Assembly: GCA_038065955.1 (NCBI GenBank)
Contig: JBBTPY010000001.1
Location: 92,061-156,060 of the forward strand
Direction: 5' to 3'
DNA length: 64,000 bases
From: Patescibacteria group bacterium
GTDB lineage: Bacteria > Patescibacteriota > Minisyncoccia > UBA6257 > UBA9933
Part shown: positions 1 through 64,000 of the stretch, piece after piece
Position numbering within the stretch: position 1 is the stretch's first letter
Layout of the letters: each line of letters starts with the position of its first letter
Made by a program: the position numbers and the translations under genes
Notes under the pieces: generated by a model
What the model was told of the DNA's origin: nothing
The model's input: the letters and a program-made list of their open reading frames with translations, nothing else
Databases searched by the model: none

Positions 1-1691
1 TCGCCCGTAATCATTATCACACGCATATCCGCCGCTCTTACTCTTTGCATTGCTTCTTTAACTTCACTACGAAGCGCGTCATTCATACCAAAAAAACCAA
101 CAAAAGTGAGCGGCGGTATTGTGTCTCCATCAATGCTCCGCCCGGTATCTGGATTGGTGGCATAGGCAACCACCCTAAACCCTGCTTGCGCAAGATTGTG
201 GAAAACCGATTCTAATTCTTTTTTCTTTTTTTCATTTAAATTTTCGGCTCCATCTTTGTGCCAGATATGCCTGCAAAGCTCAAGCACTTTTTCTGGCGCG
301 CCGACGACAGTAAGAAAATTTTTGCCGTCAACCGCTCGAATTGTGGCGTGATATTTTTTTTGATAATTAAACGGCAATTCAAAAATTTTTAATGCCTCAT
401 GTTCCAACACCTCATGCCTAAATCCGATTTTTTCGGAAAACACCAACATCGCCGCTTCTGTCGGGTCGCCGGCAATCTTCCATAGTTTGGTTTCTTCCGA
501 AAAAGACAATCGCGCGTTGGCGCAGAATGCCGCAATTCTTCCACTAAAAAGCAGTTCTGGATAATTTAAGGGGTCAGTGGTTTTACCATCAAAAATTGCT
601 TCACCTTTTGGCTCGTATCCGTCGCCTGTGATATTAAAAATTTTGCCGTCCACATACACGCGCTGAATAACCATCTCATTTCTCGTGAGCGTTCCGGTTT
701 TGTCCACCGCAATGACTTTTGTTTGCCCCAATGCTTCCACCGCCTGCAATCGCTTCACCAGCACATTGCGCTTTGACATTCTGTGAACACCGGTTGCCAG
801 AACAAGAGTTATTACAACCGGCAGACCCTCCGGAATGATAGAGACCGAAAGCGCCACCGCCACGGTAAACATTTCTTTGAGGGATTTACCAGAAAAAACG
901 CCAAGAATAATTAAGGAGACACTGATGATGGTTGTGGTAATAACAATAATCCGAGAGAGATAGCGGATATTGGTTTTTAACGGAATCTCGGTATCAAGAG
1001 TAGTAATCCTTTGAGCAATTTTTCCAATCTCTGTTGCGAGTCCTGTCGCCACAACAACTGCGGTGCCGTTTCCGCTTAAAATGTGCGTACCCTTAAATAC
1101 CATATTTTTCTGATCCGCCACCGGCAGATTGTCGGACGGCAATACTGTATCGGTTTTGGTCACTGGTTCTGATTCTCCGGTAAGACTTGCCTCATCAACT
1201 TTCAGGATATTGGAGAAAATAATCCGCGCATCAGCTGGCGTTTTTTCTCCTTCTTGCAATACAATAATGTCCCCAGGCATTATCTCGGCATCTGGGATGA
1301 TAAGTTCTTTCCCGTCTCGCAGCACAGTTGCCGAAGTTTCGGCGAACCTTTTTAAGGCAAGAAGTGTGTTTTGCGCTTTACCTTCTTGGACCATTCCCAG
1401 AATCGCATTAAAAAGAAGCACCGCAAAAATAATCAAAGCGTCAATAGTTGATCCCATGGCAAAAACAATACCGGCTGCGGCAAAGAGAATATAAATCAGC
1501 GGATTTTGAAATTGACGCAGAAAAATAACGGGAAGACTGTCCACCTTCCCTTCGGGAAGTTTATTGAGTCCGTATTTTTGAAAACGCCCGATCGCTTCTT
1601 CTTTTGTTAGCCCATGTTCACGCGAACCAAGCACACCAAAAACCTCAGGAACTGTTTTTGTATGCCATGAAATTTGTTGCGTTATTGCCAT
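1..1691 (-). CDS. P-type cation-transporting ATPase (P2-type, Ca2+/Mg2+-like), N-terminal ~560 aa; C-terminus lies beyond window start
   Basis: Minus-strand translation from ATG at 1691 gives MAITQQISWHTKTVPEVF...; contains the phosphorylation motif DKTGTLT and TGES, typical P-type ATPase layout; ORF runs off position 1. Confidence 0.85.
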   Translation of the reverse strand, partial: MAITQQISWHTKTVPEVFGVLGSREHGLTKEEAIGRFQKYGLNKLPEGKVDSLPVIFLRQFQNPLIYILFAAAGIVFAMGSTIDALIIFAVLLFNAILGMVQEGKAQNTLLALKRFAETSATVLRDGKELIIPDAEIMPGDIIVLQEGEKTPADARIIFSNILKVDEASLTGESEPVTKTDTVLPSDNLPVADQKNMVFKGTHILSGNGTAVVVATGLATEIGKIAQRITTLDTEIPLKTNIRYLSRIIVITTTIISVSLIILGVFSGKSLKEMFTVAVALSVSIIPEGLPVVITLVLATGVHRMSKRNVLVKRLQAVEALGQTKVIAVDKTGTLTRNEMVIQRVYVDGKIFNITGDGYEPKGEAIFDGKTTDPLNYPELLFSGRIAAFCANARLSFSEETKLWKIAGDPTEAAMLVFSEKIGFRHEVLEHEALKIFELPFNYQKKYHATIRAVDGKNFLTVVGAPEKVLELCRHIWHKDGAENLNEKKKKELESVFHNLAQAGFRVVAYATNPDTGRSIDGDTIPPLTFVGFFGMNDALRSEVKEAMQRVRAADMRVIMITG

Positions 1692-1695
1692 AAGA

Positions 1696-1899
1696 TTATT
1701 TGATCAATTCCTCAATTGCGACATTGAGGGCCTTCGCGATTTTGCTCACTACAAAAACGGACGGCTTCTTGATGACACCAGTTTCAATCTTTGTAAGTGT
1801 CGTATAAGCGACATCTGCTTTGCGAGCAAAATCGTCTTGGGAAAGCCCCAGTTTTAATCGCAATTTCCTTATTTTTAGTCCTAGCTGATTACTTTCCAT
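1696..1899 (-). CDS. XRE-family helix-turn-helix transcriptional regulator (67 aa)
   Basis: LGLKIRKLRLKLGLSQDDFARKADVAYTTLTKIETG is a classic Cro/C1 HTH signature. Confidence 0.8.
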   Translation of the reverse strand: MESNQLGLKIRKLRLKLGLSQDDFARKADVAYTTLTKIETGVIKKPSVFVVSKIAKALNVAIEELIK

Positions 1900-1934
1900 A
1901 TATTGATAACATTTAACTGTTGCTTATTTTCGGA

Positions 1935-2525
1935 CACAGTATTATACTAACAGATATGAAGACTTTTTTCAATTTTATCGTTGCAAATAAGCCCGCTCGA
2001 ACTTCGCCAAAAGAAATCAGCGGAGCAAGCGGAGGATTCCTCCCCAAACCCCTCCTCCTCCGCTTGCGACATCCGAATTCAAAAAAGATTAGCCGAGTGT
2101 TTTGCGAAATCCTTTCCCCAAAAAATAGTTTTCGCAAAACCGAGTCCGCATTAGTCCCGCCACCTGCCCGAATACTTGGAGGGCAGAACACCAAAGAAAA
2201 ATGTCCTTTCCTTTTTAGAAGAAATTGGTCGCGCGCAAATCCGAAAAGCAAGGAACATTTTTCTTTGGTGTCCGCCGAGGCTCTGCGAGGCGGTGGCGGG
2301 GCTGATTCATTCGTTCAGTTTCCGCTCGAAAAAAGTTCGCGCAAAGTGTATAATTACAGCACCAGTAGTAACTTGTTCGGAATTAAGAATATGGAGCGAT
2401 TTTGCAGAAGCCAAAATCGCGCTTTGATTTTCGCCAAAACCCTTTCCGCCGTAGGCGGACGCGGGGGTCAGTGCGCGGATTTTGCTTTGCAAAATCCGCT
2501 CCTCTTTCCTAATCCTGAAAATGTC
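1935..2525. ncRNA. GC-rich (~48% vs ~36% background) structured non-coding region; candidate large ncRNA of unresolved identity
   Basis: No credible ORF (frames are low-complexity and overlap a tRNA); >=4 perfect 9-12 bp hairpins (gcggattttgc/gcaaaatccgc; gcgattttg/caaaatcgc; gttttgcgaaa/tttcgcaaaac; gcaagcggagga/tcctccgcttgc). Minus strand has RNase P CR-V-like CGGGCUUA and GGGCAGG; plus strand has GGGGCUGAUUC identical to the E. coli tmRNA 5' end but no tRNA-like 3' domain follows. Confidence 0.3.
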
Positions 2526-2530
2526 TCTGC

Positions 2531-2615
2531 TGGTGCGCGGGAGAGGACTCGAACCTCCAAGCCTTGCGGCGCTACCACCTCAAGGTAGTGCGTTTGCCAA
2601 TTTCGCCACCCGCGC
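2531..2615 (-). tRNA. tRNA-Leu (anticodon GAG inferred), type II with long variable arm
   Basis: Reverse complement GCGCGGGTGGCGAAATTGGCAAACGCACTACCTTGAGGTGGTAGCGCCGCAAGGCTTGGAGGTTCGAGTCCTCTCCCGCGCACCA; 7-bp acceptor, T-loop GGTTCGAGTCC, long variable arm, CCA encoded. Confidence 0.75.
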
Positions 2616-2618
2616 ATG

Positions 2619-2945
2619 TTACGCGGCTACGCCGATTTTCTGACGCGATTTTTTCTTGGAGACATTGCGCAAGTAATATAATTTTGAACGCCGGACTTTT
2701 TTCGGCTCGCTTAAAACTTCCACCTTGGAAATTATCGGCGAATTAATCGGATAAATTTTCTCAACGCCAAACTCGCCAAATGTCGCGCGCACGGTAAAAG
2801 TAGCGCCGGCTTCTTGACCGTGTTTTTTAGCAATCACAACACCTTTAAAATTGCTTATTCTTTCTTTATCACCTTCCTTAATTTTTTCGGAAACGCGAAT
2901 AACCGCTCCAGCCTTAATTTTATTTAAAATATCCTGTGAAATCAT
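2619..2945 (-). CDS. rplS: 50S ribosomal protein L19
   Basis: 108 aa; ...VVIAKKHGQEAGATFTVR...RRSKLYYLR matches bL19. Confidence 0.9.
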   Translation of the reverse strand: MISQDILNKIKAGAVIRVSEKIKEGDKERISNFKGVVIAKKHGQEAGATFTVRATFGEFGVEKIYPINSPIISKVEVLSEPKKVRRSKLYYLRNVSKKKSRQKIGVAA

Positions 2946-2948
2946 GAT

Positions 2949-3728
2949 TTATATACTACTATCGATACTTTCATCTGTCAATCGCAAAATCAATTTATTT
3001 AATTCCTCCGATAATTCAACTTCAATTTTAATATGACCGCCTTCCATCAAATTAAATTCCAAAGATTCAGCGTGAAGAAACTGGCGCTTAAGACCGAAAG
3101 GATTTTGTTTTCGGCTATAAAGCAAATCTCCGACAATCGGATGGCCGATAGAACTCAAATGGACTCTGATTTGATGAGTGCGGCCGGTTTTCGGAAATAC
3201 TTTAACTAATGAAAAAAATGGAAAAAACTTTATAACTTTATATTCCGTAATCGCTTCTTTGAGCATTTTGCCTTTTCCTATTGTCCTTTTAACGGTTTTA
3301 GTAATGCCAATTGGTTTGTCAATTATGCCGCTTCTTGGTTCAACTTTGCCCCAAACCAACGCCAAATAAGTTTTTTTTATTTCATTTTTTTCAAAAAGAC
3401 TTTTCAAATAATCAAAATATTTTTGATTTTTAGCGATTAAAACCACGCCCGAAGTGTCTTTGTCTAAACGATGAACAATGCCCGGCCGAATATTTTCAGT
3501 CGCCTGCCCGCCGGCCATGCCTACCGGCAGGCAGGCCATGCCTACCGGCAGGCAGGCAGGCAAGTCGCCGACGCTTTTAACTTCCGGATAATTTTTTAAA
3601 AGCCAATCAACTAAAGTTTCTTCCGAATCCTTAAACTTTGAGCTTTTAACTTTATGAATTAAAACACCGACGGGCTTATTAACCGCCAGAAAATTTTCAT
3701 CTTCGTAAATAATTTCCGGAGAAAGCAT
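2949..3728 (-). CDS. RluA-family pseudouridine synthase (RluD-like)
   Basis: HRLDKDTSGVVLIAKN catalytic motif; carries an in-frame duplicated insert ACLPVGMACLPVGMAGG encoded by a GC-rich tandem repeat at 3503-3565. Confidence 0.8.
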   Translation of the reverse strand: MLSPEIIYEDENFLAVNKPVGVLIHKVKSSKFKDSEETLVDWLLKNYPEVKSVGDLPACLPVGMACLPVGMAGGQATENIRPGIVHRLDKDTSGVVLIAKNQKYFDYLKSLFEKNEIKKTYLALVWGKVEPRSGIIDKPIGITKTVKRTIGKGKMLKEAITEYKVIKFFPFFSLVKVFPKTGRTHQIRVHLSSIGHPIVGDLLYSRKQNPFGLKRQFLHAESLEFNLMEGGHIKIEVELSEELNKLILRLTDESIDSSI

Positions 3729-3731
3729 TTA

Positions 3732-3806
3732 TGGTGCGCCCATGAAGGATCGAACTTCAGACCTTTCGCATGTCAAGCGAACGCTCTACCACTGAGCTAT
3801 GGGCGC
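3732..3806 (-). tRNA. tRNA-Val (GAC)
   Basis: Revcomp GCGCCCATAGCTCAGTGGTAGAGCGTTCGCTTGACATGCGAAAGGTCTGAAGTTCGATCCTTCATGGGCGCACCA; anticodon loop TTGACAT. Confidence 0.8.
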
Positions 3807-3822
3807 ATAAAAATCTAACGGC

Positions 3823-4182
3823 TTATCCTCTAACCACTTTTTTTACCTTCATTTTTTTCGCCCCCCAAAATTCTTTTAAATATTTTACAATCGTTTTATC
3901 GTCAAAATCTTTACAAGAATACAAGTCCATCGCCACATAACCTTCTTCCGGCCAAGTATGAAGAGAAATATGGCTTTCATAAAGCATAATAAAACCGGAA
4001 ATTCCCCAATTGGGATAAAAATCAGAAACGACTTTTTTTACCACTACCTGACTCAAAGGACGCATTTTAAATTCCGCCGGCAAAAATTTAAGAAGTTTTT
4101 TAATTCCTTTATCGTCTTTTAATTTTTTTTCATCTATTCCGTAAGCGTCTATGATAAGATGCTTACCCCAAGTTTTTTGCAT
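3823..4182 (-). CDS. speH: S-adenosylmethionine decarboxylase proenzyme (small bacterial/archaeal type)
   Basis: 119 aa; ESHISLHTWPE self-processing motif of AdoMetDC. Confidence 0.85.
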   Translation of the reverse strand: MQKTWGKHLIIDAYGIDEKKLKDDKGIKKLLKFLPAEFKMRPLSQVVVKKVVSDFYPNWGISGFIMLYESHISLHTWPEEGYVAMDLYSCKDFDDKTIVKYLKEFWGAKKMKVKKVVRG

Positions 4183-4231
4183 TTTTTATTATTGAAAATT
4201 TTTTAAAATTTCAAAAATTTTTATTTCTAAA

Positions 4232-4263
4232 ATTATAATAGAAATAAAAAAGAAACGCGTCAA
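4232..4263 (-). promoter_or_regulatory. Putative sigma70-like promoter for speH
   Basis: Minus strand TTGACG - 17 nt - TATTATAAT about 50 nt upstream of the speH ATG. Confidence 0.35.
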
Positions 4264-4289
4264 TGTGGATAACTTAATATAGAAAATGC

Positions 4290-4363
4290 GGCGCCCTCGA
4301 AGGGAATCGAACCCCTATCAAGACCTTAGAAGAGTCCTGCTTTATCCATTAAGCTACGAGGGC
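4290..4363 (-). tRNA. tRNA-Arg (TCT)
   Basis: Revcomp GCCCTCGTAGCTTAATGGATAAAGCAGGACTCTTCTAAGGTCTTGATAGGGGTTCGATTCCCTTCGAGGGCGCC; anticodon loop CTTCTAA. Confidence 0.75.
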
Positions 4364-4424
4364 TTTTTAAAATTTTATAATTTTTAATTGATAATTTCAA
4401 GATTTTTATTTATAATAATTTTAT

Positions 4425-4495
4425 CGGGATGGAGTATGACGGCAGTACGCCTGTTTTGGGAACAGGTAGACCGAGTTCGACTCTCGGCATCCCGA
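4425..4495 (+). tRNA. tRNA-Pro (TGG)
   Basis: CGGGATGGAGTATGACGGCAGTACGCCTGTTTTGGGAACAGGTAGACCGAGTTCGACTCTCGGCATCCCGA; anticodon stem CCTGT/ACAGG, loop TTTGGGA. Confidence 0.7.
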
Positions 4496-4506
4496 CAAAA
4501 AAATTA

Positions 4507-4545
4507 GGCGGTAATCATCATATATGATGATTACCGCCTTTTGTT
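4507..4545 (+). terminator. Rho-independent terminator downstream of tRNA-Pro
   Basis: Perfect hairpin ggcggtaatcatcatatatgatgattaccgcc followed by ttttgtt. Confidence 0.7.
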
Positions 4546-4841
4546 AAAAATAAAATTTTAAATTTTAAAAATTTTTTAAAGAACATATACCGAGCGCGGC
4601 AGTTTTTCAATATCTTTTTGCGATATTCTTATCGCAATATATTAATATTGAAGCTTTCCGTAGTTTCCGAAACTATATTGCCCAGTCGGTAAACACTCCT
4701 TTCTCCCACATAAGTTTTGGGGATTCATATAGATTCACTATATGAATAAACACCCTGGTCCTGCATCTTTCAATTTTTTACTCCATACATATACGCTTTT
4801 CTTTTTAACCCATCAGACATATGGCCGTCACCTCCTTTCTG

Positions 4842-5018
4842 TTAATACTTGTACTTGTCGTCCAAACTTGGGCTGTCGCCTTTTGCCGACCCTATCAGTT
4901 GTTTGCCTTCGTAAATTTTCCTTTTGTTTTCATCTACGCGATTCCTGTCTCCTCTTATCCACTTCTTCATATTCTCTCTTTTCTTTTTCTCAATATCCAC
5001 ATATCCTTCCTTAGACAT
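4842..5018 (-). CDS. Small basic hypothetical protein (58 aa), below the ORF-track size cut-off
   Basis: MSKEGYVDIEKKKRENMKKWIRGDRNRVDENKRKIYEGKQLIGSAKGDSPSLDDKYKY; strong SD GGAGAGGAGG 8 nt upstream of the ATG; the plus-strand ORFs overlapping here are low-complexity. Confidence 0.45.
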   Translation of the reverse strand: MSKEGYVDIEKKKRENMKKWIRGDRNRVDENKRKIYEGKQLIGSAKGDSPSLDDKYKY

Positions 5019-5103
5019 TTTTTTACCTCCTCTCCTTATTTTTTATTTTAATAAAATTAACTATGTCAAAAATCTATTATAAAGTATAATGTATTCATAA
5101 ATT

Positions 5104-6105
5104 ATGTCAATAACCGACAAAAAACCGAAAATTGTCGTCATTTTAGGCCCAACCGCTTCCGGTAAATCGGAATTGGCGGTAAAACTCGCTAAAAAGTTTG
5201 ACGGCGAGATTATTTCTGCCGATTCAAGACAAGTTTACAAAGGACTCAACATCGGCTCGGGAAAAATTACGAAAAAAGAAATGAGGGGTATTCCTCATTA
5301 TCTTCTTGATGTCGCCAGCCCGAAAAAAACTTTTACTGTCGTTCAATACCAAAAATTGGCCGAAAAAGCGCTCCGAAAAATCATAAAAAAAGACAAGCTG
5401 CCGATTATCTGCGGCGGAACGGGATTATATATTGACGCTTTAATTTACGATTATCATTTGCCCGAAGTTCCGCCTTTACCAAAATTAAGAAAAAAACTTG
5501 AAAGAAAAACAACTGATGAACTTTTTAGACAACTCCAAAAACTTGACGCCAGACGCGCGAAAAACATAGACAAACACAATCGGCGCCGTTTAATCCGCGC
5601 TTTGGAAATAATTATTTCCACCGGAAAACCAATACAACCTTTAAAATTCGCATGGGCACATTCGCATTTCGCGACTGCGAAGCGAGAGCGAGCGCTATTC
5701 GCATGCCTAAAAATCGGCGTCAAAAAAACTCCGGAAGAATTAAAAAAACTTATCGCTGGAAGATTAAAAAAACGGCTCAAAATCGGAATGATTAAAGAAG
5801 TAAAAAATCTTCACGAAAAACAAAATTTAAGCTGGAAAAGATTAGATAATTTAGGCCTTGAATACCGCTATGTTTCTCGCTTCCTTTGTCAGCGAGCGCG
5901 GACTTATGCGGACTCTACGCAGACAAACGCAGAAAAAAAACGAATTATTAAAAAATTAAAACAAGAAATGATTGATTTAATTGAAAAAAAATCGCTACGC
6001 TATGCCAAACGCCAGATGACCTGGTTCAAAAAAGATAAAAATATTATTTGGATAGATAATCCAAAAAAATCTTTCGCAATATATCAGGACTGGTTTGCCC
6101 CTTAA
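5104..6105 (+). CDS. miaA: tRNA dimethylallyltransferase
   Basis: GPTASGKS P-loop, ISADSRQVYKGLNIGSGK; contains GC-rich in-frame inserts (5646-5703, 5872-5930); the 3' end overlaps convergent gatB by 62 bp, so the C-terminus may be over-extended. Confidence 0.85.
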   Translation: MSITDKKPKIVVILGPTASGKSELAVKLAKKFDGEIISADSRQVYKGLNIGSGKITKKEMRGIPHYLLDVASPKKTFTVVQYQKLAEKALRKIIKKDKLPIICGGTGLYIDALIYDYHLPEVPPLPKLRKKLERKTTDELFRQLQKLDARRAKNIDKHNRRRLIRALEIIISTGKPIQPLKFAWAHSHFATAKRERALFACLKIGVKKTPEELKKLIAGRLKKRLKIGMIKEVKNLHEKQNLSWKRLDNLGLEYRYVSRFLCQRARTYADSTQTNAEKKRIIKKLKQEMIDLIEKKSLRYAKRQMTWFKKDKNIIWIDNPKKSFAIYQDWFAP

Positions 6106-7537
6106 GTTCCGCCATTGCCTGACCGATTAAAAATTGCAAAGAATTTTCTTTGCCTTTTTTGTAATCAATGACCGCTTTTGGATTTTTCGCGATAATTTCC
6201 ATAACGGCTTTTTTAATCGTTTCTTCATCAGAAATTTGAATCAAACCTTTTTCCACTATAATCCGACGCGGGTCTAAACCGCTTGCCGCCATTTCCCTTA
6301 AAATTTCTTTGGCTAAACGGCTGGAAATTTCACCTTTAATTATTAAAACAATTAAATCGGCAAAATTTTCCGGAATGATTTTTATATCATCAATACTTAA
6401 ACTGATTTCATTCATTAGTCCCTTAAAATCGCTTGTTAAATAATTAAAAAGAAGTTTAACGTGTTTGTTTTTATCGCCGTTTTCCGAGATTTCCGAAAAA
6501 AGTTCGGAAACGGATTTTTCAAAATATTCCGCCAACCGCGGCTCGTTTATTAAAATTTCCGCCTGCTCCGGCATTAAACCGAATTCTTTTAAAAATCTTT
6601 CCCGTTTTTGCAATGGCAATTCCGGGATTTCCGCTTTCAATTTTCCTAAATCAAAATCCGTCAAATCCAAAATTGGCAAATCAGGCTCTGGAAAATAACG
6701 ATAATCGTGCGCTTTTTCTTTAAGACGCTGACTAACCGTAATTTTTTTATTTTCGTCCCAACCGCGGGTTTCATGTTTTACTTCTTGCCCTTCGTCTAAA
6801 ATTTCCGATTGCCTTTTTATTTCATAATCAATCGCCTCTTTAACGGCTCGAAAAGAATTTAAATTTTTAACCTCCACTTTTGTTCCAAACTCGCTGTTTT
6901 TTGAAACGCTGATATTGGCCTCAATTCTCATCTGCCCTTTTTCCATATCAGCGTCTGAAATTTCTAAATAACGCAAAATCAATTGCAGTTCCCGGGCAAA
7001 TTCAACCGCTTCTTCACCGCTTTTAATATTCGGCTCGGTCACTAATTCCATCAAAGGAATGCCGGCGCGGTTAAAATCAACCAAACTATACGCCGTGTGG
7101 AGTAAGCGGGCGGTATCTTCTTCTAAATGAATTCTTGTTATTTTTACGTTATTAAGACTGCCGCCAATGACGAGCGGTTTGTCGTATTGCGATATCTGGT
7201 ATCCCTTTGGCAAATCGGGATAAAAATAATTTTTCCGGTCAAATTTTGAGGTTTCCGGAATTTCCGAATTCAAAGCCAGTCCGAGTTTCAAAACGGATTC
7301 AACGGCTTTTTTATTGATAGTCGGAAGCGTCCCCGGATAGCCGGTACAAATCGGACAGATATTAGTATTAGGCTTTATTTCTGATTTCCCGCGTAATTCC
7401 ACGTTAAGTCCGCGTAGTTCTGCGATTTCGCTCGACGAAATATTAAGGCAGCCGCAAAACATCTTTGTTTTGGTTTTTAATTGAACATGAATTTCAAGGC
7501 CGATGGTTGGTTTATACATTTTTTTATTATACGCCAT
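6044..7537 (-). CDS. gatB: Asp-tRNA(Asn)/Glu-tRNA(Gln) amidotransferase subunit B
   Basis: 497 aa, MAYNKKMYKPTIGLEIHVQLKTKTKMFCGC... typical GatB N-terminus and YqeY-like C-terminus. Confidence 0.9.
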   Translation of the reverse strand: MAYNKKMYKPTIGLEIHVQLKTKTKMFCGCLNISSSEIAELRGLNVELRGKSEIKPNTNICPICTGYPGTLPTINKKAVESVLKLGLALNSEIPETSKFDRKNYFYPDLPKGYQISQYDKPLVIGGSLNNVKITRIHLEEDTARLLHTAYSLVDFNRAGIPLMELVTEPNIKSGEEAVEFARELQLILRYLEISDADMEKGQMRIEANISVSKNSEFGTKVEVKNLNSFRAVKEAIDYEIKRQSEILDEGQEVKHETRGWDENKKITVSQRLKEKAHDYRYFPEPDLPILDLTDFDLGKLKAEIPELPLQKRERFLKEFGLMPEQAEILINEPRLAEYFEKSVSELFSEISENGDKNKHVKLLFNYLTSDFKGLMNEISLSIDDIKIIPENFADLIVLIIKGEISSRLAKEILREMAASGLDPRRIIVEKGLIQISDEETIKKAVMEIIAKNPKAVIDYKKGKENSLQFLIGQAMAELKGQTSPDILRKIFLDYLSK

Positions 7538-7549
7538 TGAATAAAAAAA

Positions 7550-7711
7550 TTAAGGGTGGCAATGGCCACCCTTAGGATTAGGTCCGCAATCCGGACAAAT
7601 TACTCGGCCTAAAATTTTATAATCGCTTTCTTCGGCGATTTTATTGCTCCATTCGCCATTAATCCGCAATCTTCTACAAATCGCGCAAACCGCTTCTTTA
7701 ATCCTTCCCAT
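7550..7711 (-). CDS. Small zinc-ribbon protein (53 aa), hypothetical
   Basis: MGRIKEAVCAICRRLRINGEWSNKIAEESDYKILGRVICPDCGPNPKGGHCHP; CxxC...CxxC; SD GGGGGAG upstream; a second 47-aa ORF (MMRIVICLCPSEILS..., SD AAGGAGGTG, 7700-7841) overlaps its start. Confidence 0.4.
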   Translation of the reverse strand: MGRIKEAVCAICRRLRINGEWSNKIAEESDYKILGRVICPDCGPNPKGGHCHP

Positions 7712-7874
7712 AATTCTCCCCCTTTTTTATTTTTTCTTTTATTTTATCCGTTAGCTTTTTTAATTTATTTTTTTTTATTAATAAAAGATTTTTTATGGAA
7801 AGTATCTCGCTCGGACACAAACAAATAACTATTCGCATCATTATTATCACCTCCTTTATTAAAATTTAAAATTG

Positions 7875-8300
7875 CTATTCTTCTATTTCAATCCCCATTG
7901 AACGGGCGGTTCCGGCAATAATTTTCATCGCCGCTTCAATATCATTGGCATTTAAATCTTCCATTTTCTTTTCCGCGATTTCGCGGAGCTGGACTTTTGT
8001 GATTTTGCCGGATTTTTTCTTAAGCGGGTCGCCGGAGCCTTTTTCAATACCGGCCGCTTTGCGAAGCATATCGGAAGCCGGCGGAGTTTTCAACTTAAAT
8101 TCAAAACTCCTATCTTCAAAAATCGTAAGTTCAACGGGAATAATGTTGCCCGCCATAGCTTTCGTGGCCTCATTGAATTGCTGGCAAAAACCGGCGATAT
8201 TAACGCCGTGCTGGCCGAGAGCCGGTCCTATCGGCGGAGCAGGATTGGCCGCCCCGGCCGAAATTTGAAGTTTTAAAATTGTTTTAATAAGTTTTGCCAT
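7875..8300 (-). CDS. rplK: 50S ribosomal protein L11
   Basis: [24 protein letters not shown]... canonical uL11. Confidence 0.95.
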
Positions 8301-8310
8301 AAATTATAAA

Positions 8311-8775
8311 TTATCGCTTCCTCCATTGTCTTCCCCGCCTTGCTTTTCTAAGGCCGTATTTTTTGCGTTCAACCATCCGGCTGTCCCGCGTTAAAAAACC
8401 GACGCGGCGCAAACGCTTTTTAAAATCAGCGTTAAATTTCACGAGCGCCCGAGAAATGCCATGCCGTATCGCTTCAGCTTGAGACGATAATCCGCCCCCG
8501 GCCACTTTAACGGTCGCTCCGAATTTATCGGTAGTTTTCATTTTTTCCAAAGCCGCCAAAACTTCATTTTGAAGACGCAAGGTTGGAAAATATTTATCGT
8601 AATTTTTATCATTAACAATAATGCCTTCCCGTTTTGTATAAAGCCGAACGCGGGCAATGGCCGTTTTTCTCCTGCCAACCGCCTCAAAATAACGCTCATC
8701 TTTAACGGACTCCTTCGCCGATTTTTTCGGTTTTACTTTTTCGTCTTTTTGAATTTTAGAAATTTTTTCCGTCAT
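8311..8775 (-). CDS. rpsI: 30S ribosomal protein S9
   Basis: GGGLSSQAEAIRHGISRAL...RKKYGLRKARR C-terminus. Confidence 0.95.
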   Translation of the reverse strand: MTEKISKIQKDEKVKPKKSAKESVKDERYFEAVGRRKTAIARVRLYTKREGIIVNDKNYDKYFPTLRLQNEVLAALEKMKTTDKFGATVKVAGGGLSSQAEAIRHGISRALVKFNADFKKRLRRVGFLTRDSRMVERKKYGLRKARRGRQWRKR

Positions 8776-8787
8776 CGCTAAATAAAA

Positions 8788-9133
8788 TTATTCTATTATT
8801 AATCTTTTAATTCTTCTGATTTGAAGTTTATTTTTCGGCAGCATTTTCATAACCGCCCGGCGCAAAACCTCGGCCGGTCCCTTTTTCTCCAAAAGCATTT
8901 GAAGAGTTCTCTCTTTTAAATGGCCTATTTGGGTGGTATGGCTGTAATATTTTTTCCCCGTCAGTTTTTTTGAATAAATATCCAATTTGCCGATATTTTT
9001 CACGGTTACGCTGTCGTCGCCTTCAAAGCGCGGTTCATAACTGGGATTTTTTTTTCCTTGTAAAATCAAAGATATCTCCGAAGCCAAACGGCCCATTTTT
9101 TTATTTGCGGCGTCAATAGTATATAACATAAAT

Positions 9134-9150
<17 letters not shown>
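8788..9150 (-). CDS. rplM: 50S ribosomal protein L13
   Basis: 120 aa uL13-like: [24 protein letters not shown]. Confidence 0.9.
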
Positions 9151-11275
<2,125 letters not shown>

Positions 11276-11277
11276 TT

Positions 11278-11742
11278 TTATCTCGCAAAGTGCGCGAACG
11301 CTCTGTTGGCCTCCGCCATTCTGTGAGTGTCAATTTTTTTCTTAATCGCCGCGCCTTCATTTTTAGCGGCCGCCATAAGCTCTTCCGCCAATTTTTCCGC
11401 CATTGGCTTTCCTTTTTTCGCCCGAGCCGCGTTAATAATCCAATGGCTTGACAGAAAAAACCGGCGTTCCGGCCGCACCTCGCGCGGCACTTGATAATTG
11501 GCGCCGCCGACGCGCTTGGAAATAACCTCTAAAACAGGCGAAGCATTCTCAATGGCCTTTTCAAAAACCGCCAACGGTTCTTTATTGGTTTTTTCAATAT
11601 TATTAAAACACTGATAAATTACTTTTTCAGCCACGGATTTTTTGCCTTTTTTCATTAAATAATTAATGAACCGGCCAAGCGCCATATTGTCGTATTTTAC
11701 GTCCGGTTTATAAAATTTTTTGAATATTCGTTTTTTACGCAT
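11278..11742 (-). CDS. rpsG: 30S ribosomal protein S7
   Basis: 154 aa uS7. Confidence 0.95.
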
Positions 11743-11744
11743 AT

Positions 11745-12155
11745 TTATTTAGGTCTTTTTGCTCCATATTTGCTTCTTTCCTGTTTTCTTCCTTCAACGC
11801 CGGTGGCGTCCAAAACGCCGCGGACAATGTGATACCTTACGCCCGGCAAATCTTTAACTCTTCCGCCCCTTATCATAACCACCGAATGTTCCTGAAGAGA
11901 ATGACCAACGCCCGGAATATAAGCCGTCACTTCCGAGCCGTTTGACAATCTTACCCGCGCCACTTTTCGCAAAGCGGAATTCGGTTTTTTCGGCGTAGTG
12001 GTAAAAACTTTCAAACACACGCCGCGCTTAAAAGGCGAAGTTGAATAAACCGGTTTATTTCTGACCGTATTAAAATAAAAACCCATTGCCGGCGACTTGG
12101 ATTTTTTCGCCGTTTTCTTTCTTCCTTTTTTAATTAGTTGGGTGATTGTGGGCAT
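11745..12155 (-). CDS. rpsL: 30S ribosomal protein S12
   Basis: ...[38 protein letters not shown]. Confidence 0.95.
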
Positions 12156-12184
12156 AAAAAAAACCTTATCGGTTTATGTCAAAG

Positions 12185-12212
12185 AATATCAAAATTATCC
12201 GCTATTTGTCAA
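12185..12212 (-). promoter_or_regulatory. Putative promoter of the rpsL-rpsG-fusA operon
   Basis: Minus strand TTGACA - 16 nt - GATATT upstream of rpsL. Confidence 0.35.
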
Positions 12213-12241
12213 TGACTTCGCCAAAAAATTATTAAAAAAAT

Positions 12242-14563
12242 TTATTTTATTAATATCTTAACTTTCCCGATATTTTCTGAACCATAATCTTCCATTGAAC
12301 GCCCGATTATGCCTGAATGCCATTTCTCGGCTTTTTTACCGATTCCGTTATCGTCCAATTCTATATAATCCCCATGATTTATTATTCCTTTTACTTTTAC
12401 CGGAACTTGGCCCATTAGAGCAACCAATGTCCATTTTTCCGGATGTTTCCATCTTTCTTCTTCAATATCACCGTTATTGCCCGTAATTCCGGCAAAAGTG
12501 GAAATCGCCCCGACAATAAAATCGTCCCCTTTTTCGGCAATTTTTATTTTTCCGTTTTCTAGCGCGACAATTGTTCCTTTTTCAATAACTTCCTCATTTA
12601 AATTTTCAAAATACTCGGCATAATCCGCTCCACCGCCACCAAAAGCTCCGTCAGCTTGGCCGGTGCCTGTATCATTAAAGAAAAATTCACGGTCGCTAAA
12701 ATTACCGCTATACAAACTCAAAATTGAAGCGCTGGTCCCGGCAACCGACATATAAACTCCTTCTTGCCCAACACCGGTATTAGTATTGGAAAATCTCGCC
12801 ACAGGAAAAACATTATTTACAACTTCCAGTTTTGCCCCCGGCCCCGTCGTCCCGATGCCGACGTTGCCGGTTGATAAATCGCCGTAAATCACTCCTCCGA
12901 TATATAACTGATTATTCGCCGTGGCGGACGGAGCGTCTAAATTGTATCCGATAATTATATTGTTTGAGCCCGAGGTCACGGCGTCTCCGGCGGAATAACC
13001 AAGTAAAATATTATTTGAACCAGTTGTTAATAATCTACCGGCGTAAGAACCTAAAATAGTATTATTTGAAAATGAATTGCCGGATACCCCCCCCCATCCA
13101 GCCTGAATACCAACAACCACATTATCATTCCCAGTAGTGTTATAACTAAGAGCATTATTTCCTAATACAGAATTACCGCTGCCTGTTTGATTATAATAAA
13201 GCGTAGATCTGCCGAATGCCGCGTTATTTGCTCCGGTAGTATTGGATATCAATGTATTTTGTCCAAACGCGGAATTTTGATAGCCGGTAGAATTATTATT
13301 AAGCGCTCTGGAGCCAAACGCTGAATTACTATAACCAGTATTAGCGTAGAGCGCGTAACTACCAAAAGCGCTATTATCAGAAGCTGTGGTATTGGCAAAA
13401 AGAGCTCCATAGCCAAACGCGTTATTTTGTCCGCCGGTGGTGTTTGAATAAAGAGAATTTACTCCAACTGCATTATTCCAACCACCAGTAGTATTAGAAT
13501 AAAGAGCCCTATATCCTATCGCATTATTATTTACGCCGGTTAAATTGTTCTGAAGAGCGCCCATTCCCATCGCGTTATTCATATTGCCAGTGGTGTTTAA
13601 TTGAAGGGCGTTTATTCCTATCGCGTTATTGGAATAGCCGGTTGTGTTTGAATAACCGGTATCCATACCGATAAAAACATTGTATCTTCCGCCTCCGCTA
13701 GCAGAATTAACTCTTCCGGCATTATTGCCGATAAAAAGATTAGAAATATCATCGGAATGAATTGATATTAAATTAGTTCCGTCGGATTTTAAAAGTTTTA
13801 TTAAAGGATTGGTATTTGATTGAGTTGAATTAGCTCTTACGATAAATTGCGTTGCGTCGGAATTTCCGCTTATTTCCATTTTTGCCGATGGCGCCGTCGT
13901 CCCGATGCCGATATTGCCAGTAACAATTAAATCTCCGGAAAAAGCCGCATTACGCCAGCGAGTATTAGGAGAATAACCAAGGTCGTAAGTATTATCAGAA
14001 CCGGGCAAAAGCGGAGAATCAAAAGTGGCGGCGGAAACTCGAGCGATAGCCGACTGAAGCGCGCGCGTTATCCGAGAATTAGGATTAGTAGAATTATATG
14101 TAAGTTGAATATCTATGGAAACAGTATCATGCCCGGGATATTGACTAAATTTAGTAAAAAGAAGTTTATCTGCGATAATTTTATTATCAGTTAAATCGCT
14201 TATTCTTTGATAAGTACCCGTTCCTTCGGACATTTTAATAAGTTTTGACGGCTCGTCCAACCAAATAACAATAGGGTCCCTGTTGGCAGAAAGCCCGGCA
14301 GAATCTTTCATTCTTAATTTTAAAGTGGAAGTGGCGGTTGAAGTCGCCATTTCAATATTGGAAGATTCCCTGACCAAGCGGCCGATTGTCTGCATTACGA
14401 AATTAAGCTGACTCGTGGCTTCGGCGGAAGCCGATTCTTTTTGATTGACTTTCAAAACCATCGTTAAAATTCCGGTCATCAATCCGGCAACAATGGAAAA
14501 AATCGCCACATATATAAGAAGCTCTATAAGAGAAAAAGCGTTTTGTTTTGATTTAAAATTCAT
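12242..14563 (-). CDS. Large type IV pilin/pseudopilin-like protein with tail-fibre-like NTxG repeats
   Basis: Start probably at internal MNFKSKQNAFSLIELLIYVAIFSIVAGL (prepilin N-methylation motif, Glu at +5). The central ~300 aa is ~25 imperfect repeats of xNTTGxxNxAxGxxAL, and the C-terminal ~130 aa is conserved. The ORF-track start at 14641 would overlap the upstream gene. Confidence 0.7.
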   Translation of the reverse strand: MNFKSKQNAFSLIELLIYVAIFSIVAGLMTGILTMVLKVNQKESASAEATSQLNFVMQTIGRLVRESSNIEMATSTATSTLKLRMKDSAGLSANRDPIVIWLDEPSKLIKMSEGTGTYQRISDLTDNKIIADKLLFTKFSQYPGHDTVSIDIQLTYNSTNPNSRITRALQSAIARVSAATFDSPLLPGSDNTYDLGYSPNTRWRNAAFSGDLIVTGNIGIGTTAPSAKMEISGNSDATQFIVRANSTQSNTNPLIKLLKSDGTNLISIHSDDISNLFIGNNAGRVNSASGGGRYNVFIGMDTGYSNTTGYSNNAIGINALQLNTTGNMNNAMGMGALQNNLTGVNNNAIGYRALYSNTTGGWNNAVGVNSLYSNTTGGQNNAFGYGALFANTTASDNSAFGSYALYANTGYSNSAFGSRALNNNSTGYQNSAFGQNTLISNTTGANNAAFGRSTLYYNQTGSGNSVLGNNALSYNTTGNDNVVVGIQAGWGGVSGNSFSNNTILGSYAGRLLTTGSNNILLGYSAGDAVTSGSNNIIIGYNLDAPSATANNQLYIGGVIYGDLSTGNVGIGTTGPGAKLEVVNNVFPVARFSNTNTGVGQEGVYMSVAGTSASILSLYSGNFSDREFFFNDTGTGQADGAFGGGGADYAEYFENLNEEVIEKGTIVALENGKIKIAEKGDDFIVGAISTFAGITGNNGDIEEERWKHPEKWTLVALMGQVPVKVKGIINHGDYIELDDNGIGKKAEKWHSGIIGRSMEDYGSENIGKVKILIK

Positions 14564-14603
14564 ATTTTCTTTACCAACTATATTAGAGTATACGATAATT
14601 TTA

Positions 14604-15224
14604 TTAAAAAAGAAAACTGCCGGCGATAATCCGAAAAACAAAATTGGCCAATGGCGGTAAAAAATAAAAAGCCAGAATCAAAGCGATAAAAATTCCGAAA
14701 AACCCCGCTCGCTCCACAAAATAACGACTGCGGGGAAATAAATCCATAATCACTTTTGAGCCATCCAATGGCGGCAAAGGAATAAGATTAAACAAGGCCA
14801 GAACAATATTAATATAAATAATCAGCGCCACTAACTCCAAAAAAACAGGCTGACCGGCAAAAATTGCCAAAGAGCCGGAAAATCTTAAAATCAAACCCAT
14901 GATCAAAGCGATAAATAAATTCGCCGCCGGCCCGGCAAGCCCGACTTTCAGCGAACCGTATTTTTGGTCTCTTAAATTGTAAGGATTATACGGCACCGGC
15001 TTCGCCCAGCCGATAAAAATGCCGGAGGTAAAAAGCAGAAAAAGCGGAATGGCGACCGTGCCCATTAAATCCAGATGCGCCAAAGGATTTAAAGTCAGAC
15101 GGCCGGCGTCTTTGGCCGTGGAGTCGCCCAAGCGATAAGCCATAAATCCGTGAGCGTATTCGTGAAAAACGGCGGAAAGAACGATAATTAAATATAAAAA
15201 AAGTTTTAATGAAATAACATCCAT
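14604..15224 (-). CDS. Site-2 protease family (M50) zinc metalloprotease
   Basis: HEYAHG (HExxH) and NLIPLPPLDGSKV motifs with multiple TM helices; start probably at MDVISLKL... Confidence 0.8.
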   Translation of the reverse strand: MDVISLKLFLYLIIVLSAVFHEYAHGFMAYRLGDSTAKDAGRLTLNPLAHLDLMGTVAIPLFLLFTSGIFIGWAKPVPYNPYNLRDQKYGSLKVGLAGPAANLFIALIMGLILRFSGSLAIFAGQPVFLELVALIIYINIVLALFNLIPLPPLDGSKVIMDLFPRSRYFVERAGFFGIFIALILAFYFLPPLANFVFRIIAGSFLF

Positions 15225-15247
15225 AAATTTAAATTTTATAAAAACTC

Positions 15248-15282
15248 TTGACACTAAACGCTAAATATTAAATACTAAATAC
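15248..15282 (+). promoter_or_regulatory. Putative promoter for rpmB
   Basis: TTGACA - 17 nt - AATACT immediately upstream of the rpmB start. Confidence 0.4.
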
Positions 15283-15288
15283 TAATTT

Positions 15289-15495
15289 ATGCGAAAATGC
15301 GAATCATGCGGCAAAGGGTCAATTCTTCGCGGCGGACGAAAGAAGCTCCGCGGTAAGTATAACCCAACGCCAAAAAAAAGAAAATATCCGAATCTTCAAA
15401 AAAGCCGCCTTCAAGACGGCGCGCGGGCTTTAATTTGCGTGAAATGCATCAGAAACATTTCAAGAACGCAGAGCATAAAAACCAGCGGCGCGTAG
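15289..15495 (+). CDS. rpmB: 50S ribosomal protein L28
   Basis: 68 aa; CxxC...; YNPTPKKRKYPNLQKSRL resembles the bL28 core (RRFNPNLQ). Confidence 0.7.
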   Translation: MRKCESCGKGSILRGGRKKLRGKYNPTPKKRKYPNLQKSRLQDGARALICVKCIRNISRTQSIKTSGA

Positions 15496-15547
15496 CTGCT
15501 GATTTTTATTTGGTTGGACTAACCGGTATTCGCCCAGCGCTTTTTTG

Positions 15548-15618
15548 TCGGGCCAGGGCGAATCGAACGCCCACTATACCCACCCCAAGGGTACGGACTA
15601 CCACTATCCGATGGCCCG
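15548..15618 (-). tRNA. tRNA-Pro (GGG)
   Basis: Revcomp CGGGCCATCGGATAGTGGTAGTCCGTACCCTTGGGGTGGGTATAGTGGGCGTTCGATTCGCCCTGGCCCGA; anticodon loop TTGGGGT. Confidence 0.7.
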
Positions 15619-15826
15619 CTCGCTAAAAAAGTCCGCTTAAGCGAACCTTTTTAGCGAGCCCCAGCTGTTGGATTAACCCCGGCTAATACCAAGTGGGAAA
15701 ACTCAATCACAACCCTAAAGCTGTGATACTTTTGTTCTTCCTTTTAAAAATATTTGATCCGGTAATCACAGCTAAGACTCAACTATATTATAACGCCATT
15801 AAAAAATAAATACAAGGCAAGATAAA

Positions 15827-17998
15827 TTATTCCAGATGAATTTCTTCTTTAAAACGCTCAAGGCGCGCTTTAATTAACGGATAATTTTTAAGCAGAGGGT
15901 CTTTTTCAAATATTGTTTCCGCGGCCCGGCGGCTGTCTTTGACCAAATCCGGATTTTGAACAGCTTTCATCGCCAAATCAGGAATGCCGGCCTGCGTTTC
16001 GCCCAAGAATTCTCCCGGTCCGCGAATCGCCAAATCTTTTTCGGCAAGCTCAAAACCGTTTTTCGCCTCCAATAAAGAACGCAGTCTTTTGCGGGTTGTT
16101 TGCGAAGAAGAATCCGTAAAAAGAAAACAAAATGATTGGTGTTCTCCCCTGCCAACGCGGCCGCGAAACTGATAAAGCTGAGCCAATCCGAATCTGTCAC
16201 TGCCTTCAATAAACATAATCGTCGCGTTCGGCACGTCAACGCCAACTTCCACCACTGAAGTTGAGACCAAAATATCAATTCCGCCGTCTTTGAATTTTTT
16301 CATTATTTCCGTTTTTTCTTTGGCCTTTATTTTACCGTGAAGCATCACGACTTTTAAATCTGGAAAGATTTTTTGCGATAGTTTTTCATATTCCTCTTTG
16401 ACCGCTTTGACTTCAAGCCACATTCGCCTGCGAAAATCAATCTGTAAAGTTTCATCATTTTCAACTCCGGTTTCATTTACCGGCGCGGATTCTATTCTTG
16501 GACAAATCACAAAAACTTGCCGTCCTTTTTTAATCTGGTCGCGAATAAATTCATACGCTTTATTTCTGTCCGTCGGCGCCACAATTTTCGTAATTATTTC
16601 TTTTCTATTTTTCGGCAATTCATCAATAATGGATAAATCCAAATCGCCAAAAATAGTCAAAGAAAGCGTGCGCGGAATCGGCGTCGCCGACATACTTAAA
16701 AAGTGCGGAATTAATTCATTATTTTTAAGCAATTCAGCCCGCTGACGAACGCCGAAGCGATGCTGTTCGTCAATCACCGCAAAAACTAAATTATTGAATT
16801 TTACGTATTTTTGAATAAGCGAATGAGTGCCGAATACGATTTTTATTTTGCCGCTTGATATTTCTCTGACAATTTCGCTTTTTTTAACGTCGCTTTCCAA
16901 ATCGTCGCCGTAAAAAACTTTTGCGACCGAAGAAGTGATGATACCGACGCCTCCGTTAAAATCGGAAAAGAAAATCTTGAAAGTATTATAATGCTGTTGC
17001 GCCAATATTTCGGTCGGCGCCATAAAAGCGACTTGCCCGCCGGTAGGCATGGTCCGCCCATTATTTTTAACCGCGGATAAAGCGGCGAGAATTGCCACAA
17101 TTGTTTTACCCGAACCGACGTCGCCCTGCAATAATCTGTTCATCGGATGAGACTTTTTCAAATCCTGAATAATTTCCCATAATGATTTTTTCTGGGAATG
17201 CGTCAATTCAAACGGAAGTTTTTTAAATAATTCTTTTATTTCTTCCAAATCAATTTCAACGGCATGCGCTTTTTCTTCCGCCAAACGCGCGCGCTGGCGA
17301 ATATTAACCAGCTGCAAGAAAAACAAACTTTCAAAAGAGAAGCGTTTTTTAGCGTTAACCGCCTCTGAAATATTCTCGGGAAAATGAATCGCCTGAAGGC
17401 TGGTTTTTAAATCGGTAAAATTAAATGATTTTAAAATTTCTTCGGGCAAAAAATCTTCCAAAAAACCAATCTCTTTCAAGAGCGGCTGAATCAAAAACCG
17501 AAACATTTTTGAAGTAAGGCCTTTTGTTTCCGGATACACCGGCACGATTCTGCCGGTATGTTTTAATTCACTTGTATCTTTTTTCAAAGATGTAATTATT
17601 TCATGAATCGGATGCGAAAGCGCCAAGCCATTTTGCGATTCAACTACCTTTCCGGCCAAATTAACGATTATCCCTTTTTTAATTACTGTTATTAAAAATC
17701 TCTGATTAAACCAAACCGCGCGAATAGAACCGCTGTCGTCTTTCACTAAGGCCTCAATAATAAACATTCTCTTTTTCCATGTTTTCCACATCTTCACCGA
17801 AACGATTTCGCCGCGAATTACGGCGCGCTGTCCGATTTTTAAATCGCCGATTTTAGAGATATTTGAAAAATCTTCATAGCGAAAAGGAAAATGCCAAAGC
17901 AAATCCTTGATGGTTTCTATTTTAATTTTTTTCAAACGCTCAAGAGTTTTCGCTCTGGCTCCTTTTAATTGAGAAAGAGGAGTTGATAATTCAATCAT
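15827..17998 (-). CDS. recG: ATP-dependent DNA helicase RecG
   Basis: Wedge domain plus SF2 helicase motifs (GDVGSGKT, DEQHRFG); start trimmed to MIELSTPL because the longer ORF would overlap the tRNA at 18006-18077. Confidence 0.9.
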   Translation of the reverse strand: MIELSTPLSQLKGARAKTLERLKKIKIETIKDLLWHFPFRYEDFSNISKIGDLKIGQRAVIRGEIVSVKMWKTWKKRMFIIEALVKDDSGSIRAVWFNQRFLITVIKKGIIVNLAGKVVESQNGLALSHPIHEIITSLKKDTSELKHTGRIVPVYPETKGLTSKMFRFLIQPLLKEIGFLEDFLPEEILKSFNFTDLKTSLQAIHFPENISEAVNAKKRFSFESLFFLQLVNIRQRARLAEEKAHAVEIDLEEIKELFKKLPFELTHSQKKSLWEIIQDLKKSHPMNRLLQGDVGSGKTIVAILAALSAVKNNGRTMPTGGQVAFMAPTEILAQQHYNTFKIFFSDFNGGVGIITSSVAKVFYGDDLESDVKKSEIVREISSGKIKIVFGTHSLIQKYVKFNNLVFAVIDEQHRFGVRQRAELLKNNELIPHFLSMSATPIPRTLSLTIFGDLDLSIIDELPKNRKEIITKIVAPTDRNKAYEFIRDQIKKGRQVFVICPRIESAPVNETGVENDETLQIDFRRRMWLEVKAVKEEYEKLSQKIFPDLKVVMLHGKIKAKEKTEIMKKFKDGGIDILVSTSVVEVGVDVPNATIMFIEGSDRFGLAQLYQFRGRVGRGEHQSFCFLFTDSSSQTTRKRLRSLLEAKNGFELAEKDLAIRGPGEFLGETQAGIPDLAMKAVQNPDLVKDSRRAAETIFEKDPLLKNYPLIKARLERFKEEIHLE

Positions 17999-18005
17999 TT
18001 TTATG

Positions 18006-18077
18006 CGTCCCCACAAGGAATCGAACCTTGATCTTGAGTTCCGCAAACTCACACTCTATCCATTGAGCTATGGGGAC
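18006..18077 (-). tRNA. tRNA-Arg (GCG inferred)
   Basis: Revcomp GTCCCCATAGCTCAATGGATAGAGTGTGAGTTTGCGGAACTCAAGATCAAGGTTCGATTCCTTGTGGGGACG; anticodon stem TGAGT/ACTCA, loop TTGCGGA. Confidence 0.65.
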
Positions 18078-18082
18078 ATTTT

Positions 18083-18601
18083 CTAAAATCTTATCAATTT
18101 TAACAAAACATCGCTCATTGAAATTTTAATCTCCTCTCGCGGCAAAAATTTCAAAAGCGATTCGCTGATTTTTAATTCATCTTCGGCGAAAATATTAATC
18201 TTTAAATACGGCGCAAATTTTGATTTAAGCCTTAAAACCAATTCTTTATATTCCTCGTTAACCGGATGAATGTCAAAACAGTCAATTTCTTTAAATGAAT
18301 AAAACTTTTCGTCCGCTTTCTTGCCGGCTTCCCCGTCGGGAAATTTAATTAATATGCCGTCACCGTCTATCTTAAATTCCCAAACAGCCGGAAAACGATT
18401 AGCGAAAGAAAATACCACCGCTTCGGCAATTACCACAAAAATCGCAAATAAAAAATTCTTCTGCCATAAAGCCAGTATCAATAAAATTGCGGCAATAATC
18501 AAGCTCAGCCAATACCAAGAAACATCCTTGACGGTATATTCAAATTCCGGCGCCCGCCAGACGAACGGCTCAACTTGTTTTTTAATATTTTTATTCGCCA
18601 T
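18083..18601 (-). CDS. Hypothetical membrane protein (172 aa)
   Basis: Two N-terminal TM helices; no recognisable motif; the start codon abuts the tRNA-Ser 3' end. Confidence 0.5.
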   Translation of the reverse strand: MANKNIKKQVEPFVWRAPEFEYTVKDVSWYWLSLIIAAILLILALWQKNFLFAIFVVIAEAVVFSFANRFPAVWEFKIDGDGILIKFPDGEAGKKADEKFYSFKEIDCFDIHPVNEEYKELVLRLKSKFAPYLKINIFAEDELKISESLLKFLPREEIKISMSDVLLKLIRF

Positions 18602-18602
18602 G

Positions 18603-18684
18603 CGGAGGGTAGAGGAGTCGAACCTCTAAGGGCTTGCGCCCGCCGCTTTTCAAGAGCGGTGCCATGCCATTAGGCGAACCCTCC
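18603..18684 (-). tRNA. tRNA-Ser (TGA), type II
   Basis: Revcomp GGAGGGTTCGCCTAATGGCATGGCACCGCTCTTGAAAAGCGGCGGGCGCAAGCCCTTAGAGGTTCGACTCCTCTACCCTCCG; long variable arm, anticodon loop CTTGAAA. Confidence 0.75.
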
Positions 18685-18721
18685 ATACTAATATTAATGT
18701 ATATTATATAATAATTTTTCG

Positions 18722-18766
18722 AAAATTGGCAAAAAAAATATGGGGAAGCAGATATCTGCTTCCCCA
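18722..18766 (-). terminator. Rho-independent terminator of the 75-aa Cys-rich peptide gene
   Basis: Perfect palindrome ggggaagcagatatctgcttcccc followed on the minus strand by atatttttttt. Confidence 0.7.
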
Positions 18767-18889
18767 TAGAGAGGAGGAATGAAGGAATGGATAACCTTCA
18801 TTACTTTGGGGGGCTCTCGAGCCCACAAGCGTAAATCTCGAGAAAGCTTTACTTACGCTTATGGGGGTTAGCCACCCCACAAAGATTCA

Positions 18890-19117
18890 TTATCGTAAAA
18901 GTTCATTTTTACAATTACGATTTGCCTTAAGGCATGAAAACTTAGGTTTTGATTTGCAATCCTTTCTTTCAAGACCGCACTCCCCAATTTTGTTTATGTT
19001 TTTGATTTTTTGCTGAATCATAGTTGCTGTCGCGGCTATAAAAACGAGCTCTTTTCCATCACAAAATCCACTACGAATTCCCTCATTTATAAAATTAGCC
19101 ATATTGTTAAAATCCAT
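18890..19117 (-). CDS. Small Cys-rich protein (75 aa), hypothetical
   Basis: MDFNNMANFINEGIRSGFCDGKELVFIAATATMIQQKIKNINKIGECGLERKDCKSKPKFSCLKANRNCKNELLR; SD AAAGGAG 7 nt upstream; own terminator; 5 Cys in the C-terminal 30 aa. Confidence 0.5.
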   Translation of the reverse strand: MDFNNMANFINEGIRSGFCDGKELVFIAATATMIQQKIKNINKIGECGLERKDCKSKPKFSCLKANRNCKNELLR

Positions 19118-19302
19118 AACAGTCTCCTTTCAGATACAAAAACAAAAAAGGTTATTAAAGAAAAAACTATTCCCTCCTCAATTTAGTTAAGCAAATCCAT
19201 TCATCCATTCATATTTATCACCGCCTCCTTCCTTTTAAAATTATTTAAATGACCTATTAATATATTAGGCAGATTTTCGAAAAAGTCAACCCCTATCAAT
19301 TT

Positions 19303-19374
19303 TGGACCCGAGCGGGATCGAACCGCTGATCTCCTCATTGCAAATGAGGCATTCTACCACTGAACTACGGGCCC
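19303..19374 (-). tRNA. tRNA-Ala (TGC)
   Basis: Revcomp GGGCCCGTAGTTCAGTGGTAGAATGCCTCATTTGCAATGAGGAGATCAGCGGTTCGATCCCGCTCGGGTCCA; G3.U70 Ala identity pair. Confidence 0.8.
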
Positions 19375-19463
19375 GATTATTTTGGACTCGGCGAGAACCC
19401 AGCACAACAGCAAAACTGTGTGTACGGGGCGCGTTGAACTCGTGTCTCCATCCATCACCATTC

Positions 19464-19537
19464 TGGTGGACCCACCGGGAATTGAACCCGAACCTCGGCA
19501 ATGCGAATGCCGCGTAATGCCGTTTTACTATGGGCCC
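19464..19537 (-). tRNA. tRNA-Ala (CGC)
   Basis: Revcomp GGGCCCATAGTAAAACGGCATTACGCGGCATTCGCATTGCCGAGGTTCGGGTTCAATTCCCGGTGGGTCCACCA; G3.U70, CCA encoded. Confidence 0.65.
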
Positions 19538-19551
19538 ACCGCAAAGGTGAA

Positions 19552-19590
19552 GGACGAATGCGACGTATTGCCAACTATACTACAAGCCCG
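19552..19590 (-). pseudogene. Truncated tRNA 5' half (acceptor plus D-arm only) between tRNA-Pro(CGG) and tRNA-Ala(CGC)
   Basis: Revcomp GGGCTTGTAGTATAGTTGGCAATACGTCGCATTCGTCC has a canonical acceptor/D-arm but no anticodon, T-arm or 3' acceptor partner before the next tRNA begins. Confidence 0.45.
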
Positions 19591-19602
19591 TTTATCGCTT
19601 TG

Positions 19603-19674
19603 TCGGGCCGCCGAGAATCGAACTCGGTCTCTACGCACCCGAAGCGCATGTACTACCGGTATACTACGGCCCGA
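19603..19674 (-). tRNA. tRNA-Pro (CGG)
   Basis: Revcomp CGGGCCGTAGTATACCGGTAGTACATGCGCTTCGGGTGCGTAGAGACCGAGTTCGATTCTCGGCGGCCCGA; flanked by inverted repeat aaagcgat that extends the acceptor helix by about 10 bp. Confidence 0.7.
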
Positions 19675-19713
19675 CAAAGCGATGAACCCCGAAGCGCTCA
19701 CACTACGCCCGAT

Positions 19714-21294
19714 TTACTTCACATAATACTTCTTTTTTATCTCTGCTTCAATCCCCCCTTCAAATTCTTCCTTCTTTTCACGGCTAATTCTTGCCGATTT
19801 TTCAAGTTCAGCGTCCGATAATTTCCCTAAACTTTTAATTCTAAATTCCAAATTCTCTTTCGTGTTTTTTTCGGGATTTTCAATAACTTCATCCAGTAAA
19901 ACGGACAAAATCCAACCGATACGCGGACCCGGCGCAATGCCTAAAATTTTCATCACGTCTTCGCCGTTGACTTTCAGCATTTTCGGCGAAATCGGGTCTT
20001 GTTTCACTTTTTCAATCATAAAAAGCAGATGTCTTAATTTATAAGGCACGGCTTTCGGCACGCCGGAACCGATTCTATCCGCTTCGCGAATCTTGATTAA
20101 ATCGTTAACGTTTTCCGGGCCCACGCGGGCCAAAAATCTACGAACTCCGGCTTCCGTCACTTCGCCGACATTGTAATAAAAAAGGTGGCAACGGACCAAA
20201 TGAACGACTTTCTCCGCAATTTCTTTCGAAAAACGCAATCTATCCATCGCGGCCGCCGTTATTTTCGCGCCGACAACCTCGTGATTGTAAAAAGTGCAAT
20301 CAGGTCCTTCGCCGGCTTTAGTCCGAGGCTTACCGATATCGTGGAACAAAGCGGCTAAGCGAATCTCCAAAGAATAATTTTTCTTGACGGCGTAATCCAA
20401 AGCGCGCAAATTATGCTCCCAAATCGTGTAAATATGGTGCTTATTCTGGCCATTGCCTATTCCCTCGCGCAAATCCGGCATAATGTATTTCAACAAACCC
20501 GCCTCTTCAAGCAATTCAACTCCATTTTTCGCCGACGGCGTCATTATTATTTTTATAAACTCATCGCAAATCCTTTCTTTGGCTATCATTTCAAGCAACC
20601 CGGCTTCTTTTTTAATCGCTTCCATCGTTTTTTCTTCAATCGCAAAATTAAGCTGAACCGCGAATCTCACCCCCCGCATCAGCCGCAAAGCGTCCTCGTT
20701 AAAACGCTTTTCGGAATTCCCGACGGTGCGAATTATTCTATTTTTTAAATCTTCCTGTCCATTATAAGTATCAATAATTTTGAATTTTGAATTGTAATTT
20801 TGATTTTTGATTTTTGATTTTTGAATTTCTATTGCCATGGCATTTATAGTAAAATCCCGCCTGCTTAAATCTTCTTCAATAGTCTTGGCGAATTTAATCT
20901 CATCCGGATGCCTTTTATCCGTATATTTGCCCTCTAATCTGAATGTTGTTATTTCAACGACATTCAGCGCAGAACTACGCTGACTTGACGCTGAATTACG
21001 CTGAATTTCTTCTGCGTCTTTCTGCTTACCATCTGTGAGAGTCTGCGGTTTTAGTTTCACTAAAACAGTACCGAATTTATTTTCATAAACGGTGTCGGCA
21101 AAAATTTTCTGGATTTCTTCCGGTTTTGCGTTTGTGGCGACATCCCAATCTTTTGGTTCGCGATTCATTAAAATATCCCTTACGCACCCCCCGACAAGAT
21201 ATGCCTGAAAATTCGCTTTTTGTAATTTTTCAGATATATTTATAACTTCTTCGGGGATACTCGTCCTGAATTTTATTGAAGGATTGAAACTCAT
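19714..21294 (-). CDS. cca: CCA-adding tRNA nucleotidyltransferase / poly(A) polymerase family with HD domain
   Basis: LVGGCVRDILMNREPKDWDVATNAKPEEIQ nucleotidyltransferase head, HD domain HDIGK; contains in-frame repeat-derived inserts (20778-20828, 20964-21008). Confidence 0.85.
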   Translation of the reverse strand: MSFNPSIKFRTSIPEEVINISEKLQKANFQAYLVGGCVRDILMNREPKDWDVATNAKPEEIQKIFADTVYENKFGTVLVKLKPQTLTDGKQKDAEEIQRNSASSQRSSALNVVEITTFRLEGKYTDKRHPDEIKFAKTIEEDLSRRDFTINAMAIEIQKSKIKNQNYNSKFKIIDTYNGQEDLKNRIIRTVGNSEKRFNEDALRLMRGVRFAVQLNFAIEEKTMEAIKKEAGLLEMIAKERICDEFIKIIMTPSAKNGVELLEEAGLLKYIMPDLREGIGNGQNKHHIYTIWEHNLRALDYAVKKNYSLEIRLAALFHDIGKPRTKAGEGPDCTFYNHEVVGAKITAAAMDRLRFSKEIAEKVVHLVRCHLFYYNVGEVTEAGVRRFLARVGPENVNDLIKIREADRIGSGVPKAVPYKLRHLLFMIEKVKQDPISPKMLKVNGEDVMKILGIAPGPRIGWILSVLLDEVIENPEKNTKENLEFRIKSLGKLSDAELEKSARISREKKEEFEGGIEAEIKKKYYVK

Positions 21295-21368
21295 TAAAAT
21301 CTATTATAAACTAAAAACTAAACAACTGAAAATTTAATTGACTAAATTTACGCTCACCCCTTTCTTTT

Positions 21369-21440
21369 GCCCTTGTAGTGAAATGGATATCACGACAGGC
21401 TTCGAACCTGTTATTGGGGGTTCGAATCCCTCCAAGGGCA
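21369..21440 (+). tRNA. tRNA-Arg (TCG inferred)
   Basis: GCCCTTGTAGTGAAATGGATATCACGACAGGCTTCGAACCTGTTATTGGGGGTTCGAATCCCTCCAAGGGCA; anticodon loop CTTCGAA. Confidence 0.65.
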
Positions 21441-21449
21441 CATAAAAAG

Positions 21450-21522
21450 GCATCCCTAGCTCAATTGGCAGAGCAAATCCCTCTTAAGGATGAGGTTCTG
21501 GGTTCGACTCCCAGGGGATGCA
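21450..21522 (+). tRNA. tRNA-Lys (CTT)
   Basis: GCATCCCTAGCTCAATTGGCAGAGCAAATCCCTCTTAAGGATGAGGTTCTGGGTTCGACTCCCAGGGGATGCA. Confidence 0.75.
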
Positions 21523-21533
21523 CATAAAATTTT

Positions 21534-21608
21534 GCGGGTATCGTATAGTGGCCATTATGCGACCTTGCCAAGGTCGAGATAGGGGTTCGATTCCCCTTAC
21601 CCGCTCCA
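21534..21608 (+). tRNA. tRNA-Gly (GCC), CCA encoded
   Basis: GCGGGTATCGTATAGTGGCCATTATGCGACCTTGCCAAGGTCGAGATAGGGGTTCGATTCCCCTTACCCGCTCCA. Confidence 0.8.
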
Positions 21609-21612
21609 GAAA

Positions 21613-21650
21613 CAAAAAACCCGCTTCGATTTATATGAAGCGGGTTTTTT
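21613..21650. terminator. Bidirectional rho-independent terminator
   Basis: aaaaaacccgcttcgatttatatgaagcgggttttttg: 10-bp stem flanked by A and T runs. Confidence 0.7.
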
Positions 21651-21681
21651 GCGGAAATATCGCCTTCCACACGGCAATATC

Positions 21682-22194
21682 TTAATTATTCTCAAGCAAA
21701 TTTTTTATTTCAATAAGAGCGTCCTGGCCTGCTTTTATTTTTTCCAACGTTTCCTTTAATTTATCGTTGTCGCCGCTTAAATCCCGCGCCGCTTCCAATT
21801 CTTGAGCGGCTTTTTCCAGTTGTTCACCGACATCGCCGGCCGAGGAAGACGATATTTGCGACTGATTTTCAAGGTAATATTTAATCCCGTCTAATTCTAT
21901 TTGAATTGAAGCGTTAATTTCATTGGCCTCGGCCACTAAATTATTTTTATTTCCCGGCAGATAAGAAACTATTAAATAAATCGCTGAAACGAAAATCGCG
22001 ACGGCAACCACCAACTCAGACAAAAGCAAATAATGAATATAAAAATAATGATAAATTTTATAAGCGGTTGTCAGTTTTATTTCATCTTTTTTAACCGCCG
22101 AAGACAAAATCAAAAACCGCGAATACTTACTGTATTCCGCATCCGGTTCAATTTTCCGCAATTTTCTTAAAATTTTAATAAAATCTTTTTCCAT
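21682..22194 (-). CDS. Putative membrane-anchored anti-sigma factor (170 aa)
   Basis: Immediately downstream of and co-oriented with an ECF sigma factor; single TM helix HYLLLSELVVAVAIFVSAIYLIV. Confidence 0.45.
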   Translation of the reverse strand: MEKDFIKILRKLRKIEPDAEYSKYSRFLILSSAVKKDEIKLTTAYKIYHYFYIHYLLLSELVVAVAIFVSAIYLIVSYLPGNKNNLVAEANEINASIQIELDGIKYYLENQSQISSSSAGDVGEQLEKAAQELEAARDLSGDNDKLKETLEKIKAGQDALIEIKNLLENN

Positions 22195-22202
22195 AAAATG
22201 TT

Positions 22203-22748
22203 TTATGAATTTTCGCCTAATTCCATAATGGCCCGCAAATTTTTAACGGCTCTATGTTGAATCACTCTTACCGATATCTCGCTTCTATTTAAAACTTTTG
22301 CCGTTTCTTTCGGCGAGAGTTCTTCAATAAATCTCATAACAACAACATCTTGTTCTATTGGACTGAGTTTTAAAATTGCCCGTCGCGCTTTTTCCATTTC
22401 CATTGCCGCGTCCATAATATCTTCTCTGGAATCTTTTAATTCAGGAATCTGAACTGTTTCAATATCAACGGCGTTCTTTCTTGTGCGGTAATGGTCAATT
22501 ACTTTATTTCTGGCAATTGAATAAACCCAACCGGAAAATGAAGCCGATGTTTTTATTTTAAAACCGGAAATTTTTTCAAAAGCACTTAAAAACACCTGAT
22601 GCGTCAAATCTTCGGCTTCTTCCCGATGGCTTACTTTCAAATAAATAAATCTGTAAATTCTCGGTTGATAATGGTCGTAAAGCAAGCCAAAAGCCTCATT
22701 TTCTCCCGCAATCGCCGCCATTATTAATTTTTCTTCTTCATCTAACAT
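22203..22748 (-). CDS. ECF-type RNA polymerase sigma-70 family factor
   Basis: Region 2 (YRFIYLKV...EAEDLTHQVFLSAFEK) and region 4 HTH (LSPIEQDVVVMRFIEELSPKETAKVLNRSEISVRVIQHRAVKNLR). Confidence 0.85.
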   Translation of the reverse strand: MLDEEEKLIMAAIAGENEAFGLLYDHYQPRIYRFIYLKVSHREEAEDLTHQVFLSAFEKISGFKIKTSASFSGWVYSIARNKVIDHYRTRKNAVDIETVQIPELKDSREDIMDAAMEMEKARRAILKLSPIEQDVVVMRFIEELSPKETAKVLNRSEISVRVIQHRAVKNLRAIMELGENS

Positions 22749-22866
22749 AGATAACGAATAAAGGTCCGTTTAGTTTCTTAAATAATGCCATTTTTCGACC
22801 AAAAAATCAAAAACTCGCCCCTTATAAAATGGACGAGTCTTTGAAATAATTTATAAATATCGCGTT

Positions 22867-23142
22867 TTATTTTACCGCGTCTTTTAATGCTTTGGCGGCG
22901 CGAAATTTAGGTTTAATGGAAGCCGCTATTTGAATTTTTTCTCCGGTTTTCGGATTAACACCCATTCTAGCCGCTCTTAAAGCCACTTTAAAAGCGCCAA
23001 AACCGGCAATCGCCACTTCTTCTTTTTTGCTTAAAGCCTTAGTAATAGTGTCAAAAACCGCCTCAACGGCTTCTGTGGCTTGTTTTTTCACCTCAATACC
23101 GGCGGCCTGCATTACTGCATCAATAAGTTCTGCTTTGTTCAT
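22867..23142 (-). CDS. hup: DNA-binding protein HU
   Basis: MNKAELIDAVMQAAGI...GFGAFKVALRAARMGVNPKTGEKIQIAA. Confidence 0.9.
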   Translation of the reverse strand: MNKAELIDAVMQAAGIEVKKQATEAVEAVFDTITKALSKKEEVAIAGFGAFKVALRAARMGVNPKTGEKIQIAASIKPKFRAAKALKDAVK

Positions 23143-23221
23143 AAGTCGTTAGTTGTTAATTATAATATATTCGACCTTTGATAATTGATTGAATTATACA
23201 ATATAATTGGATATTTTACCA

Positions 23222-24715
23222 TTACTTGGCGTATTCCACCGCTCTTACTTCCCTGATTATATTAATTTTAATCTCTCCCGGATATTTTAACTCGGATTCG
23301 ATTTTAGAAGCAATATCTTTCGCAAGTTGCCAAGCGCCGAAATCGTCAATCTCTTCCGGAACAACAAATACTCTTAATTCCCGACCGGCTGAAACCGCGT
23401 AAGCATTTTTAATTCCTTTAAATTCCAAGGCGATTTTTTCAAGATTTTCCAATCTTTTAAGATAATTTTCAAGAGTGTCGCGCCGGGCGCCGGGCCGCGA
23501 TGCCGATAAAGCGTCCGCGGCGGCCACTAAATATGATTCCGGCGTTGAAAAAGGATATTCCTCGTGATGAGCTTCCATCGCTTTAATCACCTCTTCTTTG
23601 ATGCCAAATTTCTTTAATATCCTTTGGCCGAGTTCAACATGCTTGCCGCCGACTTCATGGTCAACGGCTTTACCGATATCATGAAGAAGGGCGCCAAGTT
23701 TGGCAACTTCAACATTAATACCCAATTCGGCCGCTATCATCGCCGCCAAATGAGCGGTTTCAACGGAATGCGCCAAAACATTCTGGCCATAACTGGTTCT
23801 AAAATAAAGCCTTCCTAAAAGCTGAATTATTTCTTTCGGCAAATTATACACCCCGACTTCGTAAGCCGCTTCTTCGCCTTTTTTAATCATTACTCTGGAA
23901 AGTTCATTTTTCGCTTCTTCGGCTTTTTCTTCAATCTTTACCGGTTGGATCCGGCCGTCTTTGATAAGTTTTTCCAAAGTCAATCGGGCGACTTCGCGCC
24001 GAAACGGGTCAAAAGACGAAATAACCACCGCGCCGGGCGCCTCATCAATGATAAATTCCGCGCCCGTGGCCCGTTCCAAAGCCTTAATATTTCTCCCCTC
24101 CCGGCCGATAATTTTCCCCTTCAAATCATCGTCATTCAGATTAAAAACCGTCGTAGTTGCTTCACTAACATAAGAACGCGCCAATCGCTGCATCGCTTCA
24201 GTCATAATTTCAACGGCTTTTTTTTCAAGTTCTTCGTTTCTTTCTTTGGCTAATTTACCGATAGTTACGACTAAATCTTCCTTATATTTATCTTTTATTT
24301 GTTCTAAAAGTTTTTCCTTAGCCTCCGCTTCGGTAAATTTGGCGATTTTTTCAAATTCCAAAGCAAGTTTTTCTTTTAATTCATCCGCTTTAATCTTGGA
24401 AATTTTTATTTTTTCAATATCATCAATTATTTGTTTTTCGCGAGAACGCAAATCAATCCTTTCTTTTTCCAAGGATTCTTCTTTAGTTAAAAGCCGCTCT
24501 TCTAAACGACCGAGTTGAATTTGAATATTGGCAGATTTATCTTGAGCTTCTGATATTATTTTCTTCGCCCTGGAATCCGCCTCTTCAAGTTGACGGCTGA
24601 TTTTTCGCTCAATTGAGTTTGCTTGCCGAGATGCCGTTAATTGGCGGATAAAATACCCTGCCACGAGCCCCGCCAACACTAAAATTCCCCAAAAAATCGG
24701 ATTTTGATAAATCAT
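23222..24715 (-). CDS. rny: Ribonuclease Y
   Basis: N-terminal TM, coiled-coil, KH domain (GKIIGREGRNIKALE) and HD domain (LLHDIGKAVDHEVGGKHVELG). Confidence 0.9.
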   Translation of the reverse strand: MIYQNPIFWGILVLAGLVAGYFIRQLTASRQANSIERKISRQLEEADSRAKKIISEAQDKSANIQIQLGRLEERLLTKEESLEKERIDLRSREKQIIDDIEKIKISKIKADELKEKLALEFEKIAKFTEAEAKEKLLEQIKDKYKEDLVVTIGKLAKERNEELEKKAVEIMTEAMQRLARSYVSEATTTVFNLNDDDLKGKIIGREGRNIKALERATGAEFIIDEAPGAVVISSFDPFRREVARLTLEKLIKDGRIQPVKIEEKAEEAKNELSRVMIKKGEEAAYEVGVYNLPKEIIQLLGRLYFRTSYGQNVLAHSVETAHLAAMIAAELGINVEVAKLGALLHDIGKAVDHEVGGKHVELGQRILKKFGIKEEVIKAMEAHHEEYPFSTPESYLVAAADALSASRPGARRDTLENYLKRLENLEKIALEFKGIKNAYAVSAGRELRVFVVPEEIDDFGAWQLAKDIASKIESELKYPGEIKINIIREVRAVEYAK

Positions 24716-24777
24716 ATTTATAATTTTTAATTAAAATAATCATTGCGACAAATTAAGTATAAGGTTAAAATGAATAA

Positions 24778-26325
24778 ATGTCAAAACGAACCGTTGTTTT
24801 AATAATCTTGGACGGCTGGGGAATCGGAAGAAACGACCAGAGCAATCCGATTTTCACGGCTGGCCTTAAAAATATTAATTTTATAAAAACTAATTTTCCG
24901 TCCGCCGCTCTTCAGGCTTCGGGCATTGCCGTCGGTCTGCCATGGGGAGAAGAAGGCAACAGCGAAGTCGGCCACTTAAATATCGGCGGCGGTAAAATAA
25001 TTTATCAAAATTATCCAAAAATTACTTTGGCAATTCGCGACGGCAGTTTTTTTAAAAATGAAACTTTTAAAAAAGCCGTTGAACGCGCCAAAAAAAATAA
25101 TTCCGCGATTAATTTGATAGGATTATTAACTGACGGCAATGTCCACGCCTCTTTGGAACATTTGCTCGCCTTGATTAAATTCGCCGAAAAAGAACAAACG
25201 CCGAAAATTAATCTTCATTTAATCACCGACGGCCGCGACAGTTCGCCAAATTCGGCTATTGAACTGCTAAAACAAATTCCTTTATCTAAAAATATAATTT
25301 TATCCACAATCGGCGGCCGCTATTACGCGATGGACAGAGATAAACACTGGGACCGTACTCAAAAATATTACCAAATACTGGTCGGAGAAGGCGCGATTGC
25401 CGATAATTGTGAAATTCCAATTAAAAACGCCTACCAAAAAAATCTCAATGATGAATATGTTTTCCCAACCTTGCTCGAACCCGAAAAGCGCGCCATCAAC
25501 GACGGCGATTCAATAATATTTTTCAATTTTCGCGAAGACCGAATGCGCCAAATCATTGAACCGTTCATCAATAAAAATTTTGATAAATTTCCGGTTAAAA
25601 ATTTCTCCGATATTTACGTCGCCGCAATGATTGATTACGACGACCGATTTAAAATTCCCGTCGCCTTCCCAAAAGAACGGATTGAAAATCCTTTAAGTAA
25701 AATTTTATCCGATAATGATAAAATTCAAATTAGAATCGCGGAAACGGAAAAATACGCCCATATCACCTATTTTTTCAACGGAGAAATTGAACCGCCTTTT
25801 AAAAATGAATATCGAGTATTGATACCGTCAAAAGGCGATATTCATTATAACGAACATCCGGCAATGATGGCTTCTGAAATTACCAATCGCCTGATTGAAT
25901 CTATTGAAGAACAAAGCTACGATTTTATTTTAATCAATTATGCCAATTCCGACGTAATCGCCCATACCGGCGATTATCAAGCCACGCTTGAAGCCGTTAA
26001 AATAATTGACGAAGAAATCGGAAAAATTGTGAAAGTGATTTTAGAACGAAACGGTATTTTAATTATCACCTCTGATCACGGCAACGCCGAAAGATTGTTT
26101 GACCCGAAAACCGGCGAACCGGAAACCCGGCACGACCCGAACCCCGTGCCGATTTATTTAATTGCTAAAGAGTTCGCGCGACAAAAAAATGAAGAAGAAA
26201 TTCGCGAAATTGAAAAAATACCGATTGGCGTTTTAGCGGATGTCGCGCCGACAATTTTAGAACTGATGAAAATTCCGCAACCGAAAGAAATGACAGGGCA
26301 AAGCCTGCTAAAATTTTTGCTATAG
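24778..26325 (+). CDS. gpmI: 2,3-bisphosphoglycerate-independent phosphoglycerate mutase
   Basis: 515 aa; VVLIILDGWGI N-terminus and TSDHGNAE metal-binding motif. Confidence 0.9.
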   Translation: MSKRTVVLIILDGWGIGRNDQSNPIFTAGLKNINFIKTNFPSAALQASGIAVGLPWGEEGNSEVGHLNIGGGKIIYQNYPKITLAIRDGSFFKNETFKKAVERAKKNNSAINLIGLLTDGNVHASLEHLLALIKFAEKEQTPKINLHLITDGRDSSPNSAIELLKQIPLSKNIILSTIGGRYYAMDRDKHWDRTQKYYQILVGEGAIADNCEIPIKNAYQKNLNDEYVFPTLLEPEKRAINDGDSIIFFNFREDRMRQIIEPFINKNFDKFPVKNFSDIYVAAMIDYDDRFKIPVAFPKERIENPLSKILSDNDKIQIRIAETEKYAHITYFFNGEIEPPFKNEYRVLIPSKGDIHYNEHPAMMASEITNRLIESIEEQSYDFILINYANSDVIAHTGDYQATLEAVKIIDEEIGKIVKVILERNGILIITSDHGNAERLFDPKTGEPETRHDPNPVPIYLIAKEFARQKNEEEIREIEKIPIGVLADVAPTILELMKIPQPKEMTGQSLLKFLL

Positions 26326-26335
26326 TAAAAATTTT

Positions 26336-26400
26336 AAATGTAAAAATAAAATTAGTCATTTACTCGCATATGCGAGTAAATGACTAAAAATTTTACATTT
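26336..26400. terminator. Bidirectional terminator between convergent gpmI and eno
   Basis: Long perfect palindrome ...ttagtcatttactcgcatatgcgagtaaatgactaa... flanked by A/T runs. Confidence 0.65.
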
Positions 26401-27715
26401 TGATATTTGCATTTTGAATTGTTAATACCCTTTCATATTTCGCCAATCTTTCCGGTTTGGCCGGCGCGCCGGCTTTTATTCCCCAAGCGCCGACGCCAAT
26501 TGCCAAATCAGCTATAAAATCATCAAGCGTCTCCCCGCTTCGATGACTGACAATCGCCTGCCAATTATTTTCATAAGCGAATTTTATCACTTTTAATGTT
26601 TCAGTTAAGGTTCCTATTTGGTTAGGTTTTATTAAAATCGCATTACCGGATTTTTTATTTATGGCGATTTTTAATCGTTCAATATTGGTTGTCGTTAAAT
26701 CATCGGCAATCACTAATTTTCCGCATTGTTCCGCGTTAGTTCCGTATAATTCCGTAGTGAGTAAAGCAAATGAACTAAAATCTTCTTCATTAAACGGGTC
26801 TTCAATTGATAAAATATTATAAGTTTCAATAAGTTTTAAATAATAATTTTTTAATTCTTCCGCTGAGTATTTTTTACCGTCAACAATATAAAAACCGTCT
26901 CTATAGAATTGCGCGGCGGCAATATCCAGTCCAATCTTTAATGGATATTTATATTTTTCAATAATTTCAGCGAGACATTCGATTGCTTCTTCGTTGTTTT
27001 TAAACGGCGCGGAATAACCGGCTTCATCGCCTAAAAAAACATTTTCACTCCCAAATTTATCCTTCAAATAATTTCCCAGTTTTCTGTAAAAAATCTTGCC
27101 CAAACTGAAAGCTATGTTAAAATCGTCAACTTCGGGAATGACTTGGAATTCTTGAATTTCTAATTTTGATTCCCGATGCGTCGCGTGCGCGCCGCCATTG
27201 ATAACATTAAAAATTGGCCGAAGCAAATTTTTTGACTTACGACCAACAACCAACGACTGATGACTTATATAATTAAATAGTTCTAATCTTTCGTTTTTTG
27301 CCTTCAGCCGCGCAAATGCCAAAGATAAAGATAAAATCAAATTCCCACCGAGATTGCTTTTAGCTTGCCCTGAGCTTGTCGAAGGGGCTTGCCCTGAGCT
27401 TGTCGAAGGGGCTTGCCCTGAGCTTGTCGAAGGGGCTTGCCCTGAGCTTGTCGAAGGAGTCCCGTCCAATTCAATTAAAAAATTGTCGAAATTTTCCTGT
27501 GATTCAAATTCATTTGATAATATTTTTGTCTTAATCTCTTCAAATTTTTTAAGCGCTAATTTTGGCTCCAAAACAAACGCCTCGTGCGTTCCAATGCTTT
27601 TGCCGGCCGGTGCGCTGGCTTTGGCTGAAAAATCTTCGCTTTTTAACTCCGCTTCCAAGGTATCTTTACCGCGAGAATCTGAAATGATTTTTATATTAAT
27701 GTCGCTGATTTTCAT
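26393..27715 (-). CDS. eno: Enolase
   Basis: Conserved enolase core; contains four in-frame tandem copies of STSSGQAP encoded by a 24-bp GC-rich repeat (27362-27456), inserted in the loop between LDGTP and the N-KS-LGAN segment. Confidence 0.9.
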
Positions 27716-27730
27716 TTAAAGCGCGAATTA

Positions 27731-27988
27731 TTAATTCTTATATTTAAATATTCCTATTAAAACAAATAAAGACGAAATATTACCTAAGGCGTAAGAATAT
27801 AAAATCGGGAAATTTCCGATATTTATGCCATAAATAACCCAAATTATTCCTCCAATAAAAAATAGCGTGTAAGTAATTAATGAAACATCTCGCGCGCTTT
27901 TTGTTTTAAAAATTTTATACGCTTGAGGGAAACTAGCCAAACTCATCGCAATGCCGGATATTAAAACTAAATACTCTAAAATTTTCAT
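27731..27988 (-). CDS. SemiSWEET / PQ-loop family small sugar transporter (85 aa, 3 TM)
   Basis: FPQAYKIFKTKSARDVSL PQ-loop motif with three predicted TM helices. Confidence 0.6.
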   Translation of the reverse strand: MKILEYLVLISGIAMSLASFPQAYKIFKTKSARDVSLITYTLFFIGGIIWVIYGINIGNFPILYSYALGNISSLFVLIGIFKYKN

Positions 27989-30417
27989 TTTTTTTCTTTT
28001 TGATAAACTTTCTGCGTTGTTTTAATAATCGTATCCGAATTCAAAGAAATGCTGTTAATCCCCTGTCCCACCAAAAATTCGGCGAATCCTTCTATATCCG
28101 ACGGCGCTTGACCGCAAATTCCGATGTATTTGCCTTTTTCTTTGCATTTTTTGATAACTTCGGAAATCAATTTTTTTACTGATTCGTCGTTTTCATTAGT
28201 AATGCCGCGAATCATTTCATTGCCGTCACGGTCAATGCCGACAGTTAACTGCGTCAAATCGTTTGAACCAATAGACATTCCGTCAAAAATTTCCAAAAAT
28301 TCATCGGCTAAAATGACATTTGAAGGAATTTCACACATGACATATACTTTGACTTTTGACATTTGACTTTTGACATTTGACTCTAAAAACAAACCGTTTT
28401 TTTTCATAATTTCCAAAACTTTTTTGCCTTCTTCCGGCGTCCGGCAAAACGGCACCATTACTTCCACATTATCCAAGCCCATCTCCTCGCGGACTTTTTT
28501 AACGGCTTTAAGTTCCAAAATAAACGCCGCCGCGAAATTCGGATGATAATATCTTGAAGCGCCGCGCCAGCCGATCATCGGATTTTCCTCCGACGGCTCG
28601 TACAATTCCCCGCCGATAAGCGTTCTGTATTCATTTGTTTTAAAATCAGAAAATCTTAAAATTACCGGTTTCGGATAAAAAGCCGCGCCAATTTTCGCGA
28701 TACCGTAAGCGAGCTTATCAACATAAAATTGAGTTTTGTCTTTGTAGCCAATAATTTTTTTATCAATCGCGTTTTTAATTTTCGCCGGCATTTTTTTATA
28801 ATTTATCAAAGCATTTGGGTGAATCCCGATATCTCCGGCGATAATAAATTCTTCTCTCGCCAATCCCACGCCGTCATTCGGCAAAAAAGATTTTTCAAAA
28901 GCGGTTTCCGGCGTGGCAATATTAAGCATTATTTTAGTTTTCGGCCGCGACAATTTTTTAATATCGTGTTCAATTATTTTGAATTTTAAAGCGCCATCAT
29001 AAACAAAACCATCGCTGCCGGTCGTATCAACCGTAATCATTTGGCCAGTTTTTATTTTTCGAGTGGCGCTTTCCGAACCGACAATACAAGGAATGCCAAG
29101 TTCGCGGCTTACTATTGCCGCATGAGATGTTCGTCCTCCTTTGTCCGTTACAATCGCCGAAGCGATTTTCATAATCGGTTCCCAATCCGGGTCTGTCATA
29201 TCAGTAATCAAAATTTCACCGACCTTAAATTGTCCGATATTTTTAGCGCCTAAAATTACACGCGCCTTACCCGTTGCGATTTTACTTCCAACCGATGCCC
29301 CTTTGACTAAAACATTTAACCTTTGACCTTTAACATCTGACAAAATATATTCTTTTATTTTGGAGAAATCGCGGCTGGCATGTATAGTTTCCGGTCTTGC
29401 CTGGACAATATATAACTCACCCGTTTTCCCATCCTTTGCCCACTCCATATCCATTGGCGTCCATTTGCCGTTTTTTGTCGAATAATGCTCTTCTATTAAA
29501 ATCCCCCATTTTGCCAGTTTTAAAATTTCGTCATCGCTTAAAACAAAACTTTCTTTTTCTTTTTGAGAAGTATTAATTATTTTCGTATTTTTAACGGAAA
29601 CGCCTTTGCCTTCCGAATAAATCATTTTTTGATTTTTAACGCCGAGTTTTTTATCAATAATCGCATTAGTTTTTTTGAAAACTAAAAATTCATCCGGCGT
29701 CACTTCTCCTTGAACAATCATTTCGCCAAGTCCCCATGAACCGTTTATCAAAACCGAATCCTTAAAACCGGATTCCGTGTCCAAAGTAAACATTACGCCG
29801 GAACAGCTCAAATCCGAGCGAATCATTTTTTGAACGCCGACCGATAAAGCGACTTTAAAATGGTCAAATCCTTTATCGACGCGATAAGAAACGGCGCGGT
29901 CGGTAAAAAGCGAAGCCATCGCCGATTTTACCGCTTTCAAAACTTCTTTGTCTCCGCGGATATTCAAATAAGTTTCATGCTCGCCGGCAAAAGAAGCGCC
30001 GGGCAAATCCTCGGCCGTGGCGCTTGAACGTACGGCAACATCAACGTTTTTGCCGTATTCTTTCTCTGTTTGCCGATACGCCTTAACAATTTCTTGTTTT
30101 AAATCATCCGGAAATTCCGCTTTTTTTATCGTTTCGCGGATAAGTTTTCCACGCCTTGATAAATCTTTTAAATTTTTTGTGTTTAAACCGCTAAGCGCCT
30201 CTTTTATAAATTTTTTCAATCTCATTTCTTCTAAAAAATAGCGATAAGCTTCCGCAGTAACAACAAACCCGCCCGGAATCTTTACTCCCTGCCTGCCGGC
30301 AGGCAGGCTTTTCGGCGTTAAATTTTGAATCATTTCGCCGAGAGAGGCGTTCTTTCCGCCCACCTCGGCAATGTCTTTTATGCCGACTTCGTTTAATTTT
30401 TTGATGAAAATTTTCAT
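27985..30417 (-). CDS. ppsA: Phosphoenolpyruvate synthase (pyruvate, water dikinase)
   Basis: GGKNASLGEM ATP-grasp N-terminus, central phosphohistidine domain, C-terminal PEP-utilising domain; start at MKIFIKKLNEVG; in-frame inserts VKSQMSKVKVYVM (octamer repeats 28336-28384) and a 22-bp perfect palindrome (30287-30308). Confidence 0.9.
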   Translation of the reverse strand: MKIFIKKLNEVGIKDIAEVGGKNASLGEMIQNLTPKSLPAGRQGVKIPGGFVVTAEAYRYFLEEMRLKKFIKEALSGLNTKNLKDLSRRGKLIRETIKKAEFPDDLKQEIVKAYRQTEKEYGKNVDVAVRSSATAEDLPGASFAGEHETYLNIRGDKEVLKAVKSAMASLFTDRAVSYRVDKGFDHFKVALSVGVQKMIRSDLSCSGVMFTLDTESGFKDSVLINGSWGLGEMIVQGEVTPDEFLVFKKTNAIIDKKLGVKNQKMIYSEGKGVSVKNTKIINTSQKEKESFVLSDDEILKLAKWGILIEEHYSTKNGKWTPMDMEWAKDGKTGELYIVQARPETIHASRDFSKIKEYILSDVKGQRLNVLVKGASVGSKIATGKARVILGAKNIGQFKVGEILITDMTDPDWEPIMKIASAIVTDKGGRTSHAAIVSRELGIPCIVGSESATRKIKTGQMITVDTTGSDGFVYDGALKFKIIEHDIKKLSRPKTKIMLNIATPETAFEKSFLPNDGVGLAREEFIIAGDIGIHPNALINYKKMPAKIKNAIDKKIIGYKDKTQFYVDKLAYGIAKIGAAFYPKPVILRFSDFKTNEYRTLIGGELYEPSEENPMIGWRGASRYYHPNFAAAFILELKAVKKVREEMGLDNVEVMVPFCRTPEEGKKVLEIMKKNGLFLESNVKSQMSKVKVYVMCEIPSNVILADEFLEIFDGMSIGSNDLTQLTVGIDRDGNEMIRGITNENDESVKKLISEVIKKCKEKGKYIGICGQAPSDIEGFAEFLVGQGINSISLNSDTIIKTTQKVYQKEKK

Positions 30418-30471
30418 ATTTAAAAAATAATTTTTAATAAAGCGATAAAAGCTATTAACGACCAAATAAAA

Positions 30472-30660
30472 TTAAGCGCTGCTGGTTGGTATGTTTTTTT
30501 TCAATAAAGAAATAGCAATAATTCCGATTGCTCCGCTAAAATTTAAAATTTGATATGTTGCGCTTTCCGCGCCGATTATTCCAAAACTAATAAAAAGATA
30601 AGCTATTAAAATTGCTAATACGCCATACCAACCGATAATTTCAATAAATAATTTATTCAT
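30472..30660 (-). CDS. Small hypothetical membrane protein (62 aa)
   Basis: Two hydrophobic helices; no motif. Confidence 0.35.
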   Translation of the reverse strand: MNKLFIEIIGWYGVLAILIAYLFISFGIIGAESATYQILNFSGAIGIIAISLLKKNIPTSSA

Positions 30661-30695
30661 TTGTTTTTATTATACATCATTAAAACAAAAAAAAT

Positions 30696-30719
30696 AATCC
30701 CCAGAATTTTCTGGGGATT
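30696..30719. terminator. Bidirectional rho-independent terminator
   Basis: aatccccagaattttctggggatt hairpin flanked by A and T runs. Confidence 0.65.
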
Positions 30720-30722
30720 ATT

Positions 30723-31286
30723 TTATATCTTCCCGACTAAATCCAACCCGGGTTTTAAAGTTTTTCCGCCGGGCTTCCAGCTCGCCGGGCAAACCAGGCC
30801 TTTGTTGTCCCTGACGAATTTTGCCGCCTGAAGTTTTCTTAAAATCTCGGCCGCGCTTCTGCCGATACTGTTGTCGTGAATCTCGCAGGCTTTTAAAACC
30901 CCGTCCGGGTCAATAATAAAACTCCCCCGCAACGACAATCCCTCTTCTTCAATATAAGTACCGAATTCTCTACAAAGTTTTCCGGTCGGGTCGGCCGCCA
31001 TCGGATATTTGATTTTCTTGATGGCCGGCGAAGTGTCATGCCACGCCTTATGAGCAAAAACCGTATCCGTGCTTACGCTCATTATTTCCGCGCCGCTTTT
31101 TTTAAATTCTTCGTAATGTTCCGCCGCTTCTTCCAATTCCGTCGGACAAATAAAAGTGAAATCCGCCGGATAAAACAGCAATACAAGCCATTTGCCGCGG
31201 TAATTTGATAGTTTTACTTTTTTGATTTCCTCGTTTTGAAAAGTTTCCAATTCAAAATCTGAAATCGTTTGGCCAATTTTAACCAT
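30723..31286 (-). CDS. Peroxiredoxin (Prx/AhpC-like)
   Basis: 187 aa; FTFICPTEL peroxidatic Cys motif. Confidence 0.85.
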   Translation of the reverse strand: MVKIGQTISDFELETFQNEEIKKVKLSNYRGKWLVLLFYPADFTFICPTELEEAAEHYEEFKKSGAEIMSVSTDTVFAHKAWHDTSPAIKKIKYPMAADPTGKLCREFGTYIEEEGLSLRGSFIIDPDGVLKACEIHDNSIGRSAAEILRKLQAAKFVRDNKGLVCPASWKPGGKTLKPGLDLVGKI

Positions 31287-31323
31287 TTTTATTTTACATT
31301 TATAAATTTATGCGACTTTTCTA

Positions 31324-32913
31324 TTATTTTTTATTTTTCTTTTTCAGTTTCGGTTTTGACTTTGATTTCGGTTTCTTTTTATTGGACATAATTATTTTAT
31401 AATTTTTAAAACGACCTTTTATTAGTTCATTATTTGATATTTTTAATATTACCATCAAATCCGCCACATTGAAACATTTTTGCTCGGCATATATCAAGTC
31501 GCCGGTTTTTTTGAAGAAATTGAAAGAGTCGTGGTTTTTTAAAAATTCTTCCGGTTTTAATTTTAATTTTTTCGCTTTTTCCAAAGTCAAAGAATCGCCG
31601 ATAGCTCCGGCGGCCTCGGTATTGTCGCGAGCGTCTGAAGTAAAAGAAATAAAAACTGAATCCTGATACAAAGCATTTAACATTTGACATTTGACTAGCG
31701 CACCGAGCACTGCTTCCTGATTGCGCCCGCCTTTGCCCTGAACCGCGCCGAAGGGCTTGCCCTGAACCGCGCCGAAGGGCTTGCCCTGAACCGCGCCGAA
31801 GGGCTTGCCCTGAACCGCGCCGAAGGGCTTGCCCAATTCATAATTCATAATTCCTGCCTGCCCCGTAGCGAACTTGTTCTGCTTCGGGGATTCGTGATTC
31901 AAATTTACAGTCGTTTCTCCGGCAGCGATTAAAACTTCATTTGTCTTAATTTTCGCTATCATTGATGATAGCGCCGCGCTTGCTTCTCCTTCCAGCGCTA
32001 AGGAGTGAATTTTTGATTTAAAACCCAATTCTTCGGCTTTATTCATCATTGCCATAACCGCGTCCTGATTGCAGACAAATAAAATATTGTCAACTTTCTT
32101 AAAATATTTTTGCTCTTTAGGCGTTTCGCTTAAATGAAATTTTCCCGCGTCAATTCCGTATTTTTTCAAAATATTTTCGGCATCAATCTTAGTCGTTTTA
32201 TCAAAGACCGTCGGGCCGGAAGCAACCATTGATAAATCATTGCCGCAAACATCGGAAACAATCAAAGAAACGACTTTTGCCGGATAAGCTTCCATAGTCA
32301 GCCCGCCGCCCTTAAATCTCGCTCCTGACAAATGCTTGCGAACGGCATTAAGCTCTGAAATGGCGGCTCCTGATTTGGTTAATTCTTTAATCGCCGAAAT
32401 TGATTCATTAAGCTCGGATTCGGAAGCGCAAGCCAAAGCCGAACCGCCGCCGCAAATAAAAGTAATGAGTAAATCGTCTTTATTCAAACTTTTCGCCAGT
32501 TTAATGATTTCTTGAGTGGCAATAATATTTTGTTCAGAGGGGAAAGGATGAGTTCCCTTAAAACATCTGACATTTGACTTCTGACCTTTGACAATAAAAA
32601 TATCCAGCGCGATGCCGCGAACCAATTTTTCACCTAAAATTTCAGCCAAATTTGAAACCGCCAAAGCGGAACCCTTCCCGACACCGACAATGAAAATCCG
32701 CTTAAAATCGTTTAAATTAATTTTAAGCGAATTTTTGGCGCTACCGCTCGCGCCAACATATTCAATAATTTCTAAAACGCCGTTTTTTATCTTAATCCGG
32801 TTTTTAATGATTTTTTCAATCTCAATCGCCTCATAACCAGCCTCTGCGATTTGAAGCGTCTTTTTTCTTAAATCATTTTTCGCCAGATTTTTTAAATTAG
32901 TGATTATTGACAT
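31324..32913 (-). CDS. Glycerate 2-kinase, MOFRL family (GckA/TtuD-like)
   Basis: GVGKGSALAV, GGGSAL, GETTV and GGRNQE motifs; four in-frame tandem copies of GKPFGAVQ from a 24-bp GC-rich repeat (31733-31833); Lys-rich C-terminal tail. Confidence 0.75.
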   Translation of the reverse strand: MSIITNLKNLAKNDLRKKTLQIAEAGYEAIEIEKIIKNRIKIKNGVLEIIEYVGASGSAKNSLKINLNDFKRIFIVGVGKGSALAVSNLAEILGEKLVRGIALDIFIVKGQKSNVRCFKGTHPFPSEQNIIATQEIIKLAKSLNKDDLLITFICGGGSALACASESELNESISAIKELTKSGAAISELNAVRKHLSGARFKGGGLTMEAYPAKVVSLIVSDVCGNDLSMVASGPTVFDKTTKIDAENILKKYGIDAGKFHLSETPKEQKYFKKVDNILFVCNQDAVMAMMNKAEELGFKSKIHSLALEGEASAALSSMIAKIKTNEVLIAAGETTVNLNHESPKQNKFATGQAGIMNYELGKPFGAVQGKPFGAVQGKPFGAVQGKPFGAVQGKGGRNQEAVLGALVKCQMLNALYQDSVFISFTSDARDNTEAAGAIGDSLTLEKAKKLKLKPEEFLKNHDSFNFFKKTGDLIYAEQKCFNVADLMVILKISNNELIKGRFKNYKIIMSNKKKPKSKSKPKLKKKNKK

Positions 32914-32933
32914 TGATTTAATTTAATTTTATC

Positions 32934-33089
32934 TTAGTTTTTCCCCCACAATTTTTTCTCGGATTCTTTTGCCAATCTTTCGGCATTTTCTTTTTCCCAT
33001 TCGCTCCAATCATTTATATTGCCGCCTTCAACCTGATGAGCCGAAGTTGCCGCTCCCCAATAAAAATTCTTCGGAAATTGAAAATTCAT
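32934..33089 (-). pseudogene. Remnant of a glycoside hydrolase family 1 (beta-glucosidase) gene, N-terminal 51 codons only
   Basis: MNFQFPKNFYWGAATSAHQVEGGNINDWSEWEK... matches the GH1 N-terminal signature FP..F.WG.AT.A.Q.EG, then stops. Confidence 0.5.
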
Positions 33090-33093
33090 AAAT

Positions 33094-33417
33094 TTATCCA
33101 GTTTCTTCTAAAAATATCTTTTTTTCAAAGCCGCCGCGCTCTTGTTTTCTTTCTTCTTTTGTTTTCAAAATTTGATTTTTATTCAAATCAAAAGCTTTTT
33201 CCATGGCTTCAATCACTTCTAAAATATCGCCGATTTCTTTTAATAAATCATTGTTATTTCCCGTTAAAACCACCTCCTGAACTTCTTCAACTAATTTCTT
33301 TTTTAATTCTTTTTTATATTCTTCGTTGTCCAGTATCCTTATTTTCGGCTTTTCGCCATCATTTTCAATAATTTCTGGAATTTTATCTCTTACTAATTTA
33401 TTGTAAATTTTCACCAT
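33094..33417 (-). CDS. MazG-like nucleotide pyrophosphohydrolase (small all-alpha NTP-PPase)
   Basis: 107 aa; KLVRDKIPEII ... EEVQEV...EIGDILEVIEAM pattern of MazG/PRA-PH-like house-cleaning enzymes. Confidence 0.6.
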   Translation of the reverse strand: MVKIYNKLVRDKIPEIIENDGEKPKIRILDNEEYKKELKKKLVEEVQEVVLTGNNNDLLKEIGDILEVIEAMEKAFDLNKNQILKTKEERKQERGGFEKKIFLEETG

Positions 33418-33475
33418 AAAATTTTATATTTTTATTCCAAAATTCTTGAGAATATTGGAATAAACTATTATTTTG

Positions 33476-36400
33476 TTAAATCTTCTTTATGCCGAGCCAA
33501 ATTTCTGAATCGTCAATTTTCGTTTCCGATTCAACGGTAAATTTATCTGTTTTCGCGAATTCAATTTTTTTGGCGCCCACTTCGGTTTTAAGATTCTCCA
33601 TATTCTTGCTTATCAATTTTTGAAAATAATCGTCGGCGTGAATATTTAAAATAATCACGTCTTTTGGAATAAAATCGGCTTCTTTGCGCAAATCTTGAAT
33701 GACGCGCGTCAATTCGCGCAATTGTCCTTCAGCTTTTAATTCCGGCGTAATATTTATGTCTAATTCAACATCGCTCGCGATATTTTTGTCAAAAATAATT
33801 TCTTTGACATTCACCTCATCTTTAATCAATTCCAATAATTCTTTATTATTCTTGATACCTAATACTTGATACTTGATACTTATTTTTGCGAGCGGCTGCC
33901 GGACTTTTATGCCCGATTTCTGCCGCGCGTCTAAGCCAAGCGAACAAATTTTCCGCGTTTCCGCCATCATCTCAATCAATTTTTTATCAATTTTCGGTTT
34001 ACCCGCCGAAGTTTTAACGAAGGCGGGCCATTTTTCTAAATGAACTGATTCTATATTTCTAACACCTGACACCTGACACTTGACACTTTGATACAACGTT
34101 TCGCTGATAAACGGCGCAAAAGGCGCGCTCGCTTTTGAAAATTCAGATAAAACAAATCGAGTTGTCGCAATGGCATTTTGCTTATCTCTGCCTTCTGTTT
34201 TAAATCTTTCACGCGAGCGCCTGATATACCAAGTGGATAAATCGTCAATAAATTCTCCAAGCGGCCGGCTGGCTTTATCAAGTTCGTAATTATCCATCGC
34301 CTCGGACACTTCTTTAATTAGTTGTTTAAGCCGCGTCAAAATCCAAATATCCAAAATATTTTTACCTGACACCTGACGCTTGACACTTAACACCTTCTTA
34401 TCCGCGTATAAATCGTAAAATTGATAAACATTCCAAAGACGCATAATTATTTTTTTATAAACCTCATCAACGCCTTTTTCGGAAAAATTCAAATCTTCTC
34501 CGCGCACCGCCGGCGATGACAAAAGATAAAGCCGCAATGCGTCGGCGCCGTATTTTCCAACAATCTCCATCGGGTCCGGATAATTTTTTAGACGCTTGCT
34601 CATCTTTTGGCCGTCTTCGGCAAGAATAATGCCGTTAACAATCACATTTTTATAAGCCGGCTTATTAAACAGCCCCGTTGAAAGAACTAAAAGCGTATAA
34701 AACCAGCCGCGCGTCTGGTCAATGCCCTCGGCGATAAATTCAGCTGGAAATCCGAATTTTTGATTATTCTCAAACGGATAATGCGCCTGTCCGTAAGGCA
34801 TTGAACCGGATTCAAACCAACAGTCAAAAACTTCCGGGACTCGACGCATTTCTCCGCCGCAGGAACAAGTAAATTTCATTTCATCAATATACGGCCGATG
34901 CAAATCAAGCTCATAATTTTGATTATGAGGAAGCGGAATAAAATCCAATTTTTTTACTTCTCCGGTTTTTATAAAATCATCTGATTTATTTATTCGTGTG
35001 TGCCCATTCGTTAAGGCTTTCGCATACTTAATTTCCACGGCTTTTTTCGCATCGGCGCCGACAGTGGCGGCAAAAAACAACCAAATCGGATACTCGTGAG
35101 AAACGATTAAAATATTTTTATTTTGATATTTATTTTCAATTTCATACAAAAATTCCGCGACCCGATTTTTTAATTCCGTAAGATTTTCGCCCTCCGGCGG
35201 CGTTTTATAAAATTTCTCTTCAAGCGGCGCGAAATTCCGGTATTCTTCAATTTTTTTCCCGTCAATAATTCCAGTATTGACCTCTCTTAACCGTTTGTCA
35301 AAAATTATTTTCCCTTCCCAACCGATTGCCTTTACGGCAAGCTCGGCGGTTTCTTTGGCGCGGCGAAAATCAGAGACGAAAATAAAATCAATTTTTTCTT
35401 TTTTTATTTTTTTTGCCACCGCTAAAACCTGTTTTTTCCCTTTTTCCGTAAGAGAAAATTTATCTTTATTTTTAACGCTTGTATTAACGACGCCTAACGT
35501 GTTATTTTCTCCTTCGCCGTGGCGCATCATAAAATATCTGTTGCCGGACTTTTCCGTTTTTCTTTTTATATCATCTAAAGAGCCGATTATTTCCAAATTA
35601 TCACATCTCTCGCATTTCCAAGCCGGCAAAGGCGCTCCCCAAAATCTTGAACGCGAAATCGCCCAATCGCGCGCCCCTTCCAGCCATTTGCCGAAACGGC
35701 CGTCCCTGATGTGTTTTGGTATCCAGTTTATTTTTTTATTATTGGCAATCAGTTTATTTTTTATCTCTTCAACTTTAACGAACCAAGAACTTGCCGCGTA
35801 ATTTAAAAGCGGCGTGTCGCAACGCCAACAATGCGGATAAGAATGGATAATTTTTTCTTTTTTGAAAAGTTTGTTTTCCTTGGCGAGCCATTTAATTATT
35901 TCAATGTCAGTCGCTTGCGAATTTTCTTTCGGTTTTACGGACAATCCGACGAAATCTTTTACTTCCGACTTAAATTTTCCGTCTATCCCAACGTGCTGAA
36001 TAAACGGCAAATTTTCTTTTTTCGCCAAATTCATATCGTCTTCGCCAAAAGCCGGCGCAATATGAACTATACCGGTGCCCTCATTAGTTGTTACAAAATC
36101 ATCGGCGTAAATTTTCCAGCCGTTTTCACAATTTTTTAAATTTTTATCTTCTGCGTAATAATTAAAAAGCGGTTTGTATTTTTTACCGATTAAATCTTTA
36201 CCTTTAATAGGCAATCCAATAAGAGTAGTTTCTCCTTCAAATGGAAATGTTTTTACTAAAAGATTTTCGGCAACAATAAAAAATTCGTTTTTTATTTTTA
36301 CTTTTCCATATTTAATATCCGGATTTACCGCAAGCGCCACGTTCCCCGGTAGCGTCCAAGGAGTTGTCGTCCAAGCTAAAACAAAAGTGTTTGGTTCATC

Positions 36401-37045
36401 TTCTAATTCAAATTTAGCGACAACCGAAATATCGGTTATATCTTTATATCCCTGCGTCACTTCAAAATTCGCCAAAGTTGTTTCGCATCGCGGGCAAAGA
36501 TGCATCGGCTTATATCCCTCATAAATAAGCCCTTTATTAAAAAGCGACTTAAAAACCCACCAGACGGATTCCGTATAAGTCCAATCCATCGTTTTATAAT
36601 CGTTTTCCATGTCAATCCAGCGGCCGACTCGGGGAATTATTTTTTTCCATTCGTCCCTGTATTCCAAAACCGCGCCTTCGGCGGCTTCGTTGAATTTTTC
36701 AATGCCGATTCGCTCTATGTCTTTTTTCGTTTTCAATCCGAGTTTTTTCTCTATTTCATTTTCAATCGGCAAGCCGTGGCAATCCCAGCCCCAACGGCGA
36801 GGAACTTTTTTACCTTTCATCGCCTGATATCTCGGCACCGCGTCTTTTATGATTGACGCTAAAATATGGCCGTAATGCGGCAAGCCGGTGGCAAAAGGCG
36901 GCCCGTCATAAAAAACAAAACCGCCTTTCGGTTTTTTACCGGCGGGCTTTTCAATGGATTTTTCGAAAATCTTATTTTTTTGCCAAAATTTTAAAATTTC
37001 TTCTTCTAATTTATTGATATTAAATTTTTCCCTATTTTCGGACAT
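33476..37045 (-). CDS. ileS: Isoleucyl-tRNA synthetase with an embedded histidine-phosphatase (PGM-like) domain
   Basis: HIGH-class motifs (PPFATGLPHYGH, KMSKRLKNYPDP) and CWRCDTP/CERCD zinc knuckles; about 230 extra residues between CERCDNLEIIGS and DLHRPYIDE include RYFMMRHGEGENN (RHGE catalytic signature) and LIVSHEYPI; also carries octamer-repeat inserts. Confidence 0.9.
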   Translation of the reverse strand: MSENREKFNINKLEEEILKFWQKNKIFEKSIEKPAGKKPKGGFVFYDGPPFATGLPHYGHILASIIKDAVPRYQAMKGKKVPRRWGWDCHGLPIENEIEKKLGLKTKKDIERIGIEKFNEAAEGAVLEYRDEWKKIIPRVGRWIDMENDYKTMDWTYTESVWWVFKSLFNKGLIYEGYKPMHLCPRCETTLANFEVTQGYKDITDISVVAKFELEDEPNTFVLAWTTTPWTLPGNVALAVNPDIKYGKVKIKNEFFIVAENLLVKTFPFEGETTLIGLPIKGKDLIGKKYKPLFNYYAEDKNLKNCENGWKIYADDFVTTNEGTGIVHIAPAFGEDDMNLAKKENLPFIQHVGIDGKFKSEVKDFVGLSVKPKENSQATDIEIIKWLAKENKLFKKEKIIHSYPHCWRCDTPLLNYAASSWFVKVEEIKNKLIANNKKINWIPKHIRDGRFGKWLEGARDWAISRSRFWGAPLPAWKCERCDNLEIIGSLDDIKRKTEKSGNRYFMMRHGEGENNTLGVVNTSVKNKDKFSLTEKGKKQVLAVAKKIKKEKIDFIFVSDFRRAKETAELAVKAIGWEGKIIFDKRLREVNTGIIDGKKIEEYRNFAPLEEKFYKTPPEGENLTELKNRVAEFLYEIENKYQNKNILIVSHEYPIWLFFAATVGADAKKAVEIKYAKALTNGHTRINKSDDFIKTGEVKKLDFIPLPHNQNYELDLHRPYIDEMKFTCSCGGEMRRVPEVFDCWFESGSMPYGQAHYPFENNQKFGFPAEFIAEGIDQTRGWFYTLLVLSTGLFNKPAYKNVIVNGIILAEDGQKMSKRLKNYPDPMEIVGKYGADALRLYLLSSPAVRGEDLNFSEKGVDEVYKKIIMRLWNVYQFYDLYADKKVLSVKRQVSGKNILDIWILTRLKQLIKEVSEAMDNYELDKASRPLGEFIDDLSTWYIRRSRERFKTEGRDKQNAIATTRFVLSEFSKASAPFAPFISETLYQSVKCQVSGVRNIESVHLEKWPAFVKTSAGKPKIDKKLIEMMAETRKICSLGLDARQKSGIKVRQPLAKISIKYQVLGIKNNKELLELIKDEVNVKEIIFDKNIASDVELDINITPELKAEGQLRELTRVIQDLRKEADFIPKDVIILNIHADDYFQKLISKNMENLKTEVGAKKIEFAKTDKFTVESETKIDDSEIWLGIKKI

Positions 37046-37150
37046 TTTGATATTCTAACATAAAAATTTTTAATAAAAAATGTCTTAATTTATAAAATTT
37101 TCAAAAAAAGAGGGCGAGATTGAATTCTCGCCCATAGTTAAATAACTACC

Positions 37151-38227
37151 TCAGTAATAATATCTGCCGTTCGGCTTACCTGAAGACAAATGGATTAGTA
37201 TTGTTTCCTCGTATTTTTTCACAATATCGGAAAATTCGGAGAAGTCCGTCGTTTCGAAATGCGCCAGCGCTTCATCTATATCGCCGGTTATAATATCCGG
37301 CTCTCCTGTAAAAATTGTATTTTTACAATCTTGACTTCGTCCCATTTGAGGAAAAACAAAAGAAATATCATTAAATCCCGGAATATCATAAGTACGATAT
37401 CGAACGACATTGCACGAACCATTTCCTTTAAATTTCGTCTTTTCCGCGTTAAACCGCGAAATAAAATCCAAATAATTATTGGAAAAATAGAAAGGCGGAC
37501 TTGCGCTTGTCGTGTATGTCCCCTGCATATACGGCTTGCCGTCGTTATCTTTTGCCAACGCAAGCAAATAAACTTCTTCTTTACACCCGACATATACAAA
37601 CGCGCCATGGTCAAGCTCTTTTACGACTTTTTCGTATTTTTCTAACAACTTCCAACGATTTGTTTTAAAAAACCATCTGTTTTTCCACCGAGGAACTTGA
37701 TACGCGGTCGGCCAACTGTCTAAAAACGGAGATATAACGCTGTCAAAATATTTCGGACGCGTTATTTCTCTAAGGCGCGCAGAAATAATCTGATCGCCCG
37801 CAATAATCTCAATAGACTGCATCGGCGTAACTTTGCCGTCAACGCTTTCCGTGGCAAGCGTTATAAAAACGTCTCTTCTCGACGAAGATGGAAGATAAAT
37901 TCCGAATTCTTCGTCCATTTCAAAATCAAGACAATGCGTGCCGTATATGTTGCCCTGATATCTTTTCCATTCGCGATTTTGCCTTTCTTCTATTTTCCGC
38001 CTTTCTTCTTTTGTGCGCGCAAGAAACCAGTTAAATGTCGAAACATATGAATTTCTATTTACTCTGTGACTATTACAATCTAAAACCTCGAAATCGTGGC
38101 CTTCATACTTCAAAAGACAAAATTTATTGCCATTTTGAAGAAGAATATTGCGTCTTTGAGAGCGCTCTACCTGACTTTTAACATAATTGTCAAAATTTTG
38201 AAAAACATCTTTCTGATAATTTTTCAT
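37151..38227 (-). CDS. Hypothetical protein (358 aa), no recognisable domain
   Basis: Clean ORF, co-oriented with and 12 bp downstream of an 86-aa ORF; lies between ileS and argS. Confidence 0.5.
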   Translation of the reverse strand: MKNYQKDVFQNFDNYVKSQVERSQRRNILLQNGNKFCLLKYEGHDFEVLDCNSHRVNRNSYVSTFNWFLARTKEERRKIEERQNREWKRYQGNIYGTHCLDFEMDEEFGIYLPSSSRRDVFITLATESVDGKVTPMQSIEIIAGDQIISARLREITRPKYFDSVISPFLDSWPTAYQVPRWKNRWFFKTNRWKLLEKYEKVVKELDHGAFVYVGCKEEVYLLALAKDNDGKPYMQGTYTTSASPPFYFSNNYLDFISRFNAEKTKFKGNGSCNVVRYRTYDIPGFNDISFVFPQMGRSQDCKNTIFTGEPDIITGDIDEALAHFETTDFSEFSDIVKKYEETILIHLSSGKPNGRYYY

Positions 38228-38239
38228 CTTCTCCTCCTT

Positions 38240-38500
38240 TCACGCCAAATCCGGCCTTGTAGAATTCAAAAGTATTCTCCGACCGTCTGTATAAATTGTT
38301 ATCGTTCTGTCGCAAAATGGACAATTCTTTTTGAAACTTTTTATTTTTTTCTTCCCTGCCGCTCCGGCCGCCACTTCTCTTAAATAATCTGTTGCCATTT
38401 TTTCAACATCGCCTCCGCTAATAGAAATCAATGCGTCATACTCTTTTTCCGTAATCTCAATTGGAAACTTTACGATTTTATTGTCTGTTTTTTCAATCAT
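38240..38500 (-). CDS. Hypothetical small protein (86 aa) with CPFC motif
   Basis: SD AAGGAGGG upstream; first gene of a 2-gene cassette preceded by a 38-bp palindrome. Confidence 0.5.
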   Translation of the reverse strand: MIEKTDNKIVKFPIEITEKEYDALISISGGDVEKMATDYLREVAAGAAGKKKIKSFKKNCPFCDRTITIYTDGRRILLNSTRPDLA

Positions 38501-38628
38501 TACACCCTCCTTTTTTAATTGGTTTTTATATTTATCCTTATTTGAAAATTTTCAAAAAACTAAAGATTATTAAAACAGAAAATGAAAATTTTTACAAGAG
38601 AATCAACAATGTGTTGAGTTTTGACAAT

Positions 38629-38666
38629 GTCCTCAATTTAACCACATATGTGGGTAAATTGAGGAC
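38629..38666. promoter_or_regulatory. 38-bp near-perfect palindrome (operator-like) upstream of the 86-aa/358-aa cassette, overlapping a TTGACA -35-like hexamer
   Basis: gtcctcaatttaacc-acatatgt-gggtaaattgaggac; 15-bp arms with 1 mismatch, central acatatgt also palindromic. Confidence 0.45.
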
Positions 38667-38691
38667 ATAATATTTTAATTCGCGCAATAAA

Positions 38692-39105
38692 TTAAAATCT
38701 GGATTTCACCAACTCTACCACCAAATCAACTTCTTCCGGCGAAGTTTTAATAATCAATCCCGCCTCGTCTTCCGACGGCAAAAAATCTCGACCGACAATC
38801 TCGCCGCTTTTCATCCAAATAAGCTCTAAATCCAAATGCGTGTTTTTATTCCAAAAAATCAGCTTTTGAACCGGTTCAAAATAAAAAATCATTCCATCGG
38901 CGCCTTTCAATTCCGTAATTCCCGAAAGCCCGCGCGTTTTTTCAAGCGCGGTTTTTGCCATAAACAAAACATAATCGCGTCCATCTATGTTTAAAACAAC
39001 TTTTTCGGAATTATCCGTTAAATTTGCCTTGCCGATAAATAAAAAAATAATTCCGGCAAAAATGCCTAAAATCATCAATATAATTTTTTTGAAATTTAAC
39101 TTCAT
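38692..39105 (-). CDS. DUF192 family protein (COG1430)
   Basis: 137 aa; N-terminal TM plus L..TA....RG.......AD.GMIF... pattern of DUF192. Confidence 0.6.
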   Translation of the reverse strand: MKLNFKKIILMILGIFAGIIFLFIGKANLTDNSEKVVLNIDGRDYVLFMAKTALEKTRGLSGITELKGADGMIFYFEPVQKLIFWNKNTHLDLELIWMKSGEIVGRDFLPSEDEAGLIIKTSPEEVDLVVELVKSRF

Positions 39106-40754
39106 TACATTTTTTTCGGCATACTTACGCCGAGCAGCCCGAATAAATTTTTAAAAATAACTTGCGTCGCTTTTATTAATTCTAAACGCGCCGCCATTAA
39201 ATTCTCTTCTGCGCCCATAATTCTTTCTTTTTCGTAAAAATTATGAAAAGTTTTCGCTAAATCCAAAGAATATCGCGCCAAAATCTGCGGATTATAATTA
39301 TTCGCCGCCTCTTTTATCACTTCCGAAAACCGCGCCAACTGTCTTATTAAATTTAAGTCCTCGTTAGTGCTTAATAAATCAAATTTAATCCTTGACTTTT
39401 GATATTTGACATTTGACTTCCGTAAAATACCACCGCATCTGACCGCCGCATATTGGACATAATAAACCGGATTTTTCATTGAACGCTCTTTCGCTAAAGA
39501 TAAATCAAAATTCATATGCGTATCCGATGAACTCATTAAAAAGAAAAACCTGGTCGCGTCCAAGCCGACTTCCTTGATTAAATCATCAAGCGTAATAAAC
39601 TCACCATTTCTCTTTGACATCTTCACTTCTTTGCCCTCTTTAATTAAGCGAATTAATTGAGTAATAATTACTTTAAATTTTCCGTCACCGTTTTCAAAAA
39701 TACTGAGCGCTTTTAACCCGGCGCGAAGCCGCGGCTCATAGCCGTGATGGTCCGCTCCCCAAATATCAATAACTTGAGTAAATTTCCGAGTTTTAAATTT
39801 ATTTAAATGATAAGCCATGTCCGGCAGAAAATAAGTCGGCTCGCCGCTCGCCCGCACCAACACTCTATCCTCGTTGTCGCCGAAATCTTTAGTCTTCATC
39901 CATAAAGCGCCGCCTTTTTCATAAACCAAATTTTTGCGCTTCAATTCGTCAAGTAATTTTTCAACCGCGCCGTTCTTATACAAACTCTCCTCGCTGAACC
40001 ATTTGTCAAAATTTATTTTCAAACCTTTTTCAATAAATTTTTTGTTGTCTTTTTGAATTTCCCGCGCCAATAAATTACCCGCTTTACCGTAATCCGTAAT
40101 ATTTTTAAGTTTTTCGCCTAAATTCTTAATTATTAATTCTAAATTTTTTGTTTTATAAATATTGCCTTCGCCAAGCGCTGTTTTGCCGAGTTCTTTTATT
40201 TGCGTGCTCGCTTTGGCATCATTGACATAATATTCTTTTACTACTTTATAACCGGCGAATTTCAAAATGTTCGCCAAAACATCGCCGAAAAATCCTCCCC
40301 GGCCATTGCCGATTGTTAACTGCCCGGTGGGATTGGCGGAAATAAACTCTATCTGAACTTTTGACATCTGACCTCTGACAGCTGACTTGCCGTAATTTTG
40401 TTTTTTCTTCAAAATCTCTTTTAATTCGTCTTGTAAAACTTTTTCCGAAATCCAAAAATTGATAAATCCCGGTGTCGCCACTTCAATTTTTTCAAAAAAA
40501 TCCCTTGCTATCATTGATGATAGCGCGGTTTTTATTTCTTCGGCTATTTGCATGGGATTCTTTCCGCGCAATTCCGCGTTTAAATCCGCGTTCTTCCGCG
40601 CTAATGTGGCGAGTTTTAACGCCACATTAGAAGAATAATGCCCAAATTGCTCATTCTCCGGAACGAAAACTTCTATTTCTATTTTTTCTTTAATAACTTT
40701 TTTAAGATAATCGAAAATTTTTGACTTAATCATTGTTTTCATTATAATTAACAT
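39105..40754 (-). CDS. argS: Arginyl-tRNA synthetase
   Basis: 549 aa; class I HIGH region and C-terminal DALR anticodon-binding domain; octamer-repeat inserts at 39392-39420 and 40359-40390. Confidence 0.9.
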   Translation of the reverse strand: MLIIMKTMIKSKIFDYLKKVIKEKIEIEVFVPENEQFGHYSSNVALKLATLARKNADLNAELRGKNPMQIAEEIKTALSSMIARDFFEKIEVATPGFINFWISEKVLQDELKEILKKKQNYGKSAVRGQMSKVQIEFISANPTGQLTIGNGRGGFFGDVLANILKFAGYKVVKEYYVNDAKASTQIKELGKTALGEGNIYKTKNLELIIKNLGEKLKNITDYGKAGNLLAREIQKDNKKFIEKGLKINFDKWFSEESLYKNGAVEKLLDELKRKNLVYEKGGALWMKTKDFGDNEDRVLVRASGEPTYFLPDMAYHLNKFKTRKFTQVIDIWGADHHGYEPRLRAGLKALSIFENGDGKFKVIITQLIRLIKEGKEVKMSKRNGEFITLDDLIKEVGLDATRFFFLMSSSDTHMNFDLSLAKERSMKNPVYYVQYAAVRCGGILRKSNVKYQKSRIKFDLLSTNEDLNLIRQLARFSEVIKEAANNYNPQILARYSLDLAKTFHNFYEKERIMGAEENLMAARLELIKATQVIFKNLFGLLGVSMPKKM

Positions 40755-40786
40755 AGCAATTAAATCAAATTAAATAAGGAGGTTAT

Positions 40787-41059
40787 ATGATAGAAGAATC
40801 AGTAAACCCCCACACCTTACAAGGTGCGGGGATAAATCTGCTTTTTTTAATGCGCCATGGCAATATGTTCGCTTATAAAGAAATGAGAGAATGGCTTATT
40901 AAGAAAAATCTTCTTTCTGAAAACAAGAAAGACGATTTGAAATTTAAAATCATTATTTCTCAACTGAAAAAAGAAGGATTGATAGACAAACGCAATGTTG
41001 ACGGAAGATATTACATAACGCCGAAAGGAAAAATTCTTTTGGAAAAATTAAGAGGGTAA
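40787..41059 (+). CDS. PadR-like winged-helix transcriptional regulator (90 aa)
   Basis: LFLMRHGNMFAYKEMREWL...LKKEGLIDKRNVDGRYYITPKGKILL matches the PadR wHTH pattern; followed by terminator hairpin gagggtaaaattcataaaacttgccctc plus T-run. Confidence 0.6.
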   Translation: MIEESVNPHTLQGAGINLLFLMRHGNMFAYKEMREWLIKKNLLSENKKDDLKFKIIISQLKKEGLIDKRNVDGRYYITPKGKILLEKLRG

Positions 41060-41144
41060 AATTCATAAAACTTGCCCTCTTTTTTATTTCAGAAACTTTA
41101 AACTATTGACAAAACATTATTATTTTTATTTAATACAATCAGAA

Positions 41145-41545
41145 CAAAAAAGTTTATTAAAGAAACAATCCTTTGTCCTGGGAATGCTAGTGGTAGGCCT
41201 GCAAAGAAATTTTTACCAAGGACAGCATATTATCGCTTGCTAGGTAATATGTCCTCCTTAAAAAAAGGTAAAAGTAGGTGGGGTTCGACTCCTCCCATTC
41301 TTGTCTGATTGGCAAGAACACTGTGTAGGATAGGCGGGAGACTATGAAGTTTAAGCGTCCAGCAAGGGACCACGCGCCAGCGGTAAACTGAGTCGCCGTT
41401 GAAATACCGCCCTTTGTTCAGGAGAAAAACCCGGCAGGCAATTAGTCTAAAGTTAAGACTATGCTGGCCGGAACTAATCAGACTCGGGACAAAATTTTCT
41501 CATGGCCGAAAAGTAATTTATTTACTGAGTAGGCCTTTTTTTATT
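41145..41545 (+). ncRNA. rnpB: Candidate structured ncRNA (~400 nt), possibly RNase P RNA (type A-like)
   Basis: No ORF; promoter-like TTGACA-17-TATTTAAT at about 41107-41140 and terminator aggccttttttt at the end. GCGG-UAAAC...GUUG-AAAUA-CCGC resembles the P15 internal loop (GGUAAAC/AAAUA) that binds the tRNA CCA; GUCCUGGG (5') can pair with CUCGGGAC (3') like a P4 helix; the length matches. No clear AGGAAAGUCC CR-I. Confidence 0.35.
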
Positions 41546-41597
41546 TCTAATTTTAAATTTTAACCTTTAAAATAAAAATAATTTGAATAAAAACTCA

Positions 41598-41636
41598 ATT
41601 TCGGTTATTTCAACGATAGTTGAAATAACCGAAATT
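41598..41636. repeat. 40-bp palindromic repeat element, copy 1 (variant centre)
   Basis: aatttcggttatttcaacgatagttgaaataaccgaaatt; near-identical copies at 42408-42446 and 54400-54439. Confidence 0.85.
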
Positions 41637-41771
41637 GTAGAATACAAAAACTATCTGAATAACTATCTAAATACAAAACTATTTTTCATCGACAATATAT
41701 ATAAATTTATATAAAAATGTGAATATTCCACTTAAAAATAAATGCTTCCCGCTTTAAAAATTTCACTAATT

Positions 41772-42365
41772 TTATTTAATTCCGAATTTATTTTTCAAAT
41801 CTAAATCAATGTCTGTCTTTTTAGCAAGTATTATTCTGACATACGGCTTTAAATTAAAAATTTCCACGATAAAATCTATTTCATTTTGGCATTCGTAAGG
41901 ATAAATAAAAACGCTTTTTTGGAGCGGGTAAAACCCTAATTGTTTCAATTTAACCGCCAGCGCGTTTCTTCCCTGTTTAAGATGTTCAGGGATATCGAAA
42001 ATAACCATTCTCCATAATCCATCCCATTGCGACGGTTTTTTTATTTCTATTTTATCTAAATTGTATGTAAGCGCCCGCTTTTTTCCCTCGCTATTTAAAA
42101 CCAAAGTAATTGTATCATTATCATTTTCTTTATAATCAATTAATTTTGACCTGTATAGATTTTTAATCGCTTCGTGGAGGGTGCGTCTATTAATATCTTT
42201 CCATTCTTTTTTCATCCCATCAACAATTCTAAAATACGCATCCGGTCTTTGCGTTAAAGATAAAACCAAGCCGCCCTCCAATAGAAGAAGAATTTTTTGA
42301 GCCACTGGTCCTAATTGTAATCTTTTCCCCTTGTTTCTTTTTATAAAATTTTCATTTCTTTTCAT
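41772..42365 (-). CDS. PaaX-like regulator (winged-helix N-terminus plus Cas2-fold PaaX_C-like C-terminus)
   Basis: WDGLWRMVIFDIPEHLKQGRNALAVKLKQLGFYPLQKSVFIYP matches the PaaX C-terminal (Cas2-like) pattern; flanked on both sides by the 40-bp palindrome. Confidence 0.55.
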   Translation of the reverse strand: MKRNENFIKRNKGKRLQLGPVAQKILLLLEGGLVLSLTQRPDAYFRIVDGMKKEWKDINRRTLHEAIKNLYRSKLIDYKENDNDTITLVLNSEGKKRALTYNLDKIEIKKPSQWDGLWRMVIFDIPEHLKQGRNALAVKLKQLGFYPLQKSVFIYPYECQNEIDFIVEIFNLKPYVRIILAKKTDIDLDLKNKFGIK

Positions 42366-42407
42366 AAAAATCTTTTCATAAAAAATTATAAGAATTATAT
42401 CACATCA

Positions 42408-42446
42408 ATTTCGGTTATTTCAACGATCGTTGAAATAACCGAAATT
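42408..42446. repeat. 40-bp palindromic repeat element, copy 2
   Basis: aatttcggttatttcaacgatcgttgaaataaccgaaatt perfect palindrome, with shared flanks attatatcayatc... and ...gRctgaaacattaaa. Confidence 0.85.
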
Positions 42447-42447
42447 G

Positions 42448-42590
42448 ACTGAAACATTAAATATTCTCCTGTAAACCCCGTTAGAAGCTCACGCGAGACA
42501 TTAAACCCCGTGTTCGCTAAAACAACAGAGAGCATTCATCCCCGCGGCAAGCCACGGGACATTCTGCTTCTAACGGGGTAAAATTAATAA
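42448..42590 (+). promoter_or_regulatory. Highly structured ~120-nt leader upstream of smpB (candidate cis-regulatory RNA/sRNA)
   Basis: 13-bp outer stem ccccgttagaagc...gcttctaacgggg enclosing an inner cccgtg/cacggg stem; ends at the smpB ATG. Confidence 0.35.
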
Positions 42591-43022
42591 ATGATTATCG
42601 CCGCCAATAAACGAGCGTATTTTGACTACCAAATTCTTGAAACTTTTGAGGCCGGGATTGAATTAAAAGGATTTGAAGTTAAATCAATAAAAAACGGCAG
42701 GATAAACCTCGCCGGTTCTTACGCCGTCATCCGCGATAATCAAGCGTGGCTTCTTAACGCCGATATTCCGGCTTACCAACCGAAGAACGCGCCGAAAAAT
42801 TACGATTCCAAAAGAACGCGGCGGCTTTTACTGAAAAAATTGGAAATAAAAAACTTAATCGGCCGCATTCATGAAAAAGGCTTGACTTTGACTCCTTTAA
42901 AAGTTTATACTAAAAATCACAGAATAAAGATGGAAATCGGGTTAGGGAAAAGCAGAAAAAAAGCGGACAAAAGAGAATTAATAAAGAAAAGGGATGTTAA
43001 ACGAGAAATCAGACGGGAATGA
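42591..43022 (+). CDS. smpB: SsrA-binding protein
   Basis: 143 aa; N-terminal NKRAYFDY...E.GIEL.G.EVKS and basic C-terminal tail. Confidence 0.9.
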   Translation: MIIAANKRAYFDYQILETFEAGIELKGFEVKSIKNGRINLAGSYAVIRDNQAWLLNADIPAYQPKNAPKNYDSKRTRRLLLKKLEIKNLIGRIHEKGLTLTPLKVYTKNHRIKMEIGLGKSRKKADKRELIKKRDVKREIRRE

Positions 43023-43029
43023 CAGGAAT

Positions 43030-43390
43030 CGATGACAGCACTTTTATAAAATCGCAAGCCGAGGACGATTCGTCACCTCGTCAATCATCGAATCAAAATC
43101 ATATCTGCCAAAAACAGATTAGCCAATTATTTGGCTCCCGCTTTCGCTTTCGCCTAAGCGGCATCCGCTTTTAATCGCTTGAATTAAAAGACCGGGTGTA
43201 ATATTTTAAGCTATGGTTGATGTTCCGCCGAAAACATCTGCTGAAAATTATCGGCAAAGAGTTTTGAAGATTTCGTTAAGTTTTAACTTCTAAATTCTAT
43301 ATCCTAACTTGACTAAGCTCGTAGAAATTTTATAAATTTATTGTCAGACGGGGCTTCAATGCCCCCATTTCCACACAAATTTAAAAATTA
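43030..43390 (+). ncRNA. ssrA: Candidate tmRNA (ssrA) region immediately downstream of smpB; speculative
   Basis: No protein ORF. A short frame GCC AAU UAU UUG GCU CCC GCU UUC GCU UUC GCC UAA (43122-43157) = ANYLAPAFAFA*, tag-like and preceded by an A-rich tract with UAG as in known tmRNAs. Stable hairpins after the stop; 3' GGGGCUUCAAUGCCCC T-arm-like hairpin. The 5'/3' acceptor pairing could not be confirmed. Confidence 0.3.
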
Positions 43391-43897
43391 ATTATTATTA
43401 ATTATCGCATCAACAATCAAATAAAGGCGATTGAGCTTAGAGTCGTTGACGAAACCGGACAGAATTTGGGAATTATGCCGCTTGAGGCGGCATTAAAATT
43501 GGCGACCGAAAAAGGAATAGACTTGATTGAAATCGCGCCGACGGCCAAGCCGCCGGTCGCCAAAATAATCAGCTACGATAAATTTCGCTACCAGAAAGAA
43601 AAAGAGCTGAAAAAACAAAAGGCCGCCCAAAAAACCAGCGAACTGAAACAAATAAGAATCAGCGCCAAGGCCGCCAAAAACGATTTAGAAATTAAAGCCA
43701 AAAAAGCCGTGGAATTTATTAATGAAGGCCATAAAGTCGGGATTATTTTAATATTAAAAGGCCGAGAGAAATATATGAAAGACTGGGCGAGACAAAAATT
43801 AAACGAATTTTTATCAATAATCAACTCTGAATATAAAATCACGATGGAGCCGAAGTTCGGAGGAAGAGGATTAATGACGCAAATAATTAAAAAATGA
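43391..43897 (+). CDS. infC: Translation initiation factor IF-3, likely with a non-AUG (AUU) start
   Basis: ORF-track start (TTG at 43466) lies inside the gene. In-frame upstream codons give ...NYRINNQIKAIELRVVDETGQNLGI, matching the IF3 N-domain (RINGEIRA.EVRL.DE.GEQLG). AUU/AUA codons at 43391/43421 are candidate autoregulated starts, as in other bacteria. Confidence 0.75.
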   Translation: MIINYRINNQIKAIELRVVDETGQNLGIMPLEAALKLATEKGIDLIEIAPTAKPPVAKIISYDKFRYQKEKELKKQKAAQKTSELKQIRISAKAAKNDLEIKAKKAVEFINEGHKVGIILILKGREKYMKDWARQKLNEFLSIINSEYKITMEPKFGGRGLMTQIIKK

Positions 43898-44049
43898 AAA
43901 AGTCAATTTCCAATAGAATAAAAATTACAAAAACGGGTAAAGTTTTAAGACGAACAATGGGCATCGGCCATTGCCGCGCCAAAAAAAGAAGCGCTCAAAT
44001 TCAAAGAAAAAAATGTTTCAGGGGAATTAATGTCGGGAAAATAATATGA
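43894..44049 (+). CDS. rpmI: 50S ribosomal protein L35
   Basis: 51 aa MKKSISNRIKITKTGKVLRRTMGIGHCRAKKRSAQIQRKK...; overlaps the infC stop and the rplT start (ATGA), the classic infC-rpmI-rplT operon. Confidence 0.75.
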   Translation: MKKSISNRIKITKTGKVLRRTMGIGHCRAKKRSAQIQRKKCFRGINVGKII

Positions 44050-44390
44050 CCAGAGTAAAACGAGGGAAAACAGCGCATAAAAAACGCGAAAAAATATTAA
44101 AATACACTAAGGGATTCAAGTGGGGGCGCAAATCAAAAGAACGCGCCGCCAAAGAAGCTCTATTACACGCATGGACGCACGCTTTCCGCGGCCGAAAAGA
44201 AAAGAAAAGAAATTACCGCCAATTATGGAATGTTCAAATTAACGCCGGCGCGCGCGCAATCGGTTTAAATTACAACAAACTAATCGCCGGATTAAAAAAA
44301 CAAAATATCCTGTTAGACAGAAAAATTTTGGCCGACTTGGCTAAAACCGAACCGAAAGTGTTTGAAAAAATTGTGGAAAAAATAAAATAA
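44046..44390 (+). CDS. rplT: 50S ribosomal protein L20
   Basis: MTRVKRGKTAHKKREKILKYTKGFKWGRKSK... canonical bL20. Confidence 0.95.
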   Translation: MTRVKRGKTAHKKREKILKYTKGFKWGRKSKERAAKEALLHAWTHAFRGRKEKKRNYRQLWNVQINAGARAIGLNYNKLIAGLKKQNILLDRKILADLAKTEPKVFEKIVEKIK

Positions 44391-44419
44391 AAGGTATTCT
44401 TCTAACGACTTTTGAAACT

Positions 44420-44869
44420 TTATTTAAGAAGAAAGTCGTGCGCTTGCGTCAAAACTTTCTGGCTATCTTTGTGTTTTAACAATATTTTAATCGCTTCTTT
44501 ATAAGTGAACCAGGCAAATCCTTCATGTGGCTGGCCTTCTTTTTTATTGGAAATCAAAACGATTTTTTTGTCCGTCTGCGCCAGATAAAAAATGACTATT
44601 TTAAAAACCCTGACATTTTTTTCGTTTATGCGACGCCAAAAAGAAAATTTTTCGCTTACTTTAAAATTATTGACGAATTTCAAATCATTGCGATTAAGAC
44701 CGGTTTCTTCTTTGGTTTCCCGCACCGCGGCCTGAAAACTTTTTTCCTCGCTTTCAATTTTGCCTTTCGGAAAATTCCAATAGCCGCGACCGTGATAAAG
44801 AAGCAAAAATTTAGGCCCATCTTCTGTTTTACGATAAATAATTATTCCGGCGGAAATCTCTCTTAACAT
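44420..44869 (-). CDS. NUDIX hydrolase
   Basis: Nudix box GKIESEEKSFQAAVRETKEETGL. Confidence 0.8.
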   Translation of the reverse strand: MLREISAGIIIYRKTEDGPKFLLLYHGRGYWNFPKGKIESEEKSFQAAVRETKEETGLNRNDLKFVNNFKVSEKFSFWRRINEKNVRVFKIVIFYLAQTDKKIVLISNKKEGQPHEGFAWFTYKEAIKILLKHKDSQKVLTQAHDFLLK

Positions 44870-44872
44870 ATT

Positions 44873-46621
44873 TTATTTTAACATAGAAAGCATTTTCTCG
44901 GCAGACCAACAATTAATAATGTCATTTTTTGCCGCCCAACCGCGGCGAGCCTGAAAAATGCCATATTCCATAAAATTCATTTGTTCTTTTTGATGGGCAT
45001 CCGTATTAATAATCATTTTAACGCCAATTTCTTTTGCCTTTCTAATGTTTTTATCATTTAAATCAAGCCTGTAAGGATTGGCGTTGATTTCCAAAATCGT
45101 GCCGGTTTCTTTGGCGACTTTTAAAATTTTAGCGAAATCAATCTCGTATTCGTCTCTTTGTTTCAAAATCCGGCCGGTTGGGTGGGAAATTATGTCAACA
45201 TTCGGATTTTCCATCGCCTTAATAATCCTTTCGGTCATTTTTTCTTTCGTCATTTTCATCTGCGAATGAACGCCGGCGATGACATAATCAAGTTTTGCCA
45301 GCGCTTCGTCGGAAATATCAATTGAGCCGTCGGATAAAATATTAGCTTCACAGCCGTGTAATACACGACATTTGACACCTGACATTTGACATTTGACATT
45401 AATTTTATCAATTTCTTTTCGTTGCTCCGCTAATTGTTTTTCGTCCAAGCCATGTTCAATCGCCAAAAACTTCGTATGGTCGGAAATGCCGACATATTCA
45501 TAACCCATCGCCATTGCCGTTTCAATAATTTTTTCAATCATCTCCGGTCCTTTGCCGCTCCCCCAATGCGAATGGCAGTGAAGGTCGCCTTTTATATCTT
45601 TCGGCCTAATAAGTTTCGGAAGACCGTTGGACTTGCCCTGAGCTTGCCGAAGGGCCGCCTCAATCTCGCCCTGATTTTCCCGGAGTTCCGGCGAAATCCA
45701 TCTAAGCCCCAGTTTTTCGTAAATTTCTTCTTCGTTTTCTCCGGCAATCATTTTCGCTCCGCGAAACAGGCCGTATTCCGAAAGTTTCAAACCTTTTTCA
45801 ATCGCGATTTTCCGCAAAACTATATTGTGCTCTTTGGAGCCGGTGAAATACTGAAGCGCGGAGCCGTAAGATTTTTCCGGAACCACGCGAATATCCATAT
45901 CATACCCATCTTCAAACCGAACCGAAGTTTTAGTTTTTCCTTTGCCCCAAATTTTGACGATGCCGGGAAGCGAAACGAAAAAAATCATCACTTTTTCCGG
46001 ATTATCGGAAACCACCAAAAAATCAACATCGCCTATCGTTTCTTTCCGCCGGCGAATTGAACCGCAAGCAACCGCTTTTTTCACTTCTTTGATTCCATTT
46101 AATTTTTTCTCTATTTCACCGACAAGCGGCAAAATTTCGCCGAGTAAAAACCTGCCTTTGTCTCTTTTTAAAAACTCTATTCCTTCCAGAATGTTTTTCT
46201 CCGTTTTTTCTCCGAATCCGAAGAGCGACGCGATTTTATGGGATTTGGCGGCTTTCTCCAAATCTTTCAGATTTTTAATTCCCAATTTTTCGTAAAGAAT
46301 TTTGGCTTTTTTCACGCCCATTCCTTCGACTTTAACGATATTGTCCAAATCAATCGGAATTTTCTTTTTAAATTTTTCATATTCTTTGATTTTTCCGGTT
46401 TTCAGATATTCTTCAATTTTCTTGGCGATTCCTTCGCCGACGCCCGGAATTTCTTTAAGCGCGTTTACGCCGCCTCTTTGATAAATATCTTTCACGCTTT
46501 CTTTTAGAGATTCAACCGCTATCGCCGCTTTTTGATAAGCGTACGGCTTAAAAGCCACGCCTTCCATCTCCAGATAATCGGCGAGTTCGTAGAATATTTT
46601 TGCGAGGTCTCGATTTATCAC
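44873..46621 (-). CDS. Family X DNA polymerase with C-terminal PHP domain (PolX)
   Basis: HhH motifs (GVGEGIAKKIEEYL), Pol-beta-like nucleotidyltransferase core (GSIRRRKETIGDVDFLV), PHP domain HCHSHWGSG...; repeat-derived inserts at 45366-45400 and 45631-45658. Confidence 0.85.
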   Translation of the reverse strand: MINRDLAKIFYELADYLEMEGVAFKPYAYQKAAIAVESLKESVKDIYQRGGVNALKEIPGVGEGIAKKIEEYLKTGKIKEYEKFKKKIPIDLDNIVKVEGMGVKKAKILYEKLGIKNLKDLEKAAKSHKIASLFGFGEKTEKNILEGIEFLKRDKGRFLLGEILPLVGEIEKKLNGIKEVKKAVACGSIRRRKETIGDVDFLVVSDNPEKVMIFFVSLPGIVKIWGKGKTKTSVRFEDGYDMDIRVVPEKSYGSALQYFTGSKEHNIVLRKIAIEKGLKLSEYGLFRGAKMIAGENEEEIYEKLGLRWISPELRENQGEIEAALRQAQGKSNGLPKLIRPKDIKGDLHCHSHWGSGKGPEMIEKIIETAMAMGYEYVGISDHTKFLAIEHGLDEKQLAEQRKEIDKINVKCQMSGVKCRVLHGCEANILSDGSIDISDEALAKLDYVIAGVHSQMKMTKEKMTERIIKAMENPNVDIISHPTGRILKQRDEYEIDFAKILKVAKETGTILEINANPYRLDLNDKNIRKAKEIGVKMIINTDAHQKEQMNFMEYGIFQARRGWAAKNDIINCWSAEKMLSMLK

Positions 46622-49161
46622 GATACAAATTTTATTTCTCCGTTTTCCAAAATCGCTTTAACGCCGCTACCTTTGATAATTTCCTCTCTTAAAATTTTTT
46701 CCGCCAAAACAGAACGAATTTTTTCGGAAATAACGCCGCGCAAAGACCTTGCGCCAAAAACCGGGTCGTAGCCAAGTTCAGCGATACGTTTAATAATTGT
46801 TTCATCAAAATCCAAACTAATGCCATGAGTTTCTTCTAAAGTTTTTGCCAAAGACTTTAATTGAAGTCCGGTAATGGCTTCAATATCATTTGTTGAAAGA
46901 TTTTTAAAAAACACGATTTGGGAAAAACGGTTCAAAAGCTCCGGCTTGAAATATTCGGTCAATTTTTTCTTTAATTCTTCACCTATTTGTTCCATTAATT
47001 TTTTGGCCTCAATTGATTCTTTAATGAAATTAGAATGGGCATTGGAAGTGGCAATAATAATGACATTCGTAAAATCAACAATTCTTCCTAAACTATCGGT
47101 AAGCCGTCCATCATCAAAAACCTGCAAAAATAAATTTAAAATATCTGAATGGGCTTTTTCAAACTCGTCCAGTAAAATCAGACTGTAGGGTTTTTGAATA
47201 ACGGCTTCGGTAAGAGCGCCGGCGATTTTGCCATCCGCCGAACCGATAAACCGACTGATGCTTTCTTTGTTTTGATATTCGCTCATATCAAAACGAATCA
47301 TCATTTTTTCTTCTCCGAATTGAATTTTCGTCAAAATTTTAGATAATTCGGTTTTACCCACACCAGTCGGACCCACGAATAAAAACGAAGCAATCGGCCC
47401 GCCTTGGCGCGACAAACCGCTGCGGTATTCCCTGAGCGCCCGCGAAACCGCGGAAACGGCCGGTTCCTGGTCAACTAAAAACTCATGAATAATTTTTTCG
47501 AGATTCAATAATTTCTCCGCTTCGTCTTTGCCAGCTTTGTGAATCGGCACGTTGATTTTCCGCTCGGCCACCGCGCTCACATCGTCCGCCTGAAGCAATT
47601 TATCGCCGCGCTGGGAAACATAACTTAAAGATTCTTTTAATAAATCTTCGGCGCTGGAAGGAAGTAATTTATTCCGAAAATATTTATGAGCCAAAATAAC
47701 GGCTTGTTTAATGGCGCCGAAACTGATTGTAATTTTATGCTGCCTTTCCAGAATTACCGCCTCATAAATTAAAAGACGTTCCGCGTCATCCTCGGAAATT
47801 TCTTCAACCCGAATTACTTCAAAAGCGTCGATAAAATCGCTTTTTGGCTCAATCAATTGTTTATATTCCCGCGGGTAAGTGGCGCCAATAAGCGGGAAAG
47901 CGTCGTTATTAATAATAGGTAAAAAAATATCTGAAGGAGAAACCTGACCTTCACCGAAAGTCTTCGCCAGATTATGAATGTCCGGAATATATAAAATCAC
48001 GTTGCCGGCCGAAACAATTTCATCGGCTATCTTGTTAAACCGCGCCGAAATTTCGCCGGCCGCGGCGCCGGAAACTAAACGGCCGATTTCCAAAGACACC
48101 AGCCGCTTATCAAAAATCGCTTCCGGCACTTCATCTTTAATAATGCCAAAAGCTAAAGCCGCCACAACAGTCTCCTTTCCGCTGCCCGGCTCGCCTACAA
48201 TAAGCGCATTCGGTTTTATCGTTCGAGATAAAATATCAACCAGTCTGTCATATTCTTGCTTGTGGCCGATTAAAAATCCAATACTGCCTTCCCGCGCCAA
48301 ATCGGTAAAATCAACGCCATATTTATCTAATGTCGGCGTCGGTCTGGCGGTCCAAGCCCTGTTCATCGGTCGATGGCGAAGTTTAAACGGATGGCGCGCA
48401 AAAGCGCCGAGCAATTTCGGCAAACGGTTGAAACGATTGAAACGGCTGAAAATCACCGCTTTTTCCAAATCCGCCGGATTGATTTCAAATAAATTAAAAA
48501 GACGATTGATATTTTTATTATTTGCCCCAGACAGCGCCGCGAATAAATCGCGAGGGTCAATAAAACTATTTTTGGCGTTAATCGCCTGAATAAAAGCCAA
48601 TTTTACTAAATTCCCCGCTTTTAAAAATAAATCTTCCGCCGAATTTTTTATTTTTTTATTTTCTTCAAGCTCAATAAATTCTTCTATTTTCGCCGCAAAT
48701 TCATTAATATCCGCATCCATCCGCGAAAGCCCTTTTTTTATCTCCGGTAATCTGATTAAAAATCTGATTAAATACAGATAAAAATCGCCGCCGACAATCA
48801 GCGCCTTATCGGATGATTTTTCTAATATTGAAAAGCTGGCCGGTGAAAGATAATAAGCCGCGTTAAACATCGGCGATTGAACGACGCCTAAATTTTCTTT
48901 TCGCCGGCTAAGACGAGGAAGATACCTCAAAAAACTCACCGTTGATCTTTCGGCCTGCCCAAAATGAATCAGGCGGTCTCCCAGAAATAATAAAATCAAA
49001 ACCCCAAGCCAAAATAAACGCTTCACGTCGGATAAAATAAAAGTTGCGGCCGCCGCCGTTAAGACCGCGTAAATTAAATAAATAATCAAACGGACAAAAA
49101 ACCGGCCGGCAAAATTCATCTTCAGCCGCGGCTCGAAAAAATATAAATTATTAAAATCCAT
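46618..49161 (-). CDS. Clp/Hsp100-family double AAA+ ATPase (ClpC/ClpB-like) with N-terminal TM segments
   Basis: Clp_N repeat, Walker A GEPGSGKE (AAA-1) and GPTGVGKTE (AAA-2), sensor/ClpB_D2-small region; two hydrophobic helices at the N-terminus; no obvious long M-domain. Confidence 0.8.
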   Translation of the reverse strand: MDFNNLYFFEPRLKMNFAGRFFVRLIIYLIYAVLTAAAATFILSDVKRLFWLGVLILLFLGDRLIHFGQAERSTVSFLRYLPRLSRRKENLGVVQSPMFNAAYYLSPASFSILEKSSDKALIVGGDFYLYLIRFLIRLPEIKKGLSRMDADINEFAAKIEEFIELEENKKIKNSAEDLFLKAGNLVKLAFIQAINAKNSFIDPRDLFAALSGANNKNINRLFNLFEINPADLEKAVIFSRFNRFNRLPKLLGAFARHPFKLRHRPMNRAWTARPTPTLDKYGVDFTDLAREGSIGFLIGHKQEYDRLVDILSRTIKPNALIVGEPGSGKETVVAALAFGIIKDEVPEAIFDKRLVSLEIGRLVSGAAAGEISARFNKIADEIVSAGNVILYIPDIHNLAKTFGEGQVSPSDIFLPIINNDAFPLIGATYPREYKQLIEPKSDFIDAFEVIRVEEISEDDAERLLIYEAVILERQHKITISFGAIKQAVILAHKYFRNKLLPSSAEDLLKESLSYVSQRGDKLLQADDVSAVAERKINVPIHKAGKDEAEKLLNLEKIIHEFLVDQEPAVSAVSRALREYRSGLSRQGGPIASFLFVGPTGVGKTELSKILTKIQFGEEKMMIRFDMSEYQNKESISRFIGSADGKIAGALTEAVIQKPYSLILLDEFEKAHSDILNLFLQVFDDGRLTDSLGRIVDFTNVIIIATSNAHSNFIKESIEAKKLMEQIGEELKKKLTEYFKPELLNRFSQIVFFKNLSTNDIEAITGLQLKSLAKTLEETHGISLDFDETIIKRIAELGYDPVFGARSLRGVISEKIRSVLAEKILREEIIKGSGVKAILENGEIKFVS

Positions 49162-49168
49162 AATTTTT

Positions 49169-49507
49169 CTATTTAAAAATTATCCGATAAACGATATAAA
49201 AAGGAATCGCCAGCCAGACCGCATAAATAAAAACGGCTAAAATAATAAGAATTAAATAAATTAATCCGCTAATTATTAACCTTCCCAATCGGAAAATAAA
49301 CCCCAAAATGTATCCTAAAACGCTGTAATCGCCGTATAGCGGTTTGAATAAATGGCGAAGAGTTATTTTAAAAGCGAAAACTCTGTCAATTTTTTCCAGC
49401 AAAGAAACGACGAAATGAGAATAAATAAAAAAACTCTTGATATACCAATGGCGAAAAAATTCTTTGGTGCGAAATGCCAAACGATTAAAAAGATAAACAA
49501 ATAACAT
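49169..49507 (-). CDS. Hypothetical membrane protein (112 aa)
   Basis: Three predicted TM helices; no motif. Confidence 0.4.
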   Translation of the reverse strand: MLFVYLFNRLAFRTKEFFRHWYIKSFFIYSHFVVSLLEKIDRVFAFKITLRHLFKPLYGDYSVLGYILGFIFRLGRLIISGLIYLILIILAVFIYAVWLAIPFYIVYRIIFK

Positions 49508-49519
49508 AATCGACAGCCG

Positions 49520-50563
49520 CTAGGATTTAGCCACCAGCGGAATTTGATATTTCGTCTCGCCCGCCTCAATAAAAGATTTTATATTCTCAATATCCGCGTC
49601 CAGAATCCTTTGAATTGCCTCTTTGGTGTTGAAAGCGTTATGCGGAGTAACGATGACATTCGGCATTTCCATTAAAACATGGTCTGCCAAAACCGCTTTT
49701 AAATTATGCCCCTCCGGATGGCCGTATAAAAGAAACGCCCGCTCGTCCTTGATAATTCCTTCTTCCTTTAAAACATCCGTGCAATATCCTCCTAAAATTC
49801 CGTCAGTTAAAGCTCTGACTATGTCCTCAATTTTAACCAAGCCGCCGCGGGCGGTATTAATTAATATAGCCCCTTTTTTCATTTTATTTATTTTTTCTAA
49901 ATCAATAAAATTGTGACTGGTTTCCGTATATGGAATATGAAGACTGATTACATCCGAATTCGCCAATAAATCATCGAGTGAAACATAAGAAAACCCAATT
50001 TCTTTTGACAAAATTTCATTGGGATAAGCGTCATAAGCCAAAACATTCATCCCAAAACCTTTGGCAATTTTTACCATAAATTTCCCGATTCTGCCGACGC
50101 CGACAATACCGATTGTTTTCCCGTTCAAATCAAAACCCTGTAAACCGTCAAAAGAAAAATTTTCATCTTCTTTAACGCGGCGAACAGCCTCAAAAATTTT
50201 CCGTGAAAAACTTAATAATAAGGCGAAGGCGAATTCCGCCACCGTATTATCGCCGTAACCGGGCACATAACCGGTTTTAATGCCGCGCGCCTTGACTATC
50301 TCCAAATCAATATGATCAAAACCAGTGGAACGAGTGGCAATAAGTTGAAGATTCGGAAAAGCGTCAATAACTTCTTTTTTTACTTCAGAACCGACAAAAA
50401 CCGAAACAGCGTCAAAATCCGCTTGTCCTGAGCTTTGCCGAAGGATTTCCGGCAAATTATCTTTATTTAATTTTGCCTCGCTGAAAGACAATTCAATGTT
50501 TGGCAAACGCTGTTTTACATATTCCGCTTCCCAAGGTTCTATTTCAAAAAAAGCTATTTTCAT
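49520..50563 (-). CDS. D-isomer-specific 2-hydroxyacid dehydrogenase (D-lactate/glycerate DH-like)
   Basis: NAD-binding GIVGVGRIGKFMVKIAKGFGMNVLAYD, catalytic R/E/H region; 24-bp GC-rich insert at 50421-50446 encoding RQSSGQAD. Confidence 0.85.
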   Translation of the reverse strand: MKIAFFEIEPWEAEYVKQRLPNIELSFSEAKLNKDNLPEILRQSSGQADFDAVSVFVGSEVKKEVIDAFPNLQLIATRSTGFDHIDLEIVKARGIKTGYVPGYGDNTVAEFAFALLLSFSRKIFEAVRRVKEDENFSFDGLQGFDLNGKTIGIVGVGRIGKFMVKIAKGFGMNVLAYDAYPNEILSKEIGFSYVSLDDLLANSDVISLHIPYTETSHNFIDLEKINKMKKGAILINTARGGLVKIEDIVRALTDGILGGYCTDVLKEEGIIKDERAFLLYGHPEGHNLKAVLADHVLMEMPNVIVTPHNAFNTKEAIQRILDADIENIKSFIEAGETKYQIPLVAKS

Positions 50564-50583
50564 AAAATAAATGACATTATTTA

Positions 50584-51171
50584 TTATTTATTCTTTGTTT
50601 TTATCACTTCATCTATTAAACCATATTCTTTCGCTTCAGCCGCGCTGAGATAAAAATCACGGTCAGTGTCTTTTTCAATGCGCGAAAGCGGTTGACCGGT
50701 ATGCTTTGATAAAATCTGGTTAATCTTGTCTTTAATTTTTAAAATATGACGCGCGTTAATTTCAATGTCCGCGGCCTGACCTTCAACGCCACCCATTACT
50801 TGATGAAGCATTACTTCAGAATTGGACAAAGAAAATCTCTTGCCTTTTTTACCGGCCGCTAAAAGCACCGCGCCCATTGAAGCCGCTATACCGACGCAAA
50901 TAGTTGAAACATCTGGTTTAATATGCTGAATAGTGTCGTAAATGGCCATACCGGCAGTAACGACTCCGCCCGGAGTATTAAGATAAATCGTAATGTCTTT
51001 TTTAGGGTCTTCGTGTTCCAAAAATAAAAGCTGGGCGATAACCGCATTGGCCGCTTGGTCGCTAATTGGCCCGCCCAAAAAAATTATCCGGTCTTTTAAA
51101 AGACGGGAATAAATGTCATAAGCCCGCTCGCCCATATGATTTTTTTCAATTACTGTTGGAATTAAATTCAT
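50584..51171 (-). CDS. clpP: ATP-dependent Clp protease proteolytic subunit
   Basis: 195 aa; [13 protein letters not shown] catalytic Ser region, MLHQVMGG. Confidence 0.9.
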
Positions 51172-51698
51172 ACGCTTTTTTTATAATTTTCACGCGCTTT
51201 TTTAATTTCTTCTTTGGCTTTTTTCGCTCCTTCCCAACCTAAAATTTTTGTTTTTTTGCCTTCCAATTCTTTATAGGCTTGAAAAAAATGAGCGATTTCT
51301 TTTAATGAATGCTCGTGGGAAATTTTTAAATCTTTAATATCGAAAATATTGTCAAAACGCGGATTATCAGCCTGAACGCTTAAGATTTTATAATCCTCAT
51401 CGCCATTGTCAATCATTTTTAACATTCCAACCGGCCTGACCGAAACGATACAACCCGGAAAAAGCGGGTCGCTTCCCAAAACCATTACATCCAAGTTATC
51501 ACCGTCCGGCGAACTGGTTTCCGGAATAAATCCGTAATCGGCCGGATAATGCATCGGCGAATACAAAACTCTATCAAGTTTAATAATGCCGCTTTCTTTA
51601 TCTAATTCATATTTGTTCTGACTGTTTTTTGGAATTTCAATAACGGCGTTAATTATTTCCGGCGATTTTTTACCAATTGCGATTTTTAATAAATCCAT
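51168..51698 (-). CDS. ppa: Inorganic pyrophosphatase (family I)
   Basis: 176 aa; [25 protein letters not shown] signature. Confidence 0.9.
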
Positions 51699-51716
51699 TT
51701 AATAATTTTACTCTTT

Positions 51717-52898
51717 TTATTCATCTTTAACAACCTCGGACGGCGCGATTTCTCCTTCAGGAGCGCTTTCGGCAATCCCTTCGGCTATCGCCTCATCCGG
51801 CCGCGCCAATGAACGGACGTCAATTTTCCAGCCGGTAAGCTTTGCCGCCAGCCGGACATTTTGACCGTTTTTTCCGATAGCCAAACTCAACTGGTCATCG
51901 GGTACGAAAACCTTGGCCTCCCGCCGTTGAAGAATTTGAACCGCTTTTACTTTTGCGGGCGAAAGGCTGGCGGACACAAATTTTTCCGGATTTTCCGACC
52001 ATTCAATAATATCAATCTTTTCATTGCCTAATTCGCCGGTTACCGCCATTACTCTGGTTCCTCGCTGGCCGATGCAAGCGCCTATCGGGTCAACTCCTTC
52101 AATTTTTGAAGCGACGGCGATTTTTGTCCGGTTGCCGGACTCTCTCGCAATCGCTTTTATTTCAACCGCGCCTTCGGCAATTTCCGGCACTTCCATTTCA
52201 AATAATTTAGAAACGAATTTCGGATGAGCTCTTGAAAGAACAATACCCGGAAGTCTGGCTTCTTCCTGAATCGCCAAAATATAAAACCGCAACCGATTGC
52301 CGACGCGATAATATTCGCCGGGAATAGTTTCATTAAAAAACATCACTCCCGTCGCCCGTCCAAGGTCAATAAAAACATTGCCGCGTTCCATTCGCTGAAC
52401 GACGCCTGAAATAATTTCTCCTTCTTTCCCTTGAAATTCTTTTTTAATGGATTCTCTTTCGGCTTCCCTGATTTTCTGTAAAATCACCTGTTTAGCGGTC
52501 TGAGCCGCAATGCGACCGAAATCTTCATGCGCTTCAAGCGACATCTCCAATTCATCTCCAATCTGAATGTCTGAATTAATTTGCCTTGCTTCTTCAATAA
52601 AAATATGGCGGTCAGAATTATAAATCGGAATAACCGACTCGGGTTCAACGGCAATCTCCTCGTCTTTGTTTTTTACAATAACCGTATTCTTATCAACTAC
52701 GGTTTTTACTTTCCAAAATTTAAGCCCGCCGGTTTTTAAATCCAGTTTGGTTTTAATGTTTTCCCCTCTTTTAGCGTATTCTTTTTTATAAGCCGCGGCA
52801 ACGGAATACTCAATGGCTTCCAAAACCGCCAACGGTTTAATATTTTTTTCCGCAGCGATTTGTTCAATCGCGCGATTTAAATTTTTTATATCAATCAT
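51717..52898 (-). CDS. nusA: Transcription termination/antitermination factor NusA
   Basis: NTD, S1 domain, two KH domains (ACIGQRGTRV..., AIGKNGQNVRLAAKLTGWKIDV). Confidence 0.9.
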   Translation of the reverse strand: MIDIKNLNRAIEQIAAEKNIKPLAVLEAIEYSVAAAYKKEYAKRGENIKTKLDLKTGGLKFWKVKTVVDKNTVIVKNKDEEIAVEPESVIPIYNSDRHIFIEEARQINSDIQIGDELEMSLEAHEDFGRIAAQTAKQVILQKIREAERESIKKEFQGKEGEIISGVVQRMERGNVFIDLGRATGVMFFNETIPGEYYRVGNRLRFYILAIQEEARLPGIVLSRAHPKFVSKLFEMEVPEIAEGAVEIKAIARESGNRTKIAVASKIEGVDPIGACIGQRGTRVMAVTGELGNEKIDIIEWSENPEKFVSASLSPAKVKAVQILQRREAKVFVPDDQLSLAIGKNGQNVRLAAKLTGWKIDVRSLARPDEAIAEGIAESAPEGEIAPSEVVKDE

Positions 52899-52994
52899 AA
52901 TTATTTAGTTAAAATACAAGGCCGCTTTCGGCGACCTTTATATTATTTATAATAAACGATGAAAAACAAAAAGTCAAGAAAAGCATTTGACGAT

Positions 52995-53669
52995 TTAAAC
53001 GCAGCGCCACTCTTTAATTTTTTTATGGTCGCCGGATAAAAGAATTTTTGGAACCGCGTATTTTTTTCCTTTATAAATAAAAACTTCCGGCCGAGTGTAA
53101 ACCGGCGCGCCAACGCCGCATCGTCCTTCTTCAATTGATTCTTGTTTGCCTAAAACTCCCGGAATCTGCCGCGAGACCGCATCTATTAAAATCATCGCCG
53201 GCAATTCTCCTCCCGTTAAAACAAATGGCCCTACAGATATTTCTTCAATTTTAAATCCTAAATCTTTAATTGCTTTCTTAACTCTTTCATCAATCCCTTC
53301 ATAGCGGCCGCAGATTAAAATCAGATTGTCATAATTTCCCGCCAATTGCCTCGCGATTTTATTGTCAAATTGTTTTCCGGTCGGAGTGAATAATATGACT
53401 TTTGATTTTTGCCGCCTTTGACGAGTCTCGCCCTTGGCGGGATACTTAATATTTGATACCGCCTTAATAATGGGTTCAATTTTCATTACCATCCCCGGTC
53501 CGCCACCGAACGGTCTGTCATCAACTTTTTTATGTTTATCCGTTGAAAAATCGCGCAAATTGCTGATTTTAACTTTAATCAATTTTTTTTCCTGTGCGCG
53601 CTTCAAAATTGACTCATTTAAATAACTGTTAAACATCTGAGGAAAAATTGTAATAATATTAAAACGCAT
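52995..53669 (-). CDS. trmD: tRNA (guanine37-N1)-methyltransferase
   Basis: MRFNIITIFPQMF..., SPOUT trefoil-knot motifs (ICGRYEGIDERV, DKHKKVDDRPFGGGPGMVM). Confidence 0.9.
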   Translation of the reverse strand: MRFNIITIFPQMFNSYLNESILKRAQEKKLIKVKISNLRDFSTDKHKKVDDRPFGGGPGMVMKIEPIIKAVSNIKYPAKGETRQRRQKSKVILFTPTGKQFDNKIARQLAGNYDNLILICGRYEGIDERVKKAIKDLGFKIEEISVGPFVLTGGELPAMILIDAVSRQIPGVLGKQESIEEGRCGVGAPVYTRPEVFIYKGKKYAVPKILLSGDHKKIKEWRCV

Positions 53670-53716
53670 TTTATGTATTATATCAAAAACCGCGCCAAAA
53701 GGCGCGGTTTTTTTGA

Positions 53717-53986
53717 TTATCTTTGTTCTCTTGTTGACCCTTCCGGTTCAAAAATTTTCAAATTGACACGAGCGTGATTTTTTATTCCGACAATTCTCAA
53801 TAATGACCGAATCGCCTGGGCGGTTAAGCCCCCGCGGCCAATCACCTGAGCCATATCTGTCGGATGAACTTTTAAAGTCAAAAGCACTCCCATTTCGTCA
53901 ACTTTTCTCTCAACTTTAACTTCTTCCGGGTGTTCAACGATTGATTTAATAAGAAATTCAAGAAATTCTTTGTCTTTATCTGGCAT
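53717..53986 (-). CDS. KH-domain RNA-binding protein (YlqC/UPF0109 family)
   Basis: 89 aa; VIGRGGLTAQAIRSL GXXG KH motif; conserved between rpsP and trmD. Confidence 0.8.
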   Translation of the reverse strand: MPDKDKEFLEFLIKSIVEHPEEVKVERKVDEMGVLLTLKVHPTDMAQVIGRGGLTAQAIRSLLRIVGIKNHARVNLKIFEPEGSTREQR

Positions 53987-54036
53987 ATCAATTACAACCT
54001 ATCATTTATTTATGTTTATTCGACCTTTTTATAAAA

Positions 54037-54324
54037 TCAGACTTTTTCTTCCTGTTTTTTTGACTTTTTATGAACCGGCTTTTTCTTCCCTTTAACGGCT
54101 CCCGATTTTACCAATAAATTATAAACCGTGTCCGTCGGCTGAGCGCCGACTTTTAACCAATGTTCCGCTCTTTCATTATTTATTTTAAACTCGTCGCTTC
54201 GGGGATTAGCCCAGCCCAAATCTTCAACATAACGGCCGCCCAATTTTGACCGCTTTTCCGCCACAATAATTCTGAAACTGGCCTGTCCTTTTTTGCCTAT
54301 TCTTTTGAATTTGATTGCCAACAT
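54037..54324 (-). CDS. rpsP: 30S ribosomal protein S16
   Basis: MLAIKFKRIGKKGQASFRIIVAEKRSKLGGRYVEDLGWANP canonical bS16. Confidence 0.95.
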   Translation of the reverse strand: MLAIKFKRIGKKGQASFRIIVAEKRSKLGGRYVEDLGWANPRSDEFKINNERAEHWLKVGAQPTDTVYNLLVKSGAVKGKKKPVHKKSKKQEEKV

Positions 54325-54399
54325 ATATTTTTATTATGAATAATAATATTAATAAATAAAAAATTGAAAGTCAAGATTATATCATAATTATATCATATC

Positions 54400-54439
54400 A
54401 ATTTCGGTTATTTCAACGATCGTTGAAATAACCGAAATT
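54400..54439. repeat. 40-bp palindromic repeat element, copy 3
   Basis: Identical to copy 2, including flanks tatatcatatc... and ...ggctgaaacattaaa; intergenic between rpsP and smc. Confidence 0.85.
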
Positions 54440-54543
54440 GGCTGAAACATTAAAAACATTAAATGTTCTTCTGTAAAATTATCTGTAAAATTATCTGTAA
54501 AATTAATAAATGATTATATCTTTATGTATTAAAAGTGTTTCTT

Positions 54544-56736
54544 TTATAATTTGATGGATAATAACTTTGACGTGCCGTCTTCGTTCATCGTTACGCCGTA
54601 CAGAACATTGGCGGCTTCCATTACCGTCCGGTTATGAGTAACGATAATAAACTGCGTCTGATTGGAAAAATCTTTTATTAAATTGGAAAAACGCCGAGAA
54701 TTTTTTTCGTCCAAAGCGGCGTCAATTTCATCTAAAACCAGAAACGGCGGTGGACTGACGGCAATCAAAGCAAAAAGCGCGGCAATGGAAATCAAACTTT
54801 TTTCGCCGCCAGAAAGCGCCTCTAAATCGATTATTTTCTTTTTCGGCAGATTAACTTCAATCTCAATGCCGGATTTTTCTTCCGTTTTTTCTTCTTGTTC
54901 TTTAATTTCGAATTTATTATTATTTTCCACAATTTCTTCGTTGTCGTCGGTTGTCGGTCGTCGGTCGTAAGTTTTTAATTTTAGTTTCGCGCCGCCGCCT
55001 TCAAACATCAACCGGAAGAAATAATTAAACTTTTCATTGATTAAATGAAGGGCGTTTTTGAATTCCAAATGAATTTTTTCCTTGAGCTCGCGAATTATAA
55101 TTTTAAGGTCTTGAACCGCTTTTCCTAAATCTTCAACCTGTAAAGATAAAAAATTATAATGATTTTCCGTTTCCTTAGCTTCTTTAATCAAGGCGCCGTC
55201 AATCTCGCCGATGCTTGCCAATTCTCCGCGAAGTTTCAGCATCCGCCTTTCGGTCTCGTCCATTTTTAAAGCGCCGAAATCCGCCGAAGATTGAAAGCCG
55301 CCCGCCTGCTGACGAGGCAAAGAAGAAAATTCTTTCAAATTTCTGCTCGCTTGGAGCAATTGGCCTTCCAAATCATGAAGCCTTAAATCTATTCTTTCTT
55401 TCGCGAATAAAAGTTTCTGTTTTAAATTTTCCAAACCGGAAATTTCGTCTTTTTTCTTTTCCAGCTCTTCAAAGGCTTTTTGAAAAGAACTGTTAAATTC
55501 TTCCAATTCTACCGTAATTCGCGATTCTTCATCGCCTAATTCTTGAAGCTCCGCCTCAATAACGCTAATTTCCTTAATCAAAGTGTTTTTTGATTTTTCC
55601 AATTCATTTATTTCCAACGACTTTTTATTAAGCGGCTGATTAAAAAAATCGCCGATTTTTAACATTAATTCCTTAATTATGGCGGCCGCTTTGTTAAAAT
55701 CGGCGGACGCCAGACATTTTTCAAGACCGTCTTTGACGCCCCTAAGAATAACAAGCGCTTCCCTATTTTCAAAAGCGTCATCGGAAATCGCCACGGCGCT
55801 TAAAATTTCCAATTTCGCCTCAAACCGGCTCAATTCTTTCTGAATTTTCAACTGCTTAGCCAATAAATCATTTTTAAGATTCCTGATTTCGTTAAGATTA
55901 TGGCGTTTTGAACCGCTTTCTATTTTTTTAACTTCGTTTTCCAGAATTTTAAGCTCGTCGGCGGCGATAATAATTTTCTTTTCCAATTCTTCAAATTGAG
56001 GAGCAGTTGTTTTTCTTTCATCTAAAATTTCGCCGACTTTAAAAGAAAAATATCCGTCTTCCAATTCTTTTAATTCTTTTTCCACTTCAGCCCGCTTTTC
56101 AAATTTGGCGGTTTGGCGTTTTAATAATCTAAGCCGGGGAAGAACTTCCTCAGTCATCGCTTTAACTTTTTCCAAATTAACCAGAGTGTTTTCCAATTTT
56201 CGCTCGGCTTCCGATTTTTTCAACTGAAATTCCCTTAACCCCAGAATCTCCTCAATCATCGCCTTTCTTTCTTCGGCCGAAGCCCTTACAAATAAATCGC
56301 TGGAACCCTGATTGATAATCGTCAAACCCTTGGTGCCTAATCGGGCGCGGGCGAAAAAATCAACAATATCTTTCAGCCTTACTTCCGATTTATTTAAAAA
56401 ATATTGAGAAACGCCATCGCGCGCCAGCCGGCGCGAAATAACAACTTCTTTAAACTCAACAGGGAAAAATCCCGAAGAATTGTCAAAAGTAAGCCCGACC
56501 GAAGCCATTCCAAGACGCGATTTTTTCGGTGTGCCGGCGAAAATAAGATTTTCGCTTTTAGATCCTCTTAAATTTTTAGATTCCCGCTCCCCTAAAAGCC
56601 AGCGAATTCCGTCAATAATATTTGATTTCCCGCTTCCATTCGGGCCGACAATGGCGGTAATGCCATCGGGAAATTCCAAAATCGTTTTTGAAGCGAAAGA
56701 TTTGAAACCGTTAAGTTCAAGGGATTTTAAAAACAT
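54544..56736 (-). CDS. smc: SMC-family chromosome segregation ATPase (reduced, ~730 aa)
   Basis: N-terminal Walker A FPDGITAIVGPNGSGKSNI, long coiled-coil, C-terminal LSGGEKSLISIAALFAL signature and Walker B LVLDEIDAALD; start probably MFLKSLELNGFKSF; in-frame gtcggtcg repeat insert at 54938-54968. Confidence 0.8.
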   Translation of the reverse strand: MFLKSLELNGFKSFASKTILEFPDGITAIVGPNGSGKSNIIDGIRWLLGERESKNLRGSKSENLIFAGTPKKSRLGMASVGLTFDNSSGFFPVEFKEVVISRRLARDGVSQYFLNKSEVRLKDIVDFFARARLGTKGLTIINQGSSDLFVRASAEERKAMIEEILGLREFQLKKSEAERKLENTLVNLEKVKAMTEEVLPRLRLLKRQTAKFEKRAEVEKELKELEDGYFSFKVGEILDERKTTAPQFEELEKKIIIAADELKILENEVKKIESGSKRHNLNEIRNLKNDLLAKQLKIQKELSRFEAKLEILSAVAISDDAFENREALVILRGVKDGLEKCLASADFNKAAAIIKELMLKIGDFFNQPLNKKSLEINELEKSKNTLIKEISVIEAELQELGDEESRITVELEEFNSSFQKAFEELEKKKDEISGLENLKQKLLFAKERIDLRLHDLEGQLLQASRNLKEFSSLPRQQAGGFQSSADFGALKMDETERRMLKLRGELASIGEIDGALIKEAKETENHYNFLSLQVEDLGKAVQDLKIIIRELKEKIHLEFKNALHLINEKFNYFFRLMFEGGGAKLKLKTYDRRPTTDDNEEIVENNNKFEIKEQEEKTEEKSGIEIEVNLPKKKIIDLEALSGGEKSLISIAALFALIAVSPPPFLVLDEIDAALDEKNSRRFSNLIKDFSNQTQFIIVTHNRTVMEAANVLYGVTMNEDGTSKLLSIKL

Positions 56737-57406
56737 ATAGCGCTTTTTTCGCCGCTTCAACTTCGGCTTCTTGTTTGGAAAGGCCTTCGCCTTCGGCGGC
56801 TAAATTTCCGTTAAAATAAACGCCGACTTTAAATATCTTGGCATGGTCGGGACCGCGCTCGGAAAGCACTGAATAAGTCGGCGTACATTTAAATTTTTCC
56901 TGAATAATTTCCTGAAGAAGGCTTTTTGGGTCTCTATAAAGTTTTTTCTCCATCACCTCATCCGTCCGCGCCATCACAAAACGAACTATGAAATTTTTAG
57001 CGGCTTCATAACCGGAGTCGAGATAAATAGCGCCGAACAAAGCTTCAAAAGCGTTGGCGGAAATCACTTCTCTGGCCTTGCCGGTATCTTTTGACTCTCC
57101 CCGAGAAAGTAAAATATATTCGTTTAAATTAACGTCTTTTGAAACTTCCGCCAGCATTTGATAATTTACCAAAGCCGCCCGAATACCGGTGAGCTCTCCT
57201 TCGCTTAAATCCGGAAAACGGCTGAAAAGATTTTCTGTCGCCGCCAATTCCAAAACCGCGTCGCCCAAAAATTCCAGCCGTTCATTATGAGGAACACCCC
57301 ATGAAGGATTTTCATTAAGATAAGAACGATGAGTTAAAGCTTCTTTAAGAAGATTCTTATTTTTAAATTCAACGCCGAGTTTTTTTTCCAATAAAGATAA
57401 ATCCAC
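56717..57406 (-). CDS. rnc: Ribonuclease III
   Basis: ERLEFLGDAVLEL RNase III signature plus C-terminal dsRBD. Confidence 0.9.
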   Translation of the reverse strand: MDLSLLEKKLGVEFKNKNLLKEALTHRSYLNENPSWGVPHNERLEFLGDAVLELAATENLFSRFPDLSEGELTGIRAALVNYQMLAEVSKDVNLNEYILLSRGESKDTGKAREVISANAFEALFGAIYLDSGYEAAKNFIVRFVMARTDEVMEKKLYRDPKSLLQEIIQEKFKCTPTYSVLSERGPDHAKIFKVGVYFNGNLAAEGEGLSKQEAEVEAAKKALYVFKIP

Positions 57407-57490
57407 TAAATTTAGGATTTAGGATTTAGGATTTAGGATTTAGGACAATTTAAATCACCCTAAATTCTAAATTCTATATTCTAAATTTTA
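57401..57490. repeat. Inverted arrays of a 7-bp repeat (ggattta x4 / taaattc x4) forming a long imperfect palindrome between rnc and nusB
   Basis: aaatttaggatttaggatttaggatttaggatttaggacaatttaaatcaccctaaattctaaattctatattctaaatttta. Confidence 0.7.
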
Positions 57491-57910
57491 TTTATTTTCC
57501 ATTTCCTTATACACCGTTCCCAAAACGCCGTTGATAAATTTTCGGGAATTGGCGCCGCCGAAATTTTTCGCCAATTCAATAGCTTCGTTAATAGCCACTT
57601 TTTCCGGCACTTCATTTTTATCGGCGTATAATAATTCATAAATCCCTATTCGCAACACATTTCTGTCAACGATTGAAATCTGGCTAAGCGGCCACTGGGG
57701 GGCGGCCTGCGTTATAATTTTATCCAAAGAATCAAGATTCTCCGTTACTCCCTTAACAATCCGCCAGACAAATTCCGGCTCATTGATGCCGGCGCCAAAT
57801 TCTTCTATGTTGCGCTCAACAATCTCGGTCAAATCAGGTTTTTTATTGTAAAAGTCCCATTCGTAAAGAGATTGAAGAACGATTGAACGAGCTAAATGCC
57901 GTGTAGCCAT
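57488..57910 (-). CDS. nusB: Transcription antitermination factor NusB
   Basis: 140 aa; [17 protein letters not shown] ... all-helical NusB fold pattern. Confidence 0.85.
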
Positions 57911-57911
57911 T

Positions 57912-58106
57912 TTATTTCTTCACTCTCAATTTCGGTTCTTTAACTATCCTTCCTTTATAATTTCCGCACTGACCGCACATTTTATGCGGCAAAACCGGCG
58001 ACTGACAATTCGCGCAAGCGAAAATACCTGACGGTTTCAACGCCAAATGAGACCTTCTGCGGCCGACTTTTGATTTAGTATGATGTTTTACCGGTACGCC
58101 TCCCAT
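57912..58106 (-). CDS. rpmF: 50S ribosomal protein L32 (zinc-ribbon type)
   Basis: 64 aa; [14 protein letters not shown] ... CANCQSP...CGQCG, bL32-like with four Cys. Confidence 0.7.
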
Positions 58107-58173
58107 TGTTTAGTGATTAGTAAATAGTGATTAGTAATTAGTATTTAGGATTTTTGGAAAAAAGTCAATAAAT

Positions 58174-58761
58174 TTATTTTTTCCAATCTCCGGAATTAAA
58201 TCTATTATTCCCTTGCCTATGCCATTCGTGCGGGTCAGAATCAAGCAATTCTTTCCATAATTTTTTGGCGGATTCCGTATAAAGCTTGCTGTTTCCGACA
58301 TGTTCCCTAATTTCCTTAAATGTACTGCCGATAGTATTACCTTTGGAAAACTGCTCTTTTAATTCAAAATCAACGTCCAAATTATCCGCGTCCTTGATTA
58401 TTTTCGCCTCCAGCGTTTCTTTCTTATCGCATTCTTTCCATAATTCAATAAATTCTTTTTCTATCGCCGTATTTTTTAAAATATCGCCGATGGCATTTGA
58501 CTCTTTTCTTTCGGTATATTGTCTTGACAGATAATTTACGTCTCCGGTCCGGCTTTCTGCGATATCATGGACTAAAGCCATTTTTAACAATTTCCCGATA
58601 TCTTTCACACCTTCGCGTTCCGCTAAAATTATGGCTATCCAAGCGACCCTTAAAGTATGTTCAGAAACATTCGCGAAATCGGCATTCAAAAAATGCCTCC
58701 ATGTTCTTGGTATAAATCGCAAACAACCAATTTCATAAAGAAAATTTATATCTTTTTTCAT
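58174..58761 (-). CDS. HD-domain phosphohydrolase (YfbR-like 5'-deoxynucleotidase family)
   Basis: HTLRVAWIAIILAE...LVHDIAESRTGD metal-binding H..HD..D motifs. Confidence 0.75.
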   Translation of the reverse strand: MKKDINFLYEIGCLRFIPRTWRHFLNADFANVSEHTLRVAWIAIILAEREGVKDIGKLLKMALVHDIAESRTGDVNYLSRQYTERKESNAIGDILKNTAIEKEFIELWKECDKKETLEAKIIKDADNLDVDFELKEQFSKGNTIGSTFKEIREHVGNSKLYTESAKKLWKELLDSDPHEWHRQGNNRFNSGDWKK

Positions 58762-58845
58762 ATTATCATTATAATATATAATATAAAATTCATAAAATAA
58801 AAAGGCGCCGCGGGATTTCTCCTTTGGCGCCGAGTTTTTTGTTTT

Positions 58846-59673
58846 TTATCTGTTTAAAAGAATTTCTTCGTTTTTCTTTAATTGATTTAAAACAATATGC
58901 CAGCCGTGTTCATACACGTGAACGTCTTTGCCCGAAACAATCATCGGCCCGTCTTCCAGCCCCAAAACGTCTTTCATATATTCTTTGAGCAATTGGAATC
59001 CGCCGACATTCTCCGGAAAGCCGTCCCTGAGATCCCATGAACGGAAATATATCCAAAAGTGCAATTTACCGTTTTCTACCCAACAGTCAATACTGCGAAG
59101 ACATTGAGAACTCACTTGGACTTGCTCATTTTTATTCCATACATTCGTTATATATCTTGACCATAAAGGCTTCCCCGTATTGCGATCCGTAACCAAAATC
59201 ATTTCATGAAGATCAACTTCCCTATTGTAATGGAATAAAGATTCCGGCCGCCCGACAATCATATGACCGCATGCCGATCCAAAACCATGTTTTTTAAAAT
59301 AAGCTATTACTTCTTCCACTTGCCACCAAAGGTCCTGTCCGTAAGTATAATGCTGGTCAGGCGCGACATCTGGAGTTATTAATGATTCAAAATATTTATA
59401 AATCTTTTCTTCCGTGGTCGGCGGCGGAATCCCCGAACCCTCTGGAATATAAACAGCTAAATCTCTGATCCATGGTTTATGAATTTCAATTACCAAAGGC
59501 AATGTTAACCGATGCTGCCCTTCAAAACTTCCGGCTTCAACTTTATATTTTCTTCCATCCGTTATCACTTTGTCGAGAGCCACGTACCAGCAATAACTGA
59601 TACTGGAACCAACAATATGATGAACCATCGGCGTAAAACCCGGTTCAATCAATAAACGATTATTTTCTTTCAT
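58846..59673 (-). CDS. Thymidylate synthase family protein (ThyA / dNMP hydroxymethylase-like), divergent
   Basis: C-terminal half aligns with the ThyA core: RYITNVWN (cf. RRIIVSAWN), SSQCLRSIDCWVENGKLHFWIYFRSWDLRDGFPENVGGFQLL (cf. [42 protein letters not shown]) with catalytic Cys, and GKDVHVYEH (cf. GDTHLYSNH); N-terminal half divergent. Confidence 0.5.
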   Translation of the reverse strand: MKENNRLLIEPGFTPMVHHIVGSSISYCWYVALDKVITDGRKYKVEAGSFEGQHRLTLPLVIEIHKPWIRDLAVYIPEGSGIPPPTTEEKIYKYFESLITPDVAPDQHYTYGQDLWWQVEEVIAYFKKHGFGSACGHMIVGRPESLFHYNREVDLHEMILVTDRNTGKPLWSRYITNVWNKNEQVQVSSQCLRSIDCWVENGKLHFWIYFRSWDLRDGFPENVGGFQLLKEYMKDVLGLEDGPMIVSGKDVHVYEHGWHIVLNQLKKNEEILLNR

Positions 59674-59784
59674 AATTCACCTCCTATTTAATTTTAAATT
59701 TAATTCTATAAATTAGAATAGAATAAAACAAAATTTTGTCAATCATTGAAAAATATAAATAAATTTACGATACTTAAAATTAAT

Positions 59785-60231
59785 ATGAATAAAAATCGGA
59801 AAATATTCGTTAATCCCCGATTTGCCAGAAAAGGAGAATACAAGAAAGTAATTCAAAGTATCGTCGCCGACGGGAAATGTCCTTTTTGCCCGGAAAATTT
59901 TAAATACCACAAAAATCCGATTATTAAAAAAACTAAAAATTGGTTTATAACCAAATCAAGTTGGCCGTATAAAAACACAAAATATCACTTTTTGATAATC
60001 GGCAAAAAACACAAAGAAAAATTCAAAGATTTAACTTTAAAAGACTTCAAAGAAATAAAAAATCTTGCCGGCTGGACGATTAAAAAATTCAAAATAAAAG
60101 GCGGCGGTTTAACTCTCCGTTTTGGCGATACTAATCATACTGGGTCAACGGTAAATCATCTTCATTTTCATCTTATTATTCCAAAGTTAAAATCAAGAAA
60201 ATCTTTGCCGGTAAATTTTCCAATCGGATAA
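59785..60231 (+). CDS. HIT-family (histidine triad) nucleotide hydrolase/transferase with zinc-binding CPFC
   Basis: HLHFHLIIP histidine triad (HxHxHxx) and CPFCPENF; alternative longer start at 59746. Confidence 0.65.
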   Translation: MNKNRKIFVNPRFARKGEYKKVIQSIVADGKCPFCPENFKYHKNPIIKKTKNWFITKSSWPYKNTKYHFLIIGKKHKEKFKDLTLKDFKEIKNLAGWTIKKFKIKGGGLTLRFGDTNHTGSTVNHLHFHLIIPKLKSRKSLPVNFPIG

Positions 60232-60259
60232 GTTCATTAAAAAAAGCCCGGACACTTTT

Positions 60260-61117
60260 TCAAGCGCCGGGCAAATCTATCGGACAATAGATTATTTCCA
60301 CTTTCTTTGCTTTTAATATCTCTTCTCCATCTAAAGAGGCATGGCCAGAAGAAAAGAATAACCGTTTTATCCCCGCATTAGCCACCATATTGCTGCAAAT
60401 TGGGCAAGGAAAAACAGTTACATACAAATCTGTCCCTTTTAGCGATATTCCATCGCGAGCGGCGCCGGAAATTATGGCTTGTTCCGCATGAATAGCCGAA
60501 GAAAATTCGCTCATTTTTCCGGCCTCTATCACGTCTCGCGGGTCGCCATTAAAATAAGGAGCGTGTTCCGTTGGAAGATGCCTATTATACGCCAGAATAA
60601 CTTTTCCGTCTTTCACAAGCGCGGCTCCCACTTGCCTCCACCAATCGGAAGTTTTCTTAATCTCTCCCGCCGTTAAAGACATAAATTTCTTTGATATTGC
60701 GTCTTCAGCTTTACGATGATAATTAACGTCTTTTCTGGAAAATACCGATTTGGAGTCCCATCTTAAAAACGCGGTGTCAAAAGATATTTTTTCGCCCGGC
60801 AAATATTTTTCGGCGAATTTTCGGACAATTTCATCATTTACCAGAATTATTTCTTGTCTTTTTATCTTTTTTATTTCTGATAATGATTGCCGCGTCAAAA
60901 TCCTGTAAACGCGCCTTGCCCATCTCATTGGAACCAATACTTTCATCGCCTCAATTACATCGCAAGGCCGCAGTGCGCGAATATCGCGGATGTCGGAAAA
61001 TTCATTAACAAATTCTTCGCTTAAAATATACACCATATCAACTGTTTCCGCGTATTTCTTAAATACCGCCAAATAACCGGAATGAATAACCGGAATATGA
61101 GATATTAAAATTTTCAT
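60260..61117 (-). CDS. dCMP/cytidine deaminase domain protein with ~150-aa N-terminal extension
   Basis: C-terminal zinc-binding SAIHAEQAIISGAARDG...VTVFPCPICSNMVANAGIKRL (H-A-E ... PCxxC CDA-fold); N-terminal domain unassigned. Confidence 0.7.
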   Translation of the reverse strand: MKILISHIPVIHSGYLAVFKKYAETVDMVYILSEEFVNEFSDIRDIRALRPCDVIEAMKVLVPMRWARRVYRILTRQSLSEIKKIKRQEIILVNDEIVRKFAEKYLPGEKISFDTAFLRWDSKSVFSRKDVNYHRKAEDAISKKFMSLTAGEIKKTSDWWRQVGAALVKDGKVILAYNRHLPTEHAPYFNGDPRDVIEAGKMSEFSSAIHAEQAIISGAARDGISLKGTDLYVTVFPCPICSNMVANAGIKRLFFSSGHASLDGEEILKAKKVEIIYCPIDLPGA

Positions 61118-61677
61118 TTTAAATCCTCCGCCTTAAGCAATCCCAAATCTTTAAGTTGCTTAACCATCGGATTCAAAAATTCCCTCATAAACCGCCTAAT
61201 CATATTGGAAGTACTTGTTTCCGCTTGGCGCGGCAATATTTGCACCTCGTTGACGAATTTCTTAATATCTTCTATCTGTTCCGCTGAATAAGAATCTTCT
61301 ACCGTGACAAAAACATCGGGTTTTATAATTTTAAGCAACTCATACTGCCATTTTCCCTTATCGTCAACATCGTCAACCAATGTAACGATATCAACAAACG
61401 TAAAATAGCTAAGCATCTCCATTCTTTCTCTTTCTGGCACCATTGGCCTAAGCGGATCTTTGTATAATTTAATCGCTCTGTCACTATCCGTCCCCGCAAC
61501 TAATATATCCCCAAACTCTTTCGCTTTGCGCAAATAACGGCCGTGGCCGATATGCACCATATCCCATGAACCAATAGTGGCAACGATGCGCGCGCCCGCG
61601 AGTCTAAAACCCTCGGTTATTTTAGATAGAGCTTCCTGTCCAAGAATAACTTTCTTATTATGATCCCTAATAAACAT
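61114..61677 (-). CDS. Cytidylyltransferase-like nucleotidyltransferase (HxGH motif)
   Basis: VATIGSWDMVHIGHGRYL HIGH-type nucleotidyltransferase signature; overlaps the downstream deaminase gene by 4 bp (operon). Confidence 0.6.
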   Translation of the reverse strand: MFIRDHNKKVILGQEALSKITEGFRLAGARIVATIGSWDMVHIGHGRYLRKAKEFGDILVAGTDSDRAIKLYKDPLRPMVPERERMEMLSYFTFVDIVTLVDDVDDKGKWQYELLKIIKPDVFVTVEDSYSAEQIEDIKKFVNEVQILPRQAETSTSNMIRRFMREFLNPMVKQLKDLGLLKAEDLK

Positions 61678-61689
61678 AATCCCTCCTTT

Positions 61690-62067
61690 TTACTTTTCAC
61701 CCGTTATTTCGCAGATGACATTTTTGAATTCTTCCAAATTGAACGGCTTCAGAATAATTCTTTTTATGCCGATATTCCTTGTTTCTTCGTTTTCTTCCAT
61801 ATAATGGTTGGCCGTCATAAGAATAACGGGGATGTTCGGATAATTTTCTTTCACGAACTTAGCCACTTCAAAACCGTTTTTTCCGGGAGACATGTTATAA
61901 TCGGTAATCACAAGGTCTATTGCCCCGTTTTCATTTAAAATCAATTTCGTTCCTTCTCTGCCTTCCGACGCTTCAAATACCTCCAAATCTTGAAACCCCA
62001 TATCCTTGATTATTCTTTTAACAATAAGTCTGACATTTTCTTCATCATCAATCACTAAAATTTTCAT
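61690..62067 (-). CDS. Stand-alone response-regulator receiver (CheY-like) domain protein
   Basis: KILVIDDEENVRLIV...DLVITDYNMSPGKNGFEV...PVILMTAN: receiver Asp and T/K signature; no output domain. Confidence 0.8.
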   Translation of the reverse strand: MKILVIDDEENVRLIVKRIIKDMGFQDLEVFEASEGREGTKLILNENGAIDLVITDYNMSPGKNGFEVAKFVKENYPNIPVILMTANHYMEENEETRNIGIKRIILKPFNLEEFKNVICEITGEK

Positions 62068-62165
62068 ATCTTTTCCTCCTTTCATTCAAAATTTCTTATA
62101 AAATTGTTAATTTTAAGACTCTTTGCGAGTCTTTCCTGCTCAAACAAATAACACGGATTTTTATA

Positions 62166-62777
62166 TTAGGCAAGAGGGGTTTTAAAACTTCTTCTGTGAA
62201 TGGGCGAAGGGCCGTATTTTTTGAGCGCTATGGCGTGTTTTTTCACGCCATAGCCAACATTATGAATAAAATCGTATCGCGGATATTTTTTATGAAGTTT
62301 TTTCATCAACTTGTCGCGATGGACTTTGGCGACAATAGAAGAGAGAGAAATCGCCGGAATTTTTTCGTCGCCTCGTATTACACATCTAACATCTGACATT
62401 TGACATTTGACATTAAAACGCAAACCGCCGTCTAAAAATATTTTTACCTTAGTGGCTAAACCCAGGTGGCTATTGGCTAATTTTTTAAACGCGCGGCCGG
62501 CCGCTAAATTGGCGGCTTGAGAGATATTGATTTTATCAATGATTTTCGGCGAAACCGACGCGATTGCGTAAGGAATTTTTTGTTTTTTAATAAAATCAAA
62601 CCAAGCTTCGCGCTGTTTCGGCGAAAGCTTTTTTGAATCCCTTAATTTTAGTTTGGAGTTTGGAGTTTTGAGTTTAGAATTTGCCTGAATAGCCGCGGCG
62701 GCAACGGTTACCGGTCCGGCAAGCGCTCCCCGCCCAACTTCATCAATACCAATAATAAAACCCGCCCTACTCTTCAT
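62166..62777 (-). CDS. rnhB: Ribonuclease HII
   Basis: GIDEVGRGALAGPV catalytic motif; repeat-derived inserts ANSKLKTPNSKLKL (62648-62685) and octamers at 62387-62415. Confidence 0.85.
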   Translation of the reverse strand: MKSRAGFIIGIDEVGRGALAGPVTVAAAAIQANSKLKTPNSKLKLRDSKKLSPKQREAWFDFIKKQKIPYAIASVSPKIIDKINISQAANLAAGRAFKKLANSHLGLATKVKIFLDGGLRFNVKCQMSDVRCVIRGDEKIPAISLSSIVAKVHRDKLMKKLHKKYPRYDFIHNVGYGVKKHAIALKKYGPSPIHRRSFKTPLA

Positions 62778-63162
62778 TTATAATCTCCTGAACCTTTTTA
62801 ACCGTTATTTCCAAGTCTTCAAATTTTTTAAGATAACCGCTGGCGCCGAGATTTTTGGCAAAATGTTCATCAATACCCGCGCCGGCCATTGTCCCTCCTA
62901 AATTGGTCAAAAATACGGTTTTCGGTAATTTCCGGCCAAAACCTTTTTTAAGGCGCTCAAAAACTTCCAGTCCGTCAATTCCGGGCATTGAAATATCCAA
63001 AAGGATTAAATCCGGTTTTTCTTTAAAAACCTGTTTCAGAGATTCTTCGGGGTCAAAAAAACCTTTCACCTCAAAACCGGCATTTTTGAGCGCTGTTTCA
63101 AAAATACTCAAAAAGGAAGTTTCATCGTCAATAATTACTATTTTCTTTTTTTGATTATTCAT
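62767..63162 (-). CDS. Stand-alone response-regulator receiver (CheY-like) domain protein
   Basis: KIVIIDDETSFLSIF...DLILLDISMPGIDGLEVFERL; start probably MNNQKKK (the ORF-track start at 63225 would overlap fba). Confidence 0.8.
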   Translation of the reverse strand: MNNQKKKIVIIDDETSFLSIFETALKNAGFEVKGFFDPEESLKQVFKEKPDLILLDISMPGIDGLEVFERLKKGFGRKLPKTVFLTNLGGTMAGAGIDEHFAKNLGASGYLKKFEDLEITVKKVQEIINEE

Positions 63163-63187
63163 AAAATATAATCTATTATCAATATTT

Positions 63188-64000
63188 TCATATTTTATTA
63201 AACAATCGTAATCGAGAACCGGCAACTTTTTTTATTTCTTCAATAACCGTAAGGAGTAATTTATACGGCACAATTTCTTCGGGTTTTTCAGTTAAGGCTT
63301 TTTCAATGCCTTTTCGCCAGGCCAAACGAAGTTCGGTATTGATATGAATAATTGAAATTCCGGCGGCAATCGCTTTTTTGAAATCATCATCCGAAATACC
63401 GGAGCCGCCGTGAAGCACGAGGGGAACGCCGGCCGCTTTCCTTAATTCTCTGATTCTTTCAATATCAAGATTCGGCTGGGGAGCGTTTTTAAGCATACCG
63501 TGTAAATTGCCCACCGCCGGCGCCAATAAATCAATTCCGGTTTCTTTAATAAATTGCGCCGCTTCTTCCGGTTTCGTCAAATCTTCATTTTTTATCGTGG
63601 CCTCTTTCGGAATCTCTTTTAAAATAACGGAGCTGGAACCAAGATAACCGAGTTCAGCCTCTACTAAAATTTCCGGATTGACGGATTTAACATATTCAAC
63701 CACTTCCTTTGTTTTTTTAATATTTTCTTCAATGAGCAATTTTCCGCCGTCAAAAAGCACGGCGTCAAAACCGGCTTCAACCGCCTCTTTTATTTTTTCG
63801 AAAGAATGAGTGTGGTCGGCGTTCAAAAAAATCGGATAATTAAATTCTTCTCTTATACTTTTAACGGCGTCTGCTATTCGTTTTGTCCCGATAAATTCGC
63901 GTTCTCCTTCGGAAACGCCGATAATTATCGGCAATTTTAACTCTTGAGCCGCCTGAAAAATTCCTTTCAGCGCCGCGCACTCGGAAACATTAAAATGGCC
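63188..64000 (-). CDS. fba: Class II fructose-bisphosphate aldolase, C-terminal ~270 aa; N-terminus beyond window end
   Basis: ...LHGGSGISDDDFKKAIAAGISIIHINTELR and HFNVSECAALKG upstream of the listed ORF; the reading frame continues to position 64000. Confidence 0.85.
   Translation of the reverse strand, partial: GHFNVSECAALKGIFQAAQELKLPIIIGVSEGEREFIGTKRIADAVKSIREEFNYPIFLNADHTHSFEKIKEAVEAGFDAVLFDGGKLLIEENIKKTKEVVEYVKSVNPEILVEAELGYLGSSSVILKEIPKEATIKNEDLTKPEEAAQFIKETGIDLLAPAVGNLHGMLKNAPQPNLDIERIRELRKAAGVPLVLHGGSGISDDDFKKAIAAGISIIHINTELRLAWRKGIEKALTEKPEEIVPYKLLLTVIEEIKKVAGSRLRLFNKI

What the first reader, a model, noticed from the sequence alone, without database searches (positions are those of the whole stretch)
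1935..2525. 590-bp GC-rich hairpin-dense non-coding block next to tRNA-Leu: unidentified structured RNA
GC is ~48% in a ~36% genome. There is no plausible protein, since the six-frame ORFs are low-complexity and run into the tRNA. At least four perfect 9-12-bp hairpins are present. The minus strand has RNase P-like CGGGCUUA and GGGCAGG. The plus strand has an exact GGGGCUGAUUC (the E. coli tmRNA 5' end) but no tRNA-like 3' end. It could be RNase P RNA, 6S, a degenerate tmRNA, or something new.
Basis: seen in the sequence. Interest (0 to 1): 0.6.

Follow-up and report, generated by a model that had tools for sequence, protein, structure and literature searches.

The report
Structured end of a tRNA-inserted gene cassette
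The hairpin-rich block beside tRNA-Leu is not RNase P, tmRNA or 6S RNA but the non-coding end of a small mobile gene cassette inserted at the tRNA's 3' end, and it contains a roughly 380-base folded module that is conserved across many ultra-small (CPR/Patescibacteria) bacteria and matches no described family in the libraries and literature I searched.

Summary
In detail: 1935-2525 is GC-enriched (46.9% against 39.0% for the window), non-coding and packed with perfect hairpins. The named candidates do not hold. Rfam finds nothing here, the real tmRNA is at 43015-43376, and a relative that carries the element has a normal RNase P RNA elsewhere.

The block has two parts.
- **Arm region (2365-2530):** an attachment-site scar made of two inverted tRNA-trailer/hairpin arms. 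It includes an intact attP-like junction at 2345-2387.
- **Core (1985-2358):** one copy of a conserved ~380-nt module.

I found 191 copies of the core in 171 contigs from many CPR lineages. Its helices covary: 22 of 56 pairs show compensatory changes, 0 of 500 shuffles reach that number, and 97% of cells are paired. Copies bracket accessory-gene operons as inverted pairs (18 convergent, 2 divergent, 0 direct). An XRE regulator gene follows the inner end in 47 of 133 copies. A large serine recombinase (LSR) lies at the outer end in 43 of 159. The far end of the element carries a short direct repeat of the tRNA's 3' end that changes with the tRNA.

Best reading: this is the tRNA-proximal end of a ~4.1-kb recombinase-less cassette, mobilised in trans. 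What the conserved core does, and whether it acts as DNA or RNA, is unresolved.

The parts
2531..2615 (-). tRNA-Leu(GAG), the integration target. Its 3' end borders the element.
   Evidence: ARAGORN and Rfam tRNA at 53 bits.
2530..2536 (-). GCACCAG: the tRNA acceptor end plus 1 nt. This is the proximal copy of the 7-bp direct repeat (attL crossover region). The distal copy lies about 1.6 kb beyond the window start, at L001 10511-10517.
   Evidence: Junction comparison. The repeat changes with the tRNA: GCACCAG in L001, GCAC in L023 and L038, GCA in L024, CCACCA for tRNA-Ala in L055.
2460..2529 (-). Arm L: the tRNA-side arm of the attachment region, with a perfect 11-bp hairpin at 2475-2499.
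   Evidence: It is about 65% alike to arm R in inverted orientation (blastn self-match 2359-2422 with 2536-2473).
2445..2459 (.). Centre hairpin TCCGCC-GTA-GGCGGA, where the two inverted arms meet. In autonomous relatives (L023, L033) the recombinase gene sits here, between the arms.
   Evidence: The loop is flipped (TAC) in L023 and L033.
2365..2444 (+). Arm R: GTAGTAACTTGTTCGGAATTAAG (2365-2387) followed by a terminator-like hairpin at 2396-2420 with a T-run. This is the same sequence that follows the tRNA 3' end in L023, L024, L033, L038 and L055.
2345..2387 (+). Intact attP-like junction: core outer end (..GTGTATAATTACA), then GCACCA (2359-2364), then the arm-R sequence.
   Evidence: Inferred from comparing proximal and distal junctions in five loci.
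2326..2354 (+). Outward-facing promoter-like site, TCGAAA-17-TATAAT, at the core's outer end. It points across the att junction, toward the recombinase gene in autonomous relatives.
   Evidence: 10 of 12 matches. Such a site is present in 74 of 186 copies against 9.3 expected from shuffles.
1985..2358 (-). Conserved folded core module, copy 1 of an inverted pair. Sub-parts:
- variable 5' domain, 2303-2358
- junction domain, 2154-2302: closing stem 2294-2302 / 2154-2162, long hairpin 2187-2272, hairpin 2164-2186
- hairpin P, 2099-2140, with conserved loop CUAUUUUUUGGGGAAAGGA
- terminal hairpin, 2025-2067, with conserved loop AGGAGGGGUUUGGGGAGGAAU
- T-run, 2005-2013
   Evidence: A second copy, 98% identical and inverted, lies in L001 10140-10523. 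191 copies were found in 171 loci. Alignment A2 and RNAalifold. Covariation. Column-to-window map.
1944..1972 (-). Promoter-like site (TTGAAA-17-TAGTAT, preceded by TG) for the XRE-cargo operon.
   Evidence: Promoter-like sites toward XRE occur in 33 of 47 spacers against 12 expected.
1696..1899 (-). XRE-family HTH regulator (67 aa), the first gene of the cassette.
   Evidence: Pfam HTH_3/HTH_31. The same arrangement occurs in 47 of 133 copies. The >=90%-identity cluster spans several CPR lineages.
1..1691 (-). Cargo gene: a P-type cation ATPase of 894 aa that runs off the window start.
   Evidence: Pfam Cation_ATPase_N / E1-E2_ATPase / Hydrolase on the intact copy in L011 and in L001.

Best explanation
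The block is the tRNA-proximal, non-coding end of a ~4.1-kb integrative cassette. The cassette comprises the arm region, core 1, the XRE gene, a P-type ATPase, a 67-aa ORF and inverted core 2. It is inserted at the 3' end of tRNA-Leu(GAG) and bounded by a 7-bp direct repeat of the tRNA end (GCACCAG). It carries no recombinase of its own. A large serine recombinase (LSR) of a neighbouring resident element lies directly beyond its distal end and presumably mobilises it in trans. That step is inferred.

**Window 2365-2530** is the attachment scar. It consists of two inverted arms, each a tRNA trailer plus a hairpin, and includes an unused attP-like junction.

**Window 1985-2358** is one of two inverted copies of a conserved folded module that brackets the cargo operon.
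- Its variable outer ~55 nt forms one arm of the attachment site and carries an outward promoter.
- Its conserved inner ~300 nt is a four-way junction plus two hairpins with invariant loops. I take this part to be a cis-acting end module that works as folded or palindromic nucleic acid.
- I propose that the module organises recombination and divergent transcription at the element's ends.
- I also propose that it supplies conserved homology through which cargo is swapped between strains.

Shown: family membership, covariation, architecture, the tRNA-matched direct repeats, and the LSR and XRE associations.
Inferred: the att-arm role, trans-mobilisation, and the cis-acting role of the core.
For: **Second copy and strain variation**
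- A second copy, 98% identical and inverted, lies on the far side of the cargo and next to an LSR.
- Strains with identical rplS and tRNA share DNA up to the core's inner end (~2000-2005) and then carry different cargo (L002, L003).

**Family and architecture**
- There are 191 copies in 171 loci of many CPR lineages. Adjacent pairs are 18 convergent, 2 divergent and 0 direct.
- Complete examples with core, cargo, inverted core, LSR and a convergent tRNA are L174 and L212.

**Attachment at tRNA ends**
- Distal junctions carry a repeat of the tRNA end that changes with the tRNA.
- 11 of 21 LSR genes abut a convergent tRNA at their 3' end.

**Associated genes**
- An LSR lies at the outer end in 43 of 159 copies.
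- LSR is the only recombinase family that recurs among 299 neighbouring ORFs.
- An XRE gene follows the inner end in 47 of 133 copies.
- Cargo consists of accessory and defence genes.

**Promoters and domain conservation**
- An outward promoter-like site occurs in 74 of 186 copies against 9.3 expected from shuffles.
- The 5' domain tracks LSR divergence (rho 0.34). The junction domain does not (rho 0.07) and stays 91% identical where LSRs are ~46% identical.

**Structure and non-coding status**
- 97.2% of cells are paired. 22 pairs have double changes against 13.0 +/- 1.5 in shuffles (0 of 500), and slid controls give 3-11 such pairs.
- The region is non-coding.
Against: - No excision product, empty site or circular junction was observed directly. 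Mobility is inferred from comparative junctions.
- LSRs normally need only ~50-bp att sites, so a ~300-nt conserved structured module is not explained by known LSR biochemistry.
- Compensatory changes and conserved loops and internal mismatches are what a functional single-stranded fold (RNA or ssDNA) would show. This fits a transcript at least as well as duplex DNA.
- The two arms of a pair need not be alike (67% in L044). A partner is no closer than the best copies in other genomes. The arms are therefore not kept identical, as replicative terminal repeats would be.
- Some elements lack the proximal core (L038), so the core is not essential for residence at the tRNA.
Confidence: 0.55

Rival explanations
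1. The core is a functional structured RNA encoded by the element. One version is a leader or riboregulator on the window's plus strand. It would be transcribed from a promoter divergent from XRE, run through the core and the att region toward the recombinase gene, and end at the plus-strand terminators at 2396-2420 and 2475-2499. The other version is a minus-strand RNA made by read-through from the tRNA and ended by the terminal hairpin plus U-run.
For: - Covarying helices with conserved loops and conserved internal mismatches.
- G-U exceeds A-C on the minus strand, 75:36 cells.
- A tRNA lies on the same strand just upstream in 13 copies.
- Promoter-like sites pointing from the XRE spacer into the core occur in 22 of 47 spacers against 10.8 expected. 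In the window such a site is at 1903-1930.
- Proper intrinsic terminators lie on the plus strand downstream.
Against: - No good promoter precedes the core on the minus strand. Inward promoter-like sites occur in 18 of 186 copies against 8 expected.
- The strand asymmetry is weak and points to the strand that lacks a promoter (26 against 17 pairs).
- In one sub-family the terminal-hairpin loop is the reverse complement, C-rich instead of G-rich. That is awkward for a strand-specific RNA loop.
- There is no Rfam relative and no expression data.
Confidence: 0.27
2. The core is a single-strand or cruciform DNA element for establishing or replicating the excised or imported element, such as a single-strand origin, a primosome-assembly site or a host-factor (HU/RuvA-type) binding site. 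With one copy in each orientation, either strand would carry a functional fold.
For: - The pairs are inverted with constant polarity.
- The junction domain has pseudo-two-fold symmetry and matches itself on the opposite strand.
- Junction-domain conservation is independent of the element's own proteins, which suggests a conserved host partner.
- A loop flip is tolerated in one sub-family.
Against: - No replication genes were found among 299 neighbouring ORFs.
- There are no hits in plasmid or phage collections.
- The idea is purely by analogy and nothing here tests it.
Confidence: 0.12
3. It is a housekeeping structured RNA (RNase P RNA, tmRNA or 6S RNA) too diverged for Rfam.
For: The size is right for RNase P.
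Against: - No match at E<=10 to any of these models in 1.1 kb searched with relaxed filters.
- The tmRNA is present elsewhere in the window at 111 bits.
- RNase P class A is found elsewhere in a relative that also carries the element.
- The element is sporadic, occurs at 2 or more copies per element, is inverted around cargo, and is more alike across CPR classes than housekeeping genes would be.
Confidence: 0.01
4. It is a degraded or real protein-coding gene, since 669 database 'proteins' match it.
For: the search for homologous proteins returns 669 hits with E-values down to 1e-106.
Against: - Homologues switch reading frame along the same DNA.
- 86% of indels are not multiples of three and there is no third-position periodicity.
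- There are no Pfam domains, ORFs are open on both strands, and NCBI annotates no CDS here.
Confidence: 0.01

Closest known systems
Tycheposons and other tRNA-targeting integrative islands (Hackl et al., bioRxiv 10.1101/2020.12.28.424599)
   Same: - Cargo-carrying elements in streamlined genomes that integrate at tRNA 3' ends.
- They leave partial tRNA repeats and pile up next to the tRNA.
- A minority use large serine recombinases.
- Cargo consists of accessory or defence genes.
   Different: - Tycheposons mostly use tyrosine recombinases and often carry replication genes.
- In the passages of that paper I searched I found no conserved ~380-nt folded module or inverted pair bracketing the cargo.
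- Here the repeat of the tRNA end is only 3-7 bp.
Staphylococcal/enterococcal cassette chromosomes (SCC; Ccr large serine recombinases). The comparison rests on my own knowledge.
   Same: - LSR-driven cassettes insert at the 3' end of one conserved gene.
- They form tandem arrays.
- They include recombinase-less cassettes mobilised in trans.
- They are bounded by short direct repeats.
   Different: - The SCC target is rlmH, not tRNAs.
- The terminal inverted repeats are short (tens of bp).
- There is no large covarying structured module.
Integron attC sites
   Same: Recombination sites flanking exchangeable cassettes, where folded single-strand structure rather than sequence is conserved, with compensatory changes.
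   Different: - attC sites are 57-141 nt and are recognised by a tyrosine integrase.
- They lie in direct orientation, one per cassette.
- Here the modules are ~380 nt with highly conserved sequence, are inverted, and are associated with a serine recombinase.
Large ornate bacterial RNAs that sit next to tRNAs (ROOL, GOLLD)
   Same: Hundreds of nucleotides long, multi-helix, often adjacent to tRNA genes and in mobile contexts, with function unknown.
   Different: - Neither Rfam model matches.
- There is no evidence of transcription here.
- ROOL and GOLLD are not described as inverted pairs around cargo.
IS110 bridge RNAs / non-coding ends that guide a recombinase
   Same: A structured non-coding region beside a recombinase gene at the element's end. 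The part nearest the crossover co-varies with the recombinase.
   Different: - IS110 enzymes are DEDD/Tnp recombinases, not Resolvase/Recombinase/Zn-ribbon LSRs.
- Bridge RNAs are ~150-250 nt with target- and donor-complementary loops.
- I made no systematic search for guide-like complementarity between the core's loops and the tRNA target.

Membership tests
Bacterial RNase P RNA (Rfam RF00010/RF00011) | Match to the covariance model (P4 helix with CR-I/CR-V, universal core) | tested here: not met
   There is no RNase P hit at E<=10 in 1700-2800 on either strand. The model works in these organisms, scoring 105.7 bits in L081 at a different place.
Bacterial RNase P RNA (Rfam RF00010/RF00011) | Single essential copy per genome, vertically inherited | tested here: not met
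   There are two inverted copies around one cassette. Distribution is sporadic and the junction domain is ~91% identical across CPR classes.
tmRNA (RF00023) | tRNA-like domain formed by the 5' and 3' ends, plus a tag reading frame | tested here: not met
   ARAGORN and Rfam find no tmRNA here. The true tmRNA is at 43015-43376 at 111 bits. GGGGCTGATTC is one strand of the element's closing stem.
6S RNA / SRP RNA / other Rfam families | Match to any of 4227 covariance models | tested here: not met
   There are only sub-threshold hairpin look-alikes (plastid psbA 3'UTR, miRNA precursors) on the long hairpin. Nothing matches on the element in 15 related loci.
Site-specific integrative element at a tRNA gene | Element bounded on one side by an intact tRNA 3' end and on the other by a direct repeat of that end | tested here: met
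   GCACCAG / GCACCAG flank 4.1 kb in L001 (= window). Repeats are matched to the tRNA in L023, L024, L038 and L055 (CCACCA for tRNA-Ala).
Site-specific integrative element at a tRNA gene | A site-specific recombinase gene at the element's edge next to the tRNA | tested here: met
   The domain set is Resolvase + Recombinase + Zn_ribbon_recom. 11 of 21 LSR genes abut a convergent tRNA. LSR is present in relatives; the window's own cassette lacks one, and the nearest LSR is just beyond its distal end.
Site-specific integrative element at a tRNA gene | Presence/absence polymorphism or excision products | tested here: inconclusive
   Near-identical strains carry different cargo after the core (L001, L002, L003). 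L038 has the same XRE-ATPase operon directly after a tRNA without the proximal core. No empty site or circular junction was recovered.
Transposon/MITE with terminal inverted repeats | The two ends are inverted repeats of each other, bounded by a target-site duplication of fixed length at arbitrary targets | tested here: not met
   Inverted copies exist, but targets are tRNA 3' ends and the repeat is the tRNA end itself with variable length of 3-7 bp. No DDE or HUH transposase was found among 299 neighbours. The arms can be only 67% alike.
Conserved structured nucleic acid (RNA-family standard) | Helices supported by compensatory changes above controls | tested here: met
   22 of 56 pairs have double changes against 13.0 +/- 1.5 in shuffles (0 of 500). 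97.2% of cells are paired, against 42-56% when partners are slid.
Conserved structured nucleic acid (RNA-family standard) | Transcribed, with a defined strand and ends | not testable with these tools
   No expression data are available. The G-U:A-C ratio is 75:36 in cells and 26:17 in pairs. Promoter scans are ambiguous.
Group I / group II intron | Match to intron catalytic-core models; insertion within a host gene with restorable exons | tested here: not met
   There are no Intron_gpI, gpII or D1D4 hits at E<=10. The element lies after the tRNA's CCA, not inside it.

The most novel reading that the evidence does not exclude
The conserved ~300-nt junction-plus-hairpins part of the core is a new class of large folded nucleic acid, RNA or single-stranded DNA. 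It would act with, or on behalf of, large serine recombinase elements, for example as a scaffold or directionality cofactor for recombination, or as a decoy or binding platform for a highly conserved host factor. Such a role would explain why it stays ~91% identical in elements whose recombinases have diverged to ~46% identity and that sit in different CPR classes. Nucleic-acid partners are not known for this recombinase class.
Probability: 0.18. Interest if true: 0.85.

Novelty: new variant of a known kind. Interest (0 to 1): 0.6.

Why it matters
CPR/Patescibacteria have tiny genomes, and little is known about how they exchange genes. This finding points to a widespread family of small cassettes that carry defence systems, methylases, transporters and similar genes. 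The cassettes insert at tRNA 3' ends with a large serine recombinase and share one extremely conserved, base-pair-covarying non-coding module at both cargo boundaries.

If the module is a recombination or transfer signal, it marks exchangeable gene cassettes across CPR lineages. It could then serve as a probe for their mobilome. If it is an RNA or DNA cofactor of the recombinase, it would be new biochemistry for an enzyme class widely used in genome engineering.

It also explains hundreds of 'hypothetical proteins' in databases as spurious ORF calls over this element.

Tried and rejected
- **Rfam:** gathering and E<=10 scans of the region, the window and 15 related loci found nothing on the element.
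- **Protein-coding reading:** rejected by frame switching, indel lengths and lack of periodicity.
- **First viral scan:** the loop sequence TTTTTTGGGGAAAGGATTT gave 7 unrelated coding hits, i.e. false positives.
- **Second viral scan:** the long-hairpin pattern gave no hits.
- **BLAST against plasmid and phage collections:** no match.
- **Extra copies in the window:** none. Only the palindromic self-match appears.
- **Arms kept identical, as in replicative terminal repeats:** not supported.
- **Hairpin stems as operators co-evolving with the XRE protein:** rejected. L014, L015 and the window have identical XRE proteins but three different compensated stem versions.
- **Other mobilising enzymes (DDE, HUH, tyrosine recombinase, reverse transcriptase):** none recurs among 299 neighbouring ORFs.
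- **tRNA-like or tmRNA-like fold around GGGGCUGAUUC...GCACCA on the plus strand:** only 4 bp of acceptor pairing by eye, and ARAGORN finds nothing.
- **Literature searches** for a prior description of CPR serine recombinase elements, CPR structured RNAs or Parcubacteria RNA motifs: nothing relevant. The closest concept found is tycheposons.
Full report
**1. What is at the coordinates**

On the minus strand the gene order is:
- rplS (2945-2619)
- tRNA-Leu(GAG) (2615-2531)
- the flagged block
- an XRE-type HTH gene (1899-1696)
- a P-type ATPase that runs off the window start

The block is 46.9% GC in a 39.0% window, which puts it in the top 2% of 590-bp windows. Both strands fold far better than shuffles, with z = -5.4 and -7.4.

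**2. It is none of the named RNAs and it is not a protein**

Rfam at gathering thresholds finds 12 tRNA genes (ARAGORN finds 13) and a tmRNA at 43015-43376, and nothing in the block. A relaxed scan of 1700-2800 (E<=10) gives only chance matches to hairpin-shaped families. A relative that carries the same element has a normal class-A RNase P RNA elsewhere on the contig (L081).

The 222-aa plus-strand ORF over the block has 669 database 'homologues'. When aligned, these read the same DNA in different frames. For example, GGQNTKEKCPFLFRRNWSRANPKSKEHF and EGRTPKKNVLSFLEEKIGRAQIRKARNIF are two frames of the same DNA. In the DNA alignment, 49 of 57 indel events are not multiples of three and variable columns show no codon periodicity. 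NCBI's annotation of the source MAG ('Patescibacteria group bacterium') gives consecutive protein accessions to the HTH protein and L19, so it calls no CDS here.

**3. The block is a repeat, and part of a large family**

A 695-kb contig essentially identical to the window (L001) holds a second copy of window 2370-1985. That copy is 98% identical and inverted. It lies on the other side of the HTH-ATPase genes, about 1.2-1.6 kb beyond the window's start, and directly next to a large serine recombinase (LSR) gene.

Contigs from strains with identical rplS and tRNA share the DNA down to about window 2000-2005 and then carry different genes (L002, L003).

Scanning one genome per species gave 78 loci. 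They come from Yanofsky-, Wildermuth-, Lipton-, Taylor-, Nomura-, Vogel-, Doudna-, Uhr-, Kerfeld-, Falkow- and Berkelbacteria, Microgenomates and others. The same pattern found nothing in IMG/VR, and the whole block found nothing in the phage and plasmid collections.

In all, 191 copies containing the central domain were found in 171 loci.

**4. The core is a conserved fold**

An alignment of 50 copies (A2) gives a consensus structure with these helices:
- a closing stem (window 2294-2302 / 2154-2162) that encloses a short helix, the long hairpin (2187-2272) and a third hairpin (2164-2186), i.e. a four-way junction
- hairpin P (2099-2140) with an invariant loop, CUAUUUUUUGGGGAAAGGA
- a terminal hairpin (2025-2067) with an invariant loop, AGGAGGGGUUUGGGGAGGAAU, followed by a T-run

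The covariation numbers are as follows:
- 97.2% of cells are standard pairs.
- 22 of 56 pairs show changes on both sides, against 13.0 +/- 1.5 in column shuffles (0 of 500 reach it).
- When partners are slid, only 3-11 pairs show such changes.

Even near-identical copies differ by compensated changes. In hairpin P the stem is GCG/CGC, GGC/GCC or GCC/GGC in the window, L014 and L015 respectively. Those three encode identical XRE proteins, so the stems are not operators co-evolving with that protein.

The strand cannot be assigned. G-U outnumbers A-C on the minus strand by only 75:36 cells and 26:17 pairs. One sub-family also has the terminal-hairpin loop reverse-complemented, CCCCCCACACCCCCC.

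Conservation is uneven:

| Domain | Median pairwise identity |
|---|---|
| Outer 5' domain | 52% |
| Junction domain | 84.5% |
| Hairpin P | 79% |
| Terminal hairpin | 84% |

**5. Architecture: a cassette bracketed by inverted cores**

Adjacent copies on one contig are 18 convergent (inner ends facing each other), 2 divergent and 0 direct. They are separated by 2-10 kb of cargo.

In 13 of the 14 pairs whose cargo I examined, the cargo is a single-direction operon in sense with one of the two copies; L050 has genes on both strands. Its content is accessory and varied:
- P-type ATPase
- DNA methylases
- GmrSD and type III restriction proteins
- Cap15/CBASS-like and AbiEii-like proteins
- ABC transporters
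- zinc-ribbon membrane proteins

A 65-73-aa XRE-HTH gene starts 2-160 nt after the inner end, on the same strand, in 47 of 133 copies. That is about 70% of what is possible if only one copy of each pair leads the operon.

An LSR gene lies within 600 nt of the outer end in 43 of 159 copies (30 divergent, 13 co-directional). LSR (Resolvase, Recombinase, Zn_ribbon_recom) is the only recombinase family that recurs among 299 neighbouring ORFs.

A tRNA gene lies within 600 nt of the outer end in 30 of 159 copies. I estimate that to be several-fold above the density of tRNA genes in such genomes.

**6. Evidence for integration at tRNA 3' ends**

Of 21 LSR genes with sequence beyond their 3' end, 11 abut or overlap a convergent tRNA gene. 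The tRNAs are Leu, Glu, Arg, Gln, Thr, Ser and Ala.

Complete examples read: core, cargo, inverted core, LSR, then a convergent tRNA (L174, L212; also L023, L039, L185).

At the far end of the element, the core's outer terminus (...TATAATTACA) is followed by a short repeat of the tRNA's acceptor end, and then by unrelated DNA:

| Locus | tRNA | Repeat |
|---|---|---|
| L001 (= the window's genome) | Leu(GAG) | GCACCAG |
| L023, L038 | Leu(CAA) | GCAC |
| L024 | truncated tRNA (partial Rfam match; end like L023/L038) | GCA |
| L055 | Ala | CCACCA |

A repeat that changes with the tRNA is the classical mark of site-specific insertion.

The sequence right after the tRNA in L023, L024, L033, L038 and L055 is GTAGTAACTTGTTCGGAATTAAG or a close variant. 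It appears in the window's plus strand at 2365-2387, joined through GCACCA (2359-2364) to the core's outer end. This is an intact attP-like junction.

The region I call 'arms' (2365-2530) is thus two inverted copies of [tRNA end + trailer + hairpin], which meet at a small centre hairpin (2445-2459). In L023 and L033 the LSR gene sits between the two arms. In the window nothing does.

I therefore read the window's element as a recombinase-less cassette of ~4.1 kb. It is bounded by the 7-bp repeat and inserted between tRNA-Leu(GAG) and a resident LSR element. In that resident element the LSR is followed by a second XRE gene and a DUF2130 gene. This resembles the tandem accretion seen in other tRNA-linked islands. 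That step is inference.

**7. What the parts probably do**

The outer end of the core carries an outward-facing sigma-70-like promoter: 2326-2354, TCGAAA-17-TATAAT. Such a site is present in 74 of 186 copies against 9.3 expected, whereas inward-facing sites are near chance at 18 against 8. Where the LSR is divergent from the core, this promoter points at it, across the att junction and the arm's terminator-like hairpin.

Across 15 LSR-core pairs, 5'-domain similarity rises with LSR similarity (rho 0.34). Junction-domain similarity does not (rho 0.07), staying at 91% where LSRs are ~46% identical. The outer ~55 nt therefore behaves like recombinase-specific DNA, i.e. an att arm plus promoter. 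The inner ~300 nt answers to something else that is highly conserved.

The XRE operon has its own promoter-like site between the core and the gene (1944-1972; present in 33 of 47 spacers against 12 expected).

Cargo differs between strains whose DNA is 99.7% identical right up to the core's inner end. Cores of related cassettes are also mosaics. The cores evidently also serve as homology for cargo exchange.

I commit to the reading that the core is a cis-acting end module of the element, with confidence about 0.55 for the whole statement. The main rival, at about 0.27, is that it is a functional transcript, either a leader toward the recombinase gene on the plus strand or a tRNA-linked RNA on the minus strand. 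A single-strand-DNA or host-factor role comes third.

**8. Comparison with what is known**

By concept the element is closest to two groups:
- tRNA-targeting cargo islands such as tycheposons, a minority of which use LSRs
- SCC-type LSR cassette arrays with recombinase-less members (from my own knowledge)

It meets the defining features of a site-specific integrative element that I could test: the tRNA boundary, the matched direct repeat and the recombinase at the edge. Excision itself was not observed.

It fails the tests for RNase P, tmRNA, other Rfam families, introns and classical TIR transposons.

What is not covered by any of these is the ~380-nt covarying module present as an inverted pair. 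I found no description of it in the searchable literature.

**9. Verdict**

It is best filed as a new variant of a known kind: an LSR-type tRNA-integrating cassette family in CPR bacteria, with a novel conserved structured end module of unknown mechanism. Interest is 0.6.

Noticed in passing
window 43015-43376 (+): A bona fide tmRNA gene (Rfam RF00023, 111 bits, full length). ARAGORN did not report it in its tRNA/tmRNA scan of the window.
   Followed up: partly
window 3513-3557, inside ORF 2949-3728 (-): A perfect 2.1-copy tandem duplication of a 21-nt GC-rich unit (GGCCATGCCTACCGGCAGGCA) lies in frame within an RluA-type pseudouridine synthase gene, giving ...ACLPVGMACLPVGM.... It contains the palindrome CCTACCGGCAGG, which also occurs at 30292. 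A similar GC-rich palindromic insertion sits in the long-hairpin loop of the element copy in L038.
   Followed up: partly
L001 10507-12327 (about 1.6-3.4 kb beyond the window start): A resident element lies next to the cassette: a large serine recombinase (split into two ORFs in this assembly, probably by a frameshift error) is divergent from a second XRE-HTH gene and a DUF2130 gene, with no core between them.
   Followed up: partly
L047-L054, L057, L059, L060, L078, L099 (for example L049 3900-4460): A sub-family of the element has a different 5' domain and a terminal hairpin whose loop is the reverse complement of the usual one (C-rich CCCCCCACACCCCCC). Only the four-way-junction domain is shared with the main family.
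   Followed up: partly
L038 1055-1420: A Liptonbacteria contig has the same XRE-ATPase operon (XRE 96% identical over residues 20-68, the part that aligned). The operon sits directly after tRNA-Leu(CAA) plus 23 nt of the arm sequence, without the proximal core. Only the distal inverted core is present.
   Followed up: partly
L141 58-13567: Recombinase genes lie on both sides of one inverted core pair (LSR, core, 9.3 kb of cargo, inverted core, LSR), a symmetric arrangement not explained by the simple model.
   Followed up: no
window 1-21700: The density of tRNA genes is unusually high: 13 in the first 22 kb, including clusters at 18005-19673 and 21369-21608. There is a strongly AT- and C-skewed stretch around 4700-5100 with only low-complexity ORFs.
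   Followed up: no
protein databases (P0001-P0120 and 549 more): Hundreds of 'hypothetical proteins' of 120-260 aa in public collections are spurious ORF calls across this element, on either strand. Some are fused to real domains of neighbouring genes, for example IPPT and SET.
   Followed up: partly

Follow-up and report, generated by a model that had tools for sequence, protein, structure and literature searches.

In-frame copies of a very small palindromic repeat in housekeeping genes of a Patescibacteria genome, and its occurrence in other bacteria and in viral contigs

Genes of the window

The window, by which the whole 64-kb stretch of DNA under analysis is meant, has a GC content of 39% and is dense in housekeeping genes, almost all of which lie on the minus strand. 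Named relatives of its proteins came chiefly from metagenome-assembled genomes of Patescibacteria (CPR). An RluA-family pseudouridine synthase of 259 aa is encoded at 2949-3728 (minus strand); it was recognized by Pfam PseudoU_synth_2 (E=3e-33) and resembles the solved structures of RluD, RluC and RluA. RecG helicase (741 aa; 15827-18052, minus strand) contains the Pfam domains RecG_wedge, DEAD, Helicase_C and RecG_dom3_C, and a ppsA-like PEP synthase / pyruvate, water dikinase (826 aa; 27985-30465, minus strand) contains PPDK_N, PEP-utilizers and PEP-utilizers_C. A glycerate-kinase-like gene at 31324-32913 (minus strand) was aligned to the solved glycerate kinase 2b8n. The other genes of the window include those for GatB, EF-G, ribosomal proteins S7 and S9, IleRS, ArgRS, NusA, TrmD, SMC, RNase III, ClpP and enolase. 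None of the window ORFs of at least 150 aa that were scanned against Pfam encoded a transposase, RAYT, reverse transcriptase or integrase.

The palindrome and its copies in the window

The core element is a perfect, GC-rich palindrome of 20 bp (10+10), CCTGCCTGCCGGCAGGCAGG, with the architecture (CCTG)2-CCGG-(CAGG)2. It is open in all three frames. A 21-nt unit, CCTGCCTGCCGGTAGGCATGG, is the same 20-mer with one C-to-T change and one extra T. Full copies were located in three mutually unrelated housekeeping genes of the window: rluA, ppsA and recG. The first two had been correctly named in an earlier note on this DNA, which missed the recG copy (17032-17052); this locus turned up in a scan for GC-rich islands and the loop motif. 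Each window copy has a length that is a multiple of 3 nt and is positioned at a gap in homologs. The inserts range from 18 to 63 nt, coding copies are all multiples of 3 nt and stop-free, and the copy density is 3-4 per 64 kb. Based on the 12-mer CCTGCCTGCCGG and allowing one mismatch, 6 matches were identified in the window against 0.09 expected; with up to two mismatches there were 15 against 1.44, and no shuffle reached either count.

The rluA insert

The rluA insert, together with its remodelled junctions, is located at 3496-3565 (minus strand). It adds 63 nt in-frame, the gap relative to the empty allele being 3496-3558, and codes for LPACLPVGMACLPVGMAGGQAT. The insert had been described as a palindrome with a loop; it is indeed present, but the presumed loop, TAGGCATGG, is a degenerate arm, and the actual arrangement is a partial inverted arm, CCTGCCcGCCGG (3503-3514), followed by two tandem 21-nt units (3515-3535 and 3536-3556) which read CCATGCCTACCGGCAGGCAGG on the plus strand, and an extra CCTG at 3557-3560. 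In full, the plus strand of 3503-3560 is CCTGCCCGCCGG-CCATGCCTA-CCGGCAGGCAGG-CCATGCCTA-CCGGCAGGCAGG-CAGG. The coding (minus) strand specifies P-ACLPVGM-ACLPVGM-AGGQA in the context ...GDLP-ACLPVGM-ACLPVGM-AGGQATENIRPGIVHRLD, and the duplication of ACLPVGM that had been noticed in this gene was recovered exactly.

In a set of 120 RluA homologs the ancestral spacer from VGD to RPGIVHRLD consists of four residues, xPxI. The nearest relative (P0002/L001; 97% nucleotide identity over 238 codons) is without exactly 21 residues, and the next one (L002) is without them too. A filled rluA allele identical to that of the window was found in an independent sequencing run and sample (L261), which excludes an assembly artefact.

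The filled and empty alleles are 97% identical over the rest of the gene and differ by a few substitutions clustered right at the two junctions. The Arg codon immediately after the insert is CGG in all filled rluA alleles examined and AGG in both empty ones. This remodelling is compatible with recombination as well as with transposition. A 7-nt direct repeat surrounds the insert (GGCGACT in the window, GGCGACC in L123) and was considered as a simple target-site duplication. Under that model 65 nt would have been inserted and the gene would have had an in-frame stop beforehand; the repeat is therefore treated as microhomology.

In about 30% of the 120 RluA orthologs the loop that holds the window insert also contains an insert of repeat origin. 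Three kinds were distinguished: the palindrome family (LPAGRQATQI), the PSTSSGQ family and composites of repeats. The earlier note had raised the prospect of orthologs which share the residues without the palindromic DNA; the opposite was found, as the RluA orthologs with a palindrome-family insert at this site carry the same palindrome at the DNA level. An identical 18-nt palindrome, CTGCCTGCCGGCAGGCAG, is present in three rluA genes that are 66-69% identical in nucleotide sequence (45-52% at third positions), so that the palindrome is either younger than the genes or kept homogeneous. The insertion hot spot in the RluA loop is attributed mainly to loop tolerance; target preference or allele exchange may also play a part, given the shared microhomology (GGCGAC) and the CGG codon that follows the insert in all filled alleles.

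In the AF2 model of RluA (pTM 0.80) 128 residues have a pLDDT of at least 90. Values fall below 50 for residues 58-62 and 64-78, all of them inside the insert, and the core was predicted with confidence. The model is consistent with the insert being a floppy loop before the catalytic HRLD motif. As RNA, the insert forms a single long hairpin with a folding energy of -58.7 kcal/mol (z=-5.9 against shuffles); as DNA the energy is -28.9 kcal/mol (z=-4.2 against shuffles).

The ppsA, recG and miaA inserts

The ppsA insert is 21 nt long, in-frame, and located at 30289-30309 (minus strand), where the sense strand reads AGCCTGCCTGCCGGCAGGCAG, translated as SLPAGRQ. It contains the palindrome CCTGCCTGCCGGCAGGCAGG (30288-30307) and corresponds to the 20-mer plus one base. 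A perfect palindrome of 22 bp had been reported here at 30287-30308; the palindrome is real, but its length is 20 bp, the outer C/C pair being non-complementary. Both this insert and that of rluA had rightly been called in-frame and GC-rich (21 and 63 nt, respectively, in a window of 39% GC). None of the 75 metagenomic orthologs in which the site could be read carries the ppsA insert; their sequence there is NLTPK|G(V/I)K. The junction is clean: the window gene is longer by precisely 21 nt between the codons for K and G, the flanking codons are unchanged and there is no target duplication. The closest PpsA relative from metagenomes is just 73% identical and the junction is defined at the codon level; a near-isogenic empty-site partner was not found among the metagenome relatives.

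The recG insert is one diverged 21-nt unit, CTTGCCCGCCGGTAGGCATGG, at 17032-17052 (plus strand), and its orientation relative to the gene is opposite to that of the rluA copies. The protein gains 7 aa from it (GRTMPTG region), in the segment that leads from the Walker A helix to motif Ia. The spacing from GSGKT to FMAPT is 18 residues in 98 of 112 RecG orthologs versus 25 in the window, and the solved RecG structures of T. maritima and E. coli have a 7-residue gap at the insert site. This diverged copy folds no better than shuffles.

Two segments of miaA, 5646-5703 and 5872-5930, had been listed as similar inserts. Alignment with a 70%-identical ortholog and with solved MiaA structures shows that both are lineage-specific insertions, but they are built from other short repeats and fall outside the CCTGCCTGCCGGCAGGCAGG family. 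A candidate half-copy, CCTGCCTGCC, lies at 31853-31862 (plus strand) in a compound insert of the glycerate-kinase-like gene, which has about 44 extra residues compared with 2b8n. It is adjoined by AATTCAT heptamer repeats (31838-31862). The half-site is a two-mismatch match, of which 1.44 are expected by chance window-wide, and its sequence suggests family membership weakly. No Rfam family was found at the window inserts.

In each of three unrelated housekeeping genes the element has been inserted when judged against the orthologs, and its presence or absence differs between near-identical strains. The family of GC-rich palindromic in-frame inserts proposed in the earlier note stands, the inserts being absent from the orthologs of PpsA (75/75) and RecG (98/112) and from the closest RluA (97% nucleotide identity).

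Homologous or short-patch recombination with gene conversion, and no transposition, might also account for such sites. A rare insert would then move with a patch of its host gene, and palindrome-driven conversion would keep the copies identical, which agrees with the clustered junction substitutions in a 97%-identical rluA, with the CGG codon in the filled and AGG in the two empty alleles, and with an RluA loop occupied in many lineages. We consider this unlikely as the main route of spread. It leaves unaccounted for the presence of copies in three unrelated genes of one genome and in at least 120 contexts with no flank similarity (see below); the ppsA junction is clean, with its flanking codons unchanged, and the rluA site has been filled by two different repeat families in different lineages.

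Distribution among bacteria and viruses

The exact 20-mer was found in at least 120 stretches from species-representative genomes belonging to many phyla. Among the matches listed, carriers include many Patescibacteria lineages and Bacteroidota (among them cultured Winogradskyella, Flagellimonas, Longitalea, Flavivirga, Aquiflexum, Agriterribacter and Aestuariivivens), together with Omnitrophota, Planctomycetota, Bdellovibrionales, uncultured Gamma- and Deltaproteobacteria, Thermodesulfovibrionales, Verrucomicrobia, Elusimicrobia, Ignavibacteria and Chloroflexi. No cyanobacterium was among these matches. In the loci examined the exact 20-mer is low-copy per genome, typically with one copy per 8-kb stretch.

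Thirty-five viral stretches also contain the exact 20-mer, with a maximum of 6 copies on one contig of 29 kb. The exact 21-mer was detected in 7 viral stretches, one of which carries a tandem array of at least 10 units at the contig end. A 22-mer of the other repeat family of the window (PSTSSGQA, 24-nt unit) was detected in 12. The recurrence of the 21-mer and of the PSTSSGQA 22-mer indicates that the window variants are widespread family members rather than private mutations. The wider motif search which the earlier note had advised thus revealed a cross-phylum and viral distribution beyond what that note had expected. The identical 20-mer and 21-mer, with unrelated flanks, occur in many phyla and on viral contigs.

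Many of the matches lie in metagenome-assembled genomes and one tandem array ends with its contig, as might be seen with an assembly, adapter or chimera artefact. The likelihood of this is negligible. The copies are in-frame in three genes, one filled allele recurs unchanged in an independently assembled run, the matches stem from many unrelated studies, and the 20-mer is present on large contigs of isolates (Winogradskyella echinorum KCTC 22026, Longitalea luteola and Aquiflexum lacus).

Two composition-matched control palindromes, including one with the same repeat architecture, (CCGT)2-CCGG-(ACGG)2, had 0 and 0 viral matches, against 35 for the 20-mer. These control scans largely refute a local de novo origin, in which (CCTG)n/(CAGG)n slippage and fold-back template switching would have generated the sequence independently at each site. 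The (CCTG)2-CCGG-(CAGG)2 architecture, the extra CCTG at 3557-3560 and the clear tandem duplication are features which such a process could leave, but orthologous empty sites have no CCTG seed, and a non-trivial 21-nt variant is shared by two window loci and unrelated viral contigs. We regard this origin as very improbable.

Flanking sequences, coding context and tRNA genes

Flank conservation was absent over 123 sites apart from a weak A at -1 and T at +1, and no T-run consensus follows the palindrome. Cross-phylum copies are mostly intergenic: 28% of them are in ORFs of at least 150 codons, versus 77% of random positions in the same loci, and those which look coding mostly read LPAGRQ. Copies outside the window are, in other words, depleted in coding sequence.

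An intergenic preference could also be expected of a functional sequence under positive selection, whether a protein-binding site, a DNA uptake signal or an RNA hairpin (terminator, pause or stabiliser). The strong hairpin of the rluA insert (-58.7 kcal/mol as RNA) and the perfect conservation of the 18-nt palindrome among diverged rluA genes are in keeping with this, and intragenic REP repeats are often in replication and repair genes (PMC3733652), recG being one host gene here. It is nonetheless improbable. A lineage-specific signal would not be expected to recur unchanged in many phyla and in phages, the sites are insertions rather than substitutions, the host genes and positions are unrelated, and orthologs of PpsA and RecG work without the insert. 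Further points against it are the density of 3-4 copies per 64 kb, far below that of known DNA uptake signals, and the missing T-run consensus.

Among 165 sites, 15 have direct repeats of at least 8 nt shared between the flanks (1.4 expected) and 9 have inverted repeats of at least 8 nt (1.3 expected). Exact adjacent duplications of 7 or 14 nt were identified at 5 of the 165 sites (about 3%; about 0.1 expected). A universal target-site duplication is ruled out, being absent at most sites. Tandem periodicity of the flanks was limited to 7 nt (2 sites) and 8 nt (2 sites), and the palindrome tends toward the unit boundary of 7-8-nt tandem arrays. Self-nesting was found in L020 and L044, where one copy interrupts another at position 11|12; comparable cases are L023, L030 and L070, and L127 shows nested units of the other family. 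All-against-all clustering of 3978 ORFs from about 160 loci gave no gene family recurring near the element; the families obtained, assigned by eye, were phage structural, methylase and ABC-type, each at no more than 9 loci. A dedicated mobilising enzyme was linked to the element neither in the window nor in these loci.

In a phage tRNA-Met gene (L232) the 20-mer is located in the variable loop, and ARAGORN calls the gene both with and without the palindrome. Removal of the palindrome restored a clean tRNA only for L232 and, weakly, for L087; the apparent tRNA 5' halves at L017, L039, L101 and L239 gave no clean tRNA on its removal. General tRNA targeting is therefore not claimed. Copies in tRNA genes might suggest an intervening sequence that is removed after transcription or translation (a mini-intron, bypass element or intein), leaving the products unaltered. 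Some yeast mitochondria have bypass elements that are GC-rich. Introns are frequent in Patescibacteria (PMC13011429). Removal would, however, make it needless for coding copies to be multiples of 3 nt and stop-free, as they are. Moreover, 18-63 nt is far below the size of group I or II introns or inteins, and the tRNA-Met copy sits in the variable loop, a position at which the tRNA structure tolerates an extra arm. Little credence can be given to this explanation.

Comparison with known repeats

No description of the element, or of such inserts in Patescibacteria, was found in the searchable literature, the coverage of which is incomplete. The nearest counterparts appear to be the small dispersed repeats SDR1-8 of Nostoc and Anabaena, described by Elhai et al. 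(2008, Genome Res 18:1484) and reportedly 21-27 nt long. They reportedly form hairpins, have unrelated flanks, often occur in tandem heptamer repeats, are self-nested, and are both genic and intergenic. To our knowledge, no mobilising enzyme is known for SDRs. The present element resembles them in its dispersed units of 20, 21 and 24 nt with unrelated flanks, in its perfect 10+10 palindrome hairpin (the rluA insert folding beyond shuffles), in being set in 7-8-nt tandem repeats and nested in its own copies, and in being found in and between genes. It differs in being identical across many phyla and viral contigs, while SDRs have been reported only from Nostocaceae (PMC5861425), and its window copies are mainly in-frame in essential enzymes of a reduced genome. 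Its sequence is apparently different as well, SDRs being compared here by description only.

Rickettsia palindromic elements (RPE), of about 150 bp and from Rickettsia species (Ogata et al. 2000, as summarised in PMC10969869), end in a CGTC tag (PMC3733652). They share with the element the habit of palindromes placed in-frame in unrelated housekeeping genes of a small AT-rich genome, with an extra peptide compatible with the fold. The element is 5-7 times smaller, with inserts of 18-63 nt against RPE of about 100-150 bp encoding peptides of about 30-50 aa, and is untagged and cross-phylum. Our best reading of these analogies is that the element is probably closest in behaviour to the cyanobacterial SDRs and, for its in-frame habit, to RPE.

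REP and REPIN sequences are GC-rich palindromes mobilised by RAYT (PMC3116915; PMC3733652). REPs are mostly extragenic and occasionally intragenic, including repair genes, sometimes at the same site in orthologs (PMC3733652). The element is likewise a GC-rich palindrome in the manner of these 20-40-nt sequences, mostly extragenic with some intragenic copies, but it is perfect where REPs are imperfect and its exact copies are few per genome. The end tags GTAG and CGTC were each found at 6 of 166 sites, approximately as expected by chance, and GTAG occurs within the 21-nt variant rather than at its end. REP membership was rejected on these tag counts. No RAYT (IS200/IS605-type Y1 transposase) was detected in window ORFs of at least 150 aa, and no neighbour family was recurrent in the roughly 160 loci.

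Miniature inverted-repeat elements (MITEs) are usually 50-500 bp and have a recognisable parent IS. Yeast mitochondrial GC clusters and Neurospora mitochondrial PstI palindromes, usually 30-50 bp long, are short and GC-rich and are dispersed over compact genomes of very high AT content. They are found next to or within tRNA genes and protein genes, in some cases in-frame, and are organellar and lineage-specific. MITEs such as Correia/NEMIS and ERIC are non-autonomous, have inverted-repeat ends and can form in-frame fusions (PMC10969869). Whereas MITEs have regular target-site duplications, an adjacent duplication accompanies about 3% of the copies of the element and none is present at ppsA. 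As a MITE the whole element would amount to two 10-nt arms, and a parent IS would be bounded by CCTGCCTGCC...GGCAGGCAGG.

Origin and spread of the element

The best explanation is that the inserts derive from a very small, dispersed and selfish hairpin repeat which has been copied to new sites and filtered by selection, a reading to which we assign a probability of about 0.6. No rival accounts for the whole pattern equally well. In its behaviour the element resembles a selfish DNA, and would be among the smallest known. The surprising part is its cross-phylum and viral distribution.

Under the proposed mechanism, selfish hairpin DNA would be copied into new sites, and selection would purge the insertions unless they were in-frame, stop-free and in tolerant surface loops. 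In-frame survival is helped by the palindrome being open in all three frames. The 21-nt derivative is itself a multiple of three, which permits tandem amplification in a gene without a frame break. The host genome probably has almost no intergenic space, so that surviving copies are seen inside genes, where they would be translated as LPAGRQ or ACLPVGM peptides; in most other genomes the element would end between genes. Our preferred guess is that the inserted form is a single-stranded hairpin, that a function of the host or one acting in trans carries out the insertion, and that 7 bp of the target are sometimes duplicated in the process. Exchange between alleles through short-patch recombination may add to the spread, and phages are a plausible vehicle from host to host.

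A broader version of this scheme is possible but doubtful. The 20-mer and its sister families (such as the 24-nt PSTSSGQA unit) might be pan-bacterial mobile hairpins of ultra-small size (18-24 nt) which cross phyla, probably by phages or transformation, are copied by a host activity or another, unrecognised one instead of a dedicated transposase, leave 7-bp duplications that grow into heptamer arrays, and form a major source of protein loops and tRNA arms in reduced genomes.

Implications

If the main reading is true, a mobile element can be as small as a 20-nt hairpin, and one exact sequence can circulate among very distant bacteria and their viruses, by which the question of what copies it becomes testable. 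The occurrence of the 20-mer in cultured Bacteroidota opens the mechanism to laboratory study. The inserts would also be a natural experiment on the protein loops and tRNA positions that tolerate insertion. For Patescibacteria, the element would account for low-complexity, GC-rich peptides that interrupt conserved enzymes, and such peptides can mislead annotation, alignment and structure prediction.

In-frame inserts and repeat units

Four tandem 24-nt units, TTGCCCTGAGCTTGTCGAAGGGGC, were located at 27365-27460 in the enolase gene (26393-27715, -), where they encode PSTSSGQA four times. The resulting peptide lies between the residues DGT and KS and amounts to 32 additional residues in comparison with a solved enolase. 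Units of this kind make up another repeat family of the window besides that of the 20-mer, the GC-rich perfect 20-bp palindrome carried in-frame by ppsA, and a PSTSSGQA-type peptide also occupies the insertion-prone loop of the RluA-family pseudouridine synthase in other lineages. A 22-mer derived from the 24-nt unit was present in 12 viral stretches. Within the window, a single unit of the family, GCCCTGAGCTTGCCGAAGGGC, was found around 45635-45659 in the coding region of a PHP-domain-containing family X DNA polymerase (44873-46621, -).

The glycerate-kinase-like gene (31324-32913, -) carries a compound in-frame insert at 31733-31880, of approximately 44 residues when measured against the solved structure 2b8n. 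Its tandem part consists of 4.5 copies of a 24-nt unit (GKPFGAVQ) and 2.5 copies of the heptamer AATTCAT, and the insert also includes a half palindrome, CCTGCCTGCC, and another GC hairpin. The two lineage-specific inserts of miaA (5104-6105, +), at 5646-5703 and 5872-5930, are built from other short repeats, namely three copies of ATTCGCAT and units of about 10 nt of the GCGGACT/ACGCAGA type. The miaA ortholog in the relative L002 has inserts of its own which are unlike those in the window. Related to the miaA repeats is an inverted repeat pair (I5), at 7391-7442 in gatB and at 20950-21001, which joins gatB and the gene for the CCA-adding enzyme.

An isoleucyl-tRNA synthetase-like ORF of 1189 aa (33476-37045, -) was observed to contain a His_Phos_1 (histidine-phosphatase) domain at residues 505-674, inside the region that matches the class I synthetase family.

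The 20-mer in tRNA-like contexts

In a phage tRNA-Met (L232, viral contig IMGVR_UViG_3300033148_008720, about 2240-2330) the 20-mer lies in the variable loop, and this tRNA was called by ARAGORN both with and without it. At several other loci the 20-mer directly follows a D-loop-like sequence (..TAGCTCAGTNGGTAGA), and no full tRNA was resolved at these. Besides L232, the loci with a 20-mer in a tRNA-like context are L209, L239, L017, L039 and L087.

The window itself contains a full-length tmRNA gene at 43015-43376 (+), identified by Rfam RF00023 (111 bits); it was absent from the output of the ARAGORN tRNA/tmRNA scan of the window.

Other palindromes and short tandem arrays

An AT-rich perfect palindrome of 43 nt, CAATTTCGGTTATTTCAACGATCGTTGAAATAACCGAAATTG, occurs in three copies, at 41595-41637, 42406-42448 and 54398-54440, two of which flank the gene for a PaaX-like regulator (41772-42365) on either side. 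It may serve as an operator or a terminator, or it may represent a further repeat family.

Tandem arrays with a period of 7-8 nt, of the ACATTTGAC and TAAATTC types (families D2, D5 and D8), recur across the window (28352-28389, 32563-32600, 45368-45405, 62382-62419 and others; 19821-19863, 40112-40154, 57454-57496). Short tandem arrays of equal 7-8-nt period often enclose copies of the cross-phylum palindrome.

Further GC-rich perfect palindromes were found near the 20-mer at four genome loci from different phyla (L013, L018, L114 and L064). One of these palindromes, TCCGCCAGCTGGCGGA, is near the 20-mer in a 'Gammaproteobacteria' contig and in a Saccharibacteria contig, and GGGACAGGTCGCGACCTGTCCC is a second example. 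These findings point to an entire class of elements of this kind.

Follow-up and report, generated by a model that had tools for sequence, protein, structure and literature searches.

Rickettsia RPE-1 elements are reportedly ~100–150 bp long, form long stable hairpins and are confined to Rickettsia. Yeast mitochondria carry GC clusters, GC-rich palindromic mini-elements of an AT-rich compact genome, some of which lie in frame in coding sequence. A further group, the CGTC-tagged REP superfamily, includes the Rickettsia elements RPE-4 and RPE-6 and the Neisseria dRS3 (Di Nocera et al. 2013, PMC3733652). As described there, CGTC REPs are imperfect palindromes of 20–40 nt with an 8–9 bp stem, a 4–5 nt loop, an unpaired 5' tag (CGTC, TGTC or CCTC) and A/T at the first two stem positions; they are found in several phyla, and no dedicated transposase has been found for them (PMC3733652). 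They reach high copy numbers, are mainly extragenic and mostly form head-to-head dimers, head-to-tail dimers being 'negligible', and some sit in frame within genes, with repair genes and pseudouridine synthases as frequent hosts (PMC3733652).

The DNA analysed here, referred to as the window, is a 64-kb stretch (64,000 nt) from a groundwater Patescibacteria (CPR) group bacterium in which short GC-rich units lie in frame in four conserved genes. The family to which these units belong resembles the CGTC-tagged REPs, as matched by description (tag, stem and loop) and not by a published consensus. Its extragenic copies are often tagged CGTTC, TGTCA or CCTCA, have an 8–9 bp stem with a 5-nt loop and, in many cases, show AT-C CTGAG stems. 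The window copies differ in being preceded by (G)CTTG, in starting with CC and in lacking the A/T first stem pairs; their stem is only 4–5 bp, whereas the extragenic family members have stems and loops of the published dimensions, and the four loci they occupy in 64 kb, whether head-to-tail array or single copy, are all genic. The family core, CTGAGCYTGYCGAAG, was not found in the text or supplements of PMC3733652, whose family consensuses stand in its Figure 2, and the strings SGQA, RQAQG and FDKLR are absent from the peptide lists of its supplement. The Sulfurovum CGTC-2 peptide RHSELVSGS of the same paper is compatible with CGTCATTCTGAGCTTGT, by back-translation only.

Other systems were compared in the same way. 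Like RPE-1, the window units are GC-richer palindromic repeats in conserved genes of a reduced genome, inserted in frame at surface-compatible, structurally tolerant positions and presumably translated. Unlike RPE-1, with which they were compared by description and not by sequence, they are 24-nt units with a 4–5 bp stem, often in tandem and part of a cross-bacterial family, and they lack the ~100–150 bp element with a long stable hairpin. GTAG REPs/REPINs (RAYT, IS200/IS605-like Y1) share with the family the short hairpin repeats, the inverted doublets and the abundance between genes; the window units, however, carry no GTAG at their ends, and no Y1/RAYT or other transposase Pfam match was found among 40 ORFs of the 64-kb window; a transposase may lie elsewhere in the genome. 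The arrays have the properties of in-frame VNTRs, namely perfectly identical head-to-tail units, a period that is a multiple of three and a copy number (3 or 4) that varies among close genomes. They depart from VNTRs because the unit is a dispersed cross-phylum repeat and not a locally born duplication, and because the arrays lie in housekeeping enzymes and not in surface antigens. The yeast GC clusters belong to an unrelated host system, have no sequence relation to the units and are mobile by a different, poorly known route. We also considered and rejected a MITE, given a unit of 24 nt against 100–400 bp, the lack of a target-site duplication in enolase and the presence of GGYAAR on both sides in glxK only.

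Repeat units at four loci of the window

The preliminary description had proposed four tandem copies each in the enolase gene (eno) and the glycerate kinase gene (glxK) and single copies in the genes for PolX and a 2-hydroxyacid dehydrogenase (2-HADH), and this arrangement was borne out (Table 1). Tandem Repeats Finder assigned both arrays a period of 24 and 100% identity, with 4.0 copies in eno and 4.2 in glxK. The consensus proposed earlier, allowing ≤3 mismatches, matched five times in the window compared with 0 matches in 100 shuffles, and the PolX unit is an exact match to it. A looser core pattern recovered exactly 10 units at four loci of the 64-kb window, all on the + strand: four in eno, four in glxK, one in PolX (45638–45652) and one in 2-HADH (50428–50443).

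Table 1. Repeat units and their host genes in the 64-kb window.
Feature	Position	Strand	Description
Enolase array	27363..27457	units +, gene -	four perfect tandem 24-nt units GCTTGCCCTGAGCTTGTCGAAGGG, read as PSTSSGQA x4
Glycerate kinase array	31733..31834	unit +	TTGCCCTGAACCGCGCCGAAGGGC; 4.2 perfect tandem 24-nt units, 16-nt core variant, read as GKPFGAVQ x4
PolX single unit	45632..45655	unit +	CTTGCCCTGAGCTTGCCGAAGGGC; read on the - strand as ALRQAQGK
2-HADH single unit	50421..50446	unit +	GCTTGTCCTGAGCTTTGCCGAAGGAT; 16-nt core, read on the - strand as LRQSSGQA
Enolase host gene	26393..27715	-	440 aa; Pfam Enolase_N/C; PDB matches
Glycerate 2-kinase host gene (glxK)	31324..32913	-	DUF4147 + MOFRL, 529 aa
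PolX host gene	44873..46621	-	family X DNA polymerase with PHP domain, 582 aa
2-HADH host gene	49520..50563	-	D-isomer-specific 2-hydroxyacid (D-lactate) dehydrogenase, 347 aa

The core measures 15 nt in the eno and PolX units and 16 nt in the glxK and 2-HADH units, and the period of 24 is reached in two ways, by a 15-nt core with a 9-nt linker in eno and by a 16-nt core with an 8-nt linker in glxK. All four host genes lie on the - strand, opposite to the unit-bearing strand. The translations agree with the inserted peptides named in the preliminary description, and since these peptides differ between hosts (PSTSSGQA, GKPFGAVQ, ALRQAQGK and LRQSSGQA), the repeat strand is read in all three frames. 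The GC contrast stood in kind and was adjusted in amount: the units are indeed GC-rich (62–71%), and the window measures 39% GC in place of the ~36% given for the host. A k-mer census for more GC-rich families in the window was dominated by codon bias.

A family found in most bacterial phyla

Judged by its sequence matches, the family is pan-bacterial and mostly extragenic outside this genome. What its copies conserve is the core of 15 nt (in some cases 16 nt), closed by two to three variable complementary bases. With one genome per species, the 19-mer CCCTGAGCYTGYCGAAGGG occurs at at least 120 loci across most bacterial phyla, the listed matches including Proteobacteria, Actinomycetota, Bacteroidota, Cyanobacteria, Chloroflexota, Acidobacteriota, Planctomycetota, Nitrospirota and NC10 as well as several CPR classes and other groups; it is also present in at least 120 viral contigs. 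Among the matches listed, loci are often multi-copy and often form inverted pairs.

In genomes below 50% GC, 3 of the 33 copies among the matches listed lie inside open frames of at least 200 aa and 30 lie outside, with clearly intergenic examples in Bacteroidales and a proteobacterium. Other CPR classes carry in-frame copies too, in a leucyl aminopeptidase of Saccharibacteria and a DJ-1 protein of Peribacteria. All four window loci are genic. Given 7 genic among 37 copies, the chance of four genic loci out of four is 35/66045 (~5e-4); the coding density of the window (~78%) alone would give this outcome with a probability of 0.37.

No Rfam family matched at the gathering threshold, and at E-value thresholds only sub-threshold noise from an Aggregatibacter sRNA model appeared. 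In the searchable literature we found no description of the DNA or peptide strings, nor of such palindromic or in-frame repeats in CPR. The repeat family itself with its cross-phylum core appears to be new, as do the head-to-tail in-frame arrays with their split between periods of 24 and 25, the exclusively genic placement in an ultra-small genome (4/4 loci in the 64-kb window) and the recurrent, nucleotide-conserved enolase site.

The palindrome is weak in the window copies

CTTGCCC and GGGCAAG had been named as the arms of the palindrome. They are not arms on one strand; the self-complementary part is limited to (G)CCCT...AGGG(C), which provides only 4–5 bp. A single unit folds as DNA at -4 kcal/mol (z -1.3), and both the single unit and the eno array, the latter as DNA and as RNA, fold like shuffled sequences (z -1.3 to +1.0). 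The glxK array, folded as DNA, is the sole window case that beats its shuffles (z -2.7). Extended extragenic copies of the family fold strongly (z -3.4 to -4.9). With so weak a hairpin, the genic copies offer no obvious basis for mechanisms driven by it.

For the family as a whole, we examined 49 core copies among the matches listed, found by the 15-nt core alone with flanks unconstrained. Pairing holds at the first flanking position in 46/49 copies and at the second in 43/49, compared with 27.7 and 21.1 for shuffled partners, and the pair types are varied (GG/CC, TG/CA, TC/GA, CA/TG and TA/TA). From these sequences we infer a hairpin in which C-G, U-A, tandem G.A/A.G and G-C pairs would extend the stem around a 5-nt loop CYUGY. 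Hammerhead-like and k-turn readings of CUGAG...CGAAG were rejected on inspection, as the required core positions are not present.

The segments are in-frame insertions in loops and linkers

Compared with orthologues or solved homologues, all four segments are insertions. In enolase, 109 of 121 orthologues lack the insert and read LDGT[PE]NKSNLG at the site, where the query has 30 additional residues; a protein 98% identical to the query carries one unit fewer. The alignment with the M. jannaschii enolase structure (PDB) breaks exactly at the insert. In an AlphaFold2 model of the enolase (mean pLDDT 85.8), the insert residues 91–117 are coil with pLDDT <50, flanked by helices 73–84 and 124–141, and the insert is therefore predicted to be a disordered loop.

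In glxK, the entire 47-residue stretch preceding the motif GKGGRNQE is absent from a syntenic relative (L122) and from PDB 2b8n. This stretch is composite, consisting of a GGCAGGC-type fragment, a heptamer repeat and then the four units, which end just before the conserved GKGGRNQE. Single-copy units occupy the same site in two other lineages (P0129 and P0143). Relative to T. thermophilus PolX (3au2) and almost all of 60 aligned representatives, which were inspected from 150 retrieved, the PolX of the window has 6 additional residues, RQAQGK, which follow the conserved GEIEAAL in the linker joining the polymerase and PHP domains. The 2-HADH has 5–7 extra residues in an N-terminal loop compared with PDB 5z20 and 5z21.

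The earlier claim that every unit keeps the frame and falls in a loop or linker is thus confirmed at all four loci by orthologue and PDB alignment, and in enolase also by AlphaFold2. Both comparisons that had been proposed, with orthologues and with structures, gave the expected outcome: the segments are absent from most enolases and from the syntenic glxK, and they map to coil in the enolase model and to the interdomain linker in PolX. Orthologues carrying the same peptide segments without repeat structure would have spoken against insertion; most orthologues have no insert.

Since the four segments are in-frame insertions in loops or linkers, the RPE-like behaviour attributed to the window units (a repeated GC-rich element, in frame, in conserved genes) holds, and with it the original interpretation, this being the behaviour of RPEs and of described intragenic REPs. 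The likeness is one of in-frame genic behaviour; it does not extend to the palindrome, which is weak, to the size, the 24-nt units being far below that of RPE-1, or to the distribution, the family being pan-bacterial, mostly extragenic elsewhere and not peculiar to this genome.

Probable origin of the units

We consider it likely that the units are a selfish or neutral REP-like repeat that is tolerated in loops and locally amplified. In most bacteria, members of the family are found between genes, singly, as inverted pairs or in head-to-tail arrays, and the element is most likely selfish or neutral for its host.

Entry may have occurred without a transposase, by microhomology-guided template switching or ectopic patch repair. 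This proposal is based on the PolX and glxK junctions, which coincide with pre-existing codons matching the element ends. Specifically, the empty glxK site reads GGT AAG GGC, with the junction after AAG, and the filled site reads GGT AAG [CCC TTC GAC GCG GCT CAG GGC AAA] GGC, a gain of 24 nt bounded by GGYAAR, the hexamer that also bounds the units in arrays. At the PolX junction, GCC CTT of the element coincides with the conserved Ala-Leu codons of EAAL, leaving a net gain of 18 nt. In enolase, neither a clear microhomology nor a target duplication is seen at the junction.

Genic copies that survive would be those that are a multiple of 3 nt long, free of stops and placed in tolerant surface loops, and their translation would give short segments that are hydrophilic and disordered. 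Arrays could subsequently grow and shrink by replication slippage or by unequal exchange between identical units, which would produce both the perfect 24-nt arrays and the differences in copy number among strains and assemblies.

Recurrence and nucleotide conservation at the enolase site

An SGQA-type insert is found at exactly this enolase position in 12 of 121 sequences, and these are scattered over ~8 places on a neighbour-joining tree; the tree is not robust enough to claim ~8 independent gains. The junctions fall into two classes according to whether Thr and Lys are separated by 8 or by 9 codons; a nested, inverted second unit is present in one lineage. Enolases that are 86–95% identical include mosaic alleles in which the insert-bearing segment was swapped by recombination.

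Across eight lineages with 61–75% amino-acid identity, the insert reads YYT TCG RCA RGC TCA GGG CAA GYN, and its codons TCG, TCA and GGG are identical in 8/8. Codon identity in the rest of the gene is limited to 3/53 four-fold and 3/40 six-fold invariant columns (~6–8%), and TCG and GGG are minor codons (17% and 13%). A neutral insert in decay would not be expected to show such conservation. To account for the invariant codons, the insertion must have been repeated or recent, or the insert homogenised from other copies, or its DNA or RNA placed under selection. A single ancient insertion spread by recombination was considered and rejected, and the recent transfer of one allele likewise fails, because flanking synonymous sites differ between the insert-bearing lineages.

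A bolder account, to which we give an outside chance, treats the 15-nt tandem-G.A hairpin core as a recognised nucleic-acid motif shared by bacteria at large, which would move without a transposase by microhomology template switching and would recolonise or rehomogenise the same loops. Target codons that resemble the element ends (GCCCTT, GGCAAG) would, on that account, be occupied again and again at the same loops in independent lineages. This would explain the invariant synonymous enolase sites and the nested copies, together with the shared hot spots at which unrelated mini-repeat families pile up in CPR proteins.

The same data bear on the possibility that the core hairpin is a functional DNA or RNA signal for a widely conserved protein, such as a topoisomerase or nucleoid protein, a ribonuclease or a recombinase for which it would be the target; selection on the nucleotide sequence would then maintain the genic copies, with the peptide as a by-product. 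The 15-nt core with covarying closing pairs occurs across phyla, eight enolase lineages share invariant synonymous positions in the insert but drift in its flanks, and the variation within the insert falls on the two Y positions of the inferred loop, all of which would suit a signal. Genic copies, however, often break the outer closing pairs (CGAAT, CGAAA, AG for GG) and fold like shuffled sequence, the insert is missing from most orthologues, copy number varies freely and no Rfam family matches. We therefore regard a signal of this kind as unlikely.

Period and reading frame

A metagenome scan for the junction of two tandem units separated the arrays by period. Among the matches listed, 22 of 27 period-24 arrays lie in open frames of at least 200 aa (median 406 aa), compared with 0 of 21 period-25 arrays (median 102 aa; Fisher p = 3e-9). 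Of the 22 genic period-24 arrays, again among the matches listed, 20 use the PSTSSGQA frame; ThiC, a molybdopterin oxidoreductase, PilM, GvpL/F and a GH63-like hydrolase are among the proteins that carry genic arrays. One 25-nt array stands between two genes on a 150-kb contig of 37% GC. This dichotomy between periods of 24 and 25 implies translation of the genic copies and a filter on their frame.

The preference for one frame could also mean that the encoded peptide itself is selected, with PSTSSGQA-type segments serving as flexible linkers or surface loops of variable length, tuned like a contingency locus, for instance as modification sites or as host-contact loops of a moonlighting enolase in an episymbiont. 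Besides the frame bias, the polymorphic copy number and the predicted disorder of the enolase loop, which lies between helices of the N-terminal domain, are in keeping with such a role. It is nevertheless quite improbable: the same DNA yields unrelated peptides from three frames in the window, the hosts are unrelated cytoplasmic enzymes and identical DNA is common outside genes, while purifying selection against less tolerable peptides would account for the frame bias equally well.

The requirement for an open frame also bears on whether the units are intervening sequences that are removed from the mRNA or bypassed by the ribosome. Translational bypassing elements occur in some mitochondria, the rRNA genes of CPR bacteria are known to contain insertions, and the units are GC-rich structured islands within AT-rich genes. 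The 24/25 dichotomy, however, amounts to a strict requirement for a multiple of three and an open frame, which argues against removal since it would then be unnecessary; conserved splice-like or take-off and landing features are absent and the fold is weak. Removal or bypassing is accordingly very improbable.

Copy number and amplification

The eno and glxK arrays have 4 and 4 copies in the window and 4 and 3 in L001. Three-copy forms of both proteins come from records whose longest contig is 164 kb. The four-copy glxK protein occurs on 7 contigs, including one from the NCBI MAG GCA_964355445.1 and a 695-kb contig (ENA ERZ1286166 contig_106) whose array is identical to that of the window; its name and split gene calls suggest a long-read assembly. 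The enolase of the window is also present on a contig from the Hainich aquifer (ENA ERZ1292636), and the nearest named relatives are Wolfebacteria and Paceibacterota.

The arrays are internally identical yet different from each other, and the tandem copies are therefore best explained by local amplification and not by repeated insertion. Short-read assembly collapse could be partly responsible for the differences between 3 and 4 copies. That the arrays as such are assembly or sequencing artefacts, from collapsed or chimeric reads, is scarcely credible: copy number does depend on the assembly and a 96-nt array is close to a short-read span, but the same inserts, all in frame, recur in independent samples and assemblers (ENA ERZ1292636, ERZ1286166, NCBI GCA_964355445.1), the four-copy glxK array is identical in the 695-kb contig and single-copy versions exist in many other lineages and datasets.

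Significance

Read as a tolerated REP-like repeat, the units indicate that normally 'extragenic' REP-type selfish repeats can occupy core enzymes of the smallest free-standing bacterial genomes, ultra-small hosts in which intergenic space is scarce. Selection visibly sorts these repeats by period, with 24 nt inside genes and 25 nt outside. The inserts constitute a natural insertion scan of permissive loops in enolase, PolX, glycerate kinase and many more proteins. They also explain odd low-complexity peptides in metagenomic protein databases, where such repeats inflate and disturb homology searches, and the arrays provide strain-level length markers for uncultivated CPR populations. Finally, a cross-phylum core without a known transposase poses a question of mechanism that the many filled and empty sites make testable.

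In-frame repeat families

A second family of in-frame mini-repeats, which is AT-rich, is formed in the window by GTCAAAT/GTCAGAT heptamers lying inside the genes for PPDK, glycerate kinase, IleRS, ArgRS, PolX and RNase HII. Since the period is 7 nt, three units correspond to 7 amino acids, and the encoded peptides are of the NVKCQMS type. The CCA-adding/poly(A) polymerase gene carries an in-frame (AAATCAA/AATTTTG)n repeat encoding KSKIKNQNYNSKFKI; similar KIKNQ strings fill the loop of the glycerate kinase (glxK) gene in a relative (locus L126). Besides the GC-rich 24-nt unit, the window contains another GC-rich palindromic family, with the core GCCTGCCGG[CT]AGGC, of which one copy adjoins the glxK array.

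Repeats in the window other than the 24-nt unit (window coordinates).
Repeat	Position	Location	Unit or encoded peptide
(GTCAAAT/GTCAGAT)n	28348-28382		
(GTCAAAT/GTCAGAT)n	29311-29341		
(GTCAAAT/GTCAGAT)n	31674-31695		
(GTCAAAT/GTCAGAT)n	32563-32593		
(GTCAAAT/GTCAGAT)n	34062-34086		
(GTCAAAT/GTCAGAT)n	34364-34395		
(GTCAAAT/GTCAGAT)n	39392-39417		
(GTCAAAT/GTCAGAT)n	40362-40386		
(GTCAAAT/GTCAGAT)n	45367-45400		
(GTCAAAT/GTCAGAT)n	62389-62414		
(AAATCAA/AATTTTG)n	20776-20828	in frame, CCA-adding/poly(A) polymerase	KSKIKNQNYNSKFKI
GCCTGCCGG[CT]AGGC	3513-3557	in frame, RluA-type pseudouridine synthase	21 nt x2, ACLPVGM
GCCTGCCGG[CT]AGGC	17028-17061	in frame, RecG	RTMPTGGQV
GCCTGCCGG[CT]AGGC	30283-30318	in frame, PPDK	SLPAGRQG
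GCCTGCCGG[CT]AGGC	31855-31866	in frame, adjoining glxK array	TGQAG
CAATTTCGGTTATTTCAACGATCGTTGAAATAACCGAAATTG	41595-41637	beside PaaX-like ORF (41772..42365)	
CAATTTCGGTTATTTCAACGATCGTTGAAATAACCGAAATTG	42406-42448	other side of PaaX-like ORF	
CAATTTCGGTTATTTCAACGATCGTTGAAATAACCGAAATTG	54398-54440	upstream of SMC	

A 43-nt palindrome and other observations

The perfect 43-nt palindrome CAATTTCGGTTATTTCAACGATCGTTGAAATAACCGAAATTG is present in three copies in the window and could serve as an operator, a terminator or the boundary of a mobile cassette. Elsewhere in the window, the GTP_EFTU match of EF-G (9134-11275) spans residues 8-300, whereas the profile has only 188 positions, leaving ~100 residues outside the profile alignment; these are possibly the usual G' insert, or more than that. 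On a relative's contig (L123, 9971-10912), two RVT_1 (reverse transcriptase) ORFs stand side by side near enolase, together with an AbiEii gene.

AhpC and PPDK, both intact in the window, are each broken into several gene calls in the 695-kb contig (locus L372, 3628-5590). The split calls look like uncorrected indel errors of long reads, and that assembly therefore needs polishing before a repeat census.

Insertion hot spots in relatives

The enolase and glycerate kinase orthologs of this CPR clade (P0002-P0240) contain many further short recurring insert peptides, among them YPHKSASNQ, VPAEALAKEG, KMNYELGIM, RQPTTNDQ, ESPTQNCVGD, RINTDKNISINQ and TSWLW, located at a few loop hot spots. Units are also found nested: in a Coxiellaceae genome (L077, 1325-1365), a GTCATCCTGAG...CGAAGGATC unit carries a CCCTGAGCTTGTCGAAGGG unit in its loop, and in one enolase lineage (L126) the enolase insert contains an inverted unit. 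Among the enolase and glycerate kinase orthologs, a single hot-spot site sometimes holds different insert families in different lineages.
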